DNA of 64,000 nt. It comes from Blasia pusilla (taxonomy: Eukaryota). The DNA lies in assembly GCA_050084515.1 (NCBI GenBank), contig CM114271.1, positions 41,044,001 through 41,108,000 on the forward strand, written 5' to 3'. The notes under the pieces were generated by a model. That model was not told where the DNA came from and did not search any database. It was given only the letters and a program-made list of their open reading frames with translations. Positions 1 to 64,000 of the stretch are shown here, one piece after another. Position numbers and translations under genes: made by a program. Numbering within the stretch: the stretch's first letter is position 1; every line of letters begins with the position of its first letter.

Positions 1-3000
1 CCAACGATATTCCCTCCTCAGGTCTCCCGGATAGAGATGTAACAATTCCAATAGCACTGCACTTTGAAGGACGAAATAGCATGCTTAAAGACCGAGGGAA
101 AACTGAAACATTAAGGTCTGAAACAGTCCCTGTTAAGTGCAACCCACATACCAAAGTGGATTCAAAATCATACCTCACAAAGAAAACTGCTTGAACTGGT
201 AACTTCCATAGTATATGCCAGTGAAACAAGAATGCAGCCTCCTTTTACCTGTAAGCCATTCGTTGTGCAGTAAACATAACCTCCTTGAGTTCTCCTGAGC
301 CCACTTCAATTGCTTGAGCTGCTGGTGAGAATGAATATTCCTGCATGTGAAGATATTTTATGAAGCAAAATAATTGCCTTGCAGACTTATCATTCCTGAT
401 ACCGCACCCTGAGACTAAATTGACAGTGATGCTATCCTCTACTCTATTACTTGTCTAAGATCCCTTCACTGCAGTGATGTTTAGCACCCGAGGGGAGAAA
501 ACGTGAGGTGCACAATTGTGTATGCCCACCTTCAGCAGAGGGCGGAGATAGAAGCTCCCAGGAAATAGATTTTCAAAAGTAAAGACTCCCCCAGGTCCTG
601 TTCCAGCATTCTTTCGATAATTATCATCACCACTGAGAGAAAGCAAAACAGCTGGCAGAGACTCCTCTGCACCCTCTCCTGGAAGAATTTTCACAACGAT
701 CTGACCCAGTTTCTGGCAAGAGAATGTGTTTTCTCCTATTGACTTCAAGTAAAATCCTGCCTGTTCAAAACAAACCTCACCAGGTCAAGAAGTGCTTTCC
801 AAATCTTAGCTGGAGTACACAGCATCACATGCTGACAACTTCAAAGCGACAATCCTTAAACTGATGAAGTTTGAATACTACACTAAGCATCCCACACGCA
901 CACAAAGTATAAAAGGATAAGATCAATCTTAACCACTCTGTTTGGAATGGCAAGAGGCAGAACAGATCAGAGAAAAGGAAGCAGGAAAGGATGTGTAAGT
1001 GCTCCCACCTTCTCAGCCAGTACCACATATGCTGTATCATCATAGAGAGGTCCAGCTGAGAATGTTCCATCATCTCCAGTTACAGTCCACAGGGCTATTT
1101 CTCCCGACTTCAGACGACCCACAGCACTATCCTTCTCAGGAAGTACAGTGATATTCACTCCCGCAAGAGCAGGAACCACAGATCCTGTGATATACACTCC
1201 TGGACGACCATTGAACGCTGGAATCTCTGCTTGGCATCCATCTGTCTCCACATGAAACTGTACAAGCATCCCCAATTAGGAAATTTAAAACACCGCCAAA
1301 ATAATAAATCCGTGGCTGCAGCAAAACACTTCTCTCTTGGGAGCACCCAGTCAAGTTAAATAGAAGTAACAATACCTTCTGATCTCTGGGATAGAAGAGC
1401 ACTTTTTCTGCTACATTTCCTCCCACTTGCTCCAAACCAGAATCTTGAGACAGCTCTCTGCCCAAAAGTACAAGCACTTCAGGATCTCAGGTTTTCCTGT
1501 AGTGCATTTGAGGAGTTTCCAACAAAGAGAAGGAAAAAATAACTCCAATATTCTAATTTTGACAAATTTTAGATGAGGTGAGGTGAACATACCCAACATG
1601 CCTTGGCACAAAAAGCAATTTGTCTCCAAGCTGCGCCCAATGAGCATATTTGTATACTGCTACTGGATGAGTTTCATTGGCTTCCGATACAAGATGTGCA
1701 TGGAGTTTGTGAGCAACCAAAACATCCTCCCCTTGCCATATGTCCACAAATATACACTCTGCGATGTTGTTTGCTTTAGGATATAGCTTCGAATCGATGT
1801 TTAGATACCCTGTCAACACATACTTTTGCCCGACAAGTTGCAGTGGCTGCCATACCAAAGTCTATAAATGTAAGAAAGCATGCCAAGGTAAACTGTCTGG
1901 TCCTTCTAGTATAGTATGTGCACAATATATAGACATGTAATTCACAGAAATAGCTTCAACGCTACTTTAATCTGAGATATTCCCTCTGATAAACAGACTG
2001 TCTAGTGGATCTTGATAATCACCAGTTTCATCACCCACACAACCGCTAATTTTCATCAACAAACATCACGCTTTCCCATAACAAAACTCTAATGGTATGC
2101 CAGGATCTACCATGCACATGAATACCGGAGCTTTTACACCCTGTCTCCAAACATTACCTCAGGAACAGATGTGTCCACTCTGAAGGATAGAGCTCCAAAA
2201 AACACACATGGCCAGAGGAAATTCAGTTGATGTACACCTGGTGATTCCAAGCAAATTTGCTGCCACCCTTTCTGTGAAAGCCATTCCACCATTGAAAACA
2301 AGTGTTACAAGCACTGCTCTCCTATAACGTTCCTCAGACACTTCTATGTCCAGTTCCGATCTTCAATCCAAAGAAACTGTCACTTCCCAGTCCTAGGAAG
2401 AGTTGAGGTGATAAGCAGAAAGGTCACAAGATACAGAATGAGACTACTAGAGCACTGATTCAAAAGACAAGTACAACTAGTTTTCATATCACCAATCACC
2501 CCTTGTCATGAGGCTTCACCTTGACTTGTAATGGTAAGGCCTCTTTGTGCTCTTGAAGAGTAAAAGCACTTGCAGCATGGGTTGAATTAATATGCAGCCA
2601 TACACCCTTTTGTACAAATACCAAACCAGAGACATCTTCAGTTCCCACTTCAACCACTAATGTCTTTTGCTCCCAGCACCATTCATCATCCCAGATTGCC
2701 CCTTCCAATGAAGGCTCATGTCGTATCTGCCATTTGAAACAAACAAGATAATTGGTCGACATTGAAATAGAAACCTCCTACAGGTACCAACTGCGCTTGT
2801 TTTTTCTTGATGTAGGAGCACAAAAAAACCTTCAACTGTACTATTTCATTCACTTCTTCCTTGTGAACCAATCCCTGCCACTGCCACAGTACAACCAAGG
2901 TTCTAGTCTATCACCACATACTTCACATGAGGCACCACTTCACAAGTGCTGACCCCTGTGATGACTCCAGTTCAAGTGAGATCACACCACAGGACTTCAT

Positions 3001-6000
3001 TGAGCACTCACCTCCAGCTGATACTTTCCAGGGAACACCTTCTCAAATGAGAAAGTGTCTCCATCATCTGTTACATGGGTTAACAGTCCTTTGCTCACAT
3101 CCACCTTTGAAGCTGCTGTGCTTACAGGGCTGAGTGAGATCGCCACGAGGGAAGAGCAAACCCCTTTACAATTGACTGTACCAGAAACCCTGACTTGAGC
3201 CTGAAACACAAGTAGCACTGTCAAACTAACCACAGAGACATACCACCAGGCTCTTGCAAAGTAGATCGCGCTATCCAAGACCACAATGTTGGAACGCTAC
3301 AGCCAGAAAAGGTTCACACGATACCTGAGTAAAAATAACATCTAACACTGGTCCGATGACAGTAATATCCAAATATCGAGGAGAGAATATCAGCCCAGCA
3401 GCGTTTTCGACAGGAGTAGTTAGAGGGGAAAGTTGATAGTCGCCTGCAGGAACCTGGCAAAATAACAAAACATGGTGTACTGTTCAGATGAAAACATGGT
3501 GTCCTGTTCAGATGGAACAGACTGGTAATCCCATAAGCAGTCCATGAAATTGATACAACTCAACCTATATCAGATTTTTGGGTATGAGTGCTGCAAAGAC
3601 CTCTTGATACTTTACTTGAACATCTAGCTCTCTTCGATCATACGAGTCAACACCATCACAGAGATATCTCAGACACCAGTCAGTGCTTCGTTCCCAACAA
3701 GCTCCTCTTTCACCTTAATTGTCAAATTTGCAGGTCTTGATTTTTTCTTCGACATTATTTTAGATGAATATTCTCTAGACAAATGATCCAGACTAACTAA
3801 AGTCCATTCAAAATCTTTCCTTCACTGCTGCTCTTAGTGAGTCTCAAGGATGAGTCACAAGATTCATGACTAACACCCTCGAGTCAACAGCTACTGACAC
3901 TCTTGGACACACATCATAAGGACTAGAGTGCTACTTACGTACTTGGACACAAGATTAGACTGCTACTTTTCCTGCATAAAGTGGTACCACTAGGGTGTAC
4001 ACTCTTGTCTCACTTGTCTAGTCGTAAGGGAGTGCAACAGACTATATGATCTCTTGTGAACATCCACACTATTATGCAGTTTAGAACACACAGCCGAGAT
4101 CAAATTACAACGTCCGAGTTTGTAAGCTCTGATACCACACAGTTCATCCCTATATTACTTTTAACAATGCAGTGTCTCTTGTAAAATAACCAGCACTAGA
4201 ATTACAAGGTTAGATCATTGCTACAGGAGTTGAGGTCCGTGAGTGGAAGCTGTGAAGACTTGCCTCAAAGCAAAAACACCCCTCCTCATTGCTTCTTTTG
4301 GTCTGTGGTTTTACATTCACTGGTCCATGTGTGAGAGCAACTTGTCGCTGCAAAGTTTGCTCACAAGATGAGTGGTAAGAACATCATGTTAGTAATAGAT
4401 ACTAAGAAACCAGATGTGGCCACTTCCAGTTCAAATTTACAAGTAACTCGTTCCATACCAACAAAAATCTAACATAGTACCCACGATCTAACTAAAACTT
4501 CCAATCTTGAGTAATTAACTCCAATTGCCTTAAGAATGGACATCCTCAGCAACCCAAATACTTCCAGAACCATGCTCAAGAGCAAGAAAGATTATACCAC
4601 TCCAGTATAAGCTGTGCTGAGAACATGGACGCATCCACAAACAGCAAAATGGGTTGCCTCGATATCTGGAACTGAGGCCATATTTGGCAGAACCTGAAAC
4701 ATTCAGTTAGGTACCATTACAGGATTAGGACAAACACAAGCAGGACATTATGGCTGTACAGGCATACTCCTTCAAGATTAAAAAAAAATGTATATTTCAG
4801 TTCCTGTACATGGACTGTTCTCTGAATGAATTTGTAAAACCACAAAGGTATTAACCTAGCTGGTCCTATTTTGCATTTTTATTATATTCATAACAACACT
4901 AGATATCTTTCAAGAACACTTTACAGACACTCTGGTTCTGGAATTGTAATTCTGCAGAAGCAAAAGAACCTAACAACTGAGTGGGTCAATAGATGGGCGT
5001 CTGTAATTTACAACACTAATGAAAACTGGCCACTCACGCAAGTCTCTGTTGATTTCTAAGCCCAAGGGGCAGACCGGAAAGCACAAGAGTCAGACCCCAA
5101 ATATGGAGAACAGTTTAAAACAATTTAACACACCTAAAGATGATCTCTGTAAACCTACCATGAAATTTTCCAAGAAGCTGAACTTGTAATGAGGTTTCCT
5201 GGCCTTGATTGTGTAGGTAGTAGATGTGACCTGGATATCAACGGTAACCTTCAACACATCAAGAGTTGGAACTGTACTTCAAAGAAAACATATCAACACT
5301 CAGTCCTGCTAGCATGAATTCGGACTTGACATAATAACATGATTTATATGTCACAACTGAACTATAATGCAATAATTACCGCAGTTCTCAGCTGGAACCA
5401 TTGGAGATATGTGAATTGAAAAAAAAAAACATTCAGAGCTACCAGGAGGTCCTTATTAGCCTTTGAGACTAACTTCATAATTTTTATTCCTTCAGCACCT
5501 GGAGATGAGCTTAAAAGTTGGTAAAGCAAGAATCAATTGGCGAAAAAAATCTGTCAGAAAATGAATTCAAAACAACCCGTGGAGTTATCACACTGACACT
5601 GGACCAGCTGTTCCATTGTTAGGTTAGGTCAGGATGACAACCATGAGATCATTTCTTTCTGTGTTAAGATGTAGATATTATAATGTTAATTAAAGATCAT
5701 TCAATCACGAAAGACTGTTGACACTAACCATCAATGCAAAAAAAAGGAAGTAATGGAGGGACCTGATCTAGCTTGTATAGGCCTTGAGCATCTGTGGTTG
5801 CACGTTCCACATCATCAATAATTATCTTCACACCCTCTATTCCCACACCCTGCATGTCTACAACACGGCCGCCCACTGAAAACCCTGTGACCTGGAAAGA
5901 TTCACAGCAAACAAGTGTTATCTAAAGGTCCAGAGTTATACCCCACATGGCATTGTTGACAGTTTGAGGTCCTACTTGTGTTCTAAAATCTTATCCTTAA

Positions 6001-9000
6001 CTCGTCTGTATTGATAGTAGAACAAGTGGAGAAAGTAAAGAAACCTGAAGAACAAACATATGAATACAAGCATTTTCTCAAGGCATATACCTGGAAAGGC
6101 TTTCCAATTTCAACAGAATCGTGGCTGACAACAATATCAACTGAAGGAGGTGAAATATCAAAGACAGTGTTTTCACCCCGATAGAAGGGAACAAGCTTGT
6201 ACTGGCCTGCATAAAAATTACCCAAACCATTTTTTTCTGTTGGTCAAATGAGCTTCACACATAGCAGATACATCCAGATAATCTTAACATCTCTCTTTTT
6301 TCTTTGATTGCTGCTTTGTAACTGATTTTTACAATAGCCCATTTCACAGCCATACAAAACAATTTTGCAATGTTTGAAGTGTTAAAGAATGACAAGAAAG
6401 ATGCAGTCAAAAGCACTGAAATTGGATCACCTACAACCCAGTGTTGCTTAGAGTAGGTCTGTATGCAAGGCCAATAAGAATTTAAGTTGATGCTCTGCTC
6501 AAGTGTAAAAGATCGACAAAGGAATATCCCAGTACAATCTCAAAGGCCTGACACCTGACCTTTCCTTACCGCATGGAACAGCAGAAAACGTGAACTTTCC
6601 ATTTACATCTGACACCGCATGACAAAGAGCTTTTTTGGGCAGTGGGCTTGAAGTTCCAGGCCCATGTGGACAAGGAAATTCAAGAACATCATCTGAATAG
6701 ATGTAAACCTGAACACCAAGAACAGGATTTCCCTGTACAAAAGAAAACTTGTATTCAAATTTTACACGATTCCATCACACTACATGAGAAAAGAGCACAG
6801 AAATCATAAAATTAGCACAAACTGATTCCAGAAGAGCGGTACAGAAACCAGAAAATACCATGCTCAAATGCTACAGGAACTAAATGAATTGATCCACTAG
6901 ACAGTTATCAATTACTCAAATCAGTTATTGCGATCAACCACATAAAGCACACAAAGATAGGCTCTTAAGACATTGAGTAAATTCTATGTAAAATTCCCTC
7001 AAAGCTCCGACTGTCTGCTCCCATGCAGTTTTAATGTCACAGCTTTAATCCAAGAATAGAAATGCATCTAATCCCCAATTTTGTTGTGTTGGACTGGTGA
7101 TGTCAACAAGCGGACTGAACTTACTTCGTTTCAATTAGTATTGCTGTACCCCTAATGAGGCTACCTCAGAAGCAGATGTGTGAACCCAAAATTTCCAAAC
7201 GAGAATTCTAGACTGCCCATAAAATTGTCATTCATGCAATAGGGCGTCTCAGAGTGCTCAGTAGCCTACGACGTCTATGTCCATATTTCGTTTTATGGAT
7301 TTCTGCCGTTTCTAGTGCAGGGTGCTGAGCAGGTGGACGTACACAATTTACCGCCTGGACGTCCAAACTCGCTCCTGAGTATTTAATTCGGAAGAGTTAC
7401 TGCTATGGCACCTATAAAAGTAAAAATCCTTGTGACATAGGAATGAACCATACTAATTTCACAGACAAGAAGCCAAGAGACGTCGAACTGTGCGAGACAT
7501 CCTAATGTACAGTTTGGAAATTAATCAAGTCCATCTTTAAAATGTCCCAATGGCTGTTTCTCTTACCTCCACTTCCTAACTAGCCTCTATTTACAGCCTA
7601 CATGAGGTAAAAAGTGTTGAGAATGCAGTACATTCCAAACACAAGACATTGTATTGTGTATAGAAGTCACCTTGGACCAATGATTAGCACAGGGTATCGA
7701 GTGTAGTTGCCCTTGCCCTGATCTAGTACAGTAGGAAGAAAGGTATAAATAGATGGTTATGACTACAGTCTCTTCTTAGTTTAGGGACAGCTATTTTAGA
7801 GGAATGAGTTTATCAACTCCATTCTGCAGATATCTTAGGGTTCGTTTTAGGGCAGCCTCCATCTAGCTACACAGTCAAAGGCTGCCCCCTGCAACAGCTT
7901 AAGTGTTCCTGGTGGGTGTTTATCTTTGCTGGGAGGTTGTGAGGGTGAAACTGTGCAGGGAGCTGGCCTAGACGTGGCCATAAAACTCCTACTGTTTCTT
8001 GCAAGTTAGCACTGCTAGGTAATGTGCATGCTGTGCTTTCTCTTTCTCAAAAGTGTTTTTAGTACCTTTTTCTCTCTAGATTCTTATTACAAAGCTGCAT
8101 GCAAGTGCCATATCTCACTTACTGTGCACGTTTATAAGTCCCCAAAGGTTTAAAGAGAACTTCAAATGAATATGTAATAACACCTAGCTGTAGAACGAAT
8201 CAAGGAGAAACGCACCTGAGATACAACAGATCCGTCCACATCATATCCATTGATAAAAAATATATCTTGAACCACACCATTGCCCCATCCTAACTCTGTC
8301 TGCACATTTTAAAGCACACTGTAAGGCCATGTCTAGGGATCTCCAATGTCTACGCAGAGCCTTTAACACACAAGAACAACACTCAGGTAAAAAGCTGAAA
8401 TATATAACATCTGCAATTTGAAAGTAAGCTAAATCCCAAAAAAAAGACACAAGAATAAGGTGGCATAAACTTTACCTCTGGCGACCCAGTCAGCTGAACA
8501 TTCCATTTAGGATGGGATGCTGATATTTTGTACTTTCCTGACCAAACAAGTACATGAAAATGTCATTACCCTTATTCACAACGTATGGTGATCACTATGG
8601 TTGAAATATGTCCCATCCTGCAGCTGTTCATGGGAGCTTCATAACTGTCAGAATTTGAGGCATCGGGCCAATGATACAAAGCAAATTTGGGTAATACCAG
8701 AATATGGCACGATCTTGAGACCGGCAGTTAGTGCCTAAAGTACAACAACAGTTTGAAGATGAACAACTACTTTCATGCATAATTGCCTCATGGCACCCTT
8801 TTTAATCAGAGTAGAAGGACAAACACGTTAAGAGATCTAAAGACCACTTAAGCTTGCGAGTAAAAACCAGTTATAGCAGGCTAGAGGCAATAAGCAGAGA
8901 ACCAATTTTGACATCCTGAGAAACAATCAAGAGGAATATCTGTCACCTGCTGGAAGATTTACAAACTCGTAGCTTCCTCCTGCAGTGGTTAGAACAGACA

Positions 9001-11903
9001 CATTGTCACCAGCCGCGGCACCATCTTTGACTGGTGAAAGTGTGACTTGAACACCAGCAGGACCTTCTGAACTCCCTGGGCAACTTGTTCCTCCAACTGC
9101 ACCTAGTACTCTACCAGAGAGTGTGAACCTACACAAGGACCCCTGTCAGCTCATATCTACTGTTCCTGAACAACTTTCTGCCTCGCTTCCTTTCTTCATC
9201 AGCACTAAATGCACGAGCAAAGACCTCACCTCAAAACACTAATCAAAAGAAGCCAAAATAATTAAGAAACTAGATTTACATGACTATATAACACATGATG
9301 TCCTCCATGCTGGCTGGGAGGGTAGTAGTGAATCATCTTCCATTGGTGCTATCCACTTCTACACCTGTCAGCTTACATCTTCTATTTTTGAATAACTTTC
9401 TAGCTGACTTCCTTTCTTCATCAGCACAAAATGCACAGGCAATTACCTTGCCTTGAAGCACTAAAAAGAAGCCAAAACAATCAAGAAACCAGATTTACAT
9501 GACGGAAATAACACATGATGTCCTCCATGCTGGCTGGCAGGGTAATGCTAAATCTTCCGTCGGGGCTATCCACTTCCACACATCCCAAAGTACCAAGAAA
9601 ACCACATACCCTGTGTAGCGAAAATTGATGTCATCATTGTTGTTGCAACCATTTTGATCGACCACTGCAGTGACCTGTGTCACGTGCCCATACCATCAAT
9701 GAGAACCACTGCACCATGACAATCTGATCATATCTGACCAACCTTGTGCCTCAAACTTCCCATTGATACAACAAGAATAAGCACATACAAAAAATTCTTA
9801 TTTTTGCTTAAAAGATTATATGACCACGTAAAATCAAACAAGGCCATCACAGCTTACCTGTTCAGGCTCAAAGGACCACCCTTTGGGACCTTTAATCTTG
9901 ATGACAAATGTTCCCTGCAATAAAAAAAAACCAGAACAAATAATTTCTCAAAATGTGATACAGGCTTGCTGTTCGACTCTTGAAAAATAGCCATTTCAAA
10001 GAGATGATGGAGTCTTTATAGTAACTGAAGAAATTTCAATTGGATCAGTCGACAACTGGCTCCGTGAAGCAGTTGTGACATTGCACAAGACGCTTACTGG
10101 TCTCTGCAGAGAATGCAAAGCCAAATGAAAGACAACAAGAACCATGTGCAGGGTAAACTCAGCAATCCCGTATGCAAACATTTCACCCAAAAGATAGCTC
10201 TGAAATCAAGAAGACCAGCAAATTTTCCACTCTGTTGGCACATGCCATTCTATAAATAGTACATGTCAAAACGTCCATGCACAAAATTCCTAGCTCTGAA
10301 ATCATTTCGACTAACATGTTTTCCACTCTGTTGGCACATGAAGTTCTACAAATAGTACATAACAAAACGTCCATGCACCAAAATGATAGCTCTGAAATCC
10401 CAAGACCAACAAATTTCCCATCCTGTTCACACATGCGATTCCAAAAGTAGTACATGTCAAAACCTCACGTTGAGGATCCAGACCATACCATTGGCTGGGT
10501 GATCCAGAGAAGAATTATCAAATCAAGTCTCTTGACTATAAAGTTGTACCTTTAAAGCCACGCTGTACTACAGAACACACCTTCAGGAAAATGTCCACCT
10601 TTTCAAGCTAGTTGCTTAGAAACTCTTGCGTTGAGTTTCACAGGGATCAGAAAGTTACAAACGAGTGCAAGGCGAATAGATGCTCCTCCAGCAGTTGAAA
10701 AACATACCCGATCATAAACTGGAACATAATAGTAGCCATTGGGAGCACATTGTGTGCTGTCCTTTATGAGGCCATCCAATGTGTGGAGCTCTACCTGCAA
10801 AAAATAACCAGTGCTAGGTACCATGAGTGACCGTTTGTCACACTATAACGAATCCTCAGCAAAACACTCCAAAGTCCAAATACTTTGCTCCATGCACATA
10901 ATTCCGTGTGCCTGATCCACTATATTTCATGGCCAGGGGTAGTGACATTATGCATTTGAATGTCATTTTGCACGGAAAAATAATATAAAATTTAGGATTC
11001 ATACAGTCATGTGGGAGTAGTCTAGTTTTGGATCTGTAGATTTTCGCAACTTCCCAAGAATTGCACCAGCCTGCAGGAACACCATCACCAGCCAGAAATT
11101 TATTAAGGACTGAGCGTCTTCCTAATCTACTGAATTTGCACATTGAAGATGCGTTCCCCTCGTTTCTTCAGACAAAGTAACTTGAAAATACAGAAGAAAA
11201 ACTTCCTACGAATTAACCACTTCTGCTTCCACGGAATTAACCACTTCTCGACACTGAAGAGATTGCTGGAGACAATCTGACCAGAGGAATCATACGTCCA
11301 TCAAGACTCTGAGAGGAAGAGCTATGTGGGCCGCAGCCACTCCATCACCTAGCTATGCTATATTCAAGGACGAGATCTCCTGACAACTCTACTGGTCCCA
11401 CACTCACAGAGAAAAAAAAACCAGCTTTGAGACTACATATTCGAAGAGACGGTAGGAATTCATATTTCAGTTCATCGCGCATGAAAGCCAATTAGTCGCC
11501 GCTACTTCGCTGTAAAAATCGACAGGACGGGTAAATCCGAAGTAACCGACATTGGGGCACTTCTCCAAGGCCTAGCTAGTGAATTCATTAAGATCTGCTC
11601 CGCGAGATCGGCCTCCCTGCAGAGAGACCAGCTCTACACAGATCCAGTAATGCCACCAATCGATCACTTTTGACACTCAATACCCTGATCAGATAGGTTA
11701 TTTCGCTCTCTGCATCCGAGAGTGGGCCACACTGGCGGATCGAGGACAACAATGACCAAAAGAAAACATCAACACGGAAGAGAGGCAGTGAAAGTGAAAA
11801 CCTCGACAAAGCCTCCGCATCCCTGAATGGAATCGCCAGCTACAGCGTGCACGAAGTGGAGGAGGAGCAACGCTGCCAGAGACCATGGCAGCTTGTCCCC
11901 CAT
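1..11903 (-). CDS. NOMO: Nodal modulator (NOMO/BOS complex subunit) homologue, multi-exon, 3' end beyond left edge of window
   Basis: Exons reconstructed by eye with consistent phases (minus strand): 11802-11903, 11005-11070, 10708-10794, 9858-9914, 9610-9674, 8947-9128, 8476-8537, 8216-8299, 6570-6732, 6091-6206, 5763-5891, 5159-5230, 4598-4693, 4264-4347, 3325-3453, 3012-3200, 2520-2726, 2158-2271, 1593-1846, 1376-1457, 1009-1257, 530-760, 249-340, <1-56 (~990 codons in window). Signal peptide MGDKLPWSLAALLLLHFVHAVAG is followed by DSIQGCGGFVE...KLDYSHMTVELHTLDGLIKDSTQCAPNGYYYVPVYDRGTFVIKIKGPKGWSFEPEQ...CNNNDDINFRYTGFTLSGRVLGAVGG, the characteristic NOMO N-terminus. Later exons give GGVFTFENLFPGSFYLRPLLKEYSFSP. 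Confidence 0.93.
4126..4137 (-). mobile_element. tRNA-iMet primer-binding-site motif (TGGTATCAGAGC), probable LTR-retrotransposon relic in a NOMO intron
   Basis: The plus strand reads gctctgatacca, the exact reverse complement of TGGTATCAGAGC, the canonical plant LTR-retrotransposon PBS. It lies in the 3454-4263 intron. No LTR boundaries were resolved. Confidence 0.45.
9143..9581. repeat. Intronic tandem duplication, 2 x ~222 bp
   Basis: Units start ctgtcagc at 9143 and 9365 and share cttcctttcttcatcagcac...agatttacatgac...aacacatgatgtcctccatgctggctgg...ctatccacttc. Confidence 0.9.
10195..10465. repeat. Intronic tandem repeat, ~3 x 96 bp
   Basis: Units start tagctctgaaatc at 10195, 10291 and 10387, and share ttccactctgttggcacatg / tagtacatgtcaaaac motifs. 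Confidence 0.9.
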
Positions 11904-12299
11904 GATCACCCTTGCTTCTCTCCAAAATACTCTACCCACGCCTTCCAACTCCCCGCTTCCTGCAGATTGCCCGGGCTCGCAAACACAACCGAGACAGTCC
12001 AACCTAGTCTATTCGTTTCTCCAGTCGGCCGATCAGCATCGATCACGCTACAGATTTCCTCTGCTCTCTTGTAATATGCTCACGGCATACCACCAAATCC
12101 GTCTGCTGCAGTCTAACTAGTCAAATGGAGCGACCGCATTTCTTCGGCCCGAGTTGTAATGCCAGCGATCATCTGCGATCTAACATGCCCATGCTACGAA
12201 TCACAAGATGCTTTCTTTTTCGAATGTTGTTAGGGGTCTGCCAAAGTAGTCCTAAAGTAGCTTGGACACTGACGTGATGAACAATTTTATGCTACAATA

Positions 12300-15250
12300 G
12301 GAACTCCCTAACCCCTACCCGAATCATAATTGGGGTGTCAAACATAGCGGAGGTGCTTGCCCCCATGCCGCAAACAAAGAAAAAGATATGCATAAGAGGG
12401 TGGTGGCCCACCTCTTCGAAGTACAATAGAAGAGAGACTCGAGGAGTCCATAACGACCCATAAGGCTACACCAGACCCGGGTGAAAGGGCAAAACTCACT
12501 AACAAAGAAAATTATATTTATTGTGCTTAGGAAAACATGACTACCACCAAGAGGGCCTTTAGCAATGGTCAATGAGGTCTCTCATTGAGCATGAGCAAAT
12601 ACATGCCCGAACCTCTATGGGAATAATATCCCCATAAGACATGGCGACTCTAAAAATTGCCTCCAAATGAGCATCTATCAAACAAGGTTGAAGACCATAC
12701 TAACGAAAGGTAACTAAGGAGGAAAAGTGGGGAGAACGAATTTGGCCTCAACTAGAAGGGAATCTCTACAACTCTTATGGCAGATTCTAGTGGGAAGAAG
12801 TCGTCATCAACCTGAGATACGTATTGCAGGAGGAGTGGTCTATGCCTAACTATGAATCTAGAGTATAGAAGGGGTGCTTCAATGGCCCAACTGCCCGAAA
12901 AAAGCCAAGGGGGCCACTAACTCAATCAAGAGAAGACCTACCCCACCGAAGGCAATAGGCCAAGAAGCCTATCTACAAGCTAGCTCCCACATGTGGCACT
13001 TTAAGGAGTCAAACCCTAATAGAACCCCTAAACACATGTAGGATTTTCCTATTGAAAGATTTAAGGAGGGTAGAGAGATGACTAGACATCCATATAGTTC
13101 TAGGGAGATATATAACTAGAACGTCAAGCAAAACAAGAAGAAAGAAGATCCAAAGCAACTTAAGGATCATCAATCCTTGTGAGATCATCATTGTGGAGCG
13201 GATCCTTAATAAGAATCGTAGCCACAAAACTTGATACCAAGTTTTGGCTCTTGAGTGGGACTCCCAAGATGCAAAGACCTTTGATAGGTGCCATAAATCT
13301 TTTTGGTAATGAAGACCATTGAGTAGATCTAATGGAGATCATGTCTTGCACTTCTCACCTTCACTACTCAATCGAGACATGGCAATTTCACAATAAAGTG
13401 TTGGAATGCAAGGATGACTAGATCTTTGAGGCCAACAATATGAGTATCATGTTCCAGTGAGGGAAAAATGTAGACAAAACCTCCATGGAAAGGGAACTTC
13501 TTGATAATGAGCCAAAGAAAAAAGTGCACTACCTAGGGAGTTACCTTTACGAGTATTGGTGGAAAACTCCAAAATCATGACCTACTCCTCAAGCCGACCC
13601 TGATAGAAATAAAGGACTCAAGGAGCCTTATACAAAGTATGAACAAAGGGAATGAGGCTCGCGATGGGGCCGCTCACATCCCTCAACTCCATGAAGATAG
13701 TTGCTTGTGACACTAAGGTAAAGACGTTCTCCACAACCACTTGGAGAACCACCCACACATAAAATATAGCAAGACAACCTCTCAAACCTAATGAAGGTAT
13801 GATCACAACTAGTTGGTGAGGCAACTCCAAACTGATGTGTGGTTGGAGAGCCTCGTGGAATTGCAAAGTGATAGTGCAACTCACTAACATCAAGAGCACC
13901 TTACTTATGGCCATCACTTTCATCCCTCCAACCTTCATAGACAACACCAAAAGTTTCCTTGCCCCTTGGAACTAGGCAGTGTTCTTGCAACTTGAGGGCA
14001 AAGAAGAACATGTTAAAGCATACAACCATATTGGGGTGGAAGTCATGTGCAAAATTTGGAATGTTGACCACTAGGTGAGAATGTAGGTTTTGGAAGGCAT
14101 CAATAGTAAGAGCTTTCGGAGGCGCCATGCCCATGGAGTGAAGAGCGCATATGACTTGTGAGTACTCATACACGCCCTCCTGAGAAAGTAGCAACCGAAT
14201 TCCAATCATTTCTATGTTGATATTATTTTAAACCATGTCTTGCTTGTTAAGACGATGAGAAAACAAATTAGAGTGTCTCATAGAGCGCGAGGTAGGGGTC
14301 ACGATGAACCTCCGCCTTTAATCGTAAATTCAAGATAGGCCATTCCTATGTAGGAAGCTGTTTGATTTTGCAAGTTATCGTATTTGCGATTTACATCATT
14401 TATTTCATGAGGGGCTACAAATTAAATAGTCGAGAGTGCACATAGGAGGTTCAAAATGGAGTTGGAGACTAGAGTAAATTTACCTCCTCTGGCACCTACA
14501 AGTTTGCACATAGACATATTCCGTGCGTGTCCCTCGAACGGACATGTCCGTGAGGGCGTGGGTACCTGAAGCCCGTACTTGAGCCCACCAAGCCCGTAGG
14601 AAGCACTCGGGTTGGCCGAGACCGCACTGGTTTTGTGGCCATTGAGAGGTCCGTAGCCAAGCCCGTAGGGTAGGCTTAGGCCCACATGGCGGCTCAACCC
14701 CTCAAAAATGCCTCAATCGGGCCATAACTTCTCTATGGCTAATCTTCCCTCCTCACGTATAGCGGAGGCACCATCTTGGAAGAAGAAGCAGTAGATATCA
14801 TGAGAGCTCGCCCATAGCGTAAAGTGCATTCCTAACTAGGGAAGAAGGGAAGCATGACAAAGGTCATCCCAGATAGCATTGGGGGGTCATATGGAACAAC
14901 CCATAATAGGGAAAACATATCAAAGAAACCTATGATGTTGCCAAGGTGGAACCTTAACCATTCCAATGACTCATGAGGGGATGATGTTGCGAGAAGCACT
15001 AAAGAGCATACATGGTCAATTGGAGGAACCACCCATACCAATCTATAAAAGTCAAGATGTTTAACAACTAAGTGATTCCAAATTTCTGGATGAGTGAAGA
15101 ATTCGTGACAACAAGGGCATTTTGTATCCCAACTAGACAACCCACAAGGTCCCAAGCGGGGACATGTGTGGGTCAAGGCATGGATATAACTCACCAATGA
15201 GAGAACATGACCCCCTCCATCAAACTTGAGAGGCAATCCCTACCAAAATC
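12300..15250 (-). mobile_element. Degenerate non-LTR retrotransposon (CRE-like RT plus upstream C2H2-like zinc finger)
   Basis: Minus-strand fragments HQFGVASP, LQVVVENVFTLVSQATIFMEL...SLIPFVHTLY, TRKGNSLGSALFSLAH (~13500-13560) and FPSLEHDTHIVG resemble the RT motifs QFGV, D(I/V)xNAFNSV, QGDPLG and xADD of early-branching (CRE-type) non-LTR elements. CPCCHEFFTHPEIWNHLVVKH (~15060-15125) lies upstream. Many stops and frameshifts; outer boundaries are approximate. Confidence 0.55.
14499..14700. mobile_element. Truncated end of the hAT-type MITE family (CAAGGTTGCAC TIR)
   Basis: Begins caagtttgcacatagacat, matching the reverse complement of the 41942 MITE end, followed by GC-rich gcccgt/gagccc repeats like those in 41688-41942. 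The other TIR was not found. Confidence 0.55.
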
Positions 15251-18200
15251 TCCCATGCCTTCCCCTTCAGACTAGGAGCCGTGGTGCTCAACTTTCTTTC
15301 CATCCACAATAATAATCCACTACCTTTGTCACTTAAGACTTGTAAACTCAATACTCCTTGCTAAACACAAAAAGTGATATCATAGAGTAATTGAGAATGT
15401 GAGGAGTGAATAAGTGAAACCAGATGTAAATGGATTGAGACAAGGTTCTACTTAAAGAGGAAATAATGGAGGCAACATTGAATCAACAATGGATGAAAAA
15501 TGCAAATGTTAAGTAGATGGAGGGGGATTAGAAAGTGGAGCATTCCTTGGAGGGCGGAGTGATATGAATGAAAAAGGGAGTCACATGGAGAGCATTCACC
15601 TCTTAAGAGAAACCCTAATAAGACTTGAAATCTAGGAAATACAATAAAAACGAAAATACTCCACTATAGGAGCCATGGTGTGTGTCAATGCAAAGGGTCA
15701 ATTGAGTCCTTTATTTTGGTATATAATATGGATGAACATCTCCCCTCCTCCCTTGGTTGACCTTCCTTCCTCACACTGCATGTCTATATACCCACAACCA
15801 CTCCCCCCCTACGTTATTGTTGCATGACTTGTCATGAGTTGGGTATTACCTAGATGAATAGGGGATACCTCTCCAAGTCCTTGCATTGCCAAGTCCGGAC
15901 AAAGATGTGTTACTTAGATGAGTAGCACAAATGGATGCTCAAGTTTGGACAATCATGCTCACATTTCAACCCAGACGCCAGAAGTAATGATCCAAAGCAA
16001 ATACCTACCTCTCCATGTATTAGCTGAACTTCTCATACTATCAAGGGGAAAATAACACACCCAGCTGAATTTTTTTTTGCCAAATATTTACGGCCACTAG
16101 AAGTAGGGTGCGTTTTATATTTGCTCTTTGTGGTGACTCTAACTCTTGTTTTGCTATCTGTTCATGAGGCCTATCCATGTGGCTCTTGAGGAATTGTGGC
16201 TTGTCTTGTCCTCCTGGATTGTTCATATGTTCCATCACACCCTCTATTTGGCTCATGTATCCATATATTGGCTCGTGGCTGCATCTCCGATTTAGTCTTG
16301 TTTACTAATTTTCTTAACACAACTCTGACATCCTTATTATCTTCATATCTTTTCTCTTGGTTTCTCTAAGGAGGTTGATTTTGTTCATGAGAGGCTTGTT
16401 CCAAATCTCATCTCTCGCTCTCTATTCTTAGTTTTTTTTTATTGTTGTCATGTATTGATATTTCCTTTTCCATCGCACCCTACCCTTTTGTCTATTGGCC
16501 CTATAGCGCCCCGCACTCATATTTTCCTTGTTTCTTGCATTCCCTTTCCATCTCAAATCCATGGATCCCCCGTACATACACGCCGCATGGGACATTAGTA
16601 ATCCTATTTGTGGTTTGGGGTTTATCTTCTTCCTTTGCTTCACATGAATCTTCTTCTCAAATATTTCGGCCCCAAACCAAAAATTGTAGTACTCACTTGT
16701 CGTGCGTACCACCTATGTCAAGTTTCCCCGCTCTCCTATTGCTTAGTTGAATGTGTCAACAAGAAAATATGAGCTAGGAAGTGTTTAACTTTGTCTTGTG
16801 CGCAACTTTAACCTTAAGAAAGTTTTTGAGATTAGTGCATTTACGGTGTTGTTTATCTCTTGGTTTGGCTTTTGCTTTCCCGACTATATTCCTTGTTGAT
16901 ATTGTATCTCGTGACTCGACACACCTATCTCCTTTGATAACAACTTCAATTTTCCTTTCCCATTTTCTAATTGCACTTGACACGTCCCTCAATTTTTGTC
17001 CACCTAGGGGCAATGAGTACCTTCATTAAGTTTTTTATTTGGTAGCTACACTTCTGACTATCTTGTACATCTTTCCCCCCTCCCCCAACACATGTAAGAA
17101 ATGATGTCATCGTATTCAATACCTTCTTATTTATTTATTATCTTATTCTATGAACTATCTTATTTTCATCTACCTTTTAGGTTTTCCCTTGTGTTTCTTC
17201 AACAAACCTTGAGTTTCGTACGTTTAAGTTTTCTTTCATTGTGTTTATTCCAACCTCTTCATTCAGTCTTGAAGATAATACCACAACCATATTAATTTTT
17301 ACAATATTGCATATAAGCCTATTATATCCACTTGGGACCCTACAAGAAATTGATAGAATTGCTCTAGTTGTAGCAACAACGACCATTCCCACCCCTACAA
17401 AGTTCTACTTATATTACTATATATGAATCCTTTTCCTCACAATATATTTTCTTGTCACCAAAGAAAGTTATTGCATCTTAATTAGCCAACATATAAAGCT
17501 ATATCGTGTCAACGACATGGAGGTTTATCTAGAGGTGTCGAATGAAGTTGGCGACAAGTATGTTGTTTCAGAATTGTCATTTTTGCAAAATTCCTCTTTT
17601 GCTATCTTCTTCAAAGTGACTTAGCAACAAAGTCAAGGATCACCCAATAGCCTATGCACGTAGGTTACCATTTGGAGGGTTACTTTTGGAAGCCCTCTCT
17701 CCCCCTCTTTCAAACTAAGAGGGGGAGAGAGGGCGTTCACAAGCCATCTTTCTCGAGTTTAGCCTTTTGGGCACTTTTCTTGCTTAGTGTATGGTAGGAT
17801 CTTCAGTATTAGAGTCCAGATTCCATCATGATGTAGGGTGGATATGGCTTGATATATACGCCGATATAGATTTGAGGATGGAATTGGACATGTGAGTCAA
17901 TTTTATTTCAAATTTGTTGTGTTGTCTTGATGTAAAGGCATAAGTGCATTTTTGTCTATGTGTGGATCTACTTGTGGGTTAGGAATATCGGTGTTGTGTG
18001 TGAGTAGATGTGATCAACGATGTGGATTTTGCAATAATGTGAATGCGCACAAGAATAATGTATATGCGCACAACAAAGCTCTTTACAACGTGGATATTAT
18101 CACTTGCCTTCATAACATTTGATGCAAGATCCCAACGAGTGTCATCTAAAGCCTTCTTTACCACTAAGAATAGCATTAATAGTTTCAATGATTGTATCAA

Positions 18201-19779
18201 GTTGGTTGATTTGATAATGTGTCCAAAAGAACAATAGCTCTTGTTGGTTACAACACAAACAAAGCGCATATACCACGAACATCTTATAAGAGGAAGACAA
18301 ACTATTCTCTTGGTTGTGCATTTAAAACCCATTTAGGGATAATGTTCAAAATAGCCATCTATTGAGATTGCAACTATTGTCTATGCACACAAGTGTCATT
18401 TATAGCTAGGTTGGTTTAAGGACAAGTAACAAGGAAGGTTTGGTTGGTTTCCATCCGCTTAGATCAATTACAAGCAATATGTATTGGCAAGCAAAGTGGT
18501 AGAAGCTTTGTAGAGCTTCCTACTTCACTAATATGCTTGATCTAAAGAACTAACTCTTTAAGTTGTTAAAAAGCCAAACTCATGTCATGTAAGCTACATT
18601 ATGGGTGCAAAACTTTGGCGATGATCCTAAGGTATTGGCGCTGAGGTTGTAGGTAAAGAACTAGAGCTAGACTATGCAACTCTTTACAAAGCTCTTGCAA
18701 CTTGAGTAGATGAGTTTCGCGACTTCATTTCTAATATATCTCTTGATGGGTAATTTTCAAACATAATAGGTAAAAGCCCTACTTGAGACACAATAGAGCT
18801 CAACCCTTCTAGCATATCTCCAAATCGCATTGCATTAGGAGCTAAACACCTTCAATATCATGGTCACTTAAATGCTCAAAGTAGCTAAAGAGTACTGGCA
18901 TTTTTCCTCGACCAAGGGTTCAAGTTTTTCCATTGCACTCTTGTTGATTTCGACTCCTATGCTTCTTGCCACTTATATTTTCCTTCATTAACATCAATCA
19001 AGTATGCATTTATGCTACCTAGCTTCCTTATACATTTTATGCCCAATGCATGTTAAAGGTATAAACCAAACCTATCCTCGAACCCAATTCATTAGTATCA
19101 TGTTGAGTAGGACTGAAGTCTACAAAGGTAGATGCACTACCATATGTATACATTGACTCCTCATCTAGAGGAGAGGAGGTCTCCAATTTTGCGTGTCCAA
19201 CAACTAAACATGTTATCATCTGAACACGTACAAGAATCATGGGTAGCCTTACACTGTTACATACTCATTTATGTGGAGGATATCCTTCAAACTACTCAAA
19301 TGACAATAAGAGCTTAAAATAAAGTTGGCTCTTTGAGAGGCTTATTTATTTTCTTACTAATGTAGGCAACATGTTGTGCAAAATATCCCTTTGATCAATA
19401 AATGAACATGCTTTACTTGTTCACTAGAATGCAATAGTTATTAAGCTCTTTAGCTTAGTAGAGCCTTCACCATCACATTATTTAGATAAACTCACTTCAT
19501 TTATGAGTTCATTTCTTATTGATCATCAACAACACAACTATTCCAATCCTTGGTTTCCATTCACTTTTTGAAGTGTTCCACACTATCGCACCTTTCATTC
19601 CAAATCCATATTTCAAAAAAAAATCAGAATACTTGGCAAAGTCATCGATAATAAAATGGTGACCTACATAGTATATGATAAGCTACGTACATACCTTCCT
19701 TTAAAAAAGCTAGATACTTAAATCTTATGAAAACCATTCCATGACAATTCTTGATTCTTTAAGCTTTGTTGGTAAAAGT

Positions 19780-19780
<1 letters not shown>

Positions 19781-19836
<56 letters not shown>
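19781..19836. repeat. Compound microsatellite (CT)n(CA)n
   Basis: Read directly from the sequence. Confidence 0.95.
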
Positions 19837-20229
19837 GAGCATATTTACAAAATTTAAGATGCAAATATGCAAGCTTGTAGAGGCTAAGAGACTTATGCAT
19901 TTGATGATTCTTGCAATTTCTCATCTTTCCATGCCAAATTAACATATTCAACTTCAAAACTAACTCTTAGATCTTAATGAAGATCGATAATGGATTGAAA
20001 CTTCGCTTTCATAAGTTTCCTTGTTGCTCACTCATTACAATTGTTGTTTGTGACTAGTTGCATCCTATTTCTTGAACCTATGTGCATGATGGTCCTCTCT
20101 ACGATACGACATTTGGGACAAGGTACAAAATTCTTATATGTTACAAGGTATGAGAGATCATGATTTTTAGGGTTTTTACGCATTCTCAGGCATTGTAAAG
20201 TAGAGGTTGGTTTTAATAAAAAATGCAAA

Positions 20230-22330
20230 AAAATTACGACATAGTCATTGTATGAATTTTTCTGAGGGATTAGGGGTACAAACTTCCCATGGTTTTGGGG
20301 TGGTAAAATACCCTTCTTGTGCAGGGCTAAAGATATGCTCTATTTGAGTTGGTCTAATAAGTATAGCGTACCATTCTCAAGACATCCTTTTTGATTTAGG
20401 AGCGAGTGTAATCCTTGACGTTAGGGGAGATATTGTAGTTGGATGTAGGATTATGGAAAGGAGATATTGAGCCATGTGTCTTTTTGATATAGATATCCAA
20501 TGGGGGTGTTTCATCGATGTAGACTATGACTTGATAGGAGTTGATTGTTTGAGTCTAGCAAGAGCATGCAATTCATGTGCAATATTGCACACACATATGA
20601 TTACAACTCTAGTAGAGTCATATGATGTGTTGGTAGGGAGTATGATGTTGTATCCTATTGGATTTATCTTGGATTTTTATGAGGAGAGAGTTTCCTTTGA
20701 ACTAGGGTGAAATGATGGTAGGATGAGCTAAGTACCCATTTAATTTGATAGGCATAGTGATGGTCCCTAAGGAGATAGCATGACCAGATTGGCAACATTC
20801 AATGAAAATATTAGCTTCCTAAGAGAGTTGTTGGAGGGTAAGATTCATATAGTGGACATCCTTCTAGAGGATTGTCCCATGGAGGGATAAGCCATGATGA
20901 GTGTCTCTTACCATGATGCCAATATCTCTTCATTGTTAGGGTGTAAGAGGATTCCTTTTGAGTATTGCATATGAGCTTGTGGGGCATGTGTAGTGCCATG
21001 CATTTATTCCCAAGCAAGAAGAGTTAGACAACACTTATGCTTTTGGAATGGTGATGTCAACTCTCTCGAAAGCCAAGCTCGTTGTGTGGTAGTATCTAAA
21101 GAGGGGTGTGAGAGTGTTGGATATTTTTAGAGGAATGAGCATGGGGTTGGATATAGTGTTTTAGGATGATATACAGATAAAATAAAGTCTACAGATTGAG
21201 AGAGATAAGATAAGAGTACACATAGAATATACATTAGATGTTGTCTATTCCAATTGCATACAGATTGGAGCATATTGGGGCCCAACTAGGAGCAATGGTC
21301 ATTATGAGAGATGATGAAGGAATGGAGTTTATTTTGGCTTATGCGAGGTAATCGAGCAATGCTTTAGAGGCAAAGTACAACTCATAAAAGTTAGAATTTT
21401 TGGCTTTAATGTGGACCGTGGTACATTTGAGATGTTATTAGTGTGGCTTCCCTTTTATGCTCATCATCCATTGACATGGTTGATGGAGTTTAACAAGCTT
21501 AGTAGGTACCTTGCCATGTGGGCTCTATAAATACAAGAGTATGATTTTCAAGTAGTTCATAGGCAAGATCAGCTAAACCAAGATGTAAATGGTTTTAGTC
21601 ACAATCTGTGTCCAAGCTAAAGAGATAAGAGCACGATGATATAGAGAGAGTGATAAGGAGATGATATCAGATTGACATGCATTTGCCTCTTTATGTTTGT
21701 GGATAATGGCATGTCACCAAGATGCATCAACTTTACTAGAAGGATCAAATGACGAGTTCTCAAATATGGATGCCAATAAGGAGGTGAAGCGTAGTCGTGA
21801 TGTCCATGATCATAAGGAGATTGTGGAGTACTTACATACTAGTGTCATAACAAGCATAGTGAGTGTTAGGGAGAGGGAGCAAATTCTGTAGAGAACTTAG
21901 AGGTTCATTTGAGATCAATTGCAAGGGGATACATATTTTACACGTGTGAGAAGATAGTAGAGCGTAGATGGTACCTCATCCTTCCGAACCAGAATTTATT
22001 GTGCAACGTGCCCACGAGGAGTTGGGGCATTTTGGAGTAAGGCATACTTAGATCTTACTCTATGCTTTGTATTGGAGGTGGGACAGATAGATCGGTATTT
22101 AATAGTTTATAGCCAGATGTAAATTATGTGTATGTTTGAGTTTAAGCATATTTTAAACTCCCATCCCATAATTGCACCCTTTGCCAATCATTGCATCAGG
22201 TTATATTTGGAATCTAGACTTTGTAAGACCTTTTCCATTCATGGGATATTATCATATATATATATGTTGGTCATGGTGGATCATTTCTCCTAGTGGACTA
22301 AGTTGGTGGCAGTATCGAGCAAGCCTAATG
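20230..22330 (+). mobile_element. Heavily decayed Gypsy copy A (PR - DNMT motif I remnant - RNase H - integrase; RT deleted)
   Basis: DLGA protease site at 20393; VESYDVLVGSMMLYPIGF (shared with copy C); GVRVLDIFRGMSMGLDIVF*DDIQIK..QIERD at ~21105-21210 (DNMT motifs I-II); FQLHTDWS...AYA...HLRCY, QEYDFQVVHR (RNase H); AHEELGHFGVRH and LHPLPII..WNLDF (integrase). Confidence 0.8.
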
Positions 22331-22490
22331 ATAAGTTGATGGAAGAGTAGTATGAACGATGTAGAGAGGTATGCATAAGTATGGCTTGAAATAATGATAT
22401 TTGAAGGAGTGAAACCTATAATCCCTAAAGATTATATTATTAAGAAGGGATGGGTTTTACAAAATCCCTCCTCTCGCTCTCGACACCTGC

Positions 22491-23114
22491 TGTCGCGCCC
22501 CTACTCTCCTTGAACGTCAATCTTTAGTGTTGCGGAAGCGTGCGTTCAGTAGGTCACGAACTCATCATCGATCTGCACCCAAACACGCACTCTCGGAGAC
22601 CTTCCCCCTTACTAGTACTTATGGGGTTCTCCAATAACCCCTCCCCTTTGGGAAAAGAGGGTCGGGCCCTTCATTGTGGCCCTCAACCCGACTCCACTTA
22701 CAGTCGTTTTTGGGTCATATCTCGGCTGATGCTTATGCGTTTGCAGCGATCTTTGGTGCGTTTAGATCGGCTCTCCATAAACTTTCCAACGCACCCTTAT
22801 TTGCTCCAAACGCATCTTGGTGCTAAAAGTTATGGCCATAAATACAGTCGGAAACTCTCAAACGCTAGTGGCGTTCCAAATCCGGATCTTCCCTTTGGCA
22901 ACCCATTTCCTAGACTCGACTTCTTTCAAGTCTCATTCCGCGTTTGGTCCAGGTTTCTCAGTCGCGACCATAACACCTGAAACGCGACTCCTCGCTCGCG
23001 TCTCGTCTCTTGTCTCCTCTTTGAGACAACTCCAACGCGCAAACCATCTTAGCGTGAGCCCGCTAATGTTCCGATGTTCCGCTCGGCACTTGTTTGGTCA
23101 TGAGGGTCGCGACA
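22491..23114. mobile_element. Solo LTR (624 bp) with 5-bp TSD
   Basis: Ends tgtcgcg...cgcgaca (perfect 7-bp inverted termini, TG..CA), flanked by cctgc on both sides (22486-22490 and 23115-23119). A related start (tgtcatgcg...cttgaacgtcaatc...gcgttca) recurs at 54180. Confidence 0.88.
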
Positions 23115-23432
23115 CCTGCCCCTCGAGGACGCATATGCTATTGACATGTGGAATTAAAAAAGAACAAATTAAATTAAGAAATAAGGAAGCTAGGGTTAAC
23201 GGAGAATACGTATGCCAATGGGGAAGGAAAGGAAAGAAGAGGAGGAAAGCATAGCCTATAATCCCCTACACTTACTACTTTGTATAGAAGTATGAAGGAT
23301 TTGGATGATAGAGAAAAAAAATAAAAATCAACAATTGCGGGTCATGCATGCACCCTATTAAAATGGACAAAATGAAAGAAAGGGAAGGAATTTTTTTTTG
23401 AAAGGAAGTGAAAAAAAATGAGGAGAATGGGA

Positions 23433-23465
23433 CACGTGTTTTTTTAATCAGGAAGACGACACGTG
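23433..23465 (+). promoter_or_regulatory. Paired G-box/ABRE-like motifs upstream of the WDR26-like gene
   Basis: gacacgtg occurs twice within 35 bp (CACGTG at 23433 and 23460), at the start of the GC-rich region preceding the gene. Function is untested. Confidence 0.3.
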
Positions 23466-24988
23466 GTAAGGGGGCATTCAAGTAGGAGGGGGGGCCTTAG
23501 GAGAAGGGAACATGGAGGGGGCGTGCATCGCACGGGCCCTAACTAGTAAGAGAATAAAACGGAAACATCGGGAGGAGGACGACCCTTCGTGTTCCGATAA
23601 TATTGGCCAAAGCCGGGTACTGTACACGTCGGCAGAATGGCAACGATCCATAGGCCGGGACGTCGTCCACGTCAGGATCCGGAAACACACCTGGACAGAA
23701 ATAGGGCTGATGCAGTCATCAAGCGGAGGGCTGGGATCCGATCGGACGGTATCGTCCGTCGGGAGGTGCCATCGCTCCTGCCCTGTGCAGCACAGCACGC
23801 TTTGCTTACAGGAGGAGCAATTTCCCTCGTTCAGTGAGTCTCTCGTCCTTTGGTGCTTTTGGGGCCCCTGCGGAACAAAAGCGAAGCAAACCAAACAAGG
23901 AAAGACGCGAATTACAAGGGAACAACAGGAGCGAGCGAGCGATTGGTTGATTCCTCCATCCTCCTGCCTGCCTACGAATTCAATTGTAGGCTGGCTGTGG
24001 GTGGAAGGAAGGAAGGAAAGAAAGAGGAGGGGGCCGGGCCGGGTAGGGGACGGAGTACAAGAAGAGACGGGGGACGAGGCCGACGGGGTCGGTCTGTGAT
24101 GCCGGGAATGATTGTACTGCGGGATGGCAATGCCAAGATGAGTTAGGTGGAGGTGCGAAGGGTTAAGAAGCCTCTTGAAGTCTTTTGGTCGATGATCGGG
24201 TGGAAGAAGGAGGGAGGGAGCTATCTGAGAATGCCGGCAAAGACGGTGAGGAGATGATCGAGTGAGAGCTATGGCAATCCAGGATTTCTAGGTCAGTCGG
24301 AGGAGCGAGGATAGTACTGGGGCCGGTTCCGGGGAAGTGGAACGGGCTAGGGTTCGTTTGCTTCGGGCAAGATTCAGGAGCTTGGGAGCGAGGAGATTTG
24401 GAGGAGGAACTCCGCTCGTTTCCGATCATTGACGGTTGGGGATCTCGGTCCGAAGGCGGAGGCGGAGGCCAGAGTGATTCAGCATGCTTGGATTGGATCC
24501 AGTGCTTCTGAGGTGTGGTTGAAGTGGGGGCTGGGTGGAGGAGGGTTGATTTTCACCCCGCTGGTGTGGCTTAGGGTCTGTTCACCCTGAATGAGGCGCT
24601 GGATTCGGGGGGGTCTTATCGTAATTCGTCCAACGCAAACGTAGAATTTCATGCGTATTCTGTTGACTGGAGCTCCTTCCGTCTGACAATGCCGCGAAGA
24701 CCTCACCTTCGTGTTGTATGAGACCCTTCTTTTCTCCGAATCTGTCCTTTCCATCTGTCGGTCGAGAAGAAAGTTGGAGTAAGAGCAATTGTTTTTTGGA
24801 GTCAGGAATTCATGGATCTTCTCTCGCTTGCTGGGGCGGGAAGACTGCAGACTGTTGTAATTGAGTCTTGCGCCTTGTTATTCGCGTGAATCTTCGTGCA
24901 CCTGCTCTGACAGATCTCTTTCCTTCCAGTTGGGAGGGGAGCATAGGGTCAAAGATTTATGGGCTAGCCATTGGCTCACTGCCCTTTC

Positions 24989-27900
24989 ATGGGAGGAGAC
25001 GATTGCGACGGGCTTCCACCCTTAAAGCGAATGAAGTTGTCTCTTTGTACGACGAAAACCGTGCCCGAGGAAACGTCTCCCGTATTTCCCACGGGGTTGG
25101 CCCCAATGGCCAGAGACTTACCATCTTCTGATGGAGAAACGTTAGGTAGTAAGGGGCAGATTAGGAAGTTAGAGTTCGTTAGAATTATAACGCAAGCCCT
25201 TTTCTCTCTTGGCTTCCAGAAAGCTGCTACTGCCTTAGAAGAGGAGTCTGGAATCCCCCTTCAATCACCTGTAATTACACAGTTCCGGCATGAAATTTTG
25301 GATGGTAGGTGGGACGAAAGCGTCGCCACTGTGAACAAGGTGGCCCCATTGGACCCCGAAACTTTGAAGTCAGCTTCTTTTCTCATATTGCAGCAAAAGT
25401 TTTTGGAGTTGCTCGACGCTGGAGACACGATTGGGGCCCTGAAAGCGTTAAGAACAGAAATATCACCTTTGCAAATAAACACCCAAAGGGTGCATGAACT
25501 TGCGAGTTGGGTGATATGTCCTTCTAGAGAAGAGCTCATGGAGAAGGCCGAGTGGAGAGGGGCTGGTGTGGACTCACGACTACGTCTCCTGGAGGAACTT
25601 CAGGAACTTCTTCCACCCTCAGTTATGATTCCCGAGAAGAGGCTAGAACTTTTGGTTGACCAGGCTCTTACAGTACAAAGGGAGGCTTGCTTGTTCCACA
25701 ATTCTCTGGATGCGGCTCTCTGTCTGTACACAGATCATCGTTGTGGTCGTGATCAGATACCGACTAAGACCCTTCAGGTAATTATTTGTTCGCACTTGGA
25801 CACTTGTTTACGAGTATGTCAACACTCTGCACGGATGTATACGTATGTGCGTTATGGTCACAATTTTTCCACATTTCAAGGCTCTGTGTCAAAACTATTT
25901 CCCTCGCGGTTGGGGTATTTCAACCCTCGGCATGTCTTCCTTTGCTTATGGATAGTGAGGGTTACAACCTAGCTACAACGCAACGTCTCCTGCCTCACAG
26001 GGGGTCTGTTGTTTGGGAACTTTTATTTTGGGCTTCTTATTAGGCTGTATATGCAAGTTGCGGAAAGTGATGGCTTTGAAAGTCGATTGGACAATACATT
26101 TGTAATATGGTGTTGTAGTTGCTTTCGTATATGCTTACTTTGGATCGAACTATCATCCTAGGTGCTCCAAGCTTTCTCCTATCCTCTTCTGCTTGTGGAA
26201 ATATGTAGGAGTACAATGCCTGTAACGGGAACCTGAGTTTTTTTGTCGTAGAGACTGCTCTTGAGTGAGTGTGTTGGATGTAGAGTGGATTGCATGTGTT
26301 TCCACTGGAAAGTTTACTGTGCAATTAATAGAACGTCCTGTTAAAAGGTTTTTCGTGGCATTGGTTTTTTAAACCTTTGTGGTTTTACGGGAGAGTGAGG
26401 TCCTAGCATCAGTTTTGCAGATGACTTTTTAGATGATTATAGACGAGTTTGAGTGTTATTAGTTGTACACAAGTCACTGAAGTGTTAGGGTTTTCAACCT
26501 TGACAGAACACTGGTCAATGGGATTAGTGGCTTCTTTAGAAAAGCATTTGGATTACTCAAAATTGTGAGTTTTTTTACTTCACCCTGCGGGAAGTGACGA
26601 AGAGGTATTGTCCTAACGAGAGTTAGTGTGTGGGTCCACTCTTCTGTATTGTGTGGAGGGTATCACTTGGATTCTTTAATTCTTGCGGCAATTGACCCTG
26701 GAAGTTGGAAATGTGGCATCCATGTCAAGGTTTGTCTAAAAGACATTTGGGTTGATTATACACTTGACTAGTCGAATGACTTGCAGATTAGGTTTTCTGT
26801 CGTATCAAGACTACCAATAGATATTAAGATGTAGCTGGGAATTAGGTGCTGGCATTTCTCTCATTGAATCTTTTCTGGAAAGTGCAATTTTCTGCACCTC
26901 CTCTCCACAAAGCAGTGGGAATCTATAATGTCATCTTTGTATTATTATTTTGCTGCTTGGTATGTGAAATTCTGAATTTGAAGTTCAATCACGTCCATTC
27001 GTAGTGCTTCAAATGTTGGTGTTCACTCAGGTACACATCTGTCCCTTTCTAACATGGGTTCTATATTTTGGGAAATCTGTGGACATGTAATACAGGTTCT
27101 GGAGGCACATGAGAACGAAGTTTGGTTTCTGCAGTTTTCTCATGATGGAAAGTATCTGGCATCAGCTTCTAAAGACCTTTCTGCCATTATATGGGAGGTA
27201 TACAAGCCAGATTCCTTCTATTACTTCCTCTGTTATGCCTTAATAGATAGCTATGACATTGTGAACTTTACTTTGTTGGGGGGACTCATACAGCTCTGGA
27301 GAGCATTCCTGCTTGGTTTGTTCATTTCTCATTCATGATTCTCATGCCTACTTGTGTTCATGCTCACCTGTACTTGCTAAGGAAGTGTAGTTTCTAGATG
27401 GAGCCAGCTGACTCTTGAGAATTGGCAGGTTGTACGAGAGGATTTCTTCCGGGTCAGTCACACTCTCAGAGGACATACAAAGCCCGTTTCTTTTGTAGCT
27501 TGGAGTCCAGATGACACCATGCTGCTCACATGTGGGAATGAGGAAATTGTGAAGCTTTGGGATGTGCAAACTGGGGAATGCAAGCATACATTTGACAAAC
27601 AAAACAGTTGTTTCAGTTCATGTGCTTGGTTTCCAGATGGCAGGAGATTTGTATCTGGTGGAAGTGACAAGTGCATCTACATATGGGATTTGGAAGGTAA
27701 AGAGATAGATGCATGGAAAGGCACACGGATGCCTCGAATCAGTGATGTTGCTATCACCCAAGATGGAACACACTTGGTCAGTATCTGTGCCCCTAAGGAT
27801 ATTCGAATCTACAATCTGGAGCGGAAGGTAGATAGAGTCATTGAGGAGCAGGATCCGATAACATCACTGTCAGTCTCCAAGGATGGCAGATATGTACTTG

Positions 27901-29041
27901 TGAACCTTGTGAGTCAAGAGATTCATCTATGGGACATTACTGAGGATGACAAAACAAGTAAACCCTTCAAGTATAAGGGGCACCGCCAAAGTCGTTTTGT
28001 GATTCGCTCTTGCTTTGGCGGGTCTGACCAAGCTTTCATTCTCAGTGGAAGTGAAGATTCTCAGGTGTGCACTTCCCCACCATGTTTATTGCTTATGTAG
28101 ATGTTACAGCTTCACTGTCACAAGTCTCTCAGCGAATCTATAAAATATGAATACGAAAAGATTAGCATGTGTTTGACTTGTGTTCACCTAATGCAGGAAA
28201 ACGGTACTTTCTGAAAATCCTATATATCATTGGGATTCCTGGAGTCTGTTGATGAAATATGACCTGAAATTTTAACTTAGCTTTGGAACAGTCTTACATA
28301 AACTGCTTGCCTAGAGGGACATATAAAGACATAGAAGTGTCACAAATTTGCTGTGCTACTCCCCTCTAAATTTTACTCTGTTCTCATTTGTTGGCAAGTC
28401 ACAAGTCTGGTCACCACAGAAGTATCTTGTATGTTTGCACATTTATGGCTTCACTTGAGAGATGAAATGCTTGTGACCCCTCTTCTTTGAGAAGTAGTGT
28501 CCAGGTCTTAGTCATGCCTTCAGTTGCTTCGATTGGGAAGCTCATACACCCTTACTATCAGCTTGTCACATACTGGGACTTTGTTCTCTGCGTCTCTGTT
28601 TACAAAAGAAAGTACAATTTTAATCTTCTGATAATACTTTGGTTAGGTGTCTGCTGGATTCAAATCTCCAATCAACGAGACATAATTATCTGCGAGGGTG
28701 AACTCAAGGGTTTATGGAAGTGCTGATGTGTGATAATTAGTTTCTCAGAAACTTCTAAAAGGAGTTGTTGAACTGTGCAGGTTTATCTATGGCATAGGGG
28801 TAATGGTGAGCTTTTAGAAAAATTGCCTGGTCACTCGGGGACAGTGAATTGTGTCAGCTGGAATCCAGTCAATCCACACATGTTCGCTTCAGCTAGTGAT
28901 GATCACACTATCCGAATTTGGGGTTTGAACAAGAGTCAGAGTCCTGCTAGAAGCAAGGGTAGCTGTTCTAGTAATGGTGGGATTGACCACCTTGTAAATG
29001 GTGGGACACGTGAGCTAATGGAAAAGCTTAGACCTTTCTAA
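24989..29041 (+). CDS. WDR26: WD repeat-containing protein 26 / GID7-like (LisH-CTLH-WD40; CTLH E3 ligase subunit), ~595 aa
   Basis: Exons 24989-25777, 27096-27197, 27429-28064, 28781-29041, all GT-AG and phase 0. LisH ([28 protein letters not shown]), CTLH ([14 protein letters not shown]), [20 protein letters not shown], and WD repeats ([74 protein letters not shown]). Confidence 0.95.
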
Positions 29042-31379
29042 GACCGCGTAGTTTCCTATCTTAGCCACTGGGTCAACCACCTGTCTCATCATTCTTTGTT
29101 GTATGTGTAAATAATCCTCATCATTGATTTTAGAGGGGCATAACTTATTGCTGTTCAGGTGCTGTATATGTCAGTTTGTATGGTGTCCCATCTTTCACTC
29201 GGCATTTTATGCCCTCATCCCTGAATAGTGGAAGTTACTGGTCACTAGGGCACCTCCACTGAAGGCACATTATAACATTGGTGGGATGGGCAGGAGGACT
29301 ATTGGTGTACTGACTCCATGGTGTTTAATCCTCATAGGTTAGGGCATTGTGGGGATGGAGTAATGTTAACTTGGTTACTGTACATCTGAGTCGTCCTTCC
29401 GGGTTTGAGGAGGATCAACACACGTGTGATGGTTAATTATTCCCCAAGATGTGTTTGAGGTTATCAAGGAGTCTTTGATATAAGTCCTGGACACTGATAG
29501 TTTTGTTTGGACACAACTGTCTTTATGAAACCATGAAGAGAATCATCAGGATTCTGGATATGTGAGCTAATTATATGAGCTAAGTTCACACCTGGAAATG
29601 TTGGGGGAAAACTCTTGCTTGGACAGGCCAGAGCAGGAAGGTCACCCGAGAGTGTACGAGCATGTTGGAACCACTGGTTGACTGGAGTGTGCCTGTGTGG
29701 CCATGATCCAATGACAGTCACATTGTCTCTTGTTCAAATTCCAATTCTAATAGTAGATATTCTTTACAGGTCAACACAACAGGAAGTCAGTAGAGTCCTC
29801 ACTTTTAGCTTTTGTACATTTGACTCCTTAATTTGATTAGTGGCTGTTAAAAATTGCTGATTATGTTCTATAAAATGCTTGCCCCTGTACAACAAATCTG
29901 AAGGTTAGCTTACACTTAGAGTACCCAATTATCCCTTCTGCTTATTTGCATCTAACCCTCTTGCATGCTTGAGATCTGTAGATTGTCTAAAACGTTTAGC
30001 TTATTTTGACCGAGTCAGGAGAAGGATGGCAATCTTGCACTCAGAGGCATGCAATTTCTTCCTTCTTCCGAGGTGATCATGTCATGCGGAGGATAGGATT
30101 GCCTGCACAAGTATGGGATGATGATATCAATGACATTTATTTTACTGTACTGCCCCACTTGCGGATGTGTTTGTCGTGCCCTAATTGCTAGATGCCTCTT
30201 ACACTAAATCAGTCCTTCCCCCACTGCAAACAGTTGGCAAGGTCCCCTTCAAGTCCCACCTTCAAGGCATCACACCACTTCAAGTCCCACTTGTGTTGAA
30301 ACCACTTTAAGTCCCACTAGCACAACAGAGTTGGAAGCAAATAGCATATGGAGTGCCTGGGACCAGGAACTTGGTAATGATGTTTTCTATCACACCTATT
30401 TGGTGTCGACGTCAGGTGAAAGCAAGCTGTGGTAATTGGAAAACAGTGTCCGCCAGCCCGAAATTCATACCTGTAGGATCTTTAGTTTACGAATGGGGCC
30501 ATATTTGTCATCGATTGGCCCAAAATCTGGTGTGGAGAGTGGTTACAGGATTGTCTACCTCCAAACTCGAGGCACTAATAAGAATAGTGGAATCATTAGA
30601 TAATTAGGGATGTTAACCATATACAGCCTCGGATTGTGCTAGTGATTCCTGCTTGCGATGGGTGCGTGCATGAGTCGAAAATGGAAGCAGACTGTACCTG
30701 AGCAGGTCTCGGTCCACTTTCATTTACGTAATCCCCTGATCTCGCCTACCAGCCGAGATTAATGTGTGAAATGAATTAATGCTTGTTTCTACACATGCCG
30801 GGCTTGCCTGGTGCGTCTTAAAGCCAGAGATTAAAACCCCATTTTGGTAGCTTTTGTACGTTTGATGAGCTACTTAAGTTCCAAAAGTTGGAATTCTATT
30901 TGTGATGCATAGTTCAGTTCCTTATCCTATTACAAAGTCTTAGTGCTTCAGGGGGAGTTTGAAGGTGGACTTCAATTAATTATGCTTTTTGATACAGATG
31001 ATCTTCCTGGTATATTTGATCACTTCCTGATTATCCTAAACATAATTAGACGGAAAGAGACTTAGGGTAAAGGAAAGAGAAGGATCGAGAAGCTAAAACC
31101 ACAGACCACCGAATGAAAATATTTCTTGGCGAAGAGTATCTACTTGATGAAATATACACGAAGACAATTCTAACCCTTGGACAGGCAATTAAATGTGAAC
31201 AAATCTGGGGAAAACTGCATCCGGTGGAAACAGCACATGTTGCTAGAGCTTAAAAGTCTTTGTCCATGCTGTGAGAGGAAATTTTACGATCCGTTCTGTC
31301 CATTTTATGTCATGCCACGTGATAGGGCTTGTCTTGAATATTTCATGGTTTCCTTTTGTCAGCGTTAAGCTTGGAATAG

Positions 31380-31665
31380 TTGTGGAAGAGGAATGAGATT
31401 ATGAAAATTGCCATTTGGCCATCAAACTTGAAGCATAAAAATAGGTGAGCTGACGTCAACCTTTCCTTTAGTAATTCCTAGTGCATCTTGTTATGGATGA
31501 TTGCCCACAACCCATATTGTGATTGTGGAAGAGGAATGAGATTATGAAAATTGCCATTTGGCCATTAAACTTGAAGCATAAAAATAGGTGAGCTGACATC
31601 AACCTTTCCTTTAGTAATTCCTAGTGCATCTTGTTATGGATGATTACCCACAACCCATATTGTGA
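31380..31665. repeat. Recent tandem duplication, 2 x 143 bp
   Basis: Units start ttgtggaagaggaatgag at 31380 and 31523. Only three differences were seen, all transitions. Confidence 0.95.
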
Positions 31666-31681
31666 ATATCATGTATGCGAG

Positions 31682-31918
31682 TTCACATATATAAGGTTTA
31701 GCATAGGTATGACTACAAAATTTTGATATTGTGCATAGGTATGACTACAAAATGTTGATATTTAGCATAACTCACATCTCATTAAGGTTGAGGTTAAATA
31801 GAATACAACCTAGTGTCTTCACATATAAGGTTTAGCATAGGTATGATTGCAAAATGTTGATGTTTAGCATATTCACATCTCAGAAAGGTTGAGGTTAAAT
31901 AGAATACAACTTAGTGTA
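31682..31918. repeat. Second tandem duplication (~100-135 bp units, with an internal ~32-bp duplication)
   Basis: ttcacata(ta)taaggtttagcataggtatga...aaggttgaggttaaatagaatacaac.tagtgt occurs twice; gcataggtatgactacaaaat is duplicated inside the first unit. Confidence 0.85.
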
Positions 31919-32294
31919 TGACATCATTCCTCTTTGTTTGTCCATAAAGAGACACTCGACTTAACCCTTGCAAAGTTGGAGACTTAGGTAGGGTCTCCAA
32001 GATAGAACAAGTCACACATCCCACAAAATTGAGTCAATTAAGTTGGATGGAGGTATTTAGTGGTCCAAATCTCCCTTTGTGCATAGTCGCTCCCTCGGGA
32101 ACCTCATCCCTTGACTTTTCACTACTCTCCCTAAATGGTTCGTTGAAACAGTAGGATGTTGATTAATTCTTCAAGGTAATCCCTAAATGAATTGCTTACA
32201 ACCTCATACATGACAAACATGAGTGATCGTAAGCTCAGGATAACTAGTCACTATCGAGGAGGGAAAGTAAGGGTCCCTCCCCTTCTATATATAC

Positions 32295-32513
32295 CAGGGT
32301 TGTATATGAATAAATTCCATATCCGCAAAAATTTCCATGTCCATGGGGGCCTAATTGTGAATCTTGGCGGGCCACGCCACGAGTGCGGGCGCTGTTAGCT
32401 TGGGTCTATGTTGTGGGCTCCGTGTGAGCTCCCCACAAGCTCGGATGCAGGGTCTAGTGCAAGCCGGGTATGTTCGTCCCATGGACGGACTTGTCTGTTT
32501 TGGAGCAACCTTG
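32295..32513. mobile_element. hAT-type MITE
   Basis: Ends cagggttgta...gcaaccttg. The 8-bp flanks atatatac/atgtataa match 6/8. Internal catggacggac and gggctc motifs are shared with the other copies. Confidence 0.65.
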
Positions 32514-32722
32514 ATGTATAATTCTTGAGTTATCTTGGAAACCCCAATTCCTAGATAACCTCTCTCGTGCACTTATAGATTATGACACAATATACATTGT
32601 TATCACCGTCCATACACATAAAATACCAAATCCAACATATAATCATTGAGTCCAACACAAATGCAATTATATACTTAAATATCTCTAATAAAATGGAAAT
32701 TATCTCATAACTGTATTTCTTT

Positions 32723-32728
<6 letters not shown>

Positions 32729-32810
<82 letters not shown>

Positions 32811-32936
32811 AGATTCCATATCCATTGTCCATGAGATCTCCAGTATCCTATTTTCAGCTTCTCTGAATCTTGGATAAGATGGGTGGAAGATTCGTACACT
32901 TAGAACCAGAGGGATCATCACATGAGGGCTTGAGAG

Positions 32937-33015
<79 letters not shown>
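32729..33015. repeat. Inverted pair of compound microsatellites (CT)n(AT)n ... (AT)n(AG)n
   Basis: 32729-32808 and 32939-33015 are near reverse complements, separated by ~130 bp of unique sequence. Confidence 0.9.
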
Positions 33016-33017
<2 letters not shown>

Positions 33018-33019
<2 letters not shown>

Positions 33020-33316
33020 ATGACTACTCTAATAGTATATATGGTTCCTCAAATGAATTCTAAATCAGCCCAAAACAGGGGTTAACCTTGAAAGGAGTCA
33101 TTTTACATGATTTCCATACCATTAAGATGATGTGGAAGAAATAATACATCCATTCTTGTGACATGAACAAGATGATAAGACAACTTGATAGATGATGTGG
33201 ATGAATGATATGGACTTAAAAACAAACAAAATTATTCATAATTGTGTGCACATGGTTATGCTAACTACCTACCCAATCATTTATTGTGTGACCACATACC
33301 ATTAGAGTAGTCATTT
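33018..33316. mobile_element. MITE-like element with ~26-bp terminal inverted repeats
   Basis: Left end aaatgactactctaatagtatatatggt; reverse complement of the right end aaatgactactctaatggtatgtggt. AT-rich and non-coding. Confidence 0.6.
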
Positions 33317-36300
33317 CATGACCAAGATATTCAACACGTGTCGAAAACTATACAGTATCCAATTATATAATAACATATTTGGAAATATTTAATAGTGGGG
33401 AGATTTATATTACTCCACAATAGAGTCATATCATGAGGTTATTTCTTTGATGTAACGATTGAGAATGATCATTTTAGTCATTACCAATAACTTATGATGT
33501 CTTGCATTATGACTATGCGCATCTCCGAATTATAATTTGCGGTATTTTTTGGGTACTAGTATGAATGAGGGATTCATTGATGTATGACCAAGAGGTTATA
33601 TCAAGTGCAATAGTGAGTGTGATATTATCGCACGAGTAATAAAATTATTAAAAGTTTGGAATTTGAATCTTTTGTTATGACTCACTTAGTAGCAAGATGG
33701 GATTGGTCTCATACTTTGTAAAGCATTGTTTATTGGTAGTTCCTTGATCAATGAAAAAAATCTATTAAGCTCAATATTTTAGGGATTCGAGATACTAGTT
33801 AATACAACACAAAATGTTGCAAAGTGTCATGTCCCAACATGGTCCCACAACTGGTCCATGATCCTTGCGATCCACACATGGTGTTATGCTAGCTGACATC
33901 ACTTGTGCAACATGGTCCTTACCAAACGACACAACATCTACCATTGGTTGGTCCTCTTGCAAGTTACCAACCTCACTCCCCATTGAAGAGTGCAATGCAA
34001 AAATCAGAACTGCATGTTGCTATATACCATTCACATCGCCAATCATATGCACTAGAAAGTAACTCATCCCACCATAAGTTGATTTCCAATTGAGCCGATA
34101 AAACTCATGTATGGACTTTTCGGCCGTTTTTGTGGAGTTTTTTCTTGCCCCTTGCAGCCTTGAACGTAACGCTCCATCCCTCCACTTACCCCATGTGTCC
34201 GCCTGCACATGCTCTTTTTGCCAACCTCTCCCTCATCCTCCAATCTCATGCCTCATGATAACCTCGTTTACCCATAAAGAACAAGCCATAGAAGTATGGT
34301 CGTACTTGAATAGCGCATTCAAAAGCTCATCAGAACCGTCTGTTTTGTGATTCATGAGTTTTTTTTTCCCCTTTGCATGACCCAAAGGCCATGGACATGT
34401 CCACACTAGTTTGTACTAAGAACAATCTTGTCCATTTTTTTTCAACCTTTGCTCATTTAAAAGCTGAAATGATCCCACATTATTTGAAAATATAGAATTG
34501 TCTTATATCTGACTTTGCAAGAAAAATGTCTTTTCCGTTTTCGATTTAGGAAGCAAGAAATTCCCCTTCCCTATCCCAATCTCCAATTCTCATATTCTCC
34601 TCTCATTTAGACTTGGCCTTAAATTTTGTGAGATAGATAGCTAAATTCTGCTGAAGCCCATGTGAAAGTAATTTACGCGCTTTGCATGGTGAGAAAGAAC
34701 CTTACAAAGCAAAAGGCTTAGTTTCTTATCAATCTTATTATGGACCCATACTGGTAGAATGAAAACAAAGTATTTTCGTAACATGAGTGAAAGAAACATA
34801 TTTGTTCTGGCCAGATGTCTAATGAGCTCAAAGGAATGTAGGATCCGCATCATCAACACGCGTACACGCGTCCTTTTCGCGGCTTGCTTCCCCCGAGGAA
34901 TGCATGGACTCGACCCATGGACGGGCCGATGAAGGTGATCCTGTCAGAACAATTTTGGTGTAGCTGGCTGGCGACACGTTTAGGGTTAGCACGCGGAAAC
35001 TAGGCTCGTCAGCATTGCGATTTTTGATGCGGGTGGTCTTACTTGACGTATTTTGGACATGCGCAGGCTATTAATGAGGCTAAGGTTCGTAAACCCGCAA
35101 TTCCAGCGGCGACGGATCGGACGGTGGGCTAGTCTCCAAAGTCCAGAGGCTGCATGGCAGGAATCCGACCATCTGCTCAAAGAATCTGTGCACATGGTTC
35201 GGCCCCAGGGAGATGATGTATTTCGTTGACGCGAAAGACGAGGATCATAACGCCTCCGAAATCTGGTATTTATAGTTTTATCACTGGTTGAGATCGATCT
35301 CCTATTCTTGTTGTCCGCGAGCCGCGGCTCGTTGCACAGTTCGCACACCCGACCAATTTAAGGTGACAGTCGGATGATGGCGTTAAGTTCAGGAGGAAGA
35401 GGCGGAGAGGGTTGCAGACGATTTAATTACGCGATCCGTGATCTCTTACGGGAAAGGTTTGACGATGAGTTTCTAGGGCTTCACGGGACGGAATGGCAGC
35501 CACAGATACCCGAAGAAATTGGGATACGAGGGCTTTCGATTCCTGCCTAGAGTCTCCGTTGGATGTTTCGACTGTCGTGCTAAGAAATTGTGCACCTCGC
35601 AACTACCGCTCAAAGGAAATCTCCGTCCGGTCCTTTCGTGGTCTGCGGACGAGTGGTCGTAATCTAGACGACTACTGGAATTACCACCAAGAGAGTGCTC
35701 TCCTTCCAATTGCATTTATTGCTCTAAGGCAGCAAGCGGGCCCGACCGGCCTCCATTGCACCAATAATGTTACAAAAAGTTTATGAAGAGAATCGGCTGA
35801 TGCAGAAGTGACGTGCCTATCTGAGGCAAACAATTTTAGAAGAACGCGGGAATGAAGTCTAGACTACCCAATCTCACGAGTCTGTTTTCCAAGGGAGAAT
35901 ACAGAAACCTTTCATATGTTGTACTGAACCACTAAAAAACTGACCTTAGAACAGTGGTTAGCTCGGATTTCAATCATGTGAGAGATGGATCTCCATACTC
36001 GAGGAGCTTTCGAGTTGGTGTGCTGACTGATTACTTCCGCGTCGGAGTGAATCAAGATCGATCGAAACCTCGAGGAGGCAGGAGGTTCCAAAGTTAAACC
36101 TCGTACGCAATCAGGAGCCTTGGTGAACCCTGCTGTTATTCAAGGATCGTATTTCCGGCAACCATCCCACCCTCCGCAACTCAATCCACAATATAGGATA
36201 TGGGCTGACCCTATACTGTGACTCCGAAAATCCTCGTACAGTAGTTGTATTGTTTACCAACTCTTCAGATCTTCCTCGGGAACCGTCAAAACACTTTCCT

Positions 36301-36567
36301 CTACTCTTGAAGGCCACCCTTTTGTTGGTACAACGGATCCTGCAGTTTCGCTCCTTGGCTCCTCCAACAAATTACCTGAGGAAGGACCCCTCAGAATCCT
36401 CCATCTGCAGGGATCACCAATTCCCCGGATCCTGATGACGGAAGAAAATAGCGCAATTCCAGGAAATTAATCTTCCGCTCGTAACTCATGCCGGAATTTC
36501 AGAGCATGGAACAGACGTGCTGGTGGTAGTTTCAGTTGACTTGAGTGAAGAACCTCCGACCTCTCCA

Positions 36568-39195
36568 TTAAGAGTGTTGTTCAAACGTTCGAGTAGGAGT
36601 GCGTGATTCAGAGTATGGAGACAACTCCGATGGATTTTCGACGTAGGAAGTAGGCGCCTCAATATCGTCCTTCGACTTCTCCGCAGATGTGTCATACGCT
36701 GATCTTGATGTATCATCTCCATTATCGTTGCCACTATCAGAGAGTGGCCTGACATCTTCCAGCATCTTGACGACTTGATCCATTGTCGGTCTTTGATCCG
36801 GAACATGAGTTACACACTGCATAGCGACTTGCAGCATTTGCACCATCTCTTCCTCGATGTTTTGATACCTCATCAGCTCAAGGTCGAACACTTCAGCAGT
36901 CCACTCTTCCCGCACCACAGACTGCACCCATCTAGGCAAATCAATGCCTTCGTCATTCAAAGTAGCCTGAGTTGGAGCTTTCCCAGTAAGTAGCTCCAAC
37001 AGAAGCACACCGAAGCTGTAGACATCTGCCTTTGTGGTCACCTTCCGCGTCTCCACGACTTCCGGAGCTCGGTATCCAACAATCCTTGAAGCGGCCGCAG
37101 TCGAACTGAGAAGTTGTGCAAGTCCGAAGTCAGAAACACACGCCTCCAGATCCCTCGTGAGTAGAACATTCGAGGATTTGATATTTCCGTGGGTGAAGTT
37201 ATGCTCGCTGTGAAGGCACGCAAGGCCGCGGGCAGCTCCCGTGGCAATACGGACACGCGTAATCCAGTCCAGCGGCGTGCGCGAACCGCCTTTGGTGCCT
37301 GAGGAGAAACTCAAGGCAGACAACGACAAAACATGATGAGTAAGACCTTCCATGAGCGTTATTCTCCGGGATAGCACATGTCTTACACATGACCAGCTGG
37401 TAGGAAATTCCGAGCCTTACGAGCAAACTCGCATTTCGACCAAGGCCATTTGTGAGACTGCAAGTCTCTCAGACGACCCCAGAAAGGTTCTACGGGCAAA
37501 ATGTCAGGAGGAAGACGGCCGGACTTCCAGCATTACGATGCGGACGGAGCCGGAAATTGAATGTGGCTTCTTAGAAGTAAATGATGCATAAGACAGCAAC
37601 ATTCGCTGCAATGAACGCTGAGAAAGCTCGGCTTCGATTACCCAGATCAAACCGCAATAGTGATGAGACGGCGTCGGGTTAGTGGGAAACCGCAACGCAG
37701 TAAGCAATGCAAAGCAGCGATTGAAGTTCGAGGCTACATTCAGCGCTTTCCAACTGTGGATAGATCATTGCTTGCTCTTCCCAGTGCACATGCAGACAAG
37801 TCCCGCACTGTGGGCAGAGGCAATCGAAATAATGCAAGGAGAACAGTGGACAAGAACTCAAGTAAGAGAAAACGTACCGTGGAGCAGCGATGACAGGCTA
37901 CCAGAGGGCATGTAGTCATATACGAGAAGCTTTTCATCTTTGGAGAAATAGTAGGCCCGGAGGGGTATCAAATTTCGGTGATGCAATCTTCCGATATAAT
38001 CGATTTGCGCTTCGAAATCTTTCTTCGTGGTAGTCACATCCTTCAGGCGTTTCACGGCAACTATGCTTCCGTCTTCAAGCACTGCCTTGTAAGCCGTACC
38101 GACACTGCCCTTGCCCAAAACCTCTGCGGAGGCTCTTAAGAGATCCTCCAAGTCGAATGTGTAACGCTTGCCCTCAAAGAAAACCAACTTACTACGCTCG
38201 GGCTCCTGCATTGAGCTGGAGTACTCATCCTTAGATTCCTCTGTCTTTCCGAGTCCTGCCTCACCTTTGGGGGACTTCGCAGCCTTGCGGCCTTTCCGTC
38301 TGAAGTAGCACAGTATGCAAACGACGGTCAGCAGAAGAAGTAAAGCAGCATCTCCTACGACAATGGCGACAATGGCTCCGGTGCCAAGCTTATTCTTCTT
38401 CTGCTTCCCGGGATCAGGCCCTCTACTGGATGGGCCAGTTTCTCCCTCCGATGGTGCAGGTGCAGGGGGGAGTAAAAGAGTTTCACAGGTTTCGTTTGTC
38501 GGAGGCCCGCAGATGGCCAGGTTTCCTACGAAGCTGCTTGGGGGGAAAGATTGCAGGGATACAGGAATGGGACCGGACAAGTCGTTGTTAGCTACACTGA
38601 ACGAAGTGAGGGAAGGAAGAGTGATGTTGGGAATATCTCCAGACAATCGGTTGTCTTGCAGAAAAATGGTCTTCACGAAACCGAGTCCGCTGAGAGATGG
38701 CGGAATGCTACCGTTGAATCTGTTGTTTGCGAAGTTCACGTGGACGAGGCGGGGCCAAGCTGAAAAATTAGATGGCAAGGGTCCAGTGAACTCGTTGTTT
38801 TGGAAGTAGAGACTCTTCACGTGGAGGAGATTGGGCAAGTCGTAAGGAAGGCTCCCGAACAACCTGTTAGAGTGCAAACTGATTACACGAATTTGGTCAA
38901 GCTGTCCCAATGTATCAGGAGGAATCGTGCCGTTTAACACCTGTCCTGGGAGACGAAGTTCCCACACCCGACTTAGACTGTCACAAGCCACCCCTTGCCA
39001 GGAACAACCGGAGGTGTTAGCTGCTCCCCAGTCGGACAATCTGTTCAGCGGATCAACAGCTTCTTTGAAGGCGAGGAGCGCTTGCGTGTCCGAGCTCGCG
39101 TCTCCTCCATGCGAGGGAACTACCACGCCGAGGGAGAGGAACAGTACCATTGCCATCCAAACTCGCCACTCTGAACGCTTCCTGAACTTCCACAT
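36568..39195 (-). CDS. LRR receptor-like kinase, LRR-III subfamily (At2g26730/RLK902-like, probably catalytically atypical), ~682 aa
   Basis: Exons 37878-39195 and 36568-37298 (phase-1 GT-AG intron at LLH|G). Signal peptide, CSWQGVAC cap, ~5 LRRs, TM helix ([23 protein letters not shown]), [37 protein letters not shown], catalytic loop [35 protein letters not shown]. Confidence 0.95.
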
Positions 39196-40529
39196 TCTGA
39201 TTTATGAACAATCAATCAATCAGAGTAGGCAGAAAATCCTGCCAGATAGAAGCTCGAGGATACCAACGACCCGCGAATGACTACATGCACATCATCCCTA
39301 GCTCGGCGAGCCGTCAACACCTCGCCGAACAAATCACAACTCCCGTGTCAGCTGCCGATCAGCCTTTCTCCGCGAGAGCGCTTCGGAAGGGTATATCACG
39401 ACGACCTACGAGGGACGAGCACACAAAGGTGCGGCTGAGTGAGCGTCAACGCACTGGTTGTGCCCTTACAGGTTGACTCGTACCGGCATTGTCAAGCACC
39501 GAATACTTATAAACCCGTGCATTCAGAGCTTCGAAAATTCGATCCTGTCATCCGCATTTCCAACAGGATGCGAGACCTCTCCCCAAACCATCGGAGCAGA
39601 CGTAGTAGTGCTCCGCTCAGCACAAACACCCTGCCCGTTCAATCTATCTCTTAGTCCGAGCGCACGCGATCGAAGTGGGAATCGTATATCGCAGTCTTAA
39701 GCTACAAAGACGATCCGGCATGATCTCGCTCTCTCCACTTTGCCTCTATCTTAGCGGGGAGGCGCTCTGTGATCTATGATCTGGGAGGGCCGAGACTCTC
39801 CCAAGGACGGAAGGCGAGGAGTGCCTCACTGGACGCAGGAAACCGTATGAAAGGATGGATGGACGGACACTAGCCAGGTGCCGGTGACTGTGCATGGGCG
39901 GGCCCGTCGGTCTATCCGTCCGACACTCGATCACCTCGCCGCGTCGCCGTCAAACCTGACCCGGCGCTCCTCCCTTGGACCGATGGTCCGCCTTTTCTGC
40001 ACCTGAACACACCGGCTCTGCGCTTAGCGCCCGACATAGCGAACCCGGCGCCGGTCCTAGAACTCACCGGGATCTCTCTCCACTACGGGTTGGCGCGATC
40101 GCATGACGAGACCCTTTACTGGTCGTGAATTGAGAACGGCTAGAGGATGCGGAAAGTTTGAAACTCTGTCGGTACGCGGAACGAAACGAGATCCATCCGT
40201 TGATTCCGTTCGGGGCCGTAGGAGCGGAGCGGAGCGGGGCAGGGCAGGCTGGACTGACGTACGCGCGCGGCTGGCTCTTACAGCGAGGATTTTTTCCACG
40301 GCGGAGGCCAAGCGGGAAAGCGAATGAGTATCAACAGTGGACTACACTCCCCACTGCTAAGCACGCAATTAAAACCTGATTAACGGTATCTAAATCTACG
40401 AGGCGCATACGTTCGTTAGGATTGTCGCCATCCTTTGGACCCACCAATAATTGGACTGATTAGTGACTGAGTTAACATAGCGATCTACAGTACTAGACTA
40501 AACGGGCGATTTTTTCTTCCTTTCTTCAT

Positions 40530-41160
40530 TATTCAGTTAATAAAGAATCATGGATTGAACGGGGGGTGAATAACGAGCATTTCTGTCGAGTTGATTCTTG
40601 TGGGAGGACCACCCAGCCCTTGTACTTATTGGCGCATACGTTGATTCTTTTTTTACTAGATTTATGTGCCGAGAGAATACTTTCGTTTTCGTACTACCCA
40701 CCGATCAGTTGAGTTCATATTACGTGTGCCATACATTTTTAATACACGACCAAATCTTTTATGCGCTTGTATTTATAATACGTACATTTACGTTAAATAT
40801 TTGTTAAATAAGTAGCGATTGATAACGAGGTTTTGGGAGTCGATTCTTATGCGAGGATTAGATCTCTCGTTTGCAGGTTAACACACTGATTTCTCCGTTT
40901 TATTTAGTTAATAATGGGCGGTTAAATGTGGTAGATGACGAGTTTTTCTTTTATCGTTGATTCTTTTTCGAGGACAAGATGCAAAAGTTAAGTTTTCTCC
41001 TTTTCATTTGGTTAATAACGAGCGATTGAGTGGAGTTAATGACCAGCATTTTTCGTTTTTCGGGGCTTGATTCTTACACGAGGACAACACTTACGCGCTG
41101 TTTTTTGTTTTTTCATTTTGCTTTCTTAATAACGATTCATTAAATGAGCTTAATTAATGA
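40530..41160. repeat. Degenerate tandem array (~5 units of ~100-115 bp) upstream of the RLK
   Basis: Recurrent ttaataa...gattga...acgag...ttgattctt...gaggac blocks near 40535, 40800, 40905, 41010 and 41125. Confidence 0.55.
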
Positions 41161-41687
41161 TCTTTTTGTCCACTCTCGAAAGAGTACGACTTTACCTATG
41201 GTGCATTGGTGCTGCTATTGTACTTTGTGTGGACGGATTCAGATGAAAAACAATCATCTATTATACTTTCATGTTTATTACTATACTTTTGTTGTATACT
41301 CATGGAGTGAGATTGTGGACAGTAACGAAGAGTAATGAATGTTTCCTGTGATACATTAACAAAATCTGGACGGGTCCAGACACCACATAATTATTTTTAA
41401 CAAAAAATGCCAACTGAAAATTTCTATTTCAAATATACATATTGATTGGAAGAGTTTCTTTTTACTGTTCTTCTATTTGACACATGTCATTATCCCTTGG
41501 ACAATATTTGTTGGGTCATATGAAAATTAGTAAGGAGAGTGACATTGAAAGATTAATTATTAATTACAAAATTATTTATATTAGTCATCAAAATGGAAAT
41601 TAATTTTCAAATGTCATTTTAAATGAACTCTGAACGATCCCATGGGCTTATGAAACAAAAACAAATTCTATTGGATGAGAATCCAAG

Positions 41688-41942
41688 CAAGGTTGCACGC
41701 AAACGAACATGTCCGTCCATGAGATGGACATATCCAACATGGAACCCGTTCGGCGGGCTCATGCCCGCAGTTGAGCCCACACAAGGCTTAAGTCTGCCTT
41801 GCAAATTGCGTGTGGGCTTCATGCGGGCTACAAAATAGATATGGGTTGGCCGAGCTTGGGTCTACGTTACGGGCTCGACAGCGGGCTCATGTGCGAGCCG
41901 TAGGTACCCGGGCCTGCACAAACATGTCTATGTGCAACCTTG
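41688..41942. mobile_element. hAT-type MITE
   Basis: Perfect 11-bp TIRs caaggttgcac / gtgcaaccttg; 8-bp flanks aatccaag / gtgccaag; GC-rich gcggg/gagccc subterminal repeats. Confidence 0.8.
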
Positions 41943-44900
41943 GTGCCAAGTGTCAAGAAGAGAGAAGTTTGCAAAAAGAAGGGGCACTCTCCAATAATAA
42001 TCTAGATTTCTATTAACAAATTTATTTTTTCCACCCTTGCATTTGAAAAGAAGGTTAGGGATGAGGGAGGGAGGGAGCAATTGTGAGAAGTAATAGGAAA
42101 TTAAAACAGATTTTCCGATACTCTAAAATTAAACTACCATTCCATGAAGTAATCCAAGCATAGCTCGACAATATCCCGAGTTCTTATAAAAGCACATATC
42201 TCTAATCTTACAAAACTTTGAAAAGGAATATCTTTGAAACTCTTTCCTTCCCCAAAGGCTTATAAAAAAAGTACTTGAATGTTGGTGCTATCCATTGGTC
42301 AATTCCTATTGAGTGATAAATTTATCATTTCAAATTTAGTAAGGAAATACTTTAATTGACCATTCTTGATGTCTTCTTGAAATACAATTCATGATGAAAA
42401 AAAAATGTGTTTTTAATTTTTCCATTTAATGGCATATGCGTTTTGTTTTAATAATATAGATAAAACTTCAGCAAGTGATGTAGGGCTTATTATTTATTCT
42501 AACTTGTCCCCTCTATTATGAATAAAAAATCATAATATTTATAAATTATATTCCAAAAAAGTTGTGTAAAGTTAATCCCAATATTTTGAAGTTTATCAAA
42601 TAATTTTAAATAATAGAACCTAGATACCATAATCTAAATTTTATTTTCCAAAAAATAATAATAAATTCTTCTGCTTTTCACAGATAATAGATAATGTGAT
42701 TCAACCCACCAAACTTTGAAAATGAATGAATTTCCACTCTTATCCATCATTAAAAAAATTTCTAAGAAAACTCTCCTTCTTCTCTTTCAATGGTAGTAGA
42801 TATCCAATGGGCCCGTAACTGATTGGAAAAAGATATTAGACATGAGAAAAAAATTCGTTTTGAGAAATGGAAAAACGGATGGAAAATCTCATATGGATTC
42901 TTTTATGGAACAAATTTTAGGAAAAAAAAATCCACATAACATAAAAATATATAAAAACTTAAGATGTAAGGAATTCAGGAGGAGAAACGATGAAATAAAC
43001 AAATCCACAAGTGGAAAATGAATAAAAAAGTTGGAAAAACTTTAACAATGGAGAAAACTTTGACGATGCAATTATGATTAAGAACTCTCCATTTTCACAA
43101 TATCGAATATTTTATGAAAATATAATTAGATATGAAGAGAAATTGAGCCTCTGAAAATCCAAACTCCAATGTGGACCGACAAGTATGAAGATAGGAGACA
43201 CGTATGAACAAAATAAAATTGATGACCAAAAGGTATTACGGAAATAGTATTCTAATTGTAGTAGGGACACGTGGATGAGCAAAGAATCACGTTCTCATCT
43301 CTTTTTGGGCTCACCGGCCGTTCTCCTTTCTTTCTCTCTCACCTGAATCCTGATGATTTCCTTACGATCAAAGGACCGGGTCTTTACTCTCCTTCCGTTT
43401 TGGGGGATTCTTTCTTTCCTTCTTTTCCCATCCAGGTATTTCACCGTTTGACCTAAGAATCTAGTTCTCTCCTTTTTTTTTCTTTCTTTCATTCTCCATG
43501 ATCTTAGGACCCAACCCCATGAGACACTATCCTTTTGAGAGCCTTAAAAACGTTCCTAAACTTCACAGCTAAACCAACGTTTTACCTGGATGCCACTTTC
43601 GGGTCTTTGAGTTTGGACCGCTCGATTCATTCCGATTGGGACTTCGGACATGAGAACGGATACTAAGAATATTTTTGACTTTTTTATTTTTTTCATTTCG
43701 TTTAGGGTTTTTCCATTAAAAAAATTCTCCTTGTGAGTTCCAACTCCCTCCACGGTTTTTTGCACGATTATCCTTCTTCTTTCTCGTTTCATTTCGGACG
43801 GTTCGTCGCGAGGATTTCGTTCCTCATCAGAATTTTTGAGGCCAGAAACCCTAACCCTTCATAGATGTTGAAGTCACATGTTTTATTTTTACCAATGTGT
43901 GAAACTCTGGTGGAATGGGAGGCGCGTTTGTTGCGGGTTCGAATCCTTTCAGAGGTGGCTTGTTTCGCACGAGCCCCTCTTCAAGGAACGAGAAGGAATA
44001 AGAGGAATAAAAATATATATATGTAGAAAAAGGATGGGAAACCGATCACGATACAAAAGAGGGGGCATGGAGACCCAAAAAATAGACCTCAAGAGGCCGG
44101 AACCGGCCCCGAGGAGAAAGAAGGGGGCCTCCCCCCTAACGACCAAAATCACCAACAGCAACACCCAGAGAACTATGACTACTACTAAGTGGGCCTCTAG
44201 CATTGGCGTCTCCAAGCGCCTGAGCCCGCCGCAGAAGCCCATTTGCCTGGGCGCGCTAACGCTGGACGAGAAGAAGCACTCCCAAGGTGACAAAAACTAG
44301 AAGAAGAAGGAAAAGAAGAAAGAAAACATGCAAACGGTCATGAAGCTCACCCACGAGAAGTCGTGGAAGGTGGTGCAAGTCCCACTTGACTACAACTCTT
44401 AATAATTATTATTTATAGTTGCAAAAGAAGCCGTCTTTCCTTCCTTTCCTACGTTTCGTTTCCTCTTTTCATGCACTGCCATGCTGCTATTTGACAAGCA
44501 TAGCACGGATGCCACGAAATTGGAACAAGGATTTGGAAGAAGATACGACGAGCATATTCATAAAGTTTGAAGTCGTTTCTTAACTTTTTTTCCGAGCTTT
44601 CTTTTTAATGAAAAAACATCGATATACTAGGGGAGGGAGCGACGGCCTCCTCTTTAGGTAGAAAAAGCCAAAAACAAGAATGTATGTAGCCCTCGCTTTT
44701 CAAGGACAAACTCGACTTTGGATAAGGTGACGAAGTAGTAAATATGAAAGCTCCAAAACGAGGGATATGCCCTTTGGATGGGTGGCCCCACAGTGTTGGA
44801 TTCACAACCCAGCTGACCCACTCCTATAATTTTTTATTACCACACGTAGCCCAAACCCATGGATTTTCCACTCTCTAGCCACTCACTCATGGCCTCATGC

Positions 44901-47199
44901 AAGAGCAGCAACCCCCGCCCCCTTCCCGAATCGCCACATGTTTTGTCACGTGCTAGAAATGATCTCATTCACGAGAACCTCCCCCAAAATCTCTGGCCCA
45001 AAAGACGCGTGCATGGAAAAGGGAGGCCCTCGTAGAATCGCTCCCATTCTGACTGAAAATATGCTATTACTCGCTCCTCTGCAAACCTATGCCGATCTTG
45101 AAAATTCATGAGCTTTTCCGTGAGCAACATACGTGCGAAAGGACCCCCAACAAAACGGGGCTTGCATATGGTGGGACTGGGGTTGCACGGAATATGTGCA
45201 CATCGCGCTCTTGGACTGCACCTTCTTCTTTTCTCTTTCCACTAGTAATTTTATGCATGTAATGCGCACTATGGAGGTGGGATGATTGGGAACTCACATA
45301 TGGGGATGATAACGCCAAATTAGAGAAAACAAAGATGACAAAGAATAAAGAATATCAATTCTTTTCTAATACACTTATCTTGGCTCGACAAATTTTTTCA
45401 TATGTTTTCTATTATTAAATTTGAAAAAAAACTTATTTTTTCCAATCCTAATATTTCAATAAAATAAATAAAATAACTTATTTTGATGAATGTTTTCTCA
45501 AAAGAGGGATTAAAATTTCCCCCATATAACTTGAAAATTAAAAATAATATAAAATTATTTGTTTTCCTTTATTTTCAAAAATAATTCTTATCCCATTGGT
45601 GTTCTATTGTACTTTTCATTTTTCTCCAAAATAAAAATTAATTTCCCCTCAAAAGTTAACTTTAAATTTCGTTTGCATGAACCTTGGAAAAAATAAAAAG
45701 GGTTTTAGAAGATCTCATGGGTAAAGATGCTTGAATTTGAATTGATTATAAATAATTAGTTATTACGAAAACCTTGCCCATTCTTTTTTTAGTATAGGAT
45801 AAAATTTAAAAACTCATGAATTCATGGACGAATTTGATAAAGGTCTTCAAATTTTAACAATTAGTAAATAAAATATATATTTCTAAAGTAATATGTAATT
45901 TCCTTAACAAAATTAACTTGAAATTTAAACAATTCGTTAGTTTCCTAAATTTTGAAATTTTAATTTCGAAAGTGAAAAAATTAACTGATAATGAAAAAGA
46001 GGAAAATTAATTTTGAGATTCGAAAGCGAAAATTTATAATCACTTAAAAACCTGTCTTTTATCCAAATCTTAACTTAGAATAAGGAAAATTAAATAATAA
46101 TTGAAAAGTTTCACACGTGGCGTTCACGGGGATGCATCTCACAGCCAAGCGTTGGCCCAAACTCTCACTATAATCCTTAAATGTGGGGTCTTCTGCCCCC
46201 ATTTAATGCAACACGAGGGACGACCAATATCATCCCTTGAGGACTATTATTATAATTTTTTATTGATACGATAGGGTGTCCTGTGGGCGCAAGAAAAATG
46301 ATGACGATGTTTCTCTCGGGGCTTCTGAACCTAGTAGGACTCATTAGTTGAAAATAAAGACTTTTAATGAAAGGCATTTCCCGTCATTTATTGATCTAGG
46401 AAAATTTATTGCATGAAGAGAGAATATTTATTGATTGAGGACTTTTCACAAATGGAATGCTCAGCAAGAGAAAATTAAATGAATTCTTTTTCCTTATTTT
46501 TTAGGTATACAACGTTACATGTGAGGATAAACGGCAGCATGTCATGAACGGCTCTCATTTTTTTTTTAAGATTTATAGGTACCTCTTTGCCATAATATGT
46601 GGACCTTTTCGCCTTGGCCCCGTTTATAGTAATATTTATAATCTCATATTCATAAGACAAACTAGGTGAAAATAATTCATTATTGAACTCTTACCAGTTG
46701 AGATTGCTGGTGTCGGTTGTAAATTTTTGGGAAAAGTTTTAATTTTCATAAAGAATAGGGTTTCTTATATAAGAGAGCGGGATGTTAATAAGGAATGTAA
46801 TGACTTCCACTAGATAATCAAAATATATTTGCCCTACAGAGTTTACCTAGTGTTATAAATTTGCAATAAGTTCTTGCATCTCATTCAAGAATTTAAGTAT
46901 TATCTTATTATTAGGACAAACGGGTGCAATGGTGATATTTAATTTTTTTATTAAGTCTTCTTAATTCAATCTCAAAGTGATATACGTCGACATCATAATA
47001 ATCTTTAGAGGACATGTGTCAACATTTGAGAGGTTTCTTTAAATCCCATCTTTTTTTAATTATATAGATGAGTAGCATATTTGTGGTATATTTAAATTCA
47101 TACATCTAAGGAAAACTTTAAGGGGCGAATGTCATATAAAAAATAAAGAATATCTTTAAAATTACCAAAAAAAATCCCTTCGTTCCTCCCTCTTTAAAT

Positions 47200-48100
47200 T
47201 TCACATTTGGAAAGCACAAGTGGAGAGATCCGATATGTTAGATTTTCCTGACATAGGGTTATCAAAATATGACAACCCAAGCATAACTTTGGATGCAAGT
47301 CCACCAACTGTTGGGGCAAGAAATTCAAAAAAATTGAAGAGAACCATAACTCTTTTATGCAACTATGCTCCATTTGAAATACAAAGTTGGTGCTCTCAAG
47401 AGTTTGCAAGTTTGCTCTATCTTTAAGTTTGATCCATTCCAGTATGCATTGTGTATGCACTCCGTAACCTTTGCAACTCTTCAGCTAAATGGAGAGGGAT
47501 GTTTTAGATAAGGATCTAGAGCATGTGGTTTATTCCCAAGGAATCTTGTTGAGGCTATACACATGTAGCTTTACGAGAGAGATTGGAGGTTAATTATATG
47601 GTTTGAGCAATAAATATCCTCAATCACTTTTATATGTCATACTATATGGGTGGTTTGAAAGATTGGGATATGAAAGACATAAAAATATTGGTTTCTTTTT
47701 ATGGAAAAGATTCTTTACGTAAAAGGTTCAAGAAGCCTTTATGGATGGTGCAATCATGAAGCATGTGTTCTTAGTCTTGAAGATCCGTGCAAAAAAAAAA
47801 ATTCATATATCCTTCGAGCATTTTTTGCCTACTATTTATTGTAGCCCTGATTTGAAGTTGAGGTATAGCAATTTGGTTATCTTAGTTAACATACCCAAAG
47901 TGAAATATGAGAATACATTGGTACAACCAGTATTTAGAATATGATTCAAAATAAGACTTGAGAATTTCTTGGGTTCCAGCCATTTGGATAACCTTATGAG
48001 AGTTAATGTCGAAGGTCCTTATAAGAAAAATGAGTGTGACGATGTTTTAATAGAAGCTATAGATATATGGAAGTAATGTAAGGAGTTCAAGTATTTTTAT
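47200..48100 (+). pseudogene. hAT transposase C-terminal (dimerisation-domain) relic
   Basis: LKLRYSNLVILVNI followed (after a frameshift) by ...RLENFLGSSHLDNLMRVNVEGP resembles the ZNF862-type hAT C-terminus (YPNL..L..I ... LRNRL....L..LMRI..EGP). Multiple stops; the 5' boundary is approximate. Confidence 0.55.
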
Positions 48101-50779
48101 GCTAACCAATAATTATACACATCTCTTCTTCAAATGATATAATAAGGCCATTTGAAGGTAACAATGTAACATCATAAAATACATCCTAAAATGAGTCTCC
48201 TTTTTAGACTATTTTTTGCTAGGCCTTTGTGATTATTTTAGGTTTTTTTTTAATCAAATATAACCTTTTGTATGATGGCACTCATTGCAATGCCTTTACT
48301 ATCATAGCTTATCATCACCTTTAACCCCAAAAGGCATGGTTTCTATGTTCAAATCTTGCCACATGTCAAGCGAAAAAATCTCAAAAGAACAAGAAACATG
48401 GAATTCACGTCATAGCCAAAAATGAAATGGAGAATTTCCTTGATCCCTAAAATAATAAGAAAGGAAATAAATTGGCGATAACATAACTAAATTATCAAAC
48501 AAAACCCAACCAACAATTTGAAATGTAATAAATATCCAAATGAAGGACATAGGAAATTTATCCAAAAATTATGGCATGGGAAATTCCCAATAAAGAAAAA
48601 GAAGTAAACCTAAAAGAGTATTTGAGCCTTAACTTACAACTAGCAAAAAGCTATATGGACTTCTTCAAACAAAAAATGCTTCATCTATTCAGGTAGGTAT
48701 GTACCTATCATTCCCATGAAGGAGGCTCTTGCTTAATAATATAAATGTAGGTGAGTTATTAACTTATTAAGGCCTTCAAAATGATGCCAAGAAAAAGAAA
48801 ACTATTAGATTTCCATCACCAAAATAACCAAACCCTTTCTTTGAAAGTTGTTTTTGTGCAATTTCCATTGCTAAAATTACTCACCAAAATATCTTTTATA
48901 AATATTTAATAGAAAAATTATCTTCTCAGGATTTCTCTTCTAAATCTTTTCTAGTCATGTTTCCATCATCATTTATTCATCAAAATACACCTCAAGAGCT
49001 ATCCCTATCATATTTCCACTACAAGAATTAGTTATCATAAACTTCCCTACAAAATTTTATATTTTGTTTTGGAAATATTTTATTCGTCAATTTATGTTCT
49101 TGTAATATCTTTTTGGGTGATCTCTTTTCATACCTTTCCTTCCAAGATTTTCATTATCCCCTTTAGTTGTTAAGTTTTCCATTTTCCTTTCTTTGTTATC
49201 ATGATTTTTGTTTGTTTTGGCTTCTACAACCATGAATTATCTCAATCCTTTTTTTTTTGCTACTCAAGTATTTCTATATGTTTTCCATCAATGGATTTTT
49301 TTGTTATCATTCGAATACAAAATAATAATTTAACTATTGCAAAAGCAAGGCATGTTGCATGGCACATGCTGTGCTTTTTTATTTTTTTATAAATATAATA
49401 AAAAATTAATTAATTGATATTAAACATAGTTAAGAAAAATCTCATTACTCTTTTTTTTTAAGAGGGAAAGGAATCCAAAAAATTTAAGTCTTACTAGATG
49501 GCACCATCCACGTTCCTTTAATTTTCTTAAAAATGAAAAGAATATCTCGGTACCAATCAATATGCTAGATGTGTAACGTGTGCTAGTACTATATCATATA
49601 TGTTACATAATTACATGTGTGATACTTATAAGGTCCATCTCATGAGTGTATCTAAAAAATTATTGTCAAAACATAAACTCTTTCCTTAATTTATGCTTGT
49701 CCCATGATTCATGTTCTTTTCCCTTCATAATTCCCGAAGTTCCCCTCATTTTATTGGTGCAAGTAATTTCACGCATGTCCAATGCATATATTGGCAGTAG
49801 GAGCTCCCTAGAGAGGCTCTGTTTGTCTTCATCCCTCTTGTCTTTATCCATATGTCCCTTCCCTAGCCACGACTTTCCTTGTCCGGAATAGAAAAAATTG
49901 GAGGAAGATCCTTCCACTCCTCCTCCCCTATCTAATAACCCTTGCTTTATTTAAAGTTATTCCATGTATCTCCTCGTCTTCCATTAAAATTGAACATAGA
50001 AAATCTTGTGAATTCCTTCCTGGTATAAGTTTATCCCTTTCTCTCTTCACTGCCCCTATTGAAAATAAAGTCACTCATATTTCCCCTCTTCGTTGGAAAT
50101 AAAACCCTTTTGAAAAAAATGCTTTATAGAGCTCTCTTTTGCTAAAGACTATTTTTTCTCTCTTCTCATCCATTAATAAACACACTATTAATTATTCAAG
50201 ATCACCTAAACTACATCCAAATCTTGGACCGCCTACATTTCTTTAACTTAAGCCGAGAAAACTAAAACCTTTGAGAGGGATTTTTTATCCACTTTATTTG
50301 TGCTCCCTTGGCAAGGAATCAAGAGTAGAGGGGTTATAACAAGTACTCCAAGGATTTTGATCTAGATTATGTGTCTGGATCTACATCTACCTCTATCAAT
50401 AGGGATTAAATACTCCTTGATTCCCACTTTCAAGGAGGAACTTTTAATACCTACCACTCTCTTTATGTAGGAACAAGAGTAAGAGCCGTATGGTTCTAGG
50501 TCTAGGTAGCTAGTATGGGATATATTCCAATGATTAGTAGTTGTATGGCATTGAGAATAGGCACTCATCAATCATTCACCTACTTTGTAGATATATGTGA
50601 AGTTTCAAAATGATTGTTAATGCCCAAATCCATTTTGTACGTTGGTGATGAGGTACCGGTTGTATTAGGATTTAAAATTGTTGTGGAGGTTATTGTTTGT
50701 TCTTGGTTTTTTGAAGTGTTTTTCAATGGAAAATAAGCCACGCATGCATAGATCTTATCTCACATATCTTTTTTCCATA

Positions 50780-51365
50780 CACTACACGCATTGATTTAAC
50801 AAGTATGACTCCCTACGTGGTAAATTACTGTGCGAGTGTAGTAATAGCAAAGTGTTACCACTCGTGAGCATGGATATAGTAACCATGTATAGGAGTGGTA
50901 AATTTCAAAAGCTATCCTAAAAGAGGGATCAATTATCCCTCATATGGGTTGATCACATTAACAAAACTATCCCCAAACATGAGTGTATTACCACATATGG
51001 AAGGGGATGGAATGATTTTATCATTATTATGTAGGGGTTTTGTTACCACACTTTGAAAGTGGTAAGCATTTGATGCTACCTTGCAAAGTGGTAAATTACT
51101 AATCCTCAATCTAGAAGGGTTTTGATAAAATATATTACTTTCTAGTATGGGCATTGAGCCTCCCTTGGAGGTGGATAAAGTTCTTACCACAAAAATAGTG
51201 AGGGATTTTGTTACTAACTATGGTACCATGAAGGATGATAACCACTATAGTACTACTTTATGAATTGGGTAACTTATCAACCTTCAAAAAATGGGTCAAT
51301 CAAATATCCTCTCCAACAAGGTCTTAAACCATCCTTATAAATGCAATAAGTATTTTACCACCTCC
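50780..51365 (+). mobile_element. Possible CACTA (En/Spm) terminus with subterminal repeats
   Basis: cactacacgc at 50780 is followed by about nine copies of gtggtaa/ttaccac in both orientations (near 50817, 50855, 50895, 50988, 51044, 51059, 51088, 51185, 51356). The other end was not identified. Confidence 0.45.
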
Positions 51366-51407
51366 CATCATCCCACAAGGGATACAATTCTAAACATTAC
51401 TAGAAAG

Positions 51408-51725
51408 CATGGTTGCACGAAAACGGACAAGTCCTTCCTTAGGACGGACATGGACTAACAAGCCTGGACACGAGTTCCAACAAGTAGGACCCACACTTTT
51501 AGTCCATGATGGAAGGCGAGGCAAGGATGAGAGGAGCAACGAGGGATGAGGGAGTGGAGGTGGAGGGAGGAAGAAATTGGGGAGTATGGAACATGAAGGC
51601 AAGTAAGGGGAATGAGAAAGAATGGAAAGGTGGGGCCCATATGGACAAGTCCTTCCATATGACGAACATAAGTCCATGGACATGGATATGTCCACGGACA
51701 GGGACTTTGTCCACATGCAATCTTG
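51408..51725. mobile_element. hAT-type MITE
   Basis: Ends catggttgcac...atgcaatcttg; 8-bp TSD ctagaaag / ctagagag (7/8); repeated catggac/ggacaagtcc subterminal motifs. Confidence 0.82.
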
Positions 51726-52399
51726 CTAGAGAGCGGTACAATAAAAAAATTACCTCAAAAGAGATGTAATTCACCACCTAAGTACATTGAGTGATTGTCT
51801 TAAATTTGGAGGTCATGCTATTTTGCAAATAGACGTCGCTCCCAACATACATCAACTTTCATGCACACAATTCTAAGATCCATCTAACCATGAATCCTAA
51901 TATATCTTCAAATGAACGACTGTACAACCCTAATATGAAATATGACATTGATGAAATCTGCAAAAAGCTATATCTCATCTAGACATCCACTCAATGATAC
52001 ACACTATAGGAGTGCGTAGTAAGAGATAGTCTCTAAAAAACTCTCAATATGTGTCATCTTCAATCAATCCCAACCCACTCGTCAAAAGAGAATCCATGCT
52101 TAATTAATAGATGCAAGCGACACCATATTACAGATCCCAATATGGGTCTTATATAAGGAAGATAAGCTCTAAAAAAGCTTCATCTGAGGTGTATTCCCTT
52201 GGACACCTCTATGGATGACCTGTATACATAGGTAATCTCCTCTCAAAAGATCACCAACAACTTGGAGAACACAAGGTTCTAACTCCCTAACAACTATATA
52301 TATGGTCCTCTCATAAGACCAACTACTACTCAAATCCTAACTAACCCCATGGTCCTAAATATCAAAGGGTATGCTATGACTATTAAGGGGGTATGGACT

Positions 52400-54090
52400 A
52401 AGAAGTTACATAGTATCCACAATTTCCATAGGTGCACATGAAAGAGTTTGCAATAGGCATTTACTTGCTTGCGTCAATTGATTAGTATCACTCAAGGGAT
52501 GAGAGAGGTCCATGACATCTAGGTATGGTATGGGATTCTAGGATAGGAGATGCGGAGATGAGTAGAGGATGTGACACTTCTCCTTTGCACCTTACCTCCA
52601 TCAAGAGATATGTTTGAGTTGGATGAGTGCATTGAGTGAAATGTGGATCAAGAGAGTGTGGCAACTTTGAGCTTTTAAAGAGATGTTACAAGAGTGTTTG
52701 CACCATTAGTGCAATAGAGTACAACATCGCGAAGAAGAGTACAACGATGCGATCGCTAGGGGGTTACTATGAGCATGTATCACAAAGATCCATATCATCT
52801 TATGTGGGTCAACACCAACCAAGACTTATTTGTTGGGTGTGTGCTACATGGAGCTTATCTTTAGGAAGATTGGATTCGTCAGGGTAGTGGATGCGAGTCC
52901 CAACCTTTGGGAGTAGATGAGGCCCAATTAGAATTATTTCAATGTGATTTTTTACAAAAAAATATGGTCATACATAAGCTATTTGTTTTATCCTACACCT
53001 TGAGCTACATGCAAATTGAGTCTCGGAGAGATCCCCAAAGCATGTTGGAGGCCCACATAGGGCCAAAGGTTGTTGGTGGAGGTAGAAGTCAAATGCCTAA
53101 ACAAGTAAATGGAAACTATGGGCTTGAGGCTAGGATGGATGTCTAGATAGATTTAGTTATAACAATGGCATTGAGGTTACCAGATGTTGGGTCTATGGCA
53201 TTGAACTCACATGGAGCAATTAGGGATATGGAGGATGTGGATTGGATGTGCGGGGCTGCATAGATGGAGGAAACTGTGGTTGTTGCAAGTAGAGTTGGAT
53301 TTATAGAGAGGGGAAGCCATGAAAATTACTAGGCTTTCTCAATCATTTATGTTGTCAGAGACGATAAGGACCCCATCAATGGATCTAGATAAGAGTTCTT
53401 AAGACCAAAAAAATACAATTTATCATCTAATACGAGGTCACGATGAGGCTAAGATCAAGACATCTATTTTATGAGTCTTTGGTATAAGCTAAGGCAAAAG
53501 ACTCTTGTAGAGTCCTACAACATCTTGGTTGGAAAATCAGTGTTGTACATGATGGGATTTTTTTAGGACTATTGGGAGGATAAATTGTCCTTAAGCAAGG
53601 ATAGTAGTCTAGTGATCAACAACTTAGCTCGTTGCTAGTGCAATTCACTAGTGGAGTGATCGTGCGATGACCAAGAGATCCTTATTGAAGCACATTTCTT
53701 TGCTAGGGGCATAGGAGTTAGATTGGATGGATACCATTGATTCCATAATTGCACATTGGCAACATCATGGCTATTTGAGTGCGAGACAAGGAGGTGATTT
53801 GGATGACCATTGATCTAGGTTATTTTGGCACATGGCAAGGATCTAGCTTGTGGCATTTGCACAAGCTCTAGTCTCGTTCTCCAACATACTTACACTATGG
53901 AGAATGTACCAAATTTGGGTGATTTCCATTCACGAGTGGTGATGAGTCTATGTCAAGTTGCTACCTAGATCAAGTAGGAAATGTTTTTGGATACAATGAG
54001 CGTGTGTTCAAGAGTACATTGTCCACCCCTTTGGTTGACAAACCTGATGCCCTCAAAGGTTTTAAGGACGGTGGTCACACAATGTGGGTA
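52400..54090 (+). mobile_element. Heavily decayed Gypsy copy B (gag/PR plus DNMT remnant)
   Basis: VESYNILVGKSVLYMMGF..DYWED (~53505-53580) matches copy C downstream of the protease site. TIDL / RLFW / SRSPTY..MENVPNLGDFHSRVV (ENV at 53900) / FLDTMSVCSRVHCPPLWLTNL match DNMT motifs IV-VIII of copies C and D. The 5' boundary is approximate. Confidence 0.72.
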
Positions 54091-54671
54091 TCCAAGCGTG
54101 CATAGACATAAGTTCATGGACATGGACCTCATATGTGTGCAACCTTGCCTCTTTTTTAAGTGATAGAATGGTGTAGTTTTGTCATGCGTCTACTATCTTG
54201 AACGTCAATCCCATGCGGTGTGGAAGCTTGCGTTCAATAGGACACACTCACCTTAGTCTTGATTTGTGTCCATCAGCCTTATATCTCCCCGAGTTTTCAA
54301 CTTGAGCCTATTAACAAGTGAAGTAGAACTTATACGTATGAATACCTTAAAACATTTCGTTGAGATCATCCCTAAGGCACTATATATAGACAAGTTGGAC
54401 TTTTTAAAAATTCACTCAAGATCCATCTAGTTCTGAAGGATATAGGGTGGAGCTTGAGGAGAGGTTTGATATATGTAGGGAGGCTTGAGGGCATCCTAGA
54501 TTTAGCTTGACAATGTTATGCATTATTGAGAGTACCTTTTTTCTTGTGAACAATTTTTACTTAAGACCAACATCATGTTTAGTGCTAATGTGAACTATGC
54601 TGCATATGTGTACGATATATCAAGTTTTATAATATGCCATCTAATGTTTTAACCTTGCACCTACCAATCTT

Positions 54672-55395
54672 TGTCACGACTTTTAGGATAGATTGCTGAG
54701 ATCTAGTAGAGCGCCTCGGAGATATTGGTGGATAGCCTAAGGAGGTTGTTGTGCGCATACACATCACTACAAAACATAGATTGTTGTCACCGAACATACA
54801 CACAAACATGCTTAATCCTATGCTAACTCATGGCATCCAAACAACGAGACGAGAAGTACCAAAAATATCTCAAATAAAATCAATGAAATTTCTCTCAACA
54901 ACTCACATCAAACTCTCCATGGTGTGCACTCTCTCTCTCATGTCAAACCAAACCCATTCTCCAAATGAGAGGCTTGGGCACATAGAAGGCAAGGAGGACA
55001 ATATCTCCGCCGCCTCATGTCAAGAGGTTCAACAAAAGAGAATAAGCTCTCAAGCTCTCTCTGTTGGAGGTATACCCCCTTCCCTCTCCCAAGCTCTCTC
55101 CTCAGTAACCTATGGTTGCACGTCATCTCCTTGGCTCTTGACTTGTTGTAGCGGCTCAAGGACCACTTTCAAAAATGGAAAGTCAACTATACTTCAAATG
55201 GAACTTACCCAAAATAGTAAGTTGCTCTATATGGATCCAAATGAGTCGAAACGAAGGGGAAACCTGGTCTCTCAGGTTACCCATAGCCTTAGCGGGTCAT
55301 CCTTGACCTTGTCACGACTTTTAGGATAGATTAGTGAGATCTAGTGGAGCGCCTTCGGAGATACTTAAGGACAGCCTTATGAGGTCAAGGACGAA
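54672..55395. mobile_element. Rearranged LTR cluster: LTR start (+), inverted remainder of LTR (-), second LTR start (+)
   Basis: 54672-54746 tgtcacgactttt...aggt; 54747-55309 reverse-oriented LTR tgttgtgcgc...ttgacct; 55310 onward tgtcacgactttt...gaggtcaagg. All are homologous to the full LTRs at 58827-59464 and 61545-62186. Confidence 0.85.
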
Positions 55396-58300
55396 GAGGA
55401 AGAGCCTTAGAAGGACGAGGAACTCTAGAGAGTTCAACCCGTTTACATCATGGAACGGCATGTTTTTGCATTGAGAGGGGGCGCCCATGGACGATTACCA
55501 TGAGTTCTCCCACAGTTATGCCCAAGAGATTGAGGCATAGCGACTCTACTATGACCCACACTATGTGTCATGGACGAAGCCGTTCCCAGATGAGGAGGAG
55601 GAGGAGGAGGAGTCAAGAGAGGCTACTTCCTCTTCCACTAGTGATGTTTTAGGAGGGATAACTTGCATTGGAGCAGATGCACCGTCCAGTTGGGTTCGTC
55701 CCAAGTTCAACCCCGTGGTTGAGTTCTTTGTTGAGTTGCGGACGAGCTACCAAGGGGTATGGACGGAGAAGTTGCGGAGCATCCATGACTTCCAGAGTGC
55801 CTGGGTGAGAGTTTTCGTGAGGCCTATACTCGCTTGCTCCGGTTGATCAGGAAACAGACCAGGCTTCCTCAGTCTTTCACGTTGTTCGAGACAATGAGGA
55901 CCCCATCGATGGGTCCGGATCAGAGTTCCCGTAGAGTTGATGATGTTGGTGTGCATGCACGGAGGACAATGGGAGAAGCGAGTGCGACGACTCTTGTTGC
56001 TGATGCTCAGGAAGAGCATGTGTCGAGCACGTTGTTGGGGGCGGCCACTATTGTATACCGCGCTCTTTTCTTTTTTTCTTCTGATGTTATGATGTTGGGA
56101 GATACACCCGACGAGGTTTTTTGGCTGGCCACTATGCTATATGAGCGTGGAGTTGGTATTCGAGCTTCATACTCAAGAGGGATTATAGAGGAGGTGATGG
56201 ACTTGCCCTTGGAGCCTATGCTCGGTCTGTCCACGTCAGATTCATGGTAGGCTGCGGCTGTTAGGATGGCGGAGATGCTCGCTAGACGCGTGCTAGAGCG
56301 TGCCATGGCTGCTCCTGGTGCTGTATTACAGGATAACCAGGGAGAGGTCTCATAGTTGGTGAGTCAAGCATATATAATTTTTAGTCCGCAGAGTGTTCCG
56401 TTGGATTTGGGAGCGCAACCCTTGATATTGGATAAAGCGACATTCAGAGGATTGGGCTTGACGAGAGCCGTTGTGGAGCGTTGTCTGTTCAAGATACAGA
56501 CATCCTTGGGTGGAGCAAGTACCATATAGTATATCACCGGACAGAAGGTCGTGGTGAGGATTCGCTCGGGTTATCCTACAGATGAGTCCGTGGTGCGAGC
56601 CAAGGCTATAATGATCGATGTAGAGTCTTACGACGTCTTGGTTGATGGAGCAGTGTTGTACTAGATGGGGTTTTCCCCAGATTAATAGGAGGATTCAATA
56701 TCCTATAGAACACGATGACATACCAGTGATGGACGACTTTGTTCATTATCCGTTTGATTCACAGATGAAGTGATTGAGCGATGGCCAAGAGAGATGGCGA
56801 CCTTAACAGCATTTAGCAGTGCCATCACTTGGCCTAGTGATTTGATTGAGGGACATGTCAATGGAGGGGATACTCTCGTTCTTGACATTTATATGGAGAG
56901 GAGTGTCATGGTAGCCGCATCAGTCCGTGGAGGAGAGGTGCCACTATGGGGCTCGAGTGAGGAGCTCCGATGTTTATCCGATGAGCACGTGCAGACGCCA
57001 TGGAGTGAGGCGTTTGCACGAGAGCGTGACGGGTTAGAGGAACCCGAGGTAGCCATGATTGCTACTATGGACACCACCGTGATTGTGTGGTGCATCCCAC
57101 AGGAGGGTATCCGTGAGCTGGATCTCTTGGGAGGGATCGACACTGGTTTAGCTACTGTTTTCCAGCAGGAGTGTGCGTGCATCAGTACCTATACATTGAG
57201 ATTGATGATGTTGCGAGGCGCGCTTCACTCCATCATGTGGCGCAATTACGCTTCCAATTTCCCGACTTGTTGTATGCGTCCTCCATGCAGGGGTACCAGA
57301 GTTCCCTACCGAGGGACATTTTATTGTTGGGGGCGCAGGACTTGGAGTAGGTAGGGACCATTGACTTGGTCATTGCTGGTTGGCCGTGTCAGAATCAGTC
57401 GAGTACTGGATGAGATAGTGGATTAGCAGACTCTCGGTCCAAGTTGTTTTGGGAGATGATGCGGATCTTGCGACATTTACAAGAGCATCAATCTTGTTCT
57501 CCAACATACATTTTGGAGAATGTGCCGATTTTGGGCAATTCGAGGTCCCGCGTGGTGACGAGTGCACATCAAGTGCGCGCATGGATTGGCCCCACAGGTA
57601 TTGTGAGATGCGGCGAGTGTAGGTTCACGAGCACATCGCCCGTATCTTTGATGGACCAACTTGGTACCACATGTTGCGGAGGGCATATACGAGAGTGGAG
57701 CGCCCCTCCCATTTGTTGGTGGATTCTATTCTGGATCCAGGTTGTCAATCAAAGGCAGTGAGGCACAATGATCGATGGCCATTGACTATGGTCAATAGGA
57801 TTGGCATGCCACGAGCAGCCTTTCCCACATTGGTGAGTTTTCCCGCTTCTTATGCATTCAAGGAGGTCGGGCCTGTCTTGGTTTGGGATAACCATGTACA
57901 TTGGTTGGTGGAGCCCAACGCCGATGAGCGAGAGCAAGCAATGGGATTCCCCACAAGAGTGACGGAAGTACCTTCATTATCAGAAACATCACAACGTCAC
58001 GTCTTGGGTAAGGCAATGGACTTGAACTGCTTCACATGGAATTTTAGCTTAGGAGTAGCTGAGCAACGTCATTTGAGATTATAACATATTACAATAGTTG
58101 CGTTGGTCAGCCCCATGCCTACCAAGACGGTTGAGGCAGTGGCTGGGGGCAAGACCCGAGGAGATTGATACACCAAGGGTGATCAAGAGAGACACCCTTG
58201 GACTTCTTGGGATGTTTTGCACGTATGTCGGGAGATGATAGCCACAACATCGAGCGTGATTTTGGGTACTACACGTGAAGATCAGAGTTTGCAGTTGGCT

Positions 58301-58826
58301 GCAAGGGTGCAATTGAGTTATATTATCCGAGACGGGGTTGCACTATAGCAACCACCGACACCCGCGCCAGAGAGTTCTACCGTAGTCACAATGGAGACTT
58401 GGGAGCCATACATGGGCCCTAAGTTGAGTGGAGGAGAGCGGTGCCGGATACACCAGTTCCTTAGGAGTTATAGGAGTTGTTTTTAATTTAGCATGCATGA
58501 TTTGGGTACGCTGAAGGGTCCAGGGATCCGCATAGAATAGTCGAGTGACACGCCGATCTTCCGAAAACCCTACAGGTATAGGGACATGGAGAGGGCTCTG
58601 ATTCAGAGTAGGAGTCAAGACATGGTTGGAGGAGGACTAGTGGAGATGTTGCATGGAGAGTATGCATCTGCCACTGTCATGCCTGCCAAGAAGGATATGC
58701 ATGGCAACTGGATGGATAGGCGGATGTGTGGAGATTACCGACCTATCAATCGACATACGAAGTCCGATAGGTATGCCATGCCCACCCTTGAGGAGATCTT
58801 TGATGCTATTGGGCATGCAAAGGTCT
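55310..58826 (+). mobile_element. Gypsy copy C: truncated 5' LTR, gag, protease, DNMT, 5' part of RT; broken by insertion of copy D
   Basis: Gag-like GESFREAYTRLLRLI (~55805-55850); protease LDLGAQPLIL at 56401; DNMT ~57100-58050; RT start PIFRKPYRY...EYASATVMPAKKD...RRMCGDYRPINRHTKSDRYAMPTLEEIFDAIGHAKV ends abruptly at the LTR at 58827. Frameshifts and stops throughout. Confidence 0.9.
57100..58050 (+). pseudogene. C5 cytosine DNA methyltransferase domain (DNMT3-like) within Gypsy pol, copy C
   Basis: Motifs in canonical order: I LDLLGGIDTGL (57118), II YLYIEID, III LPRDI, IV IDLVIAGWPCQ (PCQ 57384-57392), V GLADSRSKLF, VI YILENV (57516-57524), VIII DAASVGSRAHRPYL*WTNL, IX EPNADEREQAMGFP, X RHVLGKAMD. 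Interrupted by a few frameshifts and stops. Confidence 0.9.
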
Positions 58827-59464
58827 TATCGTGCGCATACACATTGCTACACAACATACATCGTTGTCATGAACACACACACAAACACACACGATCCCAT
58901 GCTCACTCATGGCATCCATACATAGAAGCAAGAAGTACCAAAATATCTCCAATAAAATAAGATCCAATCTCTCTCTACACTATCTCACATCATAGCTCTA
59001 AAAGGTGTGCACTCTCTCTCATGTCAAACCAAACCCACTCTCCTAATGAGAGGCTTGGGTTACACTCACAAGGCAAGGGACCATAGCTTTGCCGCCTTAT
59101 GCCAAGAAGTTAGACAAAGAGAGAATGAGCTCTCAAGGTCTCTGTCTTGGAGATATACCCCCTTCCCTCTCCCAAGCCCTCTCGACGGTAACCTATGCTC
59201 GCAGGTCACCTCCTTGGCTCTTGACCAGCTGTAGCGGGTAAAGGACCACTTCCCAAAGTGGAAAGTCAACTATCCCCAATATGGATACTTACCAAAAATA
59301 GTAATATATATATATGGCTCCAAATGAGCCGAAACGAAGGGAAAACCTGCTCTATCAGGTTTTTCGGGGCCTCAACAGGTCATCCTCAACCTCTTGGACC
59401 TATCCTCCACTACTTGTACATACGCTTTGCTAGATCCCACCGATCTATCCTAACAGTCGTGACA
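58827..59464 (-). mobile_element. 3' LTR of Gypsy copy D (~638 bp)
   Basis: On the minus strand it runs tgtcacgac...gcgcacgata. It is homologous end to end with the solo LTR 61545-62186 and lies downstream of the PHD-ending pol of copy D. Confidence 0.85.
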
Positions 59465-59780
59465 ACTGTTGTGCGCATACATATCGCTACACAACATACA
59501 TCGTTGTCATCGAACACACACACAAACACACAAGATCCCATGCTAACTCATGGCATCCATACATAGAGGCAAGAAGTACCAAAATATCTCCAATCGCCCT
59601 CCTAGCTGGTGGTTAGGTCCCCCTAACTCCAAATAGCCATCTATCCCTACCTACCACGACATACATCTCTAAGACGCTAAGACCAGAAAGGCCAGGTGCT
59701 CATGTGGCCCCATCATTAGTCGCCTTCATATCATCCATGTCACAGAAAAAGTCGAAATCAAAACCTACCTAGTATCTCCT

Positions 59781-59925
59781 CTATGTACATCTGGGACACA
59801 TCCATCGTCCCCGAGGAACCCTAGTGAGAGGTGGCGTCAAACATGCCATATGCCAACCTCTCGAACATCCATCACATACTAGCATCGTGGCTGCACCACG
59901 AGCAGAACCACACAACAAACAACGC
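59781..59925 (-). other. PHD finger (C4HC3) at the integrase C-terminus of copy D
   Basis: CLLC...MLVCDGCSRGWHMACLTPPLTRVPRGRWMCPRC, with all eight zinc ligands present, followed by a stop. Confidence 0.92.
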
Positions 59926-61544
59926 AAGCCTACAAGAACTAATGTGGAGCTCGGATCTACTGTACCATCAATGTTAGGAAGGTGGCATGGCGCACAATTA
60001 CGTACATGGTCCTTCCATACCATACCATCGCGTCCCTCCAACAAGAGAACACCGGATGGCTAAACGTCATGCACTCTTATGATAGTGCACCCTCCAATCA
60101 CATCCAACGTCGTCAATTCCGTCTGCTGCAAGTACACATAATCTCCTTGATGAAACCCTCCGGATAGTCACATACGTCAACGTATCTCGATGCTGTGCAA
60201 TCGCCAAGTTCTCGAACGCCATGGGCATCACTCTACGAAACAACTCAGCCATGTGAGAACATGCTTGCATCCATACATCTGGGTCATCAAGGTCCAACAC
60301 CTCACCAACATCTCGACGAATGGCCGCAGGTAAATCTGGCTCTCGACCATAAAGTAGCAAGTACGGTGAAAAAGACGCTAAGAATGCCTGCATGCTGAAT
60401 CTGTATCCCATAGCCAACCACGGAAACTCGAGGTGCCAATCTCCTAGGTGACCTCTCTGCAAGCCATACTTGCGTTAACCCCTCTTCACCGTCTACACAA
60501 CTCTCTCCGCTAATCCATCCGCCTCGGGATGATCTCGCGAAGTCGTGCGGTGGTCGATCAGCACCTGATCACACAAGGCCTGGAACTCATCGCGAAACTC
60601 GGTATCCTGGTCTGTCAACACCTCAGCCGGTACGCCATAATGACTCATCACTATGTCAAGGAAGGCATAAGCTACTCCCTCACTCGCTTTGTCAAGAAAT
60701 GCAACCAACTCGATCCACTTTGGAAAGTGATCAACCATCACCAACACATAACGATTGTGACGCTCCGTCAAAGGCAAAGGTCTTGCAAAATCCAAACTCC
60801 ATCCATACCCTAAGCCCATGATTGGTAATGGATACAACTGTGGAGTCGGAGAATTGAACGATGCTCGGACCCGATCACACACCATGCACCTGGCAACAAA
60901 CTGCTGAACATCAGTCTGCATGCCTCGCCTCCAATATTGAATCTAGAGCTAGTTGTACGTCCGCTTCATCTCAAAGTGATCCAACTCCTCGTGGGCATGC
61001 TCCACTAGTTGTTCTCTCTCTGAAGGATACAGCACTACGTGTTCTCTATCATCCTCCCCAACACTCTAAACATATGTCCCCTCCCAACGGAATTGTCTGG
61101 CCTGTTGTAGGATCCGATCCCGCTCTCTAGCACCCACGGTGCTCGCAACGCTGCCAGTTCAAAAGTACTCCAAGACTACTCCATCATCATGAATATCTCG
61201 GCCACCTGCCATCTCCTCACAGGCCTTGGGATCCAAGGACTCTCCACTAGACCTCGCCATCGAAGTCTCCACACTCTGGCTCTCCATAGCCAACATGCCT
61301 AAATAGGCTGACGCGTGCCATCCTGGCTTTGACTCCTCATCACTCTCTCCATGCCATCGAGCTCAAGTCGTATCTCGCTGACTCGGGCATGGGTTATGAC
61401 TCAACCCATCTGCATCCTAGTTGAGCGTCATAAGTCTATGAACCACATGAAAATCATACTCCTGCAACAATAGAGCCCATCTCGCAAGCTTCCTTGTAAG
61501 CTTGTCATACTCCATCAACCACTTCAATGGTTGATGATCAATGA

Positions 61545-62186
61545 TGTCACGTCTTTTAGGATAGATCGGTGAGATCTAGTAGAGCGCCTTTGTGAGTAGT
61601 GGAGGACACGCTCAATAGGTCGAGGATGAAGTGCTGAGGCTCCGGGAAACCTGAGAGAGCACGTTTCCCCTTCGTTTCGGCTCATTTGGAGCCATATTGA
61701 GGAACTTACTATTTTAGGCAAGTACCATCTTGAGTATATGATCGACTTTATATTTTTGGTAAGTATCCCTTGACCTCCTACATCAGGTCAAGAGCCAAGA
61801 AGGTGACTTGGGAGAATAGGTTACCATGCACAGAGCTTAGGAGAGGGGAGGTGTATACCTCAAGGAGAGAGAGCTTTAGAGCTCATTCTCTCTTTGTTGA
61901 ACCTCTTGGCATGAGGCGGCGGAGCTATGGTCCCTTGCCTTGTGAGTGTAACCCAAGCCTCTCATTAGGAGAGTAGGTTTGGTTTGACATGAGAGAGAGT
62001 GGATACCTTTGAGAGCTATGGTGTGAGATGGTGTAGAGAGAGATTGGATCTTACTTTAATTGGAGATATTTTAGTACTTCTTGTCTCGTTTTTTGGATGC
62101 CATGAGTTAACATGGGATCATGCGTGCTTGTGTGTGTGTTCGGTGACAACGATGTATGTTGTGTAGCGATGTGTATACGTACGACA
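61545..62186 (+). mobile_element. Solo LTR (642 bp) of the same family, inserted in the RNase H of copy D, with 4-bp TSD
   Basis: tgtcac...acgaca flanked by atga on both sides. Removing the LTR plus one atga restores the reading GTPFTIIIDHQPLKW on the minus strand. Confidence 0.92.
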
Positions 62187-63299
62187 ATGATGATGGTAAA
62201 GGGGGTGCCAAATAAGTAACACTTGAAATGCGTGACAGCCCACACTACAGCCAAGCACTCATCCCAATGCCACTCGTGATCCACCTTGGTCAGCAGGGTT
62301 AGCGACTTTGCAATCAAACAGAATCCCTTGACGTACCGCCGATAGAAGTTTGCCAATCCCATGAATGCGCGAACACGGTTCGCATCTGTAGGGCGTGGAA
62401 TGCGTGAGATAACCTCTACCTTCGTTTGCTAAACACCAAGGCCCCTTGGGTATATCGTATGACCCAAGTACTCAATCTGGTCGTAGAAGAACTTGCACTT
62501 GCTTGGATGTAGCTTCAACCCATGTAATTGCAATTGTCGAAACACCTCCTCTAGATGTTGCTCATGCTCCTAAACCGTGGCGCTAAAGACTACAATGTCA
62601 TCAATATAACACTTAGCAAAATCCAGACCAGCCAAGATCCTATCCATGACCCTCTGAAATTCAGCCGAGGCGTTCTTTAACCAAAATGGTAAGAACCGCC
62701 ACTGGTACAAACAATCCATCCCGTGAGGATTGATGCCCCAAAATGCCGTCTTCTTCGTGTCCTCCAATCTGGTAGGCAGTTGATGGTATCCGCCTCGCAA
62801 ATCCAATGAACTGAAGACCTTTGCGTGACCAATCACATCAAAGATCTCCTTAGGGGTGGGCATGGCATACCTATCGGAGGAACTGATGTATCCGGTGCCG
62901 CTCTCCTCCTGTCAACTTAGGGCCCATATCTGGCTCCCAAGTCTCCATCGTGACTACGGTAGGACTCTCTGGTGCGGGTATCGGTGGTTGATATGGTACA
63001 ACCCCGTCTCGAACAACAATACTGGTTGCTCTCCTACAGCCAACTGCAAACTCTGATCTCCTCCACGTGTAGTACCCTGAATCACGCTCGATGCTGTGGC
63101 TATCATCTCCTAGCGTACCTGCAAAACATCCCAAGAAGTCCAAGGGTGTCTCTTCCGATCTCCCATGGTGTGTAGATCTCCTCGGGTCTCGCCCCCAACC
63201 ACTACCTCTACCGTCTTTGTAGGCATGGGGCTCACCAACGCAACCGCTGTGATCTGTCGCGATCTCATATGGCGCTGCTCAACCACTCCTAAGCTGAGG

Positions 63300-64000
63300 A
63301 TCCATGTCAAGCAGTTCAGGTCCATCGCCTGACCCAAGACATGGCGTCATGATGCCTCTGACACTGACGGTACTGCCGTCACTCTTATGGGAAATCCCAT
63401 CGCTCGCTCTCTCTTGTCGGCATTGGGCTCCACCAACCACTGAACCTAGTCATCCCCAACCAAGCCAAGACCGGCCTCCTTGTATGCATAGGAAGCGGGA
63501 AAACTCACAAACGTGGGCAAGGTTGCCCGCGGCCTGCCTACCTTGTTGACCATAGTCAACGGTGGTCGATCATCGTGCCTCACTGCCTGTGATCGACAAT
63601 CAGGATCTAGAATGGAATCCACTAACAAATGGGAGGGGCACTCCACTCTCACATACGCCATTGGTAACACCGCATGGGGCACCAAGTTGGTTCACCATAG
63701 ACACGGGCGATGGGCTCTAGAACCTACACTCGCCGCATCCAAGAACACTGCTCGGCCAACCCAGGCACGCACCTGATGAGCACTCGTCACCACCCGTGAC
63801 CTCAAGTCTCCTAAGATTAGCACATTCTCCAGAATGTAAGATGGAGAACGAGACTGGTGCTCCTGCAACTGCCGTAAGACCCTCAACATCTCCCAAAACA
63901 ACCTGGACCGAGTGTCAGCTAGCCCATTGCCTCGTCCAACACTCGATTGGCCCTGACATGGTCAACCGGAGATGACCAAATCAATGGTCCTTACCCGCTC
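63300..64000 (-). pseudogene. DNMT3-like methyltransferase domain (motifs IV-X) in copy D
   Basis: IDLVISG*PCQGQSSVGRGNGLADTRSRLFWEM...YILENV...FLDAASVGSRAHRPCLW*TNL...EPNADKRERAMGFPI...RHVLGQAMD, collinear with copy C. Confidence 0.9.

Follow-up and report, generated by a model that had tools for sequence, protein, structure and literature searches.

Remnants of a Ty3/Gypsy retrotransposon family with a predicted DNMT3-type cytosine methyltransferase in the liverwort Blasia pusilla

Why would a retrotransposon of a land plant encode a cytosine methyltransferase, is that enzyme a component of the element or a stray host gene, and what might it do? These questions are raised by a 64,000-nucleotide stretch of the Blasia pusilla genome (assembly GCA_050084515.1, contig CM114271.1, positions 41,044,001 to 41,108,000), hereafter the window. 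The first-pass annotation had described a Gypsy retrotransposon in a land plant, and the host leucine-rich repeat (LRR) kinase agrees with such an origin: its identity is 74% with Marchantia paleacea and 65-66% with Riccia and M. polymorpha. We consider it very probable that the window holds three nested dead copies of one liverwort Ty3/Gypsy family, whose full form reads A-gag-PR-DNMT3-like-leaky stop-RT-RNase H-integrase-PHD-B-A-B; that the methyltransferase has long belonged to this family under selection and is not a passenger; that the family is high-copy and transcribed; and that it is, by analogy, the land-plant counterpart of the algal element KnitGypsy-Dnmt3. Identity and mechanism taken together, this explanation as a whole seems likely.

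Copy A (55.3-58.8 kb, + strand) and copy D (58.8-64.0 kb, - strand) are nested in one another and belong to one Ty3/Gypsy family; Pfam and tblastn searches recovered the Ty3/Gypsy order of PR, RT, RNase H and DDE integrase. Copy A consists of the following parts.

54671-55363, no strand assigned: rearranged sequence derived from terminal repeats, upstream of copy A (blastn and alignment)
55337-56382, + strand: gag (tblastn, 37-39% identity to Marchantia P0005), the N-terminal part at 55337-55848 and the rest from 55852 onward
56383-56700, + strand: aspartic protease, LDLGAQPL at 56401-56424, ESYDVLVDGAVLY (tblastn to relatives)
57110-58060 (about), + strand: DNMT3-like C5 methyltransferase domain (PF00145, 47.8 bits; tblastn, 54-76% identity to P0005; frame map)
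58061-58345, + strand: weakly conserved tail of the first ORF
58346-58354, + strand: in-frame stop TAG CAA CCA, where the family has its conserved ORF1/ORF2 stop
58349-58825, + strand: start of ORF2 and N-terminal part of RT (tblastn, 65% identity to P0008)

In the rearranged region, the segment R1 (54751-55309) lies between two 55-bp copies (54671-54724 and 55309-55363) of an inverted repeat end, and upstream of 55418 the sequence differs from that of 1150 DNA reads. The gag of copy A is without the CCHC zinc-knuckle part that Marchantia P0005 has in residues 183-468, and 1054 reads part from the window sequence after 55797. The protease site was found where it had been reported, at 56401. 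Relatives carry LLDSGAQP at this position, and DSG has thus decayed to DLG in copy A. A Pfam search of the protease and gag pieces of copy A gave no match, and both are known by tblastn to relatives only; the relatives' protease does match Asp_protease_2. Between protease and RT lies the segment of about 950 bp that had been read as a methyltransferase. Its motifs I to X follow in unpermuted order, with motif I (LDLLGGIDTGL) at about 57116, the catalytic PCQ at 57384-57392, ENV at 57516-57524, DAASVGSRAHRP at about 57607, and EPNADEREQAMGF and RHVLGKAMD at about 57910-58020. Its reading frame changes three times (about 57170, 57597 and 57670) and meets at least four stops. At 58826 the RT is broken by a terminus of copy D; 990 reads run on as RT sequence beyond 58827.

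Copy D shows the other half of the element, and the same domain precedes its RT, as had been noted at the outset. Its parts, and those of a third remnant, are listed below.

58826-59620, - strand: 3' end of copy D, inserted in the RT of copy A, with a polypurine-like tract (59595-59620), B1 (59467-59594) and A2+B2 (58826-59466)
59787-59921, - strand: C-terminal PHD finger (PF00628, 46.5 bits, E 3.8e-12)
60181-61544, - strand: end of RNase H, connection and integrase, with zinc H2C2 and rve core at 60493-60942 (rve, 40.3 bits; tblastn to P0042, P0008 and P0221)
61545-62187, + strand: solo A+B terminal-repeat unit inside the RNase H of copy D, in the orientation opposite to D, with TG...CA ends and a 4-bp duplication, TCAT
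62188-63109, - strand: RT and start of RNase H (RVT_1, 90.4 bits)
63110-64000, - strand: DNMT3-like domain, beginning a little before motif IV and reaching motif X (PF00145, 37.3 bits; 58.6% identity to P0005)
52385-54133, + strand: third copy of the family, reduced to a heavily deleted remnant (tblastn with Marchantia P0005 and P0008, 39-59% identity)
within it, + strand: gag 52385-52690, PR 53501-53581, and DNMT 53673-53843 and 53888-54133 (E 1e-18 for the DNMT pieces)

The window ends within the methyltransferase domain of copy D, upstream of motif IV; PCQ and ENV are retained. About 300 bp of the RT N-terminus are deleted, a single nucleotide is missing at 63025, the family stop reads TAT, and eight in-frame stops occur in 604 codons. 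Copy D might be taken for one unbroken DNMT-RT frame; we rejected this, since its continuity is a coincidence of the 1-nt deletion, a 4-nt gap and the deletion of about 300 bp, and the argument that both domains share a frame is therefore drawn from copy A and from the relatives L001 and L003. The window copies are dead, and no product is made from them. The solo A+B unit is bypassed in 577 DNA reads from other copies, which join 61541 to 62188.

The terminal repeats are not two identical LTRs. They are split as A...B-A-B in L040, L076, L080 and at the 3' end of copy D, where B1 and B2 are 95% identical (blastn, alignment); the termini and polypurine tract of these three relatives are homologous to that end. 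Termini of the TG...CA type with a short target duplication are found in the solo unit and in L076 and L080 (CATA, these two being possibly one locus seen twice), and three of four duplicated bases match in L040. The 640-bp repeat R had been considered as an unrelated element, which we rejected because relatives share its termini, polypurine tract and B-A-B layout.

Is the methyltransferase an integral part of this family? Among the 29 metagenome loci of at least 8 kb, 13 have the order gag-PR-DNMT-RT-RH-INT-PHD and none has another, and Marchantia P0008 follows it with DNMT at 460-529, RVT_1 at 833-919 and RNase H at 974-1098. Between copies A and D the domain has a dN/dS of 0.19 (CI 0.12-0.27, 234 codons), far from the value near 1 by which the first-pass annotation would have dismissed it, and the intact relatives give 0.15 (L001 vs L002) and 0.13 (L001 vs L003); the tail of the first ORF stands at 0.66 (CI 0.36-1.40). 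The methyltransferase domain is under purifying selection. DNA read depth is about 1180-1890 over DNMT, 1650-1920 over gag and PR, and 0.2-4 over the flank. A host DNMT3 gene or pseudogene that merely adjoins one retrotransposon copy, or was passively captured by it, would account for the similarity to DNMT3 and for nothing beyond. Such a passenger, absent from most family members, is refuted by the three intron-free window copies, a position shared among relatives of four genera and 29 mapped metagenome loci, depth like that of gag and PR, and dN/dS of 0.13-0.19, and we leave it next to no probability.

The family is high-copy and transcribed in Blasia pusilla. In three RNA-seq runs the cover is strand-biased, with the same polarity relative to copies A and D, a polarity that is sense only on the assumption of standard dUTP libraries. 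In each run just 6-8 RNA reads match the window copies at 99% or above, so the expression belongs to other family copies. The window copies have A or T where most family reads have G or C at 587 places, and the reverse at 191. Such an excess would be expected of methylated copies that decay as silenced elements do, and the enzyme would thus give no lasting protection.

What kind of enzyme is it? Raw ORF pieces gave little: copy A scored 18.4 bits against PF00145, below the cut-off of 22 bits, copy D 30.3 bits, and two further raw DNMT pieces had no PF00145 match. With in-frame stops read through as X, the profile check proposed earlier came out clearly, at 47.8 bits for copy A (57174-57599, E 1.8e-12) and 37.3 bits for copy D, where the translation of 62189-64000 also matched RVT_1. 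ORF1 of L001 scores 51.1 bits, and the protein atlas label for the domain is the generic DNA_methylase. An intact ORF, which the window copies lack, is present in L001, L003 and Marchantia P0005. The earlier reading as DNMT3-like rather than DRM, MET1 or CMT holds as well. Among the 57 PDB matches of the family profile, the first 29 are all DNMT3A, DNMT3B or DNMT3C (E 2.6e-21 to 2.2e-15), followed by the permuted DRM (2.8e-10) and M.HhaI (5.3e-10), and no DNMT1-type chain appears at E 0.01 or better. DRM is matched by its C-terminal part only, against the N-terminus of the profile, whereas the DNMT3A alignment is collinear. An AF2 model of the L001 domain (pLDDT 90.4) matches the fold of the DNA-bound DNMT3 catalytic domain across about 330 columns, and the best 50 Foldseek matches listed are all DNMT3, with a target-normalised TM of about 0.8 for catalytic-domain chains.

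The animal DNMT3A/3B/3C catalytic domains are thus the best matches in both sequence and fold, with motifs I-X collinear. The family domain shares about 21-23% identity with them and differs by about 60-80 added residues in its C-terminal half (query-normalised TM about 0.64, target-normalised about 0.82). It also stands without PWWP or ADD reader domains, for upstream of the methyltransferase ORF1 holds gag and PR only. Sequence and fold together predict a DNMT3-type C5 cytosine methyltransferase. It could be argued that the domain no longer methylates DNA and has become an RNA m5C enzyme or a nucleic-acid-binding or oligomerisation module. In the 2018 report by de Mendoza et al., the KnitGypsy-Dnmt3 domain produced no methylation in yeast, a result its authors call inconclusive, and RNA methylation is raised for the LINE type (PMC5890265); the motif IV proline, moreover, is present in 71% of type I sequences (methyltransferase between PR and RT) and mostly replaced by E in type II (between RNase H and integrase). 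Against this, the full catalytic set is kept across 58 type I and 119 type II rows (catalytic Cys 100%, ENV glutamate 100%, motif VIII arginines 93-100%, and motif I), and neither this set nor a fold like that of DNA-bound DNMT3 would be needed by a pure binding module. We regard loss of DNA methylation as improbable and continue with a DNA methyltransferase.

How would the enzyme be made? The first-pass annotation supposed that it was packaged with RT after cleavage from one polyprotein, and here the sequence speaks otherwise. Between DNMT and RT, 51 of 57 anchored rows have an in-frame TAG or TAA followed by CAR-YY-N, the stop of copy A at 58346 being one form of it. The following bases are CAA CCC in 43 of the 51, and strict CAR-YYA in 7 of the 51. 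The 57 rows are for the most part closely related, with about six distinct contexts, and therefore represent few independent lineages. In L001 and L003 the ORFs on both sides of the stop are intact and in one frame, and some type I relatives, e.g., P0042, have an uninterrupted DNMT-RT ORF. In this lineage, a conserved in-frame stop divides gag-PR-DNMT from RT-RNaseH-INT-PHD, and because of this separation the enzyme would be made at the level of Gag, not with RT. UAG-CAR-YYA is the leaky stop of tobamoviruses, and gammaretroviruses express gag and pol by stop-codon readthrough. The family resembles both in having a single in-frame stop between an abundant upstream product and the polymerase, and the six bases after the stop of copy A fit the tobamovirus CAR-YYA. 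It differs from gammaretroviruses, in which the stop follows gag, as here it is placed after PR and DNMT, and readthrough is a prediction in this family.

A mechanism for active members can be tentatively proposed, with a chance that we place a little below even. Active members would translate gag-PR-DNMT in abundance, and a minority of the products would be extended by stop-codon readthrough into RT-RH-INT-PHD. The gag-linked precursor would carry the enzyme into the particle, where the protease would free it. Cytosines in the element's new cDNA, or in the freshly integrated element, may then be methylated by the enzyme. The benefit we infer is that a new copy would bear host-like methylation from the outset. 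Since the enzyme lies upstream of the leaky stop, it would be in large excess over RT and integrase, and in an abundant, transcribed family such a Gag-level dose would also suit a free nuclear enzyme. It might therefore act in trans on host chromatin or other elements, feeding maintenance, damping competitors or tuning silencing, instead of on its own cDNA. However, fusion to gag-PR favours incorporation into the particle, ORF1 has no nuclear or chromatin-reading domain, and the PHD finger is the last domain of ORF2. We judge action in trans unlikely, if somewhat less so than the loss of DNA methylation, and favour methylation of the element's own DNA.

Relatives with the same order, annotated as hypothetical proteins, occur in Marchantia polymorpha, Calypogeia, Sphagnum and Closterium, the last being the source of the two members that could be named among 20 cluster representatives. 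Type II relatives, with the order RT-RNase H-DNMT-integrase-PHD, make up 92 of 178 typed proteins, one of them named, from Monoraphidium neglectum. Outside type I, these are the nearest DNMT relatives (35-42% identity, E to 1e-65); they share with it the integrase and the C-terminal PHD finger, but place the methyltransferase between RNase H and integrase instead of between PR and RT. In a midpoint-rooted DNMT tree, 58 type I or untyped rows stand apart from 119 type II or untyped rows (SH-aLRT 83 and 79). A wider reading, more doubtful than the mechanism itself, is that a large, hitherto unrecognised green-lineage Gypsy group, built either as PR-DNMT-RT or as RT-RH-DNMT-INT and in both cases with a terminal PHD finger, extends into land plants, and that its bryophyte branch translates the enzyme at Gag level, from an ORF that a leaky stop terminates, and methylates its own new DNA with it. 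If true, this would be a self-marking strategy that can be tested in Marchantia.

The role of retrotransposon-encoded cytosine methyltransferases has been open since 2018. The sole streptophyte example showed no activity in yeast and comes from a host that is difficult to work with experimentally. In Marchantia polymorpha there are copies whose gag-PR-DNMT protein is annotated without interruption, and the question can thus be taken up in a land plant whose genetics and methylome resources are well developed. With a conserved stop separating DNMT from RT, a different enzyme dose is to be expected, and the combination of split repeats with a DDE integrase is an unusual replication layout worth study. 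Moreover, several family ORFs appear in public records as "DNA (cytosine-5-)-methyltransferase" or as hypothetical proteins, a naming by which tallies of host methyltransferases can be misled; on the wider reading, such ORFs inflate the apparent number of DNMTs in bryophyte annotations.

The idea of a land-plant DNMT retrotransposon, with which the first-pass annotation began, is new in its host range; the kind of element was already described as KnitGypsy-Dnmt3 (de Mendoza et al. 2018, PMC5890265). The novelty thus lies in the land-plant host range and in the details, the principle being known. No land-plant report of such elements was found in the literature, where subscription papers, figures or supplements could contain one. 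Among known systems, SymbioDIRS-Dnmt3 of Symbiodinium likewise has a DNMT3-type domain in a retrotransposon Pol and split direct repeats, and was shown in that report to methylate CG de novo in yeast; it differs as a tyrosine-recombinase DIRS element without DDE integrase in a dinoflagellate host, where the report treats it as an independent acquisition (PMC5890265).

Might the bryophyte family, too, have gained its domain independently, from a bryophyte host gene and unrelated to KnitGypsy-Dnmt3? Bryophytes reportedly keep host DNMT3 genes, and searches with the family domain returned no Klebsormidium protein among their named matches. Set against this are the type I members in Closterium, a charophyte, the tree grouping given above, and the unusual A...B-A-B layout, which is the one reported for KnitGypsy-Dnmt3. 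An independent gain is therefore rather improbable, and a land-plant counterpart of KnitGypsy-Dnmt3 is the reading we prefer. As far as its published description goes, KnitGypsy-Dnmt3 of Klebsormidium nitens is a Gypsy element whose polyprotein includes a DNMT3-related domain, intronless and unpermuted; it has a Ka/Ks below 0.2 and, although its domain set is that of Gypsy, DIRS-like repeats (A - coding - B - A - B) (PMC5890265). The Blasia pusilla family resembles it in the DNMT3-type domain within a Gypsy polyprotein, the DIRS-like layout, a similarly low ratio and a streptophyte host. The comparison was made with the published description, and the putative kinship is accordingly drawn from shared architecture and repeat layout. 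The two differ in that Klebsormidium is an alga, whereas the family described here inhabits a land plant, a liverwort, and has relatives in mosses.

The first-pass annotation had read an unpermuted cytosine methyltransferase (DNMT) between the protease (PR) and the reverse transcriptase (RT) of a Gypsy retrotransposon, and also before RT in a second copy. This reading proved largely right, and the finding is real. In copy A, the protease site LDLGAQPL lies at 56401-56424, and about 430 bp past it a segment of ~950 bp encodes a C5 methyltransferase in three frames and in normal motif order. Motif I (LDLLGGIDTGL) is followed by VHQYLYIEIDD, IDLVIAGWPCQ (PCQ at 57384-57392) and ILENVP (ENV at 57516-57524), then by DAASVGSRAHRP, EPNADEREQAMGF and RHVLGKAMD. 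When raw ORF pieces were compared with Pfam, two of the four DNMT pieces had no match and the others scored 18.4 bits (under the cut-off) and 30.3 bits. With in-frame stops read as X, the proposed PF00145 match was obtained for copy A at 57174-57599 (47.8 bits, E 1.8e-12) and for copy D at 62189-64000 on the minus strand (37.3 bits), where RVT_1 also matched (90.4 bits). A C-terminal PHD finger (PF00628, 46.5 bits) follows the integrase (INT) in copy D. The decayed gag and PR pieces of the window copies gave no Pfam match, and their identity was assigned via relatives.

Family sequences in the window
52385-54133, third remnant, much more deleted, with gag, PR and DNMT pieces
54751-55309, repeat R (640 bp)
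55.3-58.8 kb, plus strand, copy A
58.8-64.0 kb, minus strand, copy D
58826-59466, repeat R
59467-59594, part of repeat R
61545-62187, repeat R as a solo A+B unit in opposite orientation, with TG...CA ends and a TCAT duplication

The domain had been called DNMT3-like rather than a permuted DRM or a MET1/CMT, and DNMT3 indeed ranks first in both profile and Foldseek searches. P0005, a Marchantia relative of 1278 aa, matched 27 PDB sequences, 25 of them DNMT3A/B/C (best 1.7e-8), in an alignment that keeps motifs I to VIII collinear and has a further segment for motifs IX-X. Searched with a 20-row profile of the family, the PDB yielded 57 matches, of which the best 29 were all DNMT3 (2.6e-21 to 2.2e-15), followed by tobacco DRM (2.8e-10, in permuted register), M.HhaI (5.3e-10), M.HaeIII, DRM2 and DNMT2; no DNMT1-type chain was among the 57. 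The AlphaFold2 model of the domain from metagenome locus L001 had a mean pLDDT of 90.4, and among the matches listed (to rank 50) Foldseek gave DNMT3 chains only, with target-normalised TM of 0.78-0.83 for catalytic-domain chains at 20-23% identity.

Among 5045 longer candidate proteins, the copy D domain had 26 matches (15 in Marchantia polymorpha, 2 in Sphagnum, 1 in Calypogeia fissa), the best at 61-65% identity. P0005 runs from a gag with CCHC knuckles through an LLDSGAQP protease to the methyltransferase, and a second Marchantia protein, P0008, carries DNMT at 460-529, RVT_1 at 833-919 and RNase H (RH) at 974-1098. An exhaustive HMMER search returned 1149 representatives at E <=0.001, 438 at 1e-10 and 50 at 1e-30, many of them 1000-3400 aa long with the domain mid-protein; another search, word-based and using the intact domain from Marchantia, found 64 matches. 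The charophyte Closterium was the source of two representatives and the chlorophyte Monoraphidium of one partial match.

Eight domain probes on 222 fetched relatives revealed two architectures: type I, (gag-)PR-DNMT-RT-RH-INT(-PHD), and type II, RT-RH-DNMT-INT-PHD. There were 178 proteins with 230 or more residues of the domain (46 type I, 92 type II, 40 untyped); neither type shows variation in the catalytic Cys or in the E of ENV. A maximum likelihood domain tree (quick search, 179 rows, midpoint root) split, with moderate support, into a group of 58 rows that are type I or untyped and include copy D (SH-aLRT 83) and a group of 119 rows that are type II or untyped (SH-aLRT 79), with two long-branched type I rows outside both groups. 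Marchantia, Calypogeia, Sphagnum and Closterium have type I, and Monoraphidium type II. On the tree path to P0005, the domains of the Sphagnum proteins P0021 and P0022 lie at 0.31-0.34 and copy D at 0.55, its own decayed end branch making up 0.31 of that; either transfer among bryophytes or old paralogous lineages could explain why Sphagnum is closer to Marchantia than copy D is. A partial integrase-PHD relative filed in a Spirochaetia metagenome bin, P0222, is probably a mis-binned eukaryotic contig. Near the PHD finger, reads switch to other sequence at 59948, 60050 and 60160 (~1000 from DNA, 60-100 per run from RNA), and this piece (59948-60160) alone appears to be common to other elements or transcripts.

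The methyltransferase domain belongs to the element and is under selection. Its absence from most family members had been named as a test; its read depth about equals that of gag/PR, and the domain is therefore about as common as both. In copy-equivalents the family numbers in the hundreds to thousands, given an uncertain single-copy level.

DNA read depth (raw whole-genome run, 1966 million letters, reads at least 80% alike)
Flank: 0.2-0.9, and ~4
gag/PR: ~1650-1920
DNMT, copy A: ~1180-1260
DNMT, copy D: ~1375-1890
RT and integrase: ~2800-3400

The dN/dS between copies, another check proposed at the outset, was 0.19 for the domain, not about 1.

dN/dS between family members (bootstrap CI; L001, L002 and L003 are better preserved than A and D)
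A vs D, DNMT domain, 234 codons: 0.19 (dN 0.119, dS 0.636; CI 0.12-0.27)
A vs D, tail of ORF1 (gag-PR-DNMT), 85 codons: 0.66 (CI 0.36-1.40)
A vs D, RT start, 37 codons: 0.40 (CI 0.07-1.5)
L001 vs L002: DNMT 0.15 (dS 0.25, 341 codons); PR 0.13
L001 vs L003: DNMT 0.13; PR 0.09, RT-RH 0.04, INT 0.03 (dS near saturation)

Comparing window 57345-58461 with 64000-62878, dS between A and D is 0.20-0.22 in the ORF1 tail and RT start and about 3 times that in DNMT (0.64); the two copies may descend from recombinant lineages.

A metagenome scan matched 207 stretches, of which 103 encode relatives and 80 were kept as loci; long open frames are kept only in L001 and L003. In both, gag-PR-DNMT and RT-RH-INT-PHD (1369 and 1047 aa in L001) share one frame with a single TAG between them. 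Walking upstream from an RT N-terminal anchor, which matched in 60 sources (57 rows usable), we found the first stop at the same aligned position, followed by CAR-YY-N, in 51 of 57 rows. The stop was TAG in 37 and TAA in 14, and the next six bases were CAACCC (43), CAACCA (3), CAGTTA (2), CAATCA (2) or CAACCT (1). Because most of these rows are closely related, the separate lineages come down to about six, counted by distinct sequence context. At this position copy A reads TAG CAA CCA (58346-58354), in frame with the sequence on either side, and copy D reads TAT. Many annotated relatives stop just past the domain (23 gag-PR-DNMT, 15 PR-DNMT), and in P0008 and P0022 the tail between is absent, as if an intron had been predicted across the stop; some type I relatives, such as P0042, have a single uninterrupted ORF. 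The context matches the leaky-stop context of tobamoviruses. Readthrough here is putative, and such a stop would place the enzyme in the Gag-level product.

R is the family's terminal repeat. Of 29 loci mapped, 8 show repeat pairs: L040, L076 and L080 carry an A repeat (323-344 bp) before gag and again after the PHD finger, the downstream A standing between two B repeats of 115 bp (A...B-A-B); L006, L013 and L064 show the A pair only, and L035 and L060 the B pair only. A polypurine-like tract precedes B1, the family ends are TGTCAYGAC...CGCACRACA, and a CATA duplication occurs at L076 and L080, which may be a single locus counted twice. Both the ends and the tract recur in the window repeat. 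Copy D terminates on the minus strand with tract, B1, A2 and B2 at 59620-58826 (B1/B2 95% identical), and its end at 58826 places its insertion in the RT of copy A. At 54671-55363, a terminal-repeat body has, on either side of it, a copy of its inverted end (55 bp each, 93% alike); the length of the unit is that of one repeat (638 bp), and the arrangement looks like a local inversion inside a tandem.

Both copies are dead and are fossils of the family. Copy A changes frame at ~57170, 57597 and 57670, has several stops inside the domain, lacks the zinc-knuckle part of gag found in P0005, and shows the protease DSG decayed to DLG. In copy D, 8 of 604 codons are in-frame stops, one nucleotide is deleted at 63025 and the RT N-terminus has lost ~300 bp; the window end truncates this copy upstream of motif IV. 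Among positions at which the window disagrees with at least 30% of family DNA reads, 587 carry A/T in the window and G/C in the reads and 191 the reverse, an asymmetry that fits C-to-T decay of these copies. Furthermore, the insertion at 61545-62187 is missing from 577 reads, and RT continues beyond 58827 in 990, so both breaks are private to the window copies. A further decayed Gypsy remnant at 20369-22323 (plus strand) keeps pieces of PR, RNase H and integrase that are related to this group; it lacks RT, and no piece of DNMT was seen in it.

Three raw RNA-seq runs cover both copies and are strongly biased to one strand, which has the same orientation relative to either element; depths on the two strands are 14-128 vs 0.2-13 for copy A and, outside the solo-repeat insertion, 34-238 vs 0.6-17 for copy D's internal region. 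With libraries of the usual type, this polarity would be sense. Nearly all reads are less than 95% alike and therefore derive from other family members. A short unrelated high-copy repeat at 51402-51868 (DNA depth ~520 vs ~1 adjacent) has RNA reads too, and short tandem duplications unrelated to the element (77-98% identity) lie at 9139-9581, 10195-10466 and 31380-31665.

Two intron-containing host genes were found, a LisH/CTLH-like WD40-repeat gene at 24968-28100 (plus strand) and, at 36568-39201 (minus strand), an LRR receptor-like kinase resembling 'inactive receptor kinase At2g26730'. The kinase exon at 37858-39201 (minus strand) is closest to liverworts, with 74% identity to Marchantia paleacea, 66% to Riccia fluitans, 65% to M. 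polymorpha and R. sorocarpa and 57-58% to Calypogeia fissa, and lower values for vascular plants. This places the window in a Marchantia-like liverwort outside the named matches; the 'land plant' host assumed earlier is therefore correct.

As far as the accessible text of de Mendoza et al. (2018, PMC5890265) goes, DNMT-bearing retrotransposons are described only in Symbiodinium and Klebsormidium, and no activity was found there for the Klebsormidium domain in yeast. In their accessible portions, a 2025 paper (PMC12344493) and a 2026 preprint (10.64898/2026.05.21.726589) cite this report alone for streptophytes. No land-plant report of such elements was found in the openly available article text that the searches covered. 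The element is a land-plant case of an already known kind, and any role of the enzyme within it is something we can only infer. Added here are the two architectures, the PHD finger and the conserved stop, together with the split repeats and DDE integrase, the abundance and transcription of the family, and better-preserved Marchantia relatives. The closest structures to the family domain are those of DNMT3A/B/C in the PDB, with motif order collinear in both, and the A...B-A-B layout is the same as that given, in the accessible text of de Mendoza et al., for the Klebsormidium element KnitGypsy-Dnmt3.

Follow-up and report, generated by a model that had tools for sequence, protein, structure and literature searches.

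On the minus strand of the window (the whole stretch of 64 000 nucleotides that was analysed), positions 64000 to 59781 carry, in this order, a DNMT3-like methyltransferase, a reverse transcriptase (RT), an RNase H (RH), an integrase (INT) and an intact C4HC3 PHD finger. This element, copy D, is probably a decayed and nested copy of an LTR-like Ty3/Gypsy element of the Gypsy-DNMT3 kind, in which the PHD finger would tether integration and the DNMT would methylate the element itself. By shared architecture only, the family would be a further member of the KnitGypsy-Dnmt3 kind, here in liverwort-like DNA. The combination of chromatin-targeted integration and self-methylation is plausible for such elements.

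The sequence-only reading had placed the five domains of copy D on one strand in this order, and Pfam searches of the ORF pieces agree with tblastn using intact relatives on the same arrangement. The DNMT3-like C5 cytosine methyltransferase domain (63269..64000, minus strand; Pfam PF00145, translation and tblastn) matched DNA_methylase with E=3.6e-7 and 30.3 bits (cut-off 22) and was 46.5% identical to residues 1019-1261 of ORF1 of the relative L056 (tblastn). Its 5' part is cut by the window end, so that it extends from motif IV (PCQ) onward, through ENV and the RxR motif; PCQ, ENV and AHRP are retained, with four in-frame stops inside the domain and a fifth in the linker downstream (63112-63110). 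The RT follows at 62264..62911 on the minus strand (RVT_1, E=1.5e-12; 61% identity to L056 ORF2 residues 143-349 by tblastn). The RNase H (RT_RNaseH, E=5.7e-6) is split by an insertion. Its upstream portion lies at 62189..62260 (minus strand; tblastn with residues 854-877 of the relative P0032), and its downstream portion, a linker, the integrase zinc-binding domain and the integrase core occupy 60145..61545 (minus strand; 58% identity to L056 ORF2 residues 449-907 by tblastn). The core matched rve (E=4e-10), and Integrase_H2C2 reached 21.1 bits, under its Pfam cut-off of 25.5. The integrase contains two in-frame stops (60495-60493 and 60477-60475). An integrase C-terminal SH3/GPY-F-like module (GDYVYLQQ...; 60063..60167, minus strand) was recognized by translation and by alignment with 13 natural ORFs. 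The PHD finger (59787..59921, minus strand; translation) has all eight C4HC3 ligands and matched PF00628 with E=3.8e-12 and 46.5 bits (cut-off 24). The stop codon of the polyprotein is found at 59783-59781.

The SH3-PHD part is in another frame than the integrase core, owing to a one-base shift near 60145-60160, beside a gap of ~7 codons, and a single TAG (60062-60060) separates SH3 and PHD. In sum, eight internal in-frame stops and one frameshift interrupt copy D, a solo repeat of 643 bp is inserted in its RNase H, and the window end cuts its 5' part. Copy D is thus a dead element, and nothing in the window copy can act. The PHD had been described as intact, which holds for the finger with all its ligands; the element carrying it is broken by the stops, the frameshift and the insertion. 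Most copies of the family are as decayed as copy D.

The insertion in RNase H is a solo terminal-repeat unit (A-B) that belongs to the family itself and lies antisense to copy D (61545..62187, plus strand, 643 bp; identity and junctions). Its ends are TG..CA, its target duplication, (A)TCAT, measures 4-5 bp, and it shares 83.6% identity with the A2-B2 unit (58826-59464). At this site 474 DNA reads and 27 RNA reads skip 646 bases, which agrees with a unit of 641-642 bases together with one duplication. At the 3' end of copy D the repeats are arranged as B1-GT-A2-B2. Repeat B1 (59467..59594, minus strand, 128 bp) begins 186 bp past the stop codon and is 95% identical to 58831-58953; it is followed by A2 (59464-58954) and B2 (58953-58826), which together span 58826..59464 on the minus strand. 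The same B-A-B layout occurs in the relative L058, which has A1 at its 5' end and B1-A2-B2 at its 3' end (A-coding-B-A-B split repeats), and reads were found in which the end of B runs into the start of A across a spacer of 1-2 letters. The layout is therefore not that of two identical flanking long terminal repeats, as judged from L058 and from the 3' end of copy D, whose 5' end is beyond the window.

Copy D abuts a further copy of the family, copy C (56266..58831, plus strand), to which tblastn aligned residues 667-1261 of L056 ORF1 and residues 5-167 of L056 ORF2. Copy C comprises a protease, a DNMT3-like domain, an in-frame TAG and the first part of RT, and its nucleotide identity to copy D is 81%. 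Copy C is broken off within RT at 58831, where the end of copy D abuts, and reads of other family copies continue as RT sequence at 58827. We conclude that copy D is nested in copy C in opposite orientation. Repeated nesting had been taken to fit targeted integration. However, the depth of the family was ~1000-2400 per strand (one DNA run, about 1 in 100 read), and because the copy number is so high, nesting is uninformative about targeting. Self-nesting was dropped as evidence for it.

A region this heavily nested (copy D in copy C, the solo repeat in copy D), with a copy D full of stops, could suggest that the combination is an accident, with DNMT, Gypsy core and PHD brought together by separate, overlapping insertions or by capture of a host gene fragment. 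Intact relatives refute this explanation, which we regard as highly improbable. P0063 is a single ORF of 2811 aa with the order PR-DNMT-RT-RH-INT-PHD (PR, protease), and P0032 is an uninterrupted ORF with all the domains. In L056, ORF1 (1369 aa) and ORF2 (1047 aa) lie in one frame with a TAG between them; L056 and L053 share the layout gag-PR-DNMT / TAG / RT-RH-INT-PHD. The gag of intact relatives is of the CCHC type. The protease lies upstream of RT-RH-INT in copy C and relatives, which is the Gypsy Pol order of protease, RT, RNase H and integrase. Dozens of proteins share the domain order. Moreover, DNMT and PHD are both under purifying selection: Ka/Ks between L053 and L056 was 0.14 for DNMT, 0.07 for PHD, 0.04 for RT and 0.03 for integrase, ratios that come from this one pair, with Ks near saturation.

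The coupling of PHD and DNMT that had been seen in copy D recurs in intact elements (P0063, L056 and L053) and extends to 34 of 35 DNMT-bearing proteins of sufficient length. Conversely, a DNMT was present upstream at 26 of 30 PHD sites with at least 5.5 kb of upstream DNA (L041 counted twice). The four remaining sites also lack gag and PR and were rejected as candidates for DNMT-less relatives. The DNMT-PHD pairing is thus close to obligatory. Named relatives come from Marchantia, Calypogeia, Sphagnum, Closterium and Scenedesmus, and the 80 metagenome loci, which have few contig-name prefixes, may stand for one or few host genomes. A sub-threshold D12 methyltransferase match occurred only in the distant relative P0062. 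Word-based DNMT searches and cluster look-ups retrieved no Klebsormidium relatives; since the results were crowded by long proteins, this miss is not evidence of absence.

The PHD finger of copy D has the ligand spacing C-x2-C-x11-C-x2-C-x4-H-x2-C-x14-C-x2-C (59921-59787). It closes the polyprotein immediately after the integrase SH3/GPY-F-like module, at the integrase C-terminus, where chromoviruses carry their chromodomain. The proposal that the PHD sits in the chromodomain's place was thereby borne out. A finger out of frame with integrase would have spoken against the first reading; in the relatives the two are in one frame in 13 natural ORFs, 11 of which run to a normal end, 0-7 residues beyond the last Cys. 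The full C4HC3 pattern was kept in 126 of 140 PHD matches of the family, and tblastn of the PHD against phage records gave no match.

All 60 solved relatives listed for the finger are PHD fingers, led by those of CHD4, PHF12, KAT6A, KDM5B, DPF3, PHF21A, ATXR5 and AIRE, fingers that recognize the H3 N-terminus or H3 with unmodified K4. The best among the matches listed was CHD4 (whole-protein E=8.3e-18, two PHD stretches), whose better-scoring stretch we take to be its second PHD. In BPTF and ING2 a cage Trp stands two residues before the His; the family has Gly at this position and no Trp. Judged by these likenesses and by the specificities of the solved fingers, the family PHD resembles H3K4me0-type fingers rather than H3K4me3 readers.

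The PHD class does include H3K4me3 readers, and the finger might instead read methylated H3K4 or another active mark and steer insertions to promoters or genes, with the DNMT damping the damage or mimicking gene-body CG methylation. In AIRE-type fingers an acidic residue contacts K4me0, and in the alignment of the family the acidic residue expected in the N-terminal loop for this contact is not conserved. Against an active-mark reader stand the missing aromatic-cage Trp and the solved relatives, since the classical K4me3 readers (ING, BPTF and TAF3) are presumably absent from the 60 listed. The observed copies also lie inside other family copies, a point weakened by the high copy number. Klebsormidium has CG methylation on active gene bodies (de Mendoza 2018, PMC5890265), which would suit such a reader, yet we consider this explanation very unlikely.

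The best solved relatives of the DNMT are DNMT3A/B/C (E about 3e-6), and the match to DNMT3A is modest (E=3e-6, compared with 5e-5 for bacterial M.HaeIII). In L056 ORF1, FAGIGTG, PCQ, ENV and AHRPR are intact, and motifs I, IV, VI and VIII are in unrearranged order. The DNMT3-related domain of the relatives stands inside the polyprotein without introns. Pfam found no ADD or PWWP domain in P0063 or L056 ORF1. Two domain orders exist among the relatives, PR-DNMT-RT-RH-INT-PHD and RT-RH-DNMT-INT-PHD, and the DNMT tree divides by architecture with support 97.

Where gag-PR-DNMT meets RT-RH-INT-PHD, copy C has an in-frame TAG CAA CCA (58346..58354, plus strand; alignment of copies). TAG or TAA followed by CAR was found at this border in 29 of 37 alignable copies, which makes the stop of copy C a candidate leaky stop. 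DNMT and PHD of the bryophyte-type branch are separated by about 1000 residues and by an in-frame stop that is conserved. Given this stop, DNMT and PHD are probably parts of separate mature proteins in that branch.

This separation bears on an alternative in which the PHD has no targeting role. Host DNMT3 uses a PHD-like ADD domain to sense H3K4me0 and to license methylation, and the PHD could work with the DNMT as an ADD-like module of this kind, or recruit host silencing or chromatin factors after integration. The co-inheritance of DNMT and PHD in both domain orders would fit such a partnership, as would the lack of an ADD or PWWP of its own in the DNMT product. However, the PHD was always on the integrase C-terminus and never fused to the DNMT in the proteins examined, the stop and the long intervening stretch keep the two apart in the bryophyte-type branch, and a related PHD occurs on a Gypsy element for which no DNMT is listed (Gypsy-7a_cRei; PMC9940879, Fig. 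6 legend). We therefore regard a PHD without a targeting role as unlikely and favour a role in integration.

In the favoured mechanism, the PHD at the integrase C-terminus would tether the intasome to nucleosomes via the H3 N-terminal tail, a role that the chromodomain has in chromoviruses. Its likeliest target would be silent chromatin, in which H3 lacks methylation at K4. The DNMT3-like domain would probably be made in excess within the Gag-PR-DNMT product, because the stop would be leaky. It may then methylate the new cDNA or insertion, in line with the self-methylation proposed earlier for transposon DNMTs (de Mendoza 2018, PMC5890265).

The family is transcribed. Three RNA-seq runs with the source species label gave sense, strand-specific cover of copy D (depths 14-79 versus 0-10), and copy C and the antisense solo repeat showed the opposite strand sign. 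Most RNA reads were only 90-95% alike to the window and thus derive from other copies; an index search of runs listed no RNA run containing this exact copy.

More tentatively, the DNMT3-like writer and the integrase PHD reader may form an ancient, co-inherited Gypsy module of chlorophytes, charophytes and bryophytes that exists in two domain orders. The streptophyte branch would overproduce the writer as Gag-PR-DNMT via a leaky UAG and place the reader on the rarer readthrough integrase. Such an element would imitate host DNMT3, which combines ADD and methyltransferase, by landing on H3K4-unmethylated chromatin and methylating itself. If this is true, the transcription of the family and its very high copy number mean that it may contribute to bryophyte methylomes.

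Earlier reports of transposon-borne DNMTs concern dinoflagellates and one charophyte. The Gypsy-DNMT3 kind is abundant and transcribed in liverwort-like DNA, and its relatives range from green algae to mosses. Many Marchantia gene models are parts of these elements, some of them named 'PHD-type domain-containing protein' or 'DNA (cytosine-5)-methyltransferase'. The DNMT together with the integrase PHD offers a testable system for a retrotransposon's choice of chromatin and its own epigenetic state.

Chromoviruses share with the family a small histone-tail reader at the integrase C-terminus, after the SH3/GPY-F-like module, with a presumed tethering role. The reader is a PHD zinc finger in the family and a chromodomain in chromoviruses; Pfam found no Chromo domain in copy D or the relatives examined, and we know of no chromovirus with a DNMT. 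Animal DNMT3A/B with its ADD domain and the family both couple a DNMT3-type catalytic domain with an H3K4me0-type PHD-like finger in one genetic unit. Unlike in host DNMT3, the finger of the family is on the integrase, far from the methyltransferase and, in the bryophyte-type branch, beyond a stop, and PWWP and ADD are lacking.

A PHD as accessory domain of LTR retrotransposons of the green lineage has precedents in REM1, a green-algal retrotransposon (Perez-Alegre 2005, cited in PMC6673714 and PMC8557442), and in Gypsy-7a_cRei. According to the Fig. 6 legend of PMC9940879, the latter has its PHD between RNase H and integrase and no DNMT is listed, whereas the PHD of the family is C-terminal to integrase and has a DNMT partner. 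PHD-bearing Gypsy elements of Selaginella, which the sequence-only reading mentioned, were not found, and 'PHD' has zero occurrences in the three plant LTR survey papers examined. In the text of the literature searched, we found no paper on bryophyte or green-algal Gypsy elements that discusses PHD plus DNMT pairing. The enzyme part is already published, and the constant PHD pairing appears not to have been discussed previously.

The concept of a reader-plus-writer toolkit is already in print for the EpiLTRs/DAM-LTRs (bioRxiv 10.64898/2026.05.21.726589). As described there, these are, like the family, LTR retrotransposons with a chromatin reader and a DNA methyltransferase. They occur in Cymbomonas and Euglena and carry a chromodomain, DAM (6mA) and a DNMT4-related DNMT, whereas the family has a PHD and a DNMT3-like domain without DAM or chromodomain (Pfam).

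KnitGypsy-Dnmt3 of Klebsormidium nitens has, like the family, an intronless DNMT3-like domain in a Gypsy-type polyprotein (PMC5890265). The main text of that paper has zero occurrences of a PHD finger, and its Fig. 4c and supplements may show one. The family is hosted by liverwort-like DNA and has named relatives in Marchantia, Calypogeia, Sphagnum, Closterium and Scenedesmus, whereas PMC5890265 places an acquisition in the lineage of K. nitens. Purifying selection acts on the DNMT in both (Ka/Ks <0.2 for KnitGypsy-Dnmt3 in PMC5890265; 0.14 here). Both also combine Gypsy domain content with DIRS-like split repeats. In KnitGypsy-Dnmt3 these are arranged as A-coding-B-A-B according to the Fig. 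4c legend of PMC5890265; in the family they occur in L058 and, at its 3' end, in copy D.

Copy D, the minus-strand Gypsy copy at the end of the window, was covered by a Pfam scan of minus-strand ORF pieces from 64000 down to 59781. On this strand, the scan returned a C5 DNA methylase (DNMT; E=3.6×10−7), a reverse transcriptase (RT; 1.5×10−12), an RT-type RNase H (RH; 5.7×10−6), an integrase zinc-binding domain (21.1 bits, under the cut-off), an integrase core (INT; 4×10−10) and, last in order, a PHD finger at 59921–59787 (3.8×10−12; 46.5 bits versus a cut-off of 24). All eight ligands of the finger were present (C-x2-C-x11-C-x2-C-x4-H-x2-C-x14-C-x2-C), and in translation it was followed by one residue and a stop codon. 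Searches by tblastn with intact relatives showed a single collinear element. The DNMT-RT-RH-INT-PHD order with an intact PHD, as described in the sequence-only reading, is thus real. The closest solved relatives of the DNMT were DNMT3A, 3B and 3C (E about 2–3×10−6), ahead of bacterial enzymes. In chromoviruses, the chromodomain lies behind the integrase SH3/GPY-F-like module. That the PHD occupies this place was borne out: such a module (GDYVYLQQ...) immediately precedes it in copy D, and no Pfam match to a Chromo domain was found in window ORF pieces or in the relatives scanned.

Copy D itself is a dead copy. Its DNMT is cut by the window end upstream of motif IV and contains four stops in frame; a fifth lies in the following linker, and translation revealed two more in the integrase. 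Beside a gap of ~7 codons near 60145–60160, the frame shifts by one base between the integrase core and the SH3-PHD part, and one TAG stands between SH3 and PHD. A 643-bp unit interrupts the RNase H at 61545–62187; its ends are TG..CA, and it is accompanied by a 4–5 bp duplication, (A)TCAT. This is a solo unit of the same family, antisense to copy D and composed of the split terminal-repeat modules A and B. Among reads of the same species label with at least 90% likeness, 474 DNA and 27 RNA reads lacked this unit, and the stop position between SH3 and PHD carried another letter in 968 of 1000 DNA reads and in all 68 RNA reads with the first mate on plus. We conclude that both defects are private to copy D.

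Instead of two equal LTRs, the family has terminal repeats with a DIRS-like split (A ... B-A-B), and a solo unit consists of A-B. Behind the stop codon of copy D follow, on the minus strand, 186 bp, B1 (59594–59467), two bases and A2-B2 (59464–58826), adjoining the broken RT of the plus-strand host copy C (56266–58831). In L058, a metagenome locus with a family copy, A1 marks the 5′ end and B1-A2-B2 stands behind the PHD (2705–3041, 11339–11908). There are also reads in which the start of A follows the end of B after one or two letters. A third A-B unit in the window (54751–55309, minus strand, within 54672–55344) has short inverted pieces of A's start on either side, and another DNMT fragment of the family lies at 53682–54106 (+). 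An older, more distant Gypsy fragment at 20415–22320 (+) extends from protease to integrase with 28–56% protein identity to the metagenome locus L056; neither PHD nor DNMT was detected in it. The G+C content of the window ranged from 0.31 to 0.54 across 2-kb steps, the DNMT-Gypsy copies lying in richer stretches (0.48–0.51).

Among relatives, integrase core, SH3-like module and PHD followed one another uninterrupted in 13 natural ORFs, including Marchantia and Calypogeia proteins (alignment A1). In the 11 of these with a normal end, the ORF terminated 0–7 residues past the last Cys. The possibility that the PHD is out of frame with integrase in the family does not hold in these relatives. The other possibility raised in the sequence-only reading, that PHD and DNMT never co-occur in intact elements, was contradicted by several copies. 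The library protein P0063 is one 2811-aa ORF with protease, DNMT, RT, RNase H, integrase and PHD, and P0032 (1516 aa) spans DNMT through PHD. Two metagenome loci, L056 and L053, carry intact elements: ORF 1 encodes a gag bearing a CCHC knuckle, then protease and DNMT, and RT-RH-INT-PHD follows in frame after one TAG. The representative library gave 1123 DNMT matches; of the best 150, 36 reached the integrase C-terminus, and a PHD was present in 34 of the 35 sufficiently long proteins. Conversely, 30 PHD sites had 5.5 kb or more of DNA ahead of them, and at 26 of these a DNMT lay upstream on the same strand (L041 counted twice); they belong to a set of 80 metagenome loci that share few contig-name prefixes and may represent few host genomes. 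The exceptions (L003, L018, L073 and L074) also lacked gag and protease and are therefore truncated copies. Most of the 80 loci were decayed to the degree of copy D.

Marchantia polymorpha contributed 14 of the 25 DNMT matches listed (56–75% identity); other named relatives came from Calypogeia fissa, Sphagnum, Closterium (P0200, P0170) and Scenedesmus (P0187, named 'pol'). No Klebsormidium protein was among the matches returned by DNMT searches and cluster look-ups. Fragments of this retrotransposon family account for many M. polymorpha gene models (e.g. P0122, P0123, P0005, P0080–P0085), some of which bear the names 'PHD-type domain-containing protein', 'CCHC-type domain' protein and 'DNA (cytosine-5)-methyltransferase'.

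The element domains of L053 and L056 have diverged under purifying selection, with Ka/Ks values of 0.14 (DNMT), 0.07 (PHD), 0.04 (RT) and 0.03 (integrase core), from this one pair at 78% nucleotide identity and with Ks of 0.8–2.7, mostly near saturation. The DNMT of L056 has kept motifs I (FAGIGTG), IV (PCQ), VI (ENV) and VIII (AHRPR), and the full C4HC3 pattern was found in 126 of 140 proteins with a PHD match.

At the border between gag-PR-DNMT (PR, protease) and RT-RH-INT-PHD, TAG or TAA followed by CAR was found in 29 of 37 alignable copies. The in-frame TAG lies at 5083–5091 in L056, at 4661–4669 in L053 and, as TAG CAA CCA, at 58346–58354 (plus) in copy C. The context of leaky stops like that of tobacco mosaic virus, CAR-YYA, is complete in these three copies; 26 others have CAA-CCC or CAA-CCT. 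The stop is absent in P0063 and P0032. The sequence context suggests a programmed readthrough signal that would leave the DNMT within the abundant upstream product.

The DNMT occupies two positions. It lies ahead of RT in six of the best 150 of 1123 DNMT matches, as in the window, Marchantia-type copies and Closterium, and between RNase H and integrase in 41, with 21 more N-terminally cut proteins having it directly ahead of integrase. The PHD occurs with either order; Scenedesmus 'pol', for instance, is RT-RH-DNMT-INT-PHD. In a DNMT tree of 59 proteins, each with at least 250 aa of DNMT and an integrase core, one branch parted the two orders (SH-aLRT 97), the tree being unrooted and having only seven rows of the DNMT-before-RT order, several of them near-copies. 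The integrase tree required two order changes, and its well-supported branches permit one. In RT-RH-DNMT-INT-PHD proteins (e.g. P0174, P0187, P0284), 300–500 residues follow the PHD, with no Pfam match in the four tails scanned. P0209 (2155 aa, DNMT after RNase H) has a G-patch domain (E=2.7×10−7) between DNMT and integrase, and P0046 likewise has PF01585 in its precomputed domain list. P0062 (1926 aa), a PHD-bearing Gypsy polyprotein from a marine metagenome cluster, has 550 aa without assigned domain between RNase H and integrase and, behind the PHD, a sub-threshold match to D12-class N6-adenine methyltransferases (20.5 bits, the cut-off being 22). The protein may represent a PHD-bearing counterpart of the DAM-LTRs in a 2026 preprint (bioRxiv 10.64898/2026.05.21.726589). 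One cluster member carries a Rhodopirellula MAG label, which looks like a binning error.

The family is abundant and transcribed. In a DNA run sampled at about 1 read in 100, depth over copy D was mostly about 1000–2400 per strand, with a maximum of about 4,600 at the solo repeat; most reads were 90–95% alike. Three RNA-seq runs covered copy D 14–79 times with the first mate on plus versus 0–10 on minus, and the sign was inverted across copy C and the solo unit. This strand-specific cover fits sense transcripts of related copies. Nesting had been read as fitting chromatin-targeted integration; because copy number is so high, the nesting in the window is uninformative on targeting and we do not use it as evidence.

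All 60 solved relatives listed for the PHD were PHD fingers, led by CHD4, PHF12, KAT6A, KDM5B, DPF3, PHF21A, ATXR5 and AIRE, whose fingers recognise H3 that is unmodified at K4 or its free N-terminus. H3K4me3 readers carry a cage tryptophan two residues ahead of the zinc-binding His; the family PHD has Gly there. AIRE-type fingers use an acidic loop residue in K4me0-type binding. In our alignment this residue is not conserved in the family, which weakens a simple K4me0 model. We infer that the PHD would tether integrase to nucleosomes via the H3 tail and that the DNMT would methylate the new copy. Since the stop codon and probable protease cleavage separate the two, a single particle would probably contain reader and writer as separate proteins, not as one enzyme.

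Methylation of its own new copy by a transposon DNMT is proposed in the abstract of de Mendoza et al. (2018; PMC5890265), and Gypsy-DNMT3 elements have been in print since that paper. Algal retrotransposons with a PHD finger as an accessory domain have also been described (PMC9940879, PMC8557442, PMC6673714). The PHD-bearing Gypsy elements of Selaginella named in the sequence-only reading were not found; 'PHD' has no occurrence in the plant LTR surveys searched. The literature text searched held no discussion of the pairing of a DNMT3-like domain with an integrase PHD, of its spread to bryophytes and chlorophytes, or of the two domain orders and the stop-codon arrangement. 'PHD' does not occur in the main text of de Mendoza et al., whose figure and supplements may show the domain. 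The preprint on DAM-LTRs describes 'EpiLTRs', which unite chromodomain, DAM and DNMT domains. KnitGypsy-Dnmt3 of Klebsormidium nitens has DIRS-like repeats and Gypsy domains according to the Fig. 4c legend of de Mendoza et al.; set beside this description, the window element has the split-repeat layout and Gypsy domain content in common with it. Because its split repeats match the legend, we file the window element, as judged from its layout, as a further member of the already described Gypsy-DNMT3 kind.
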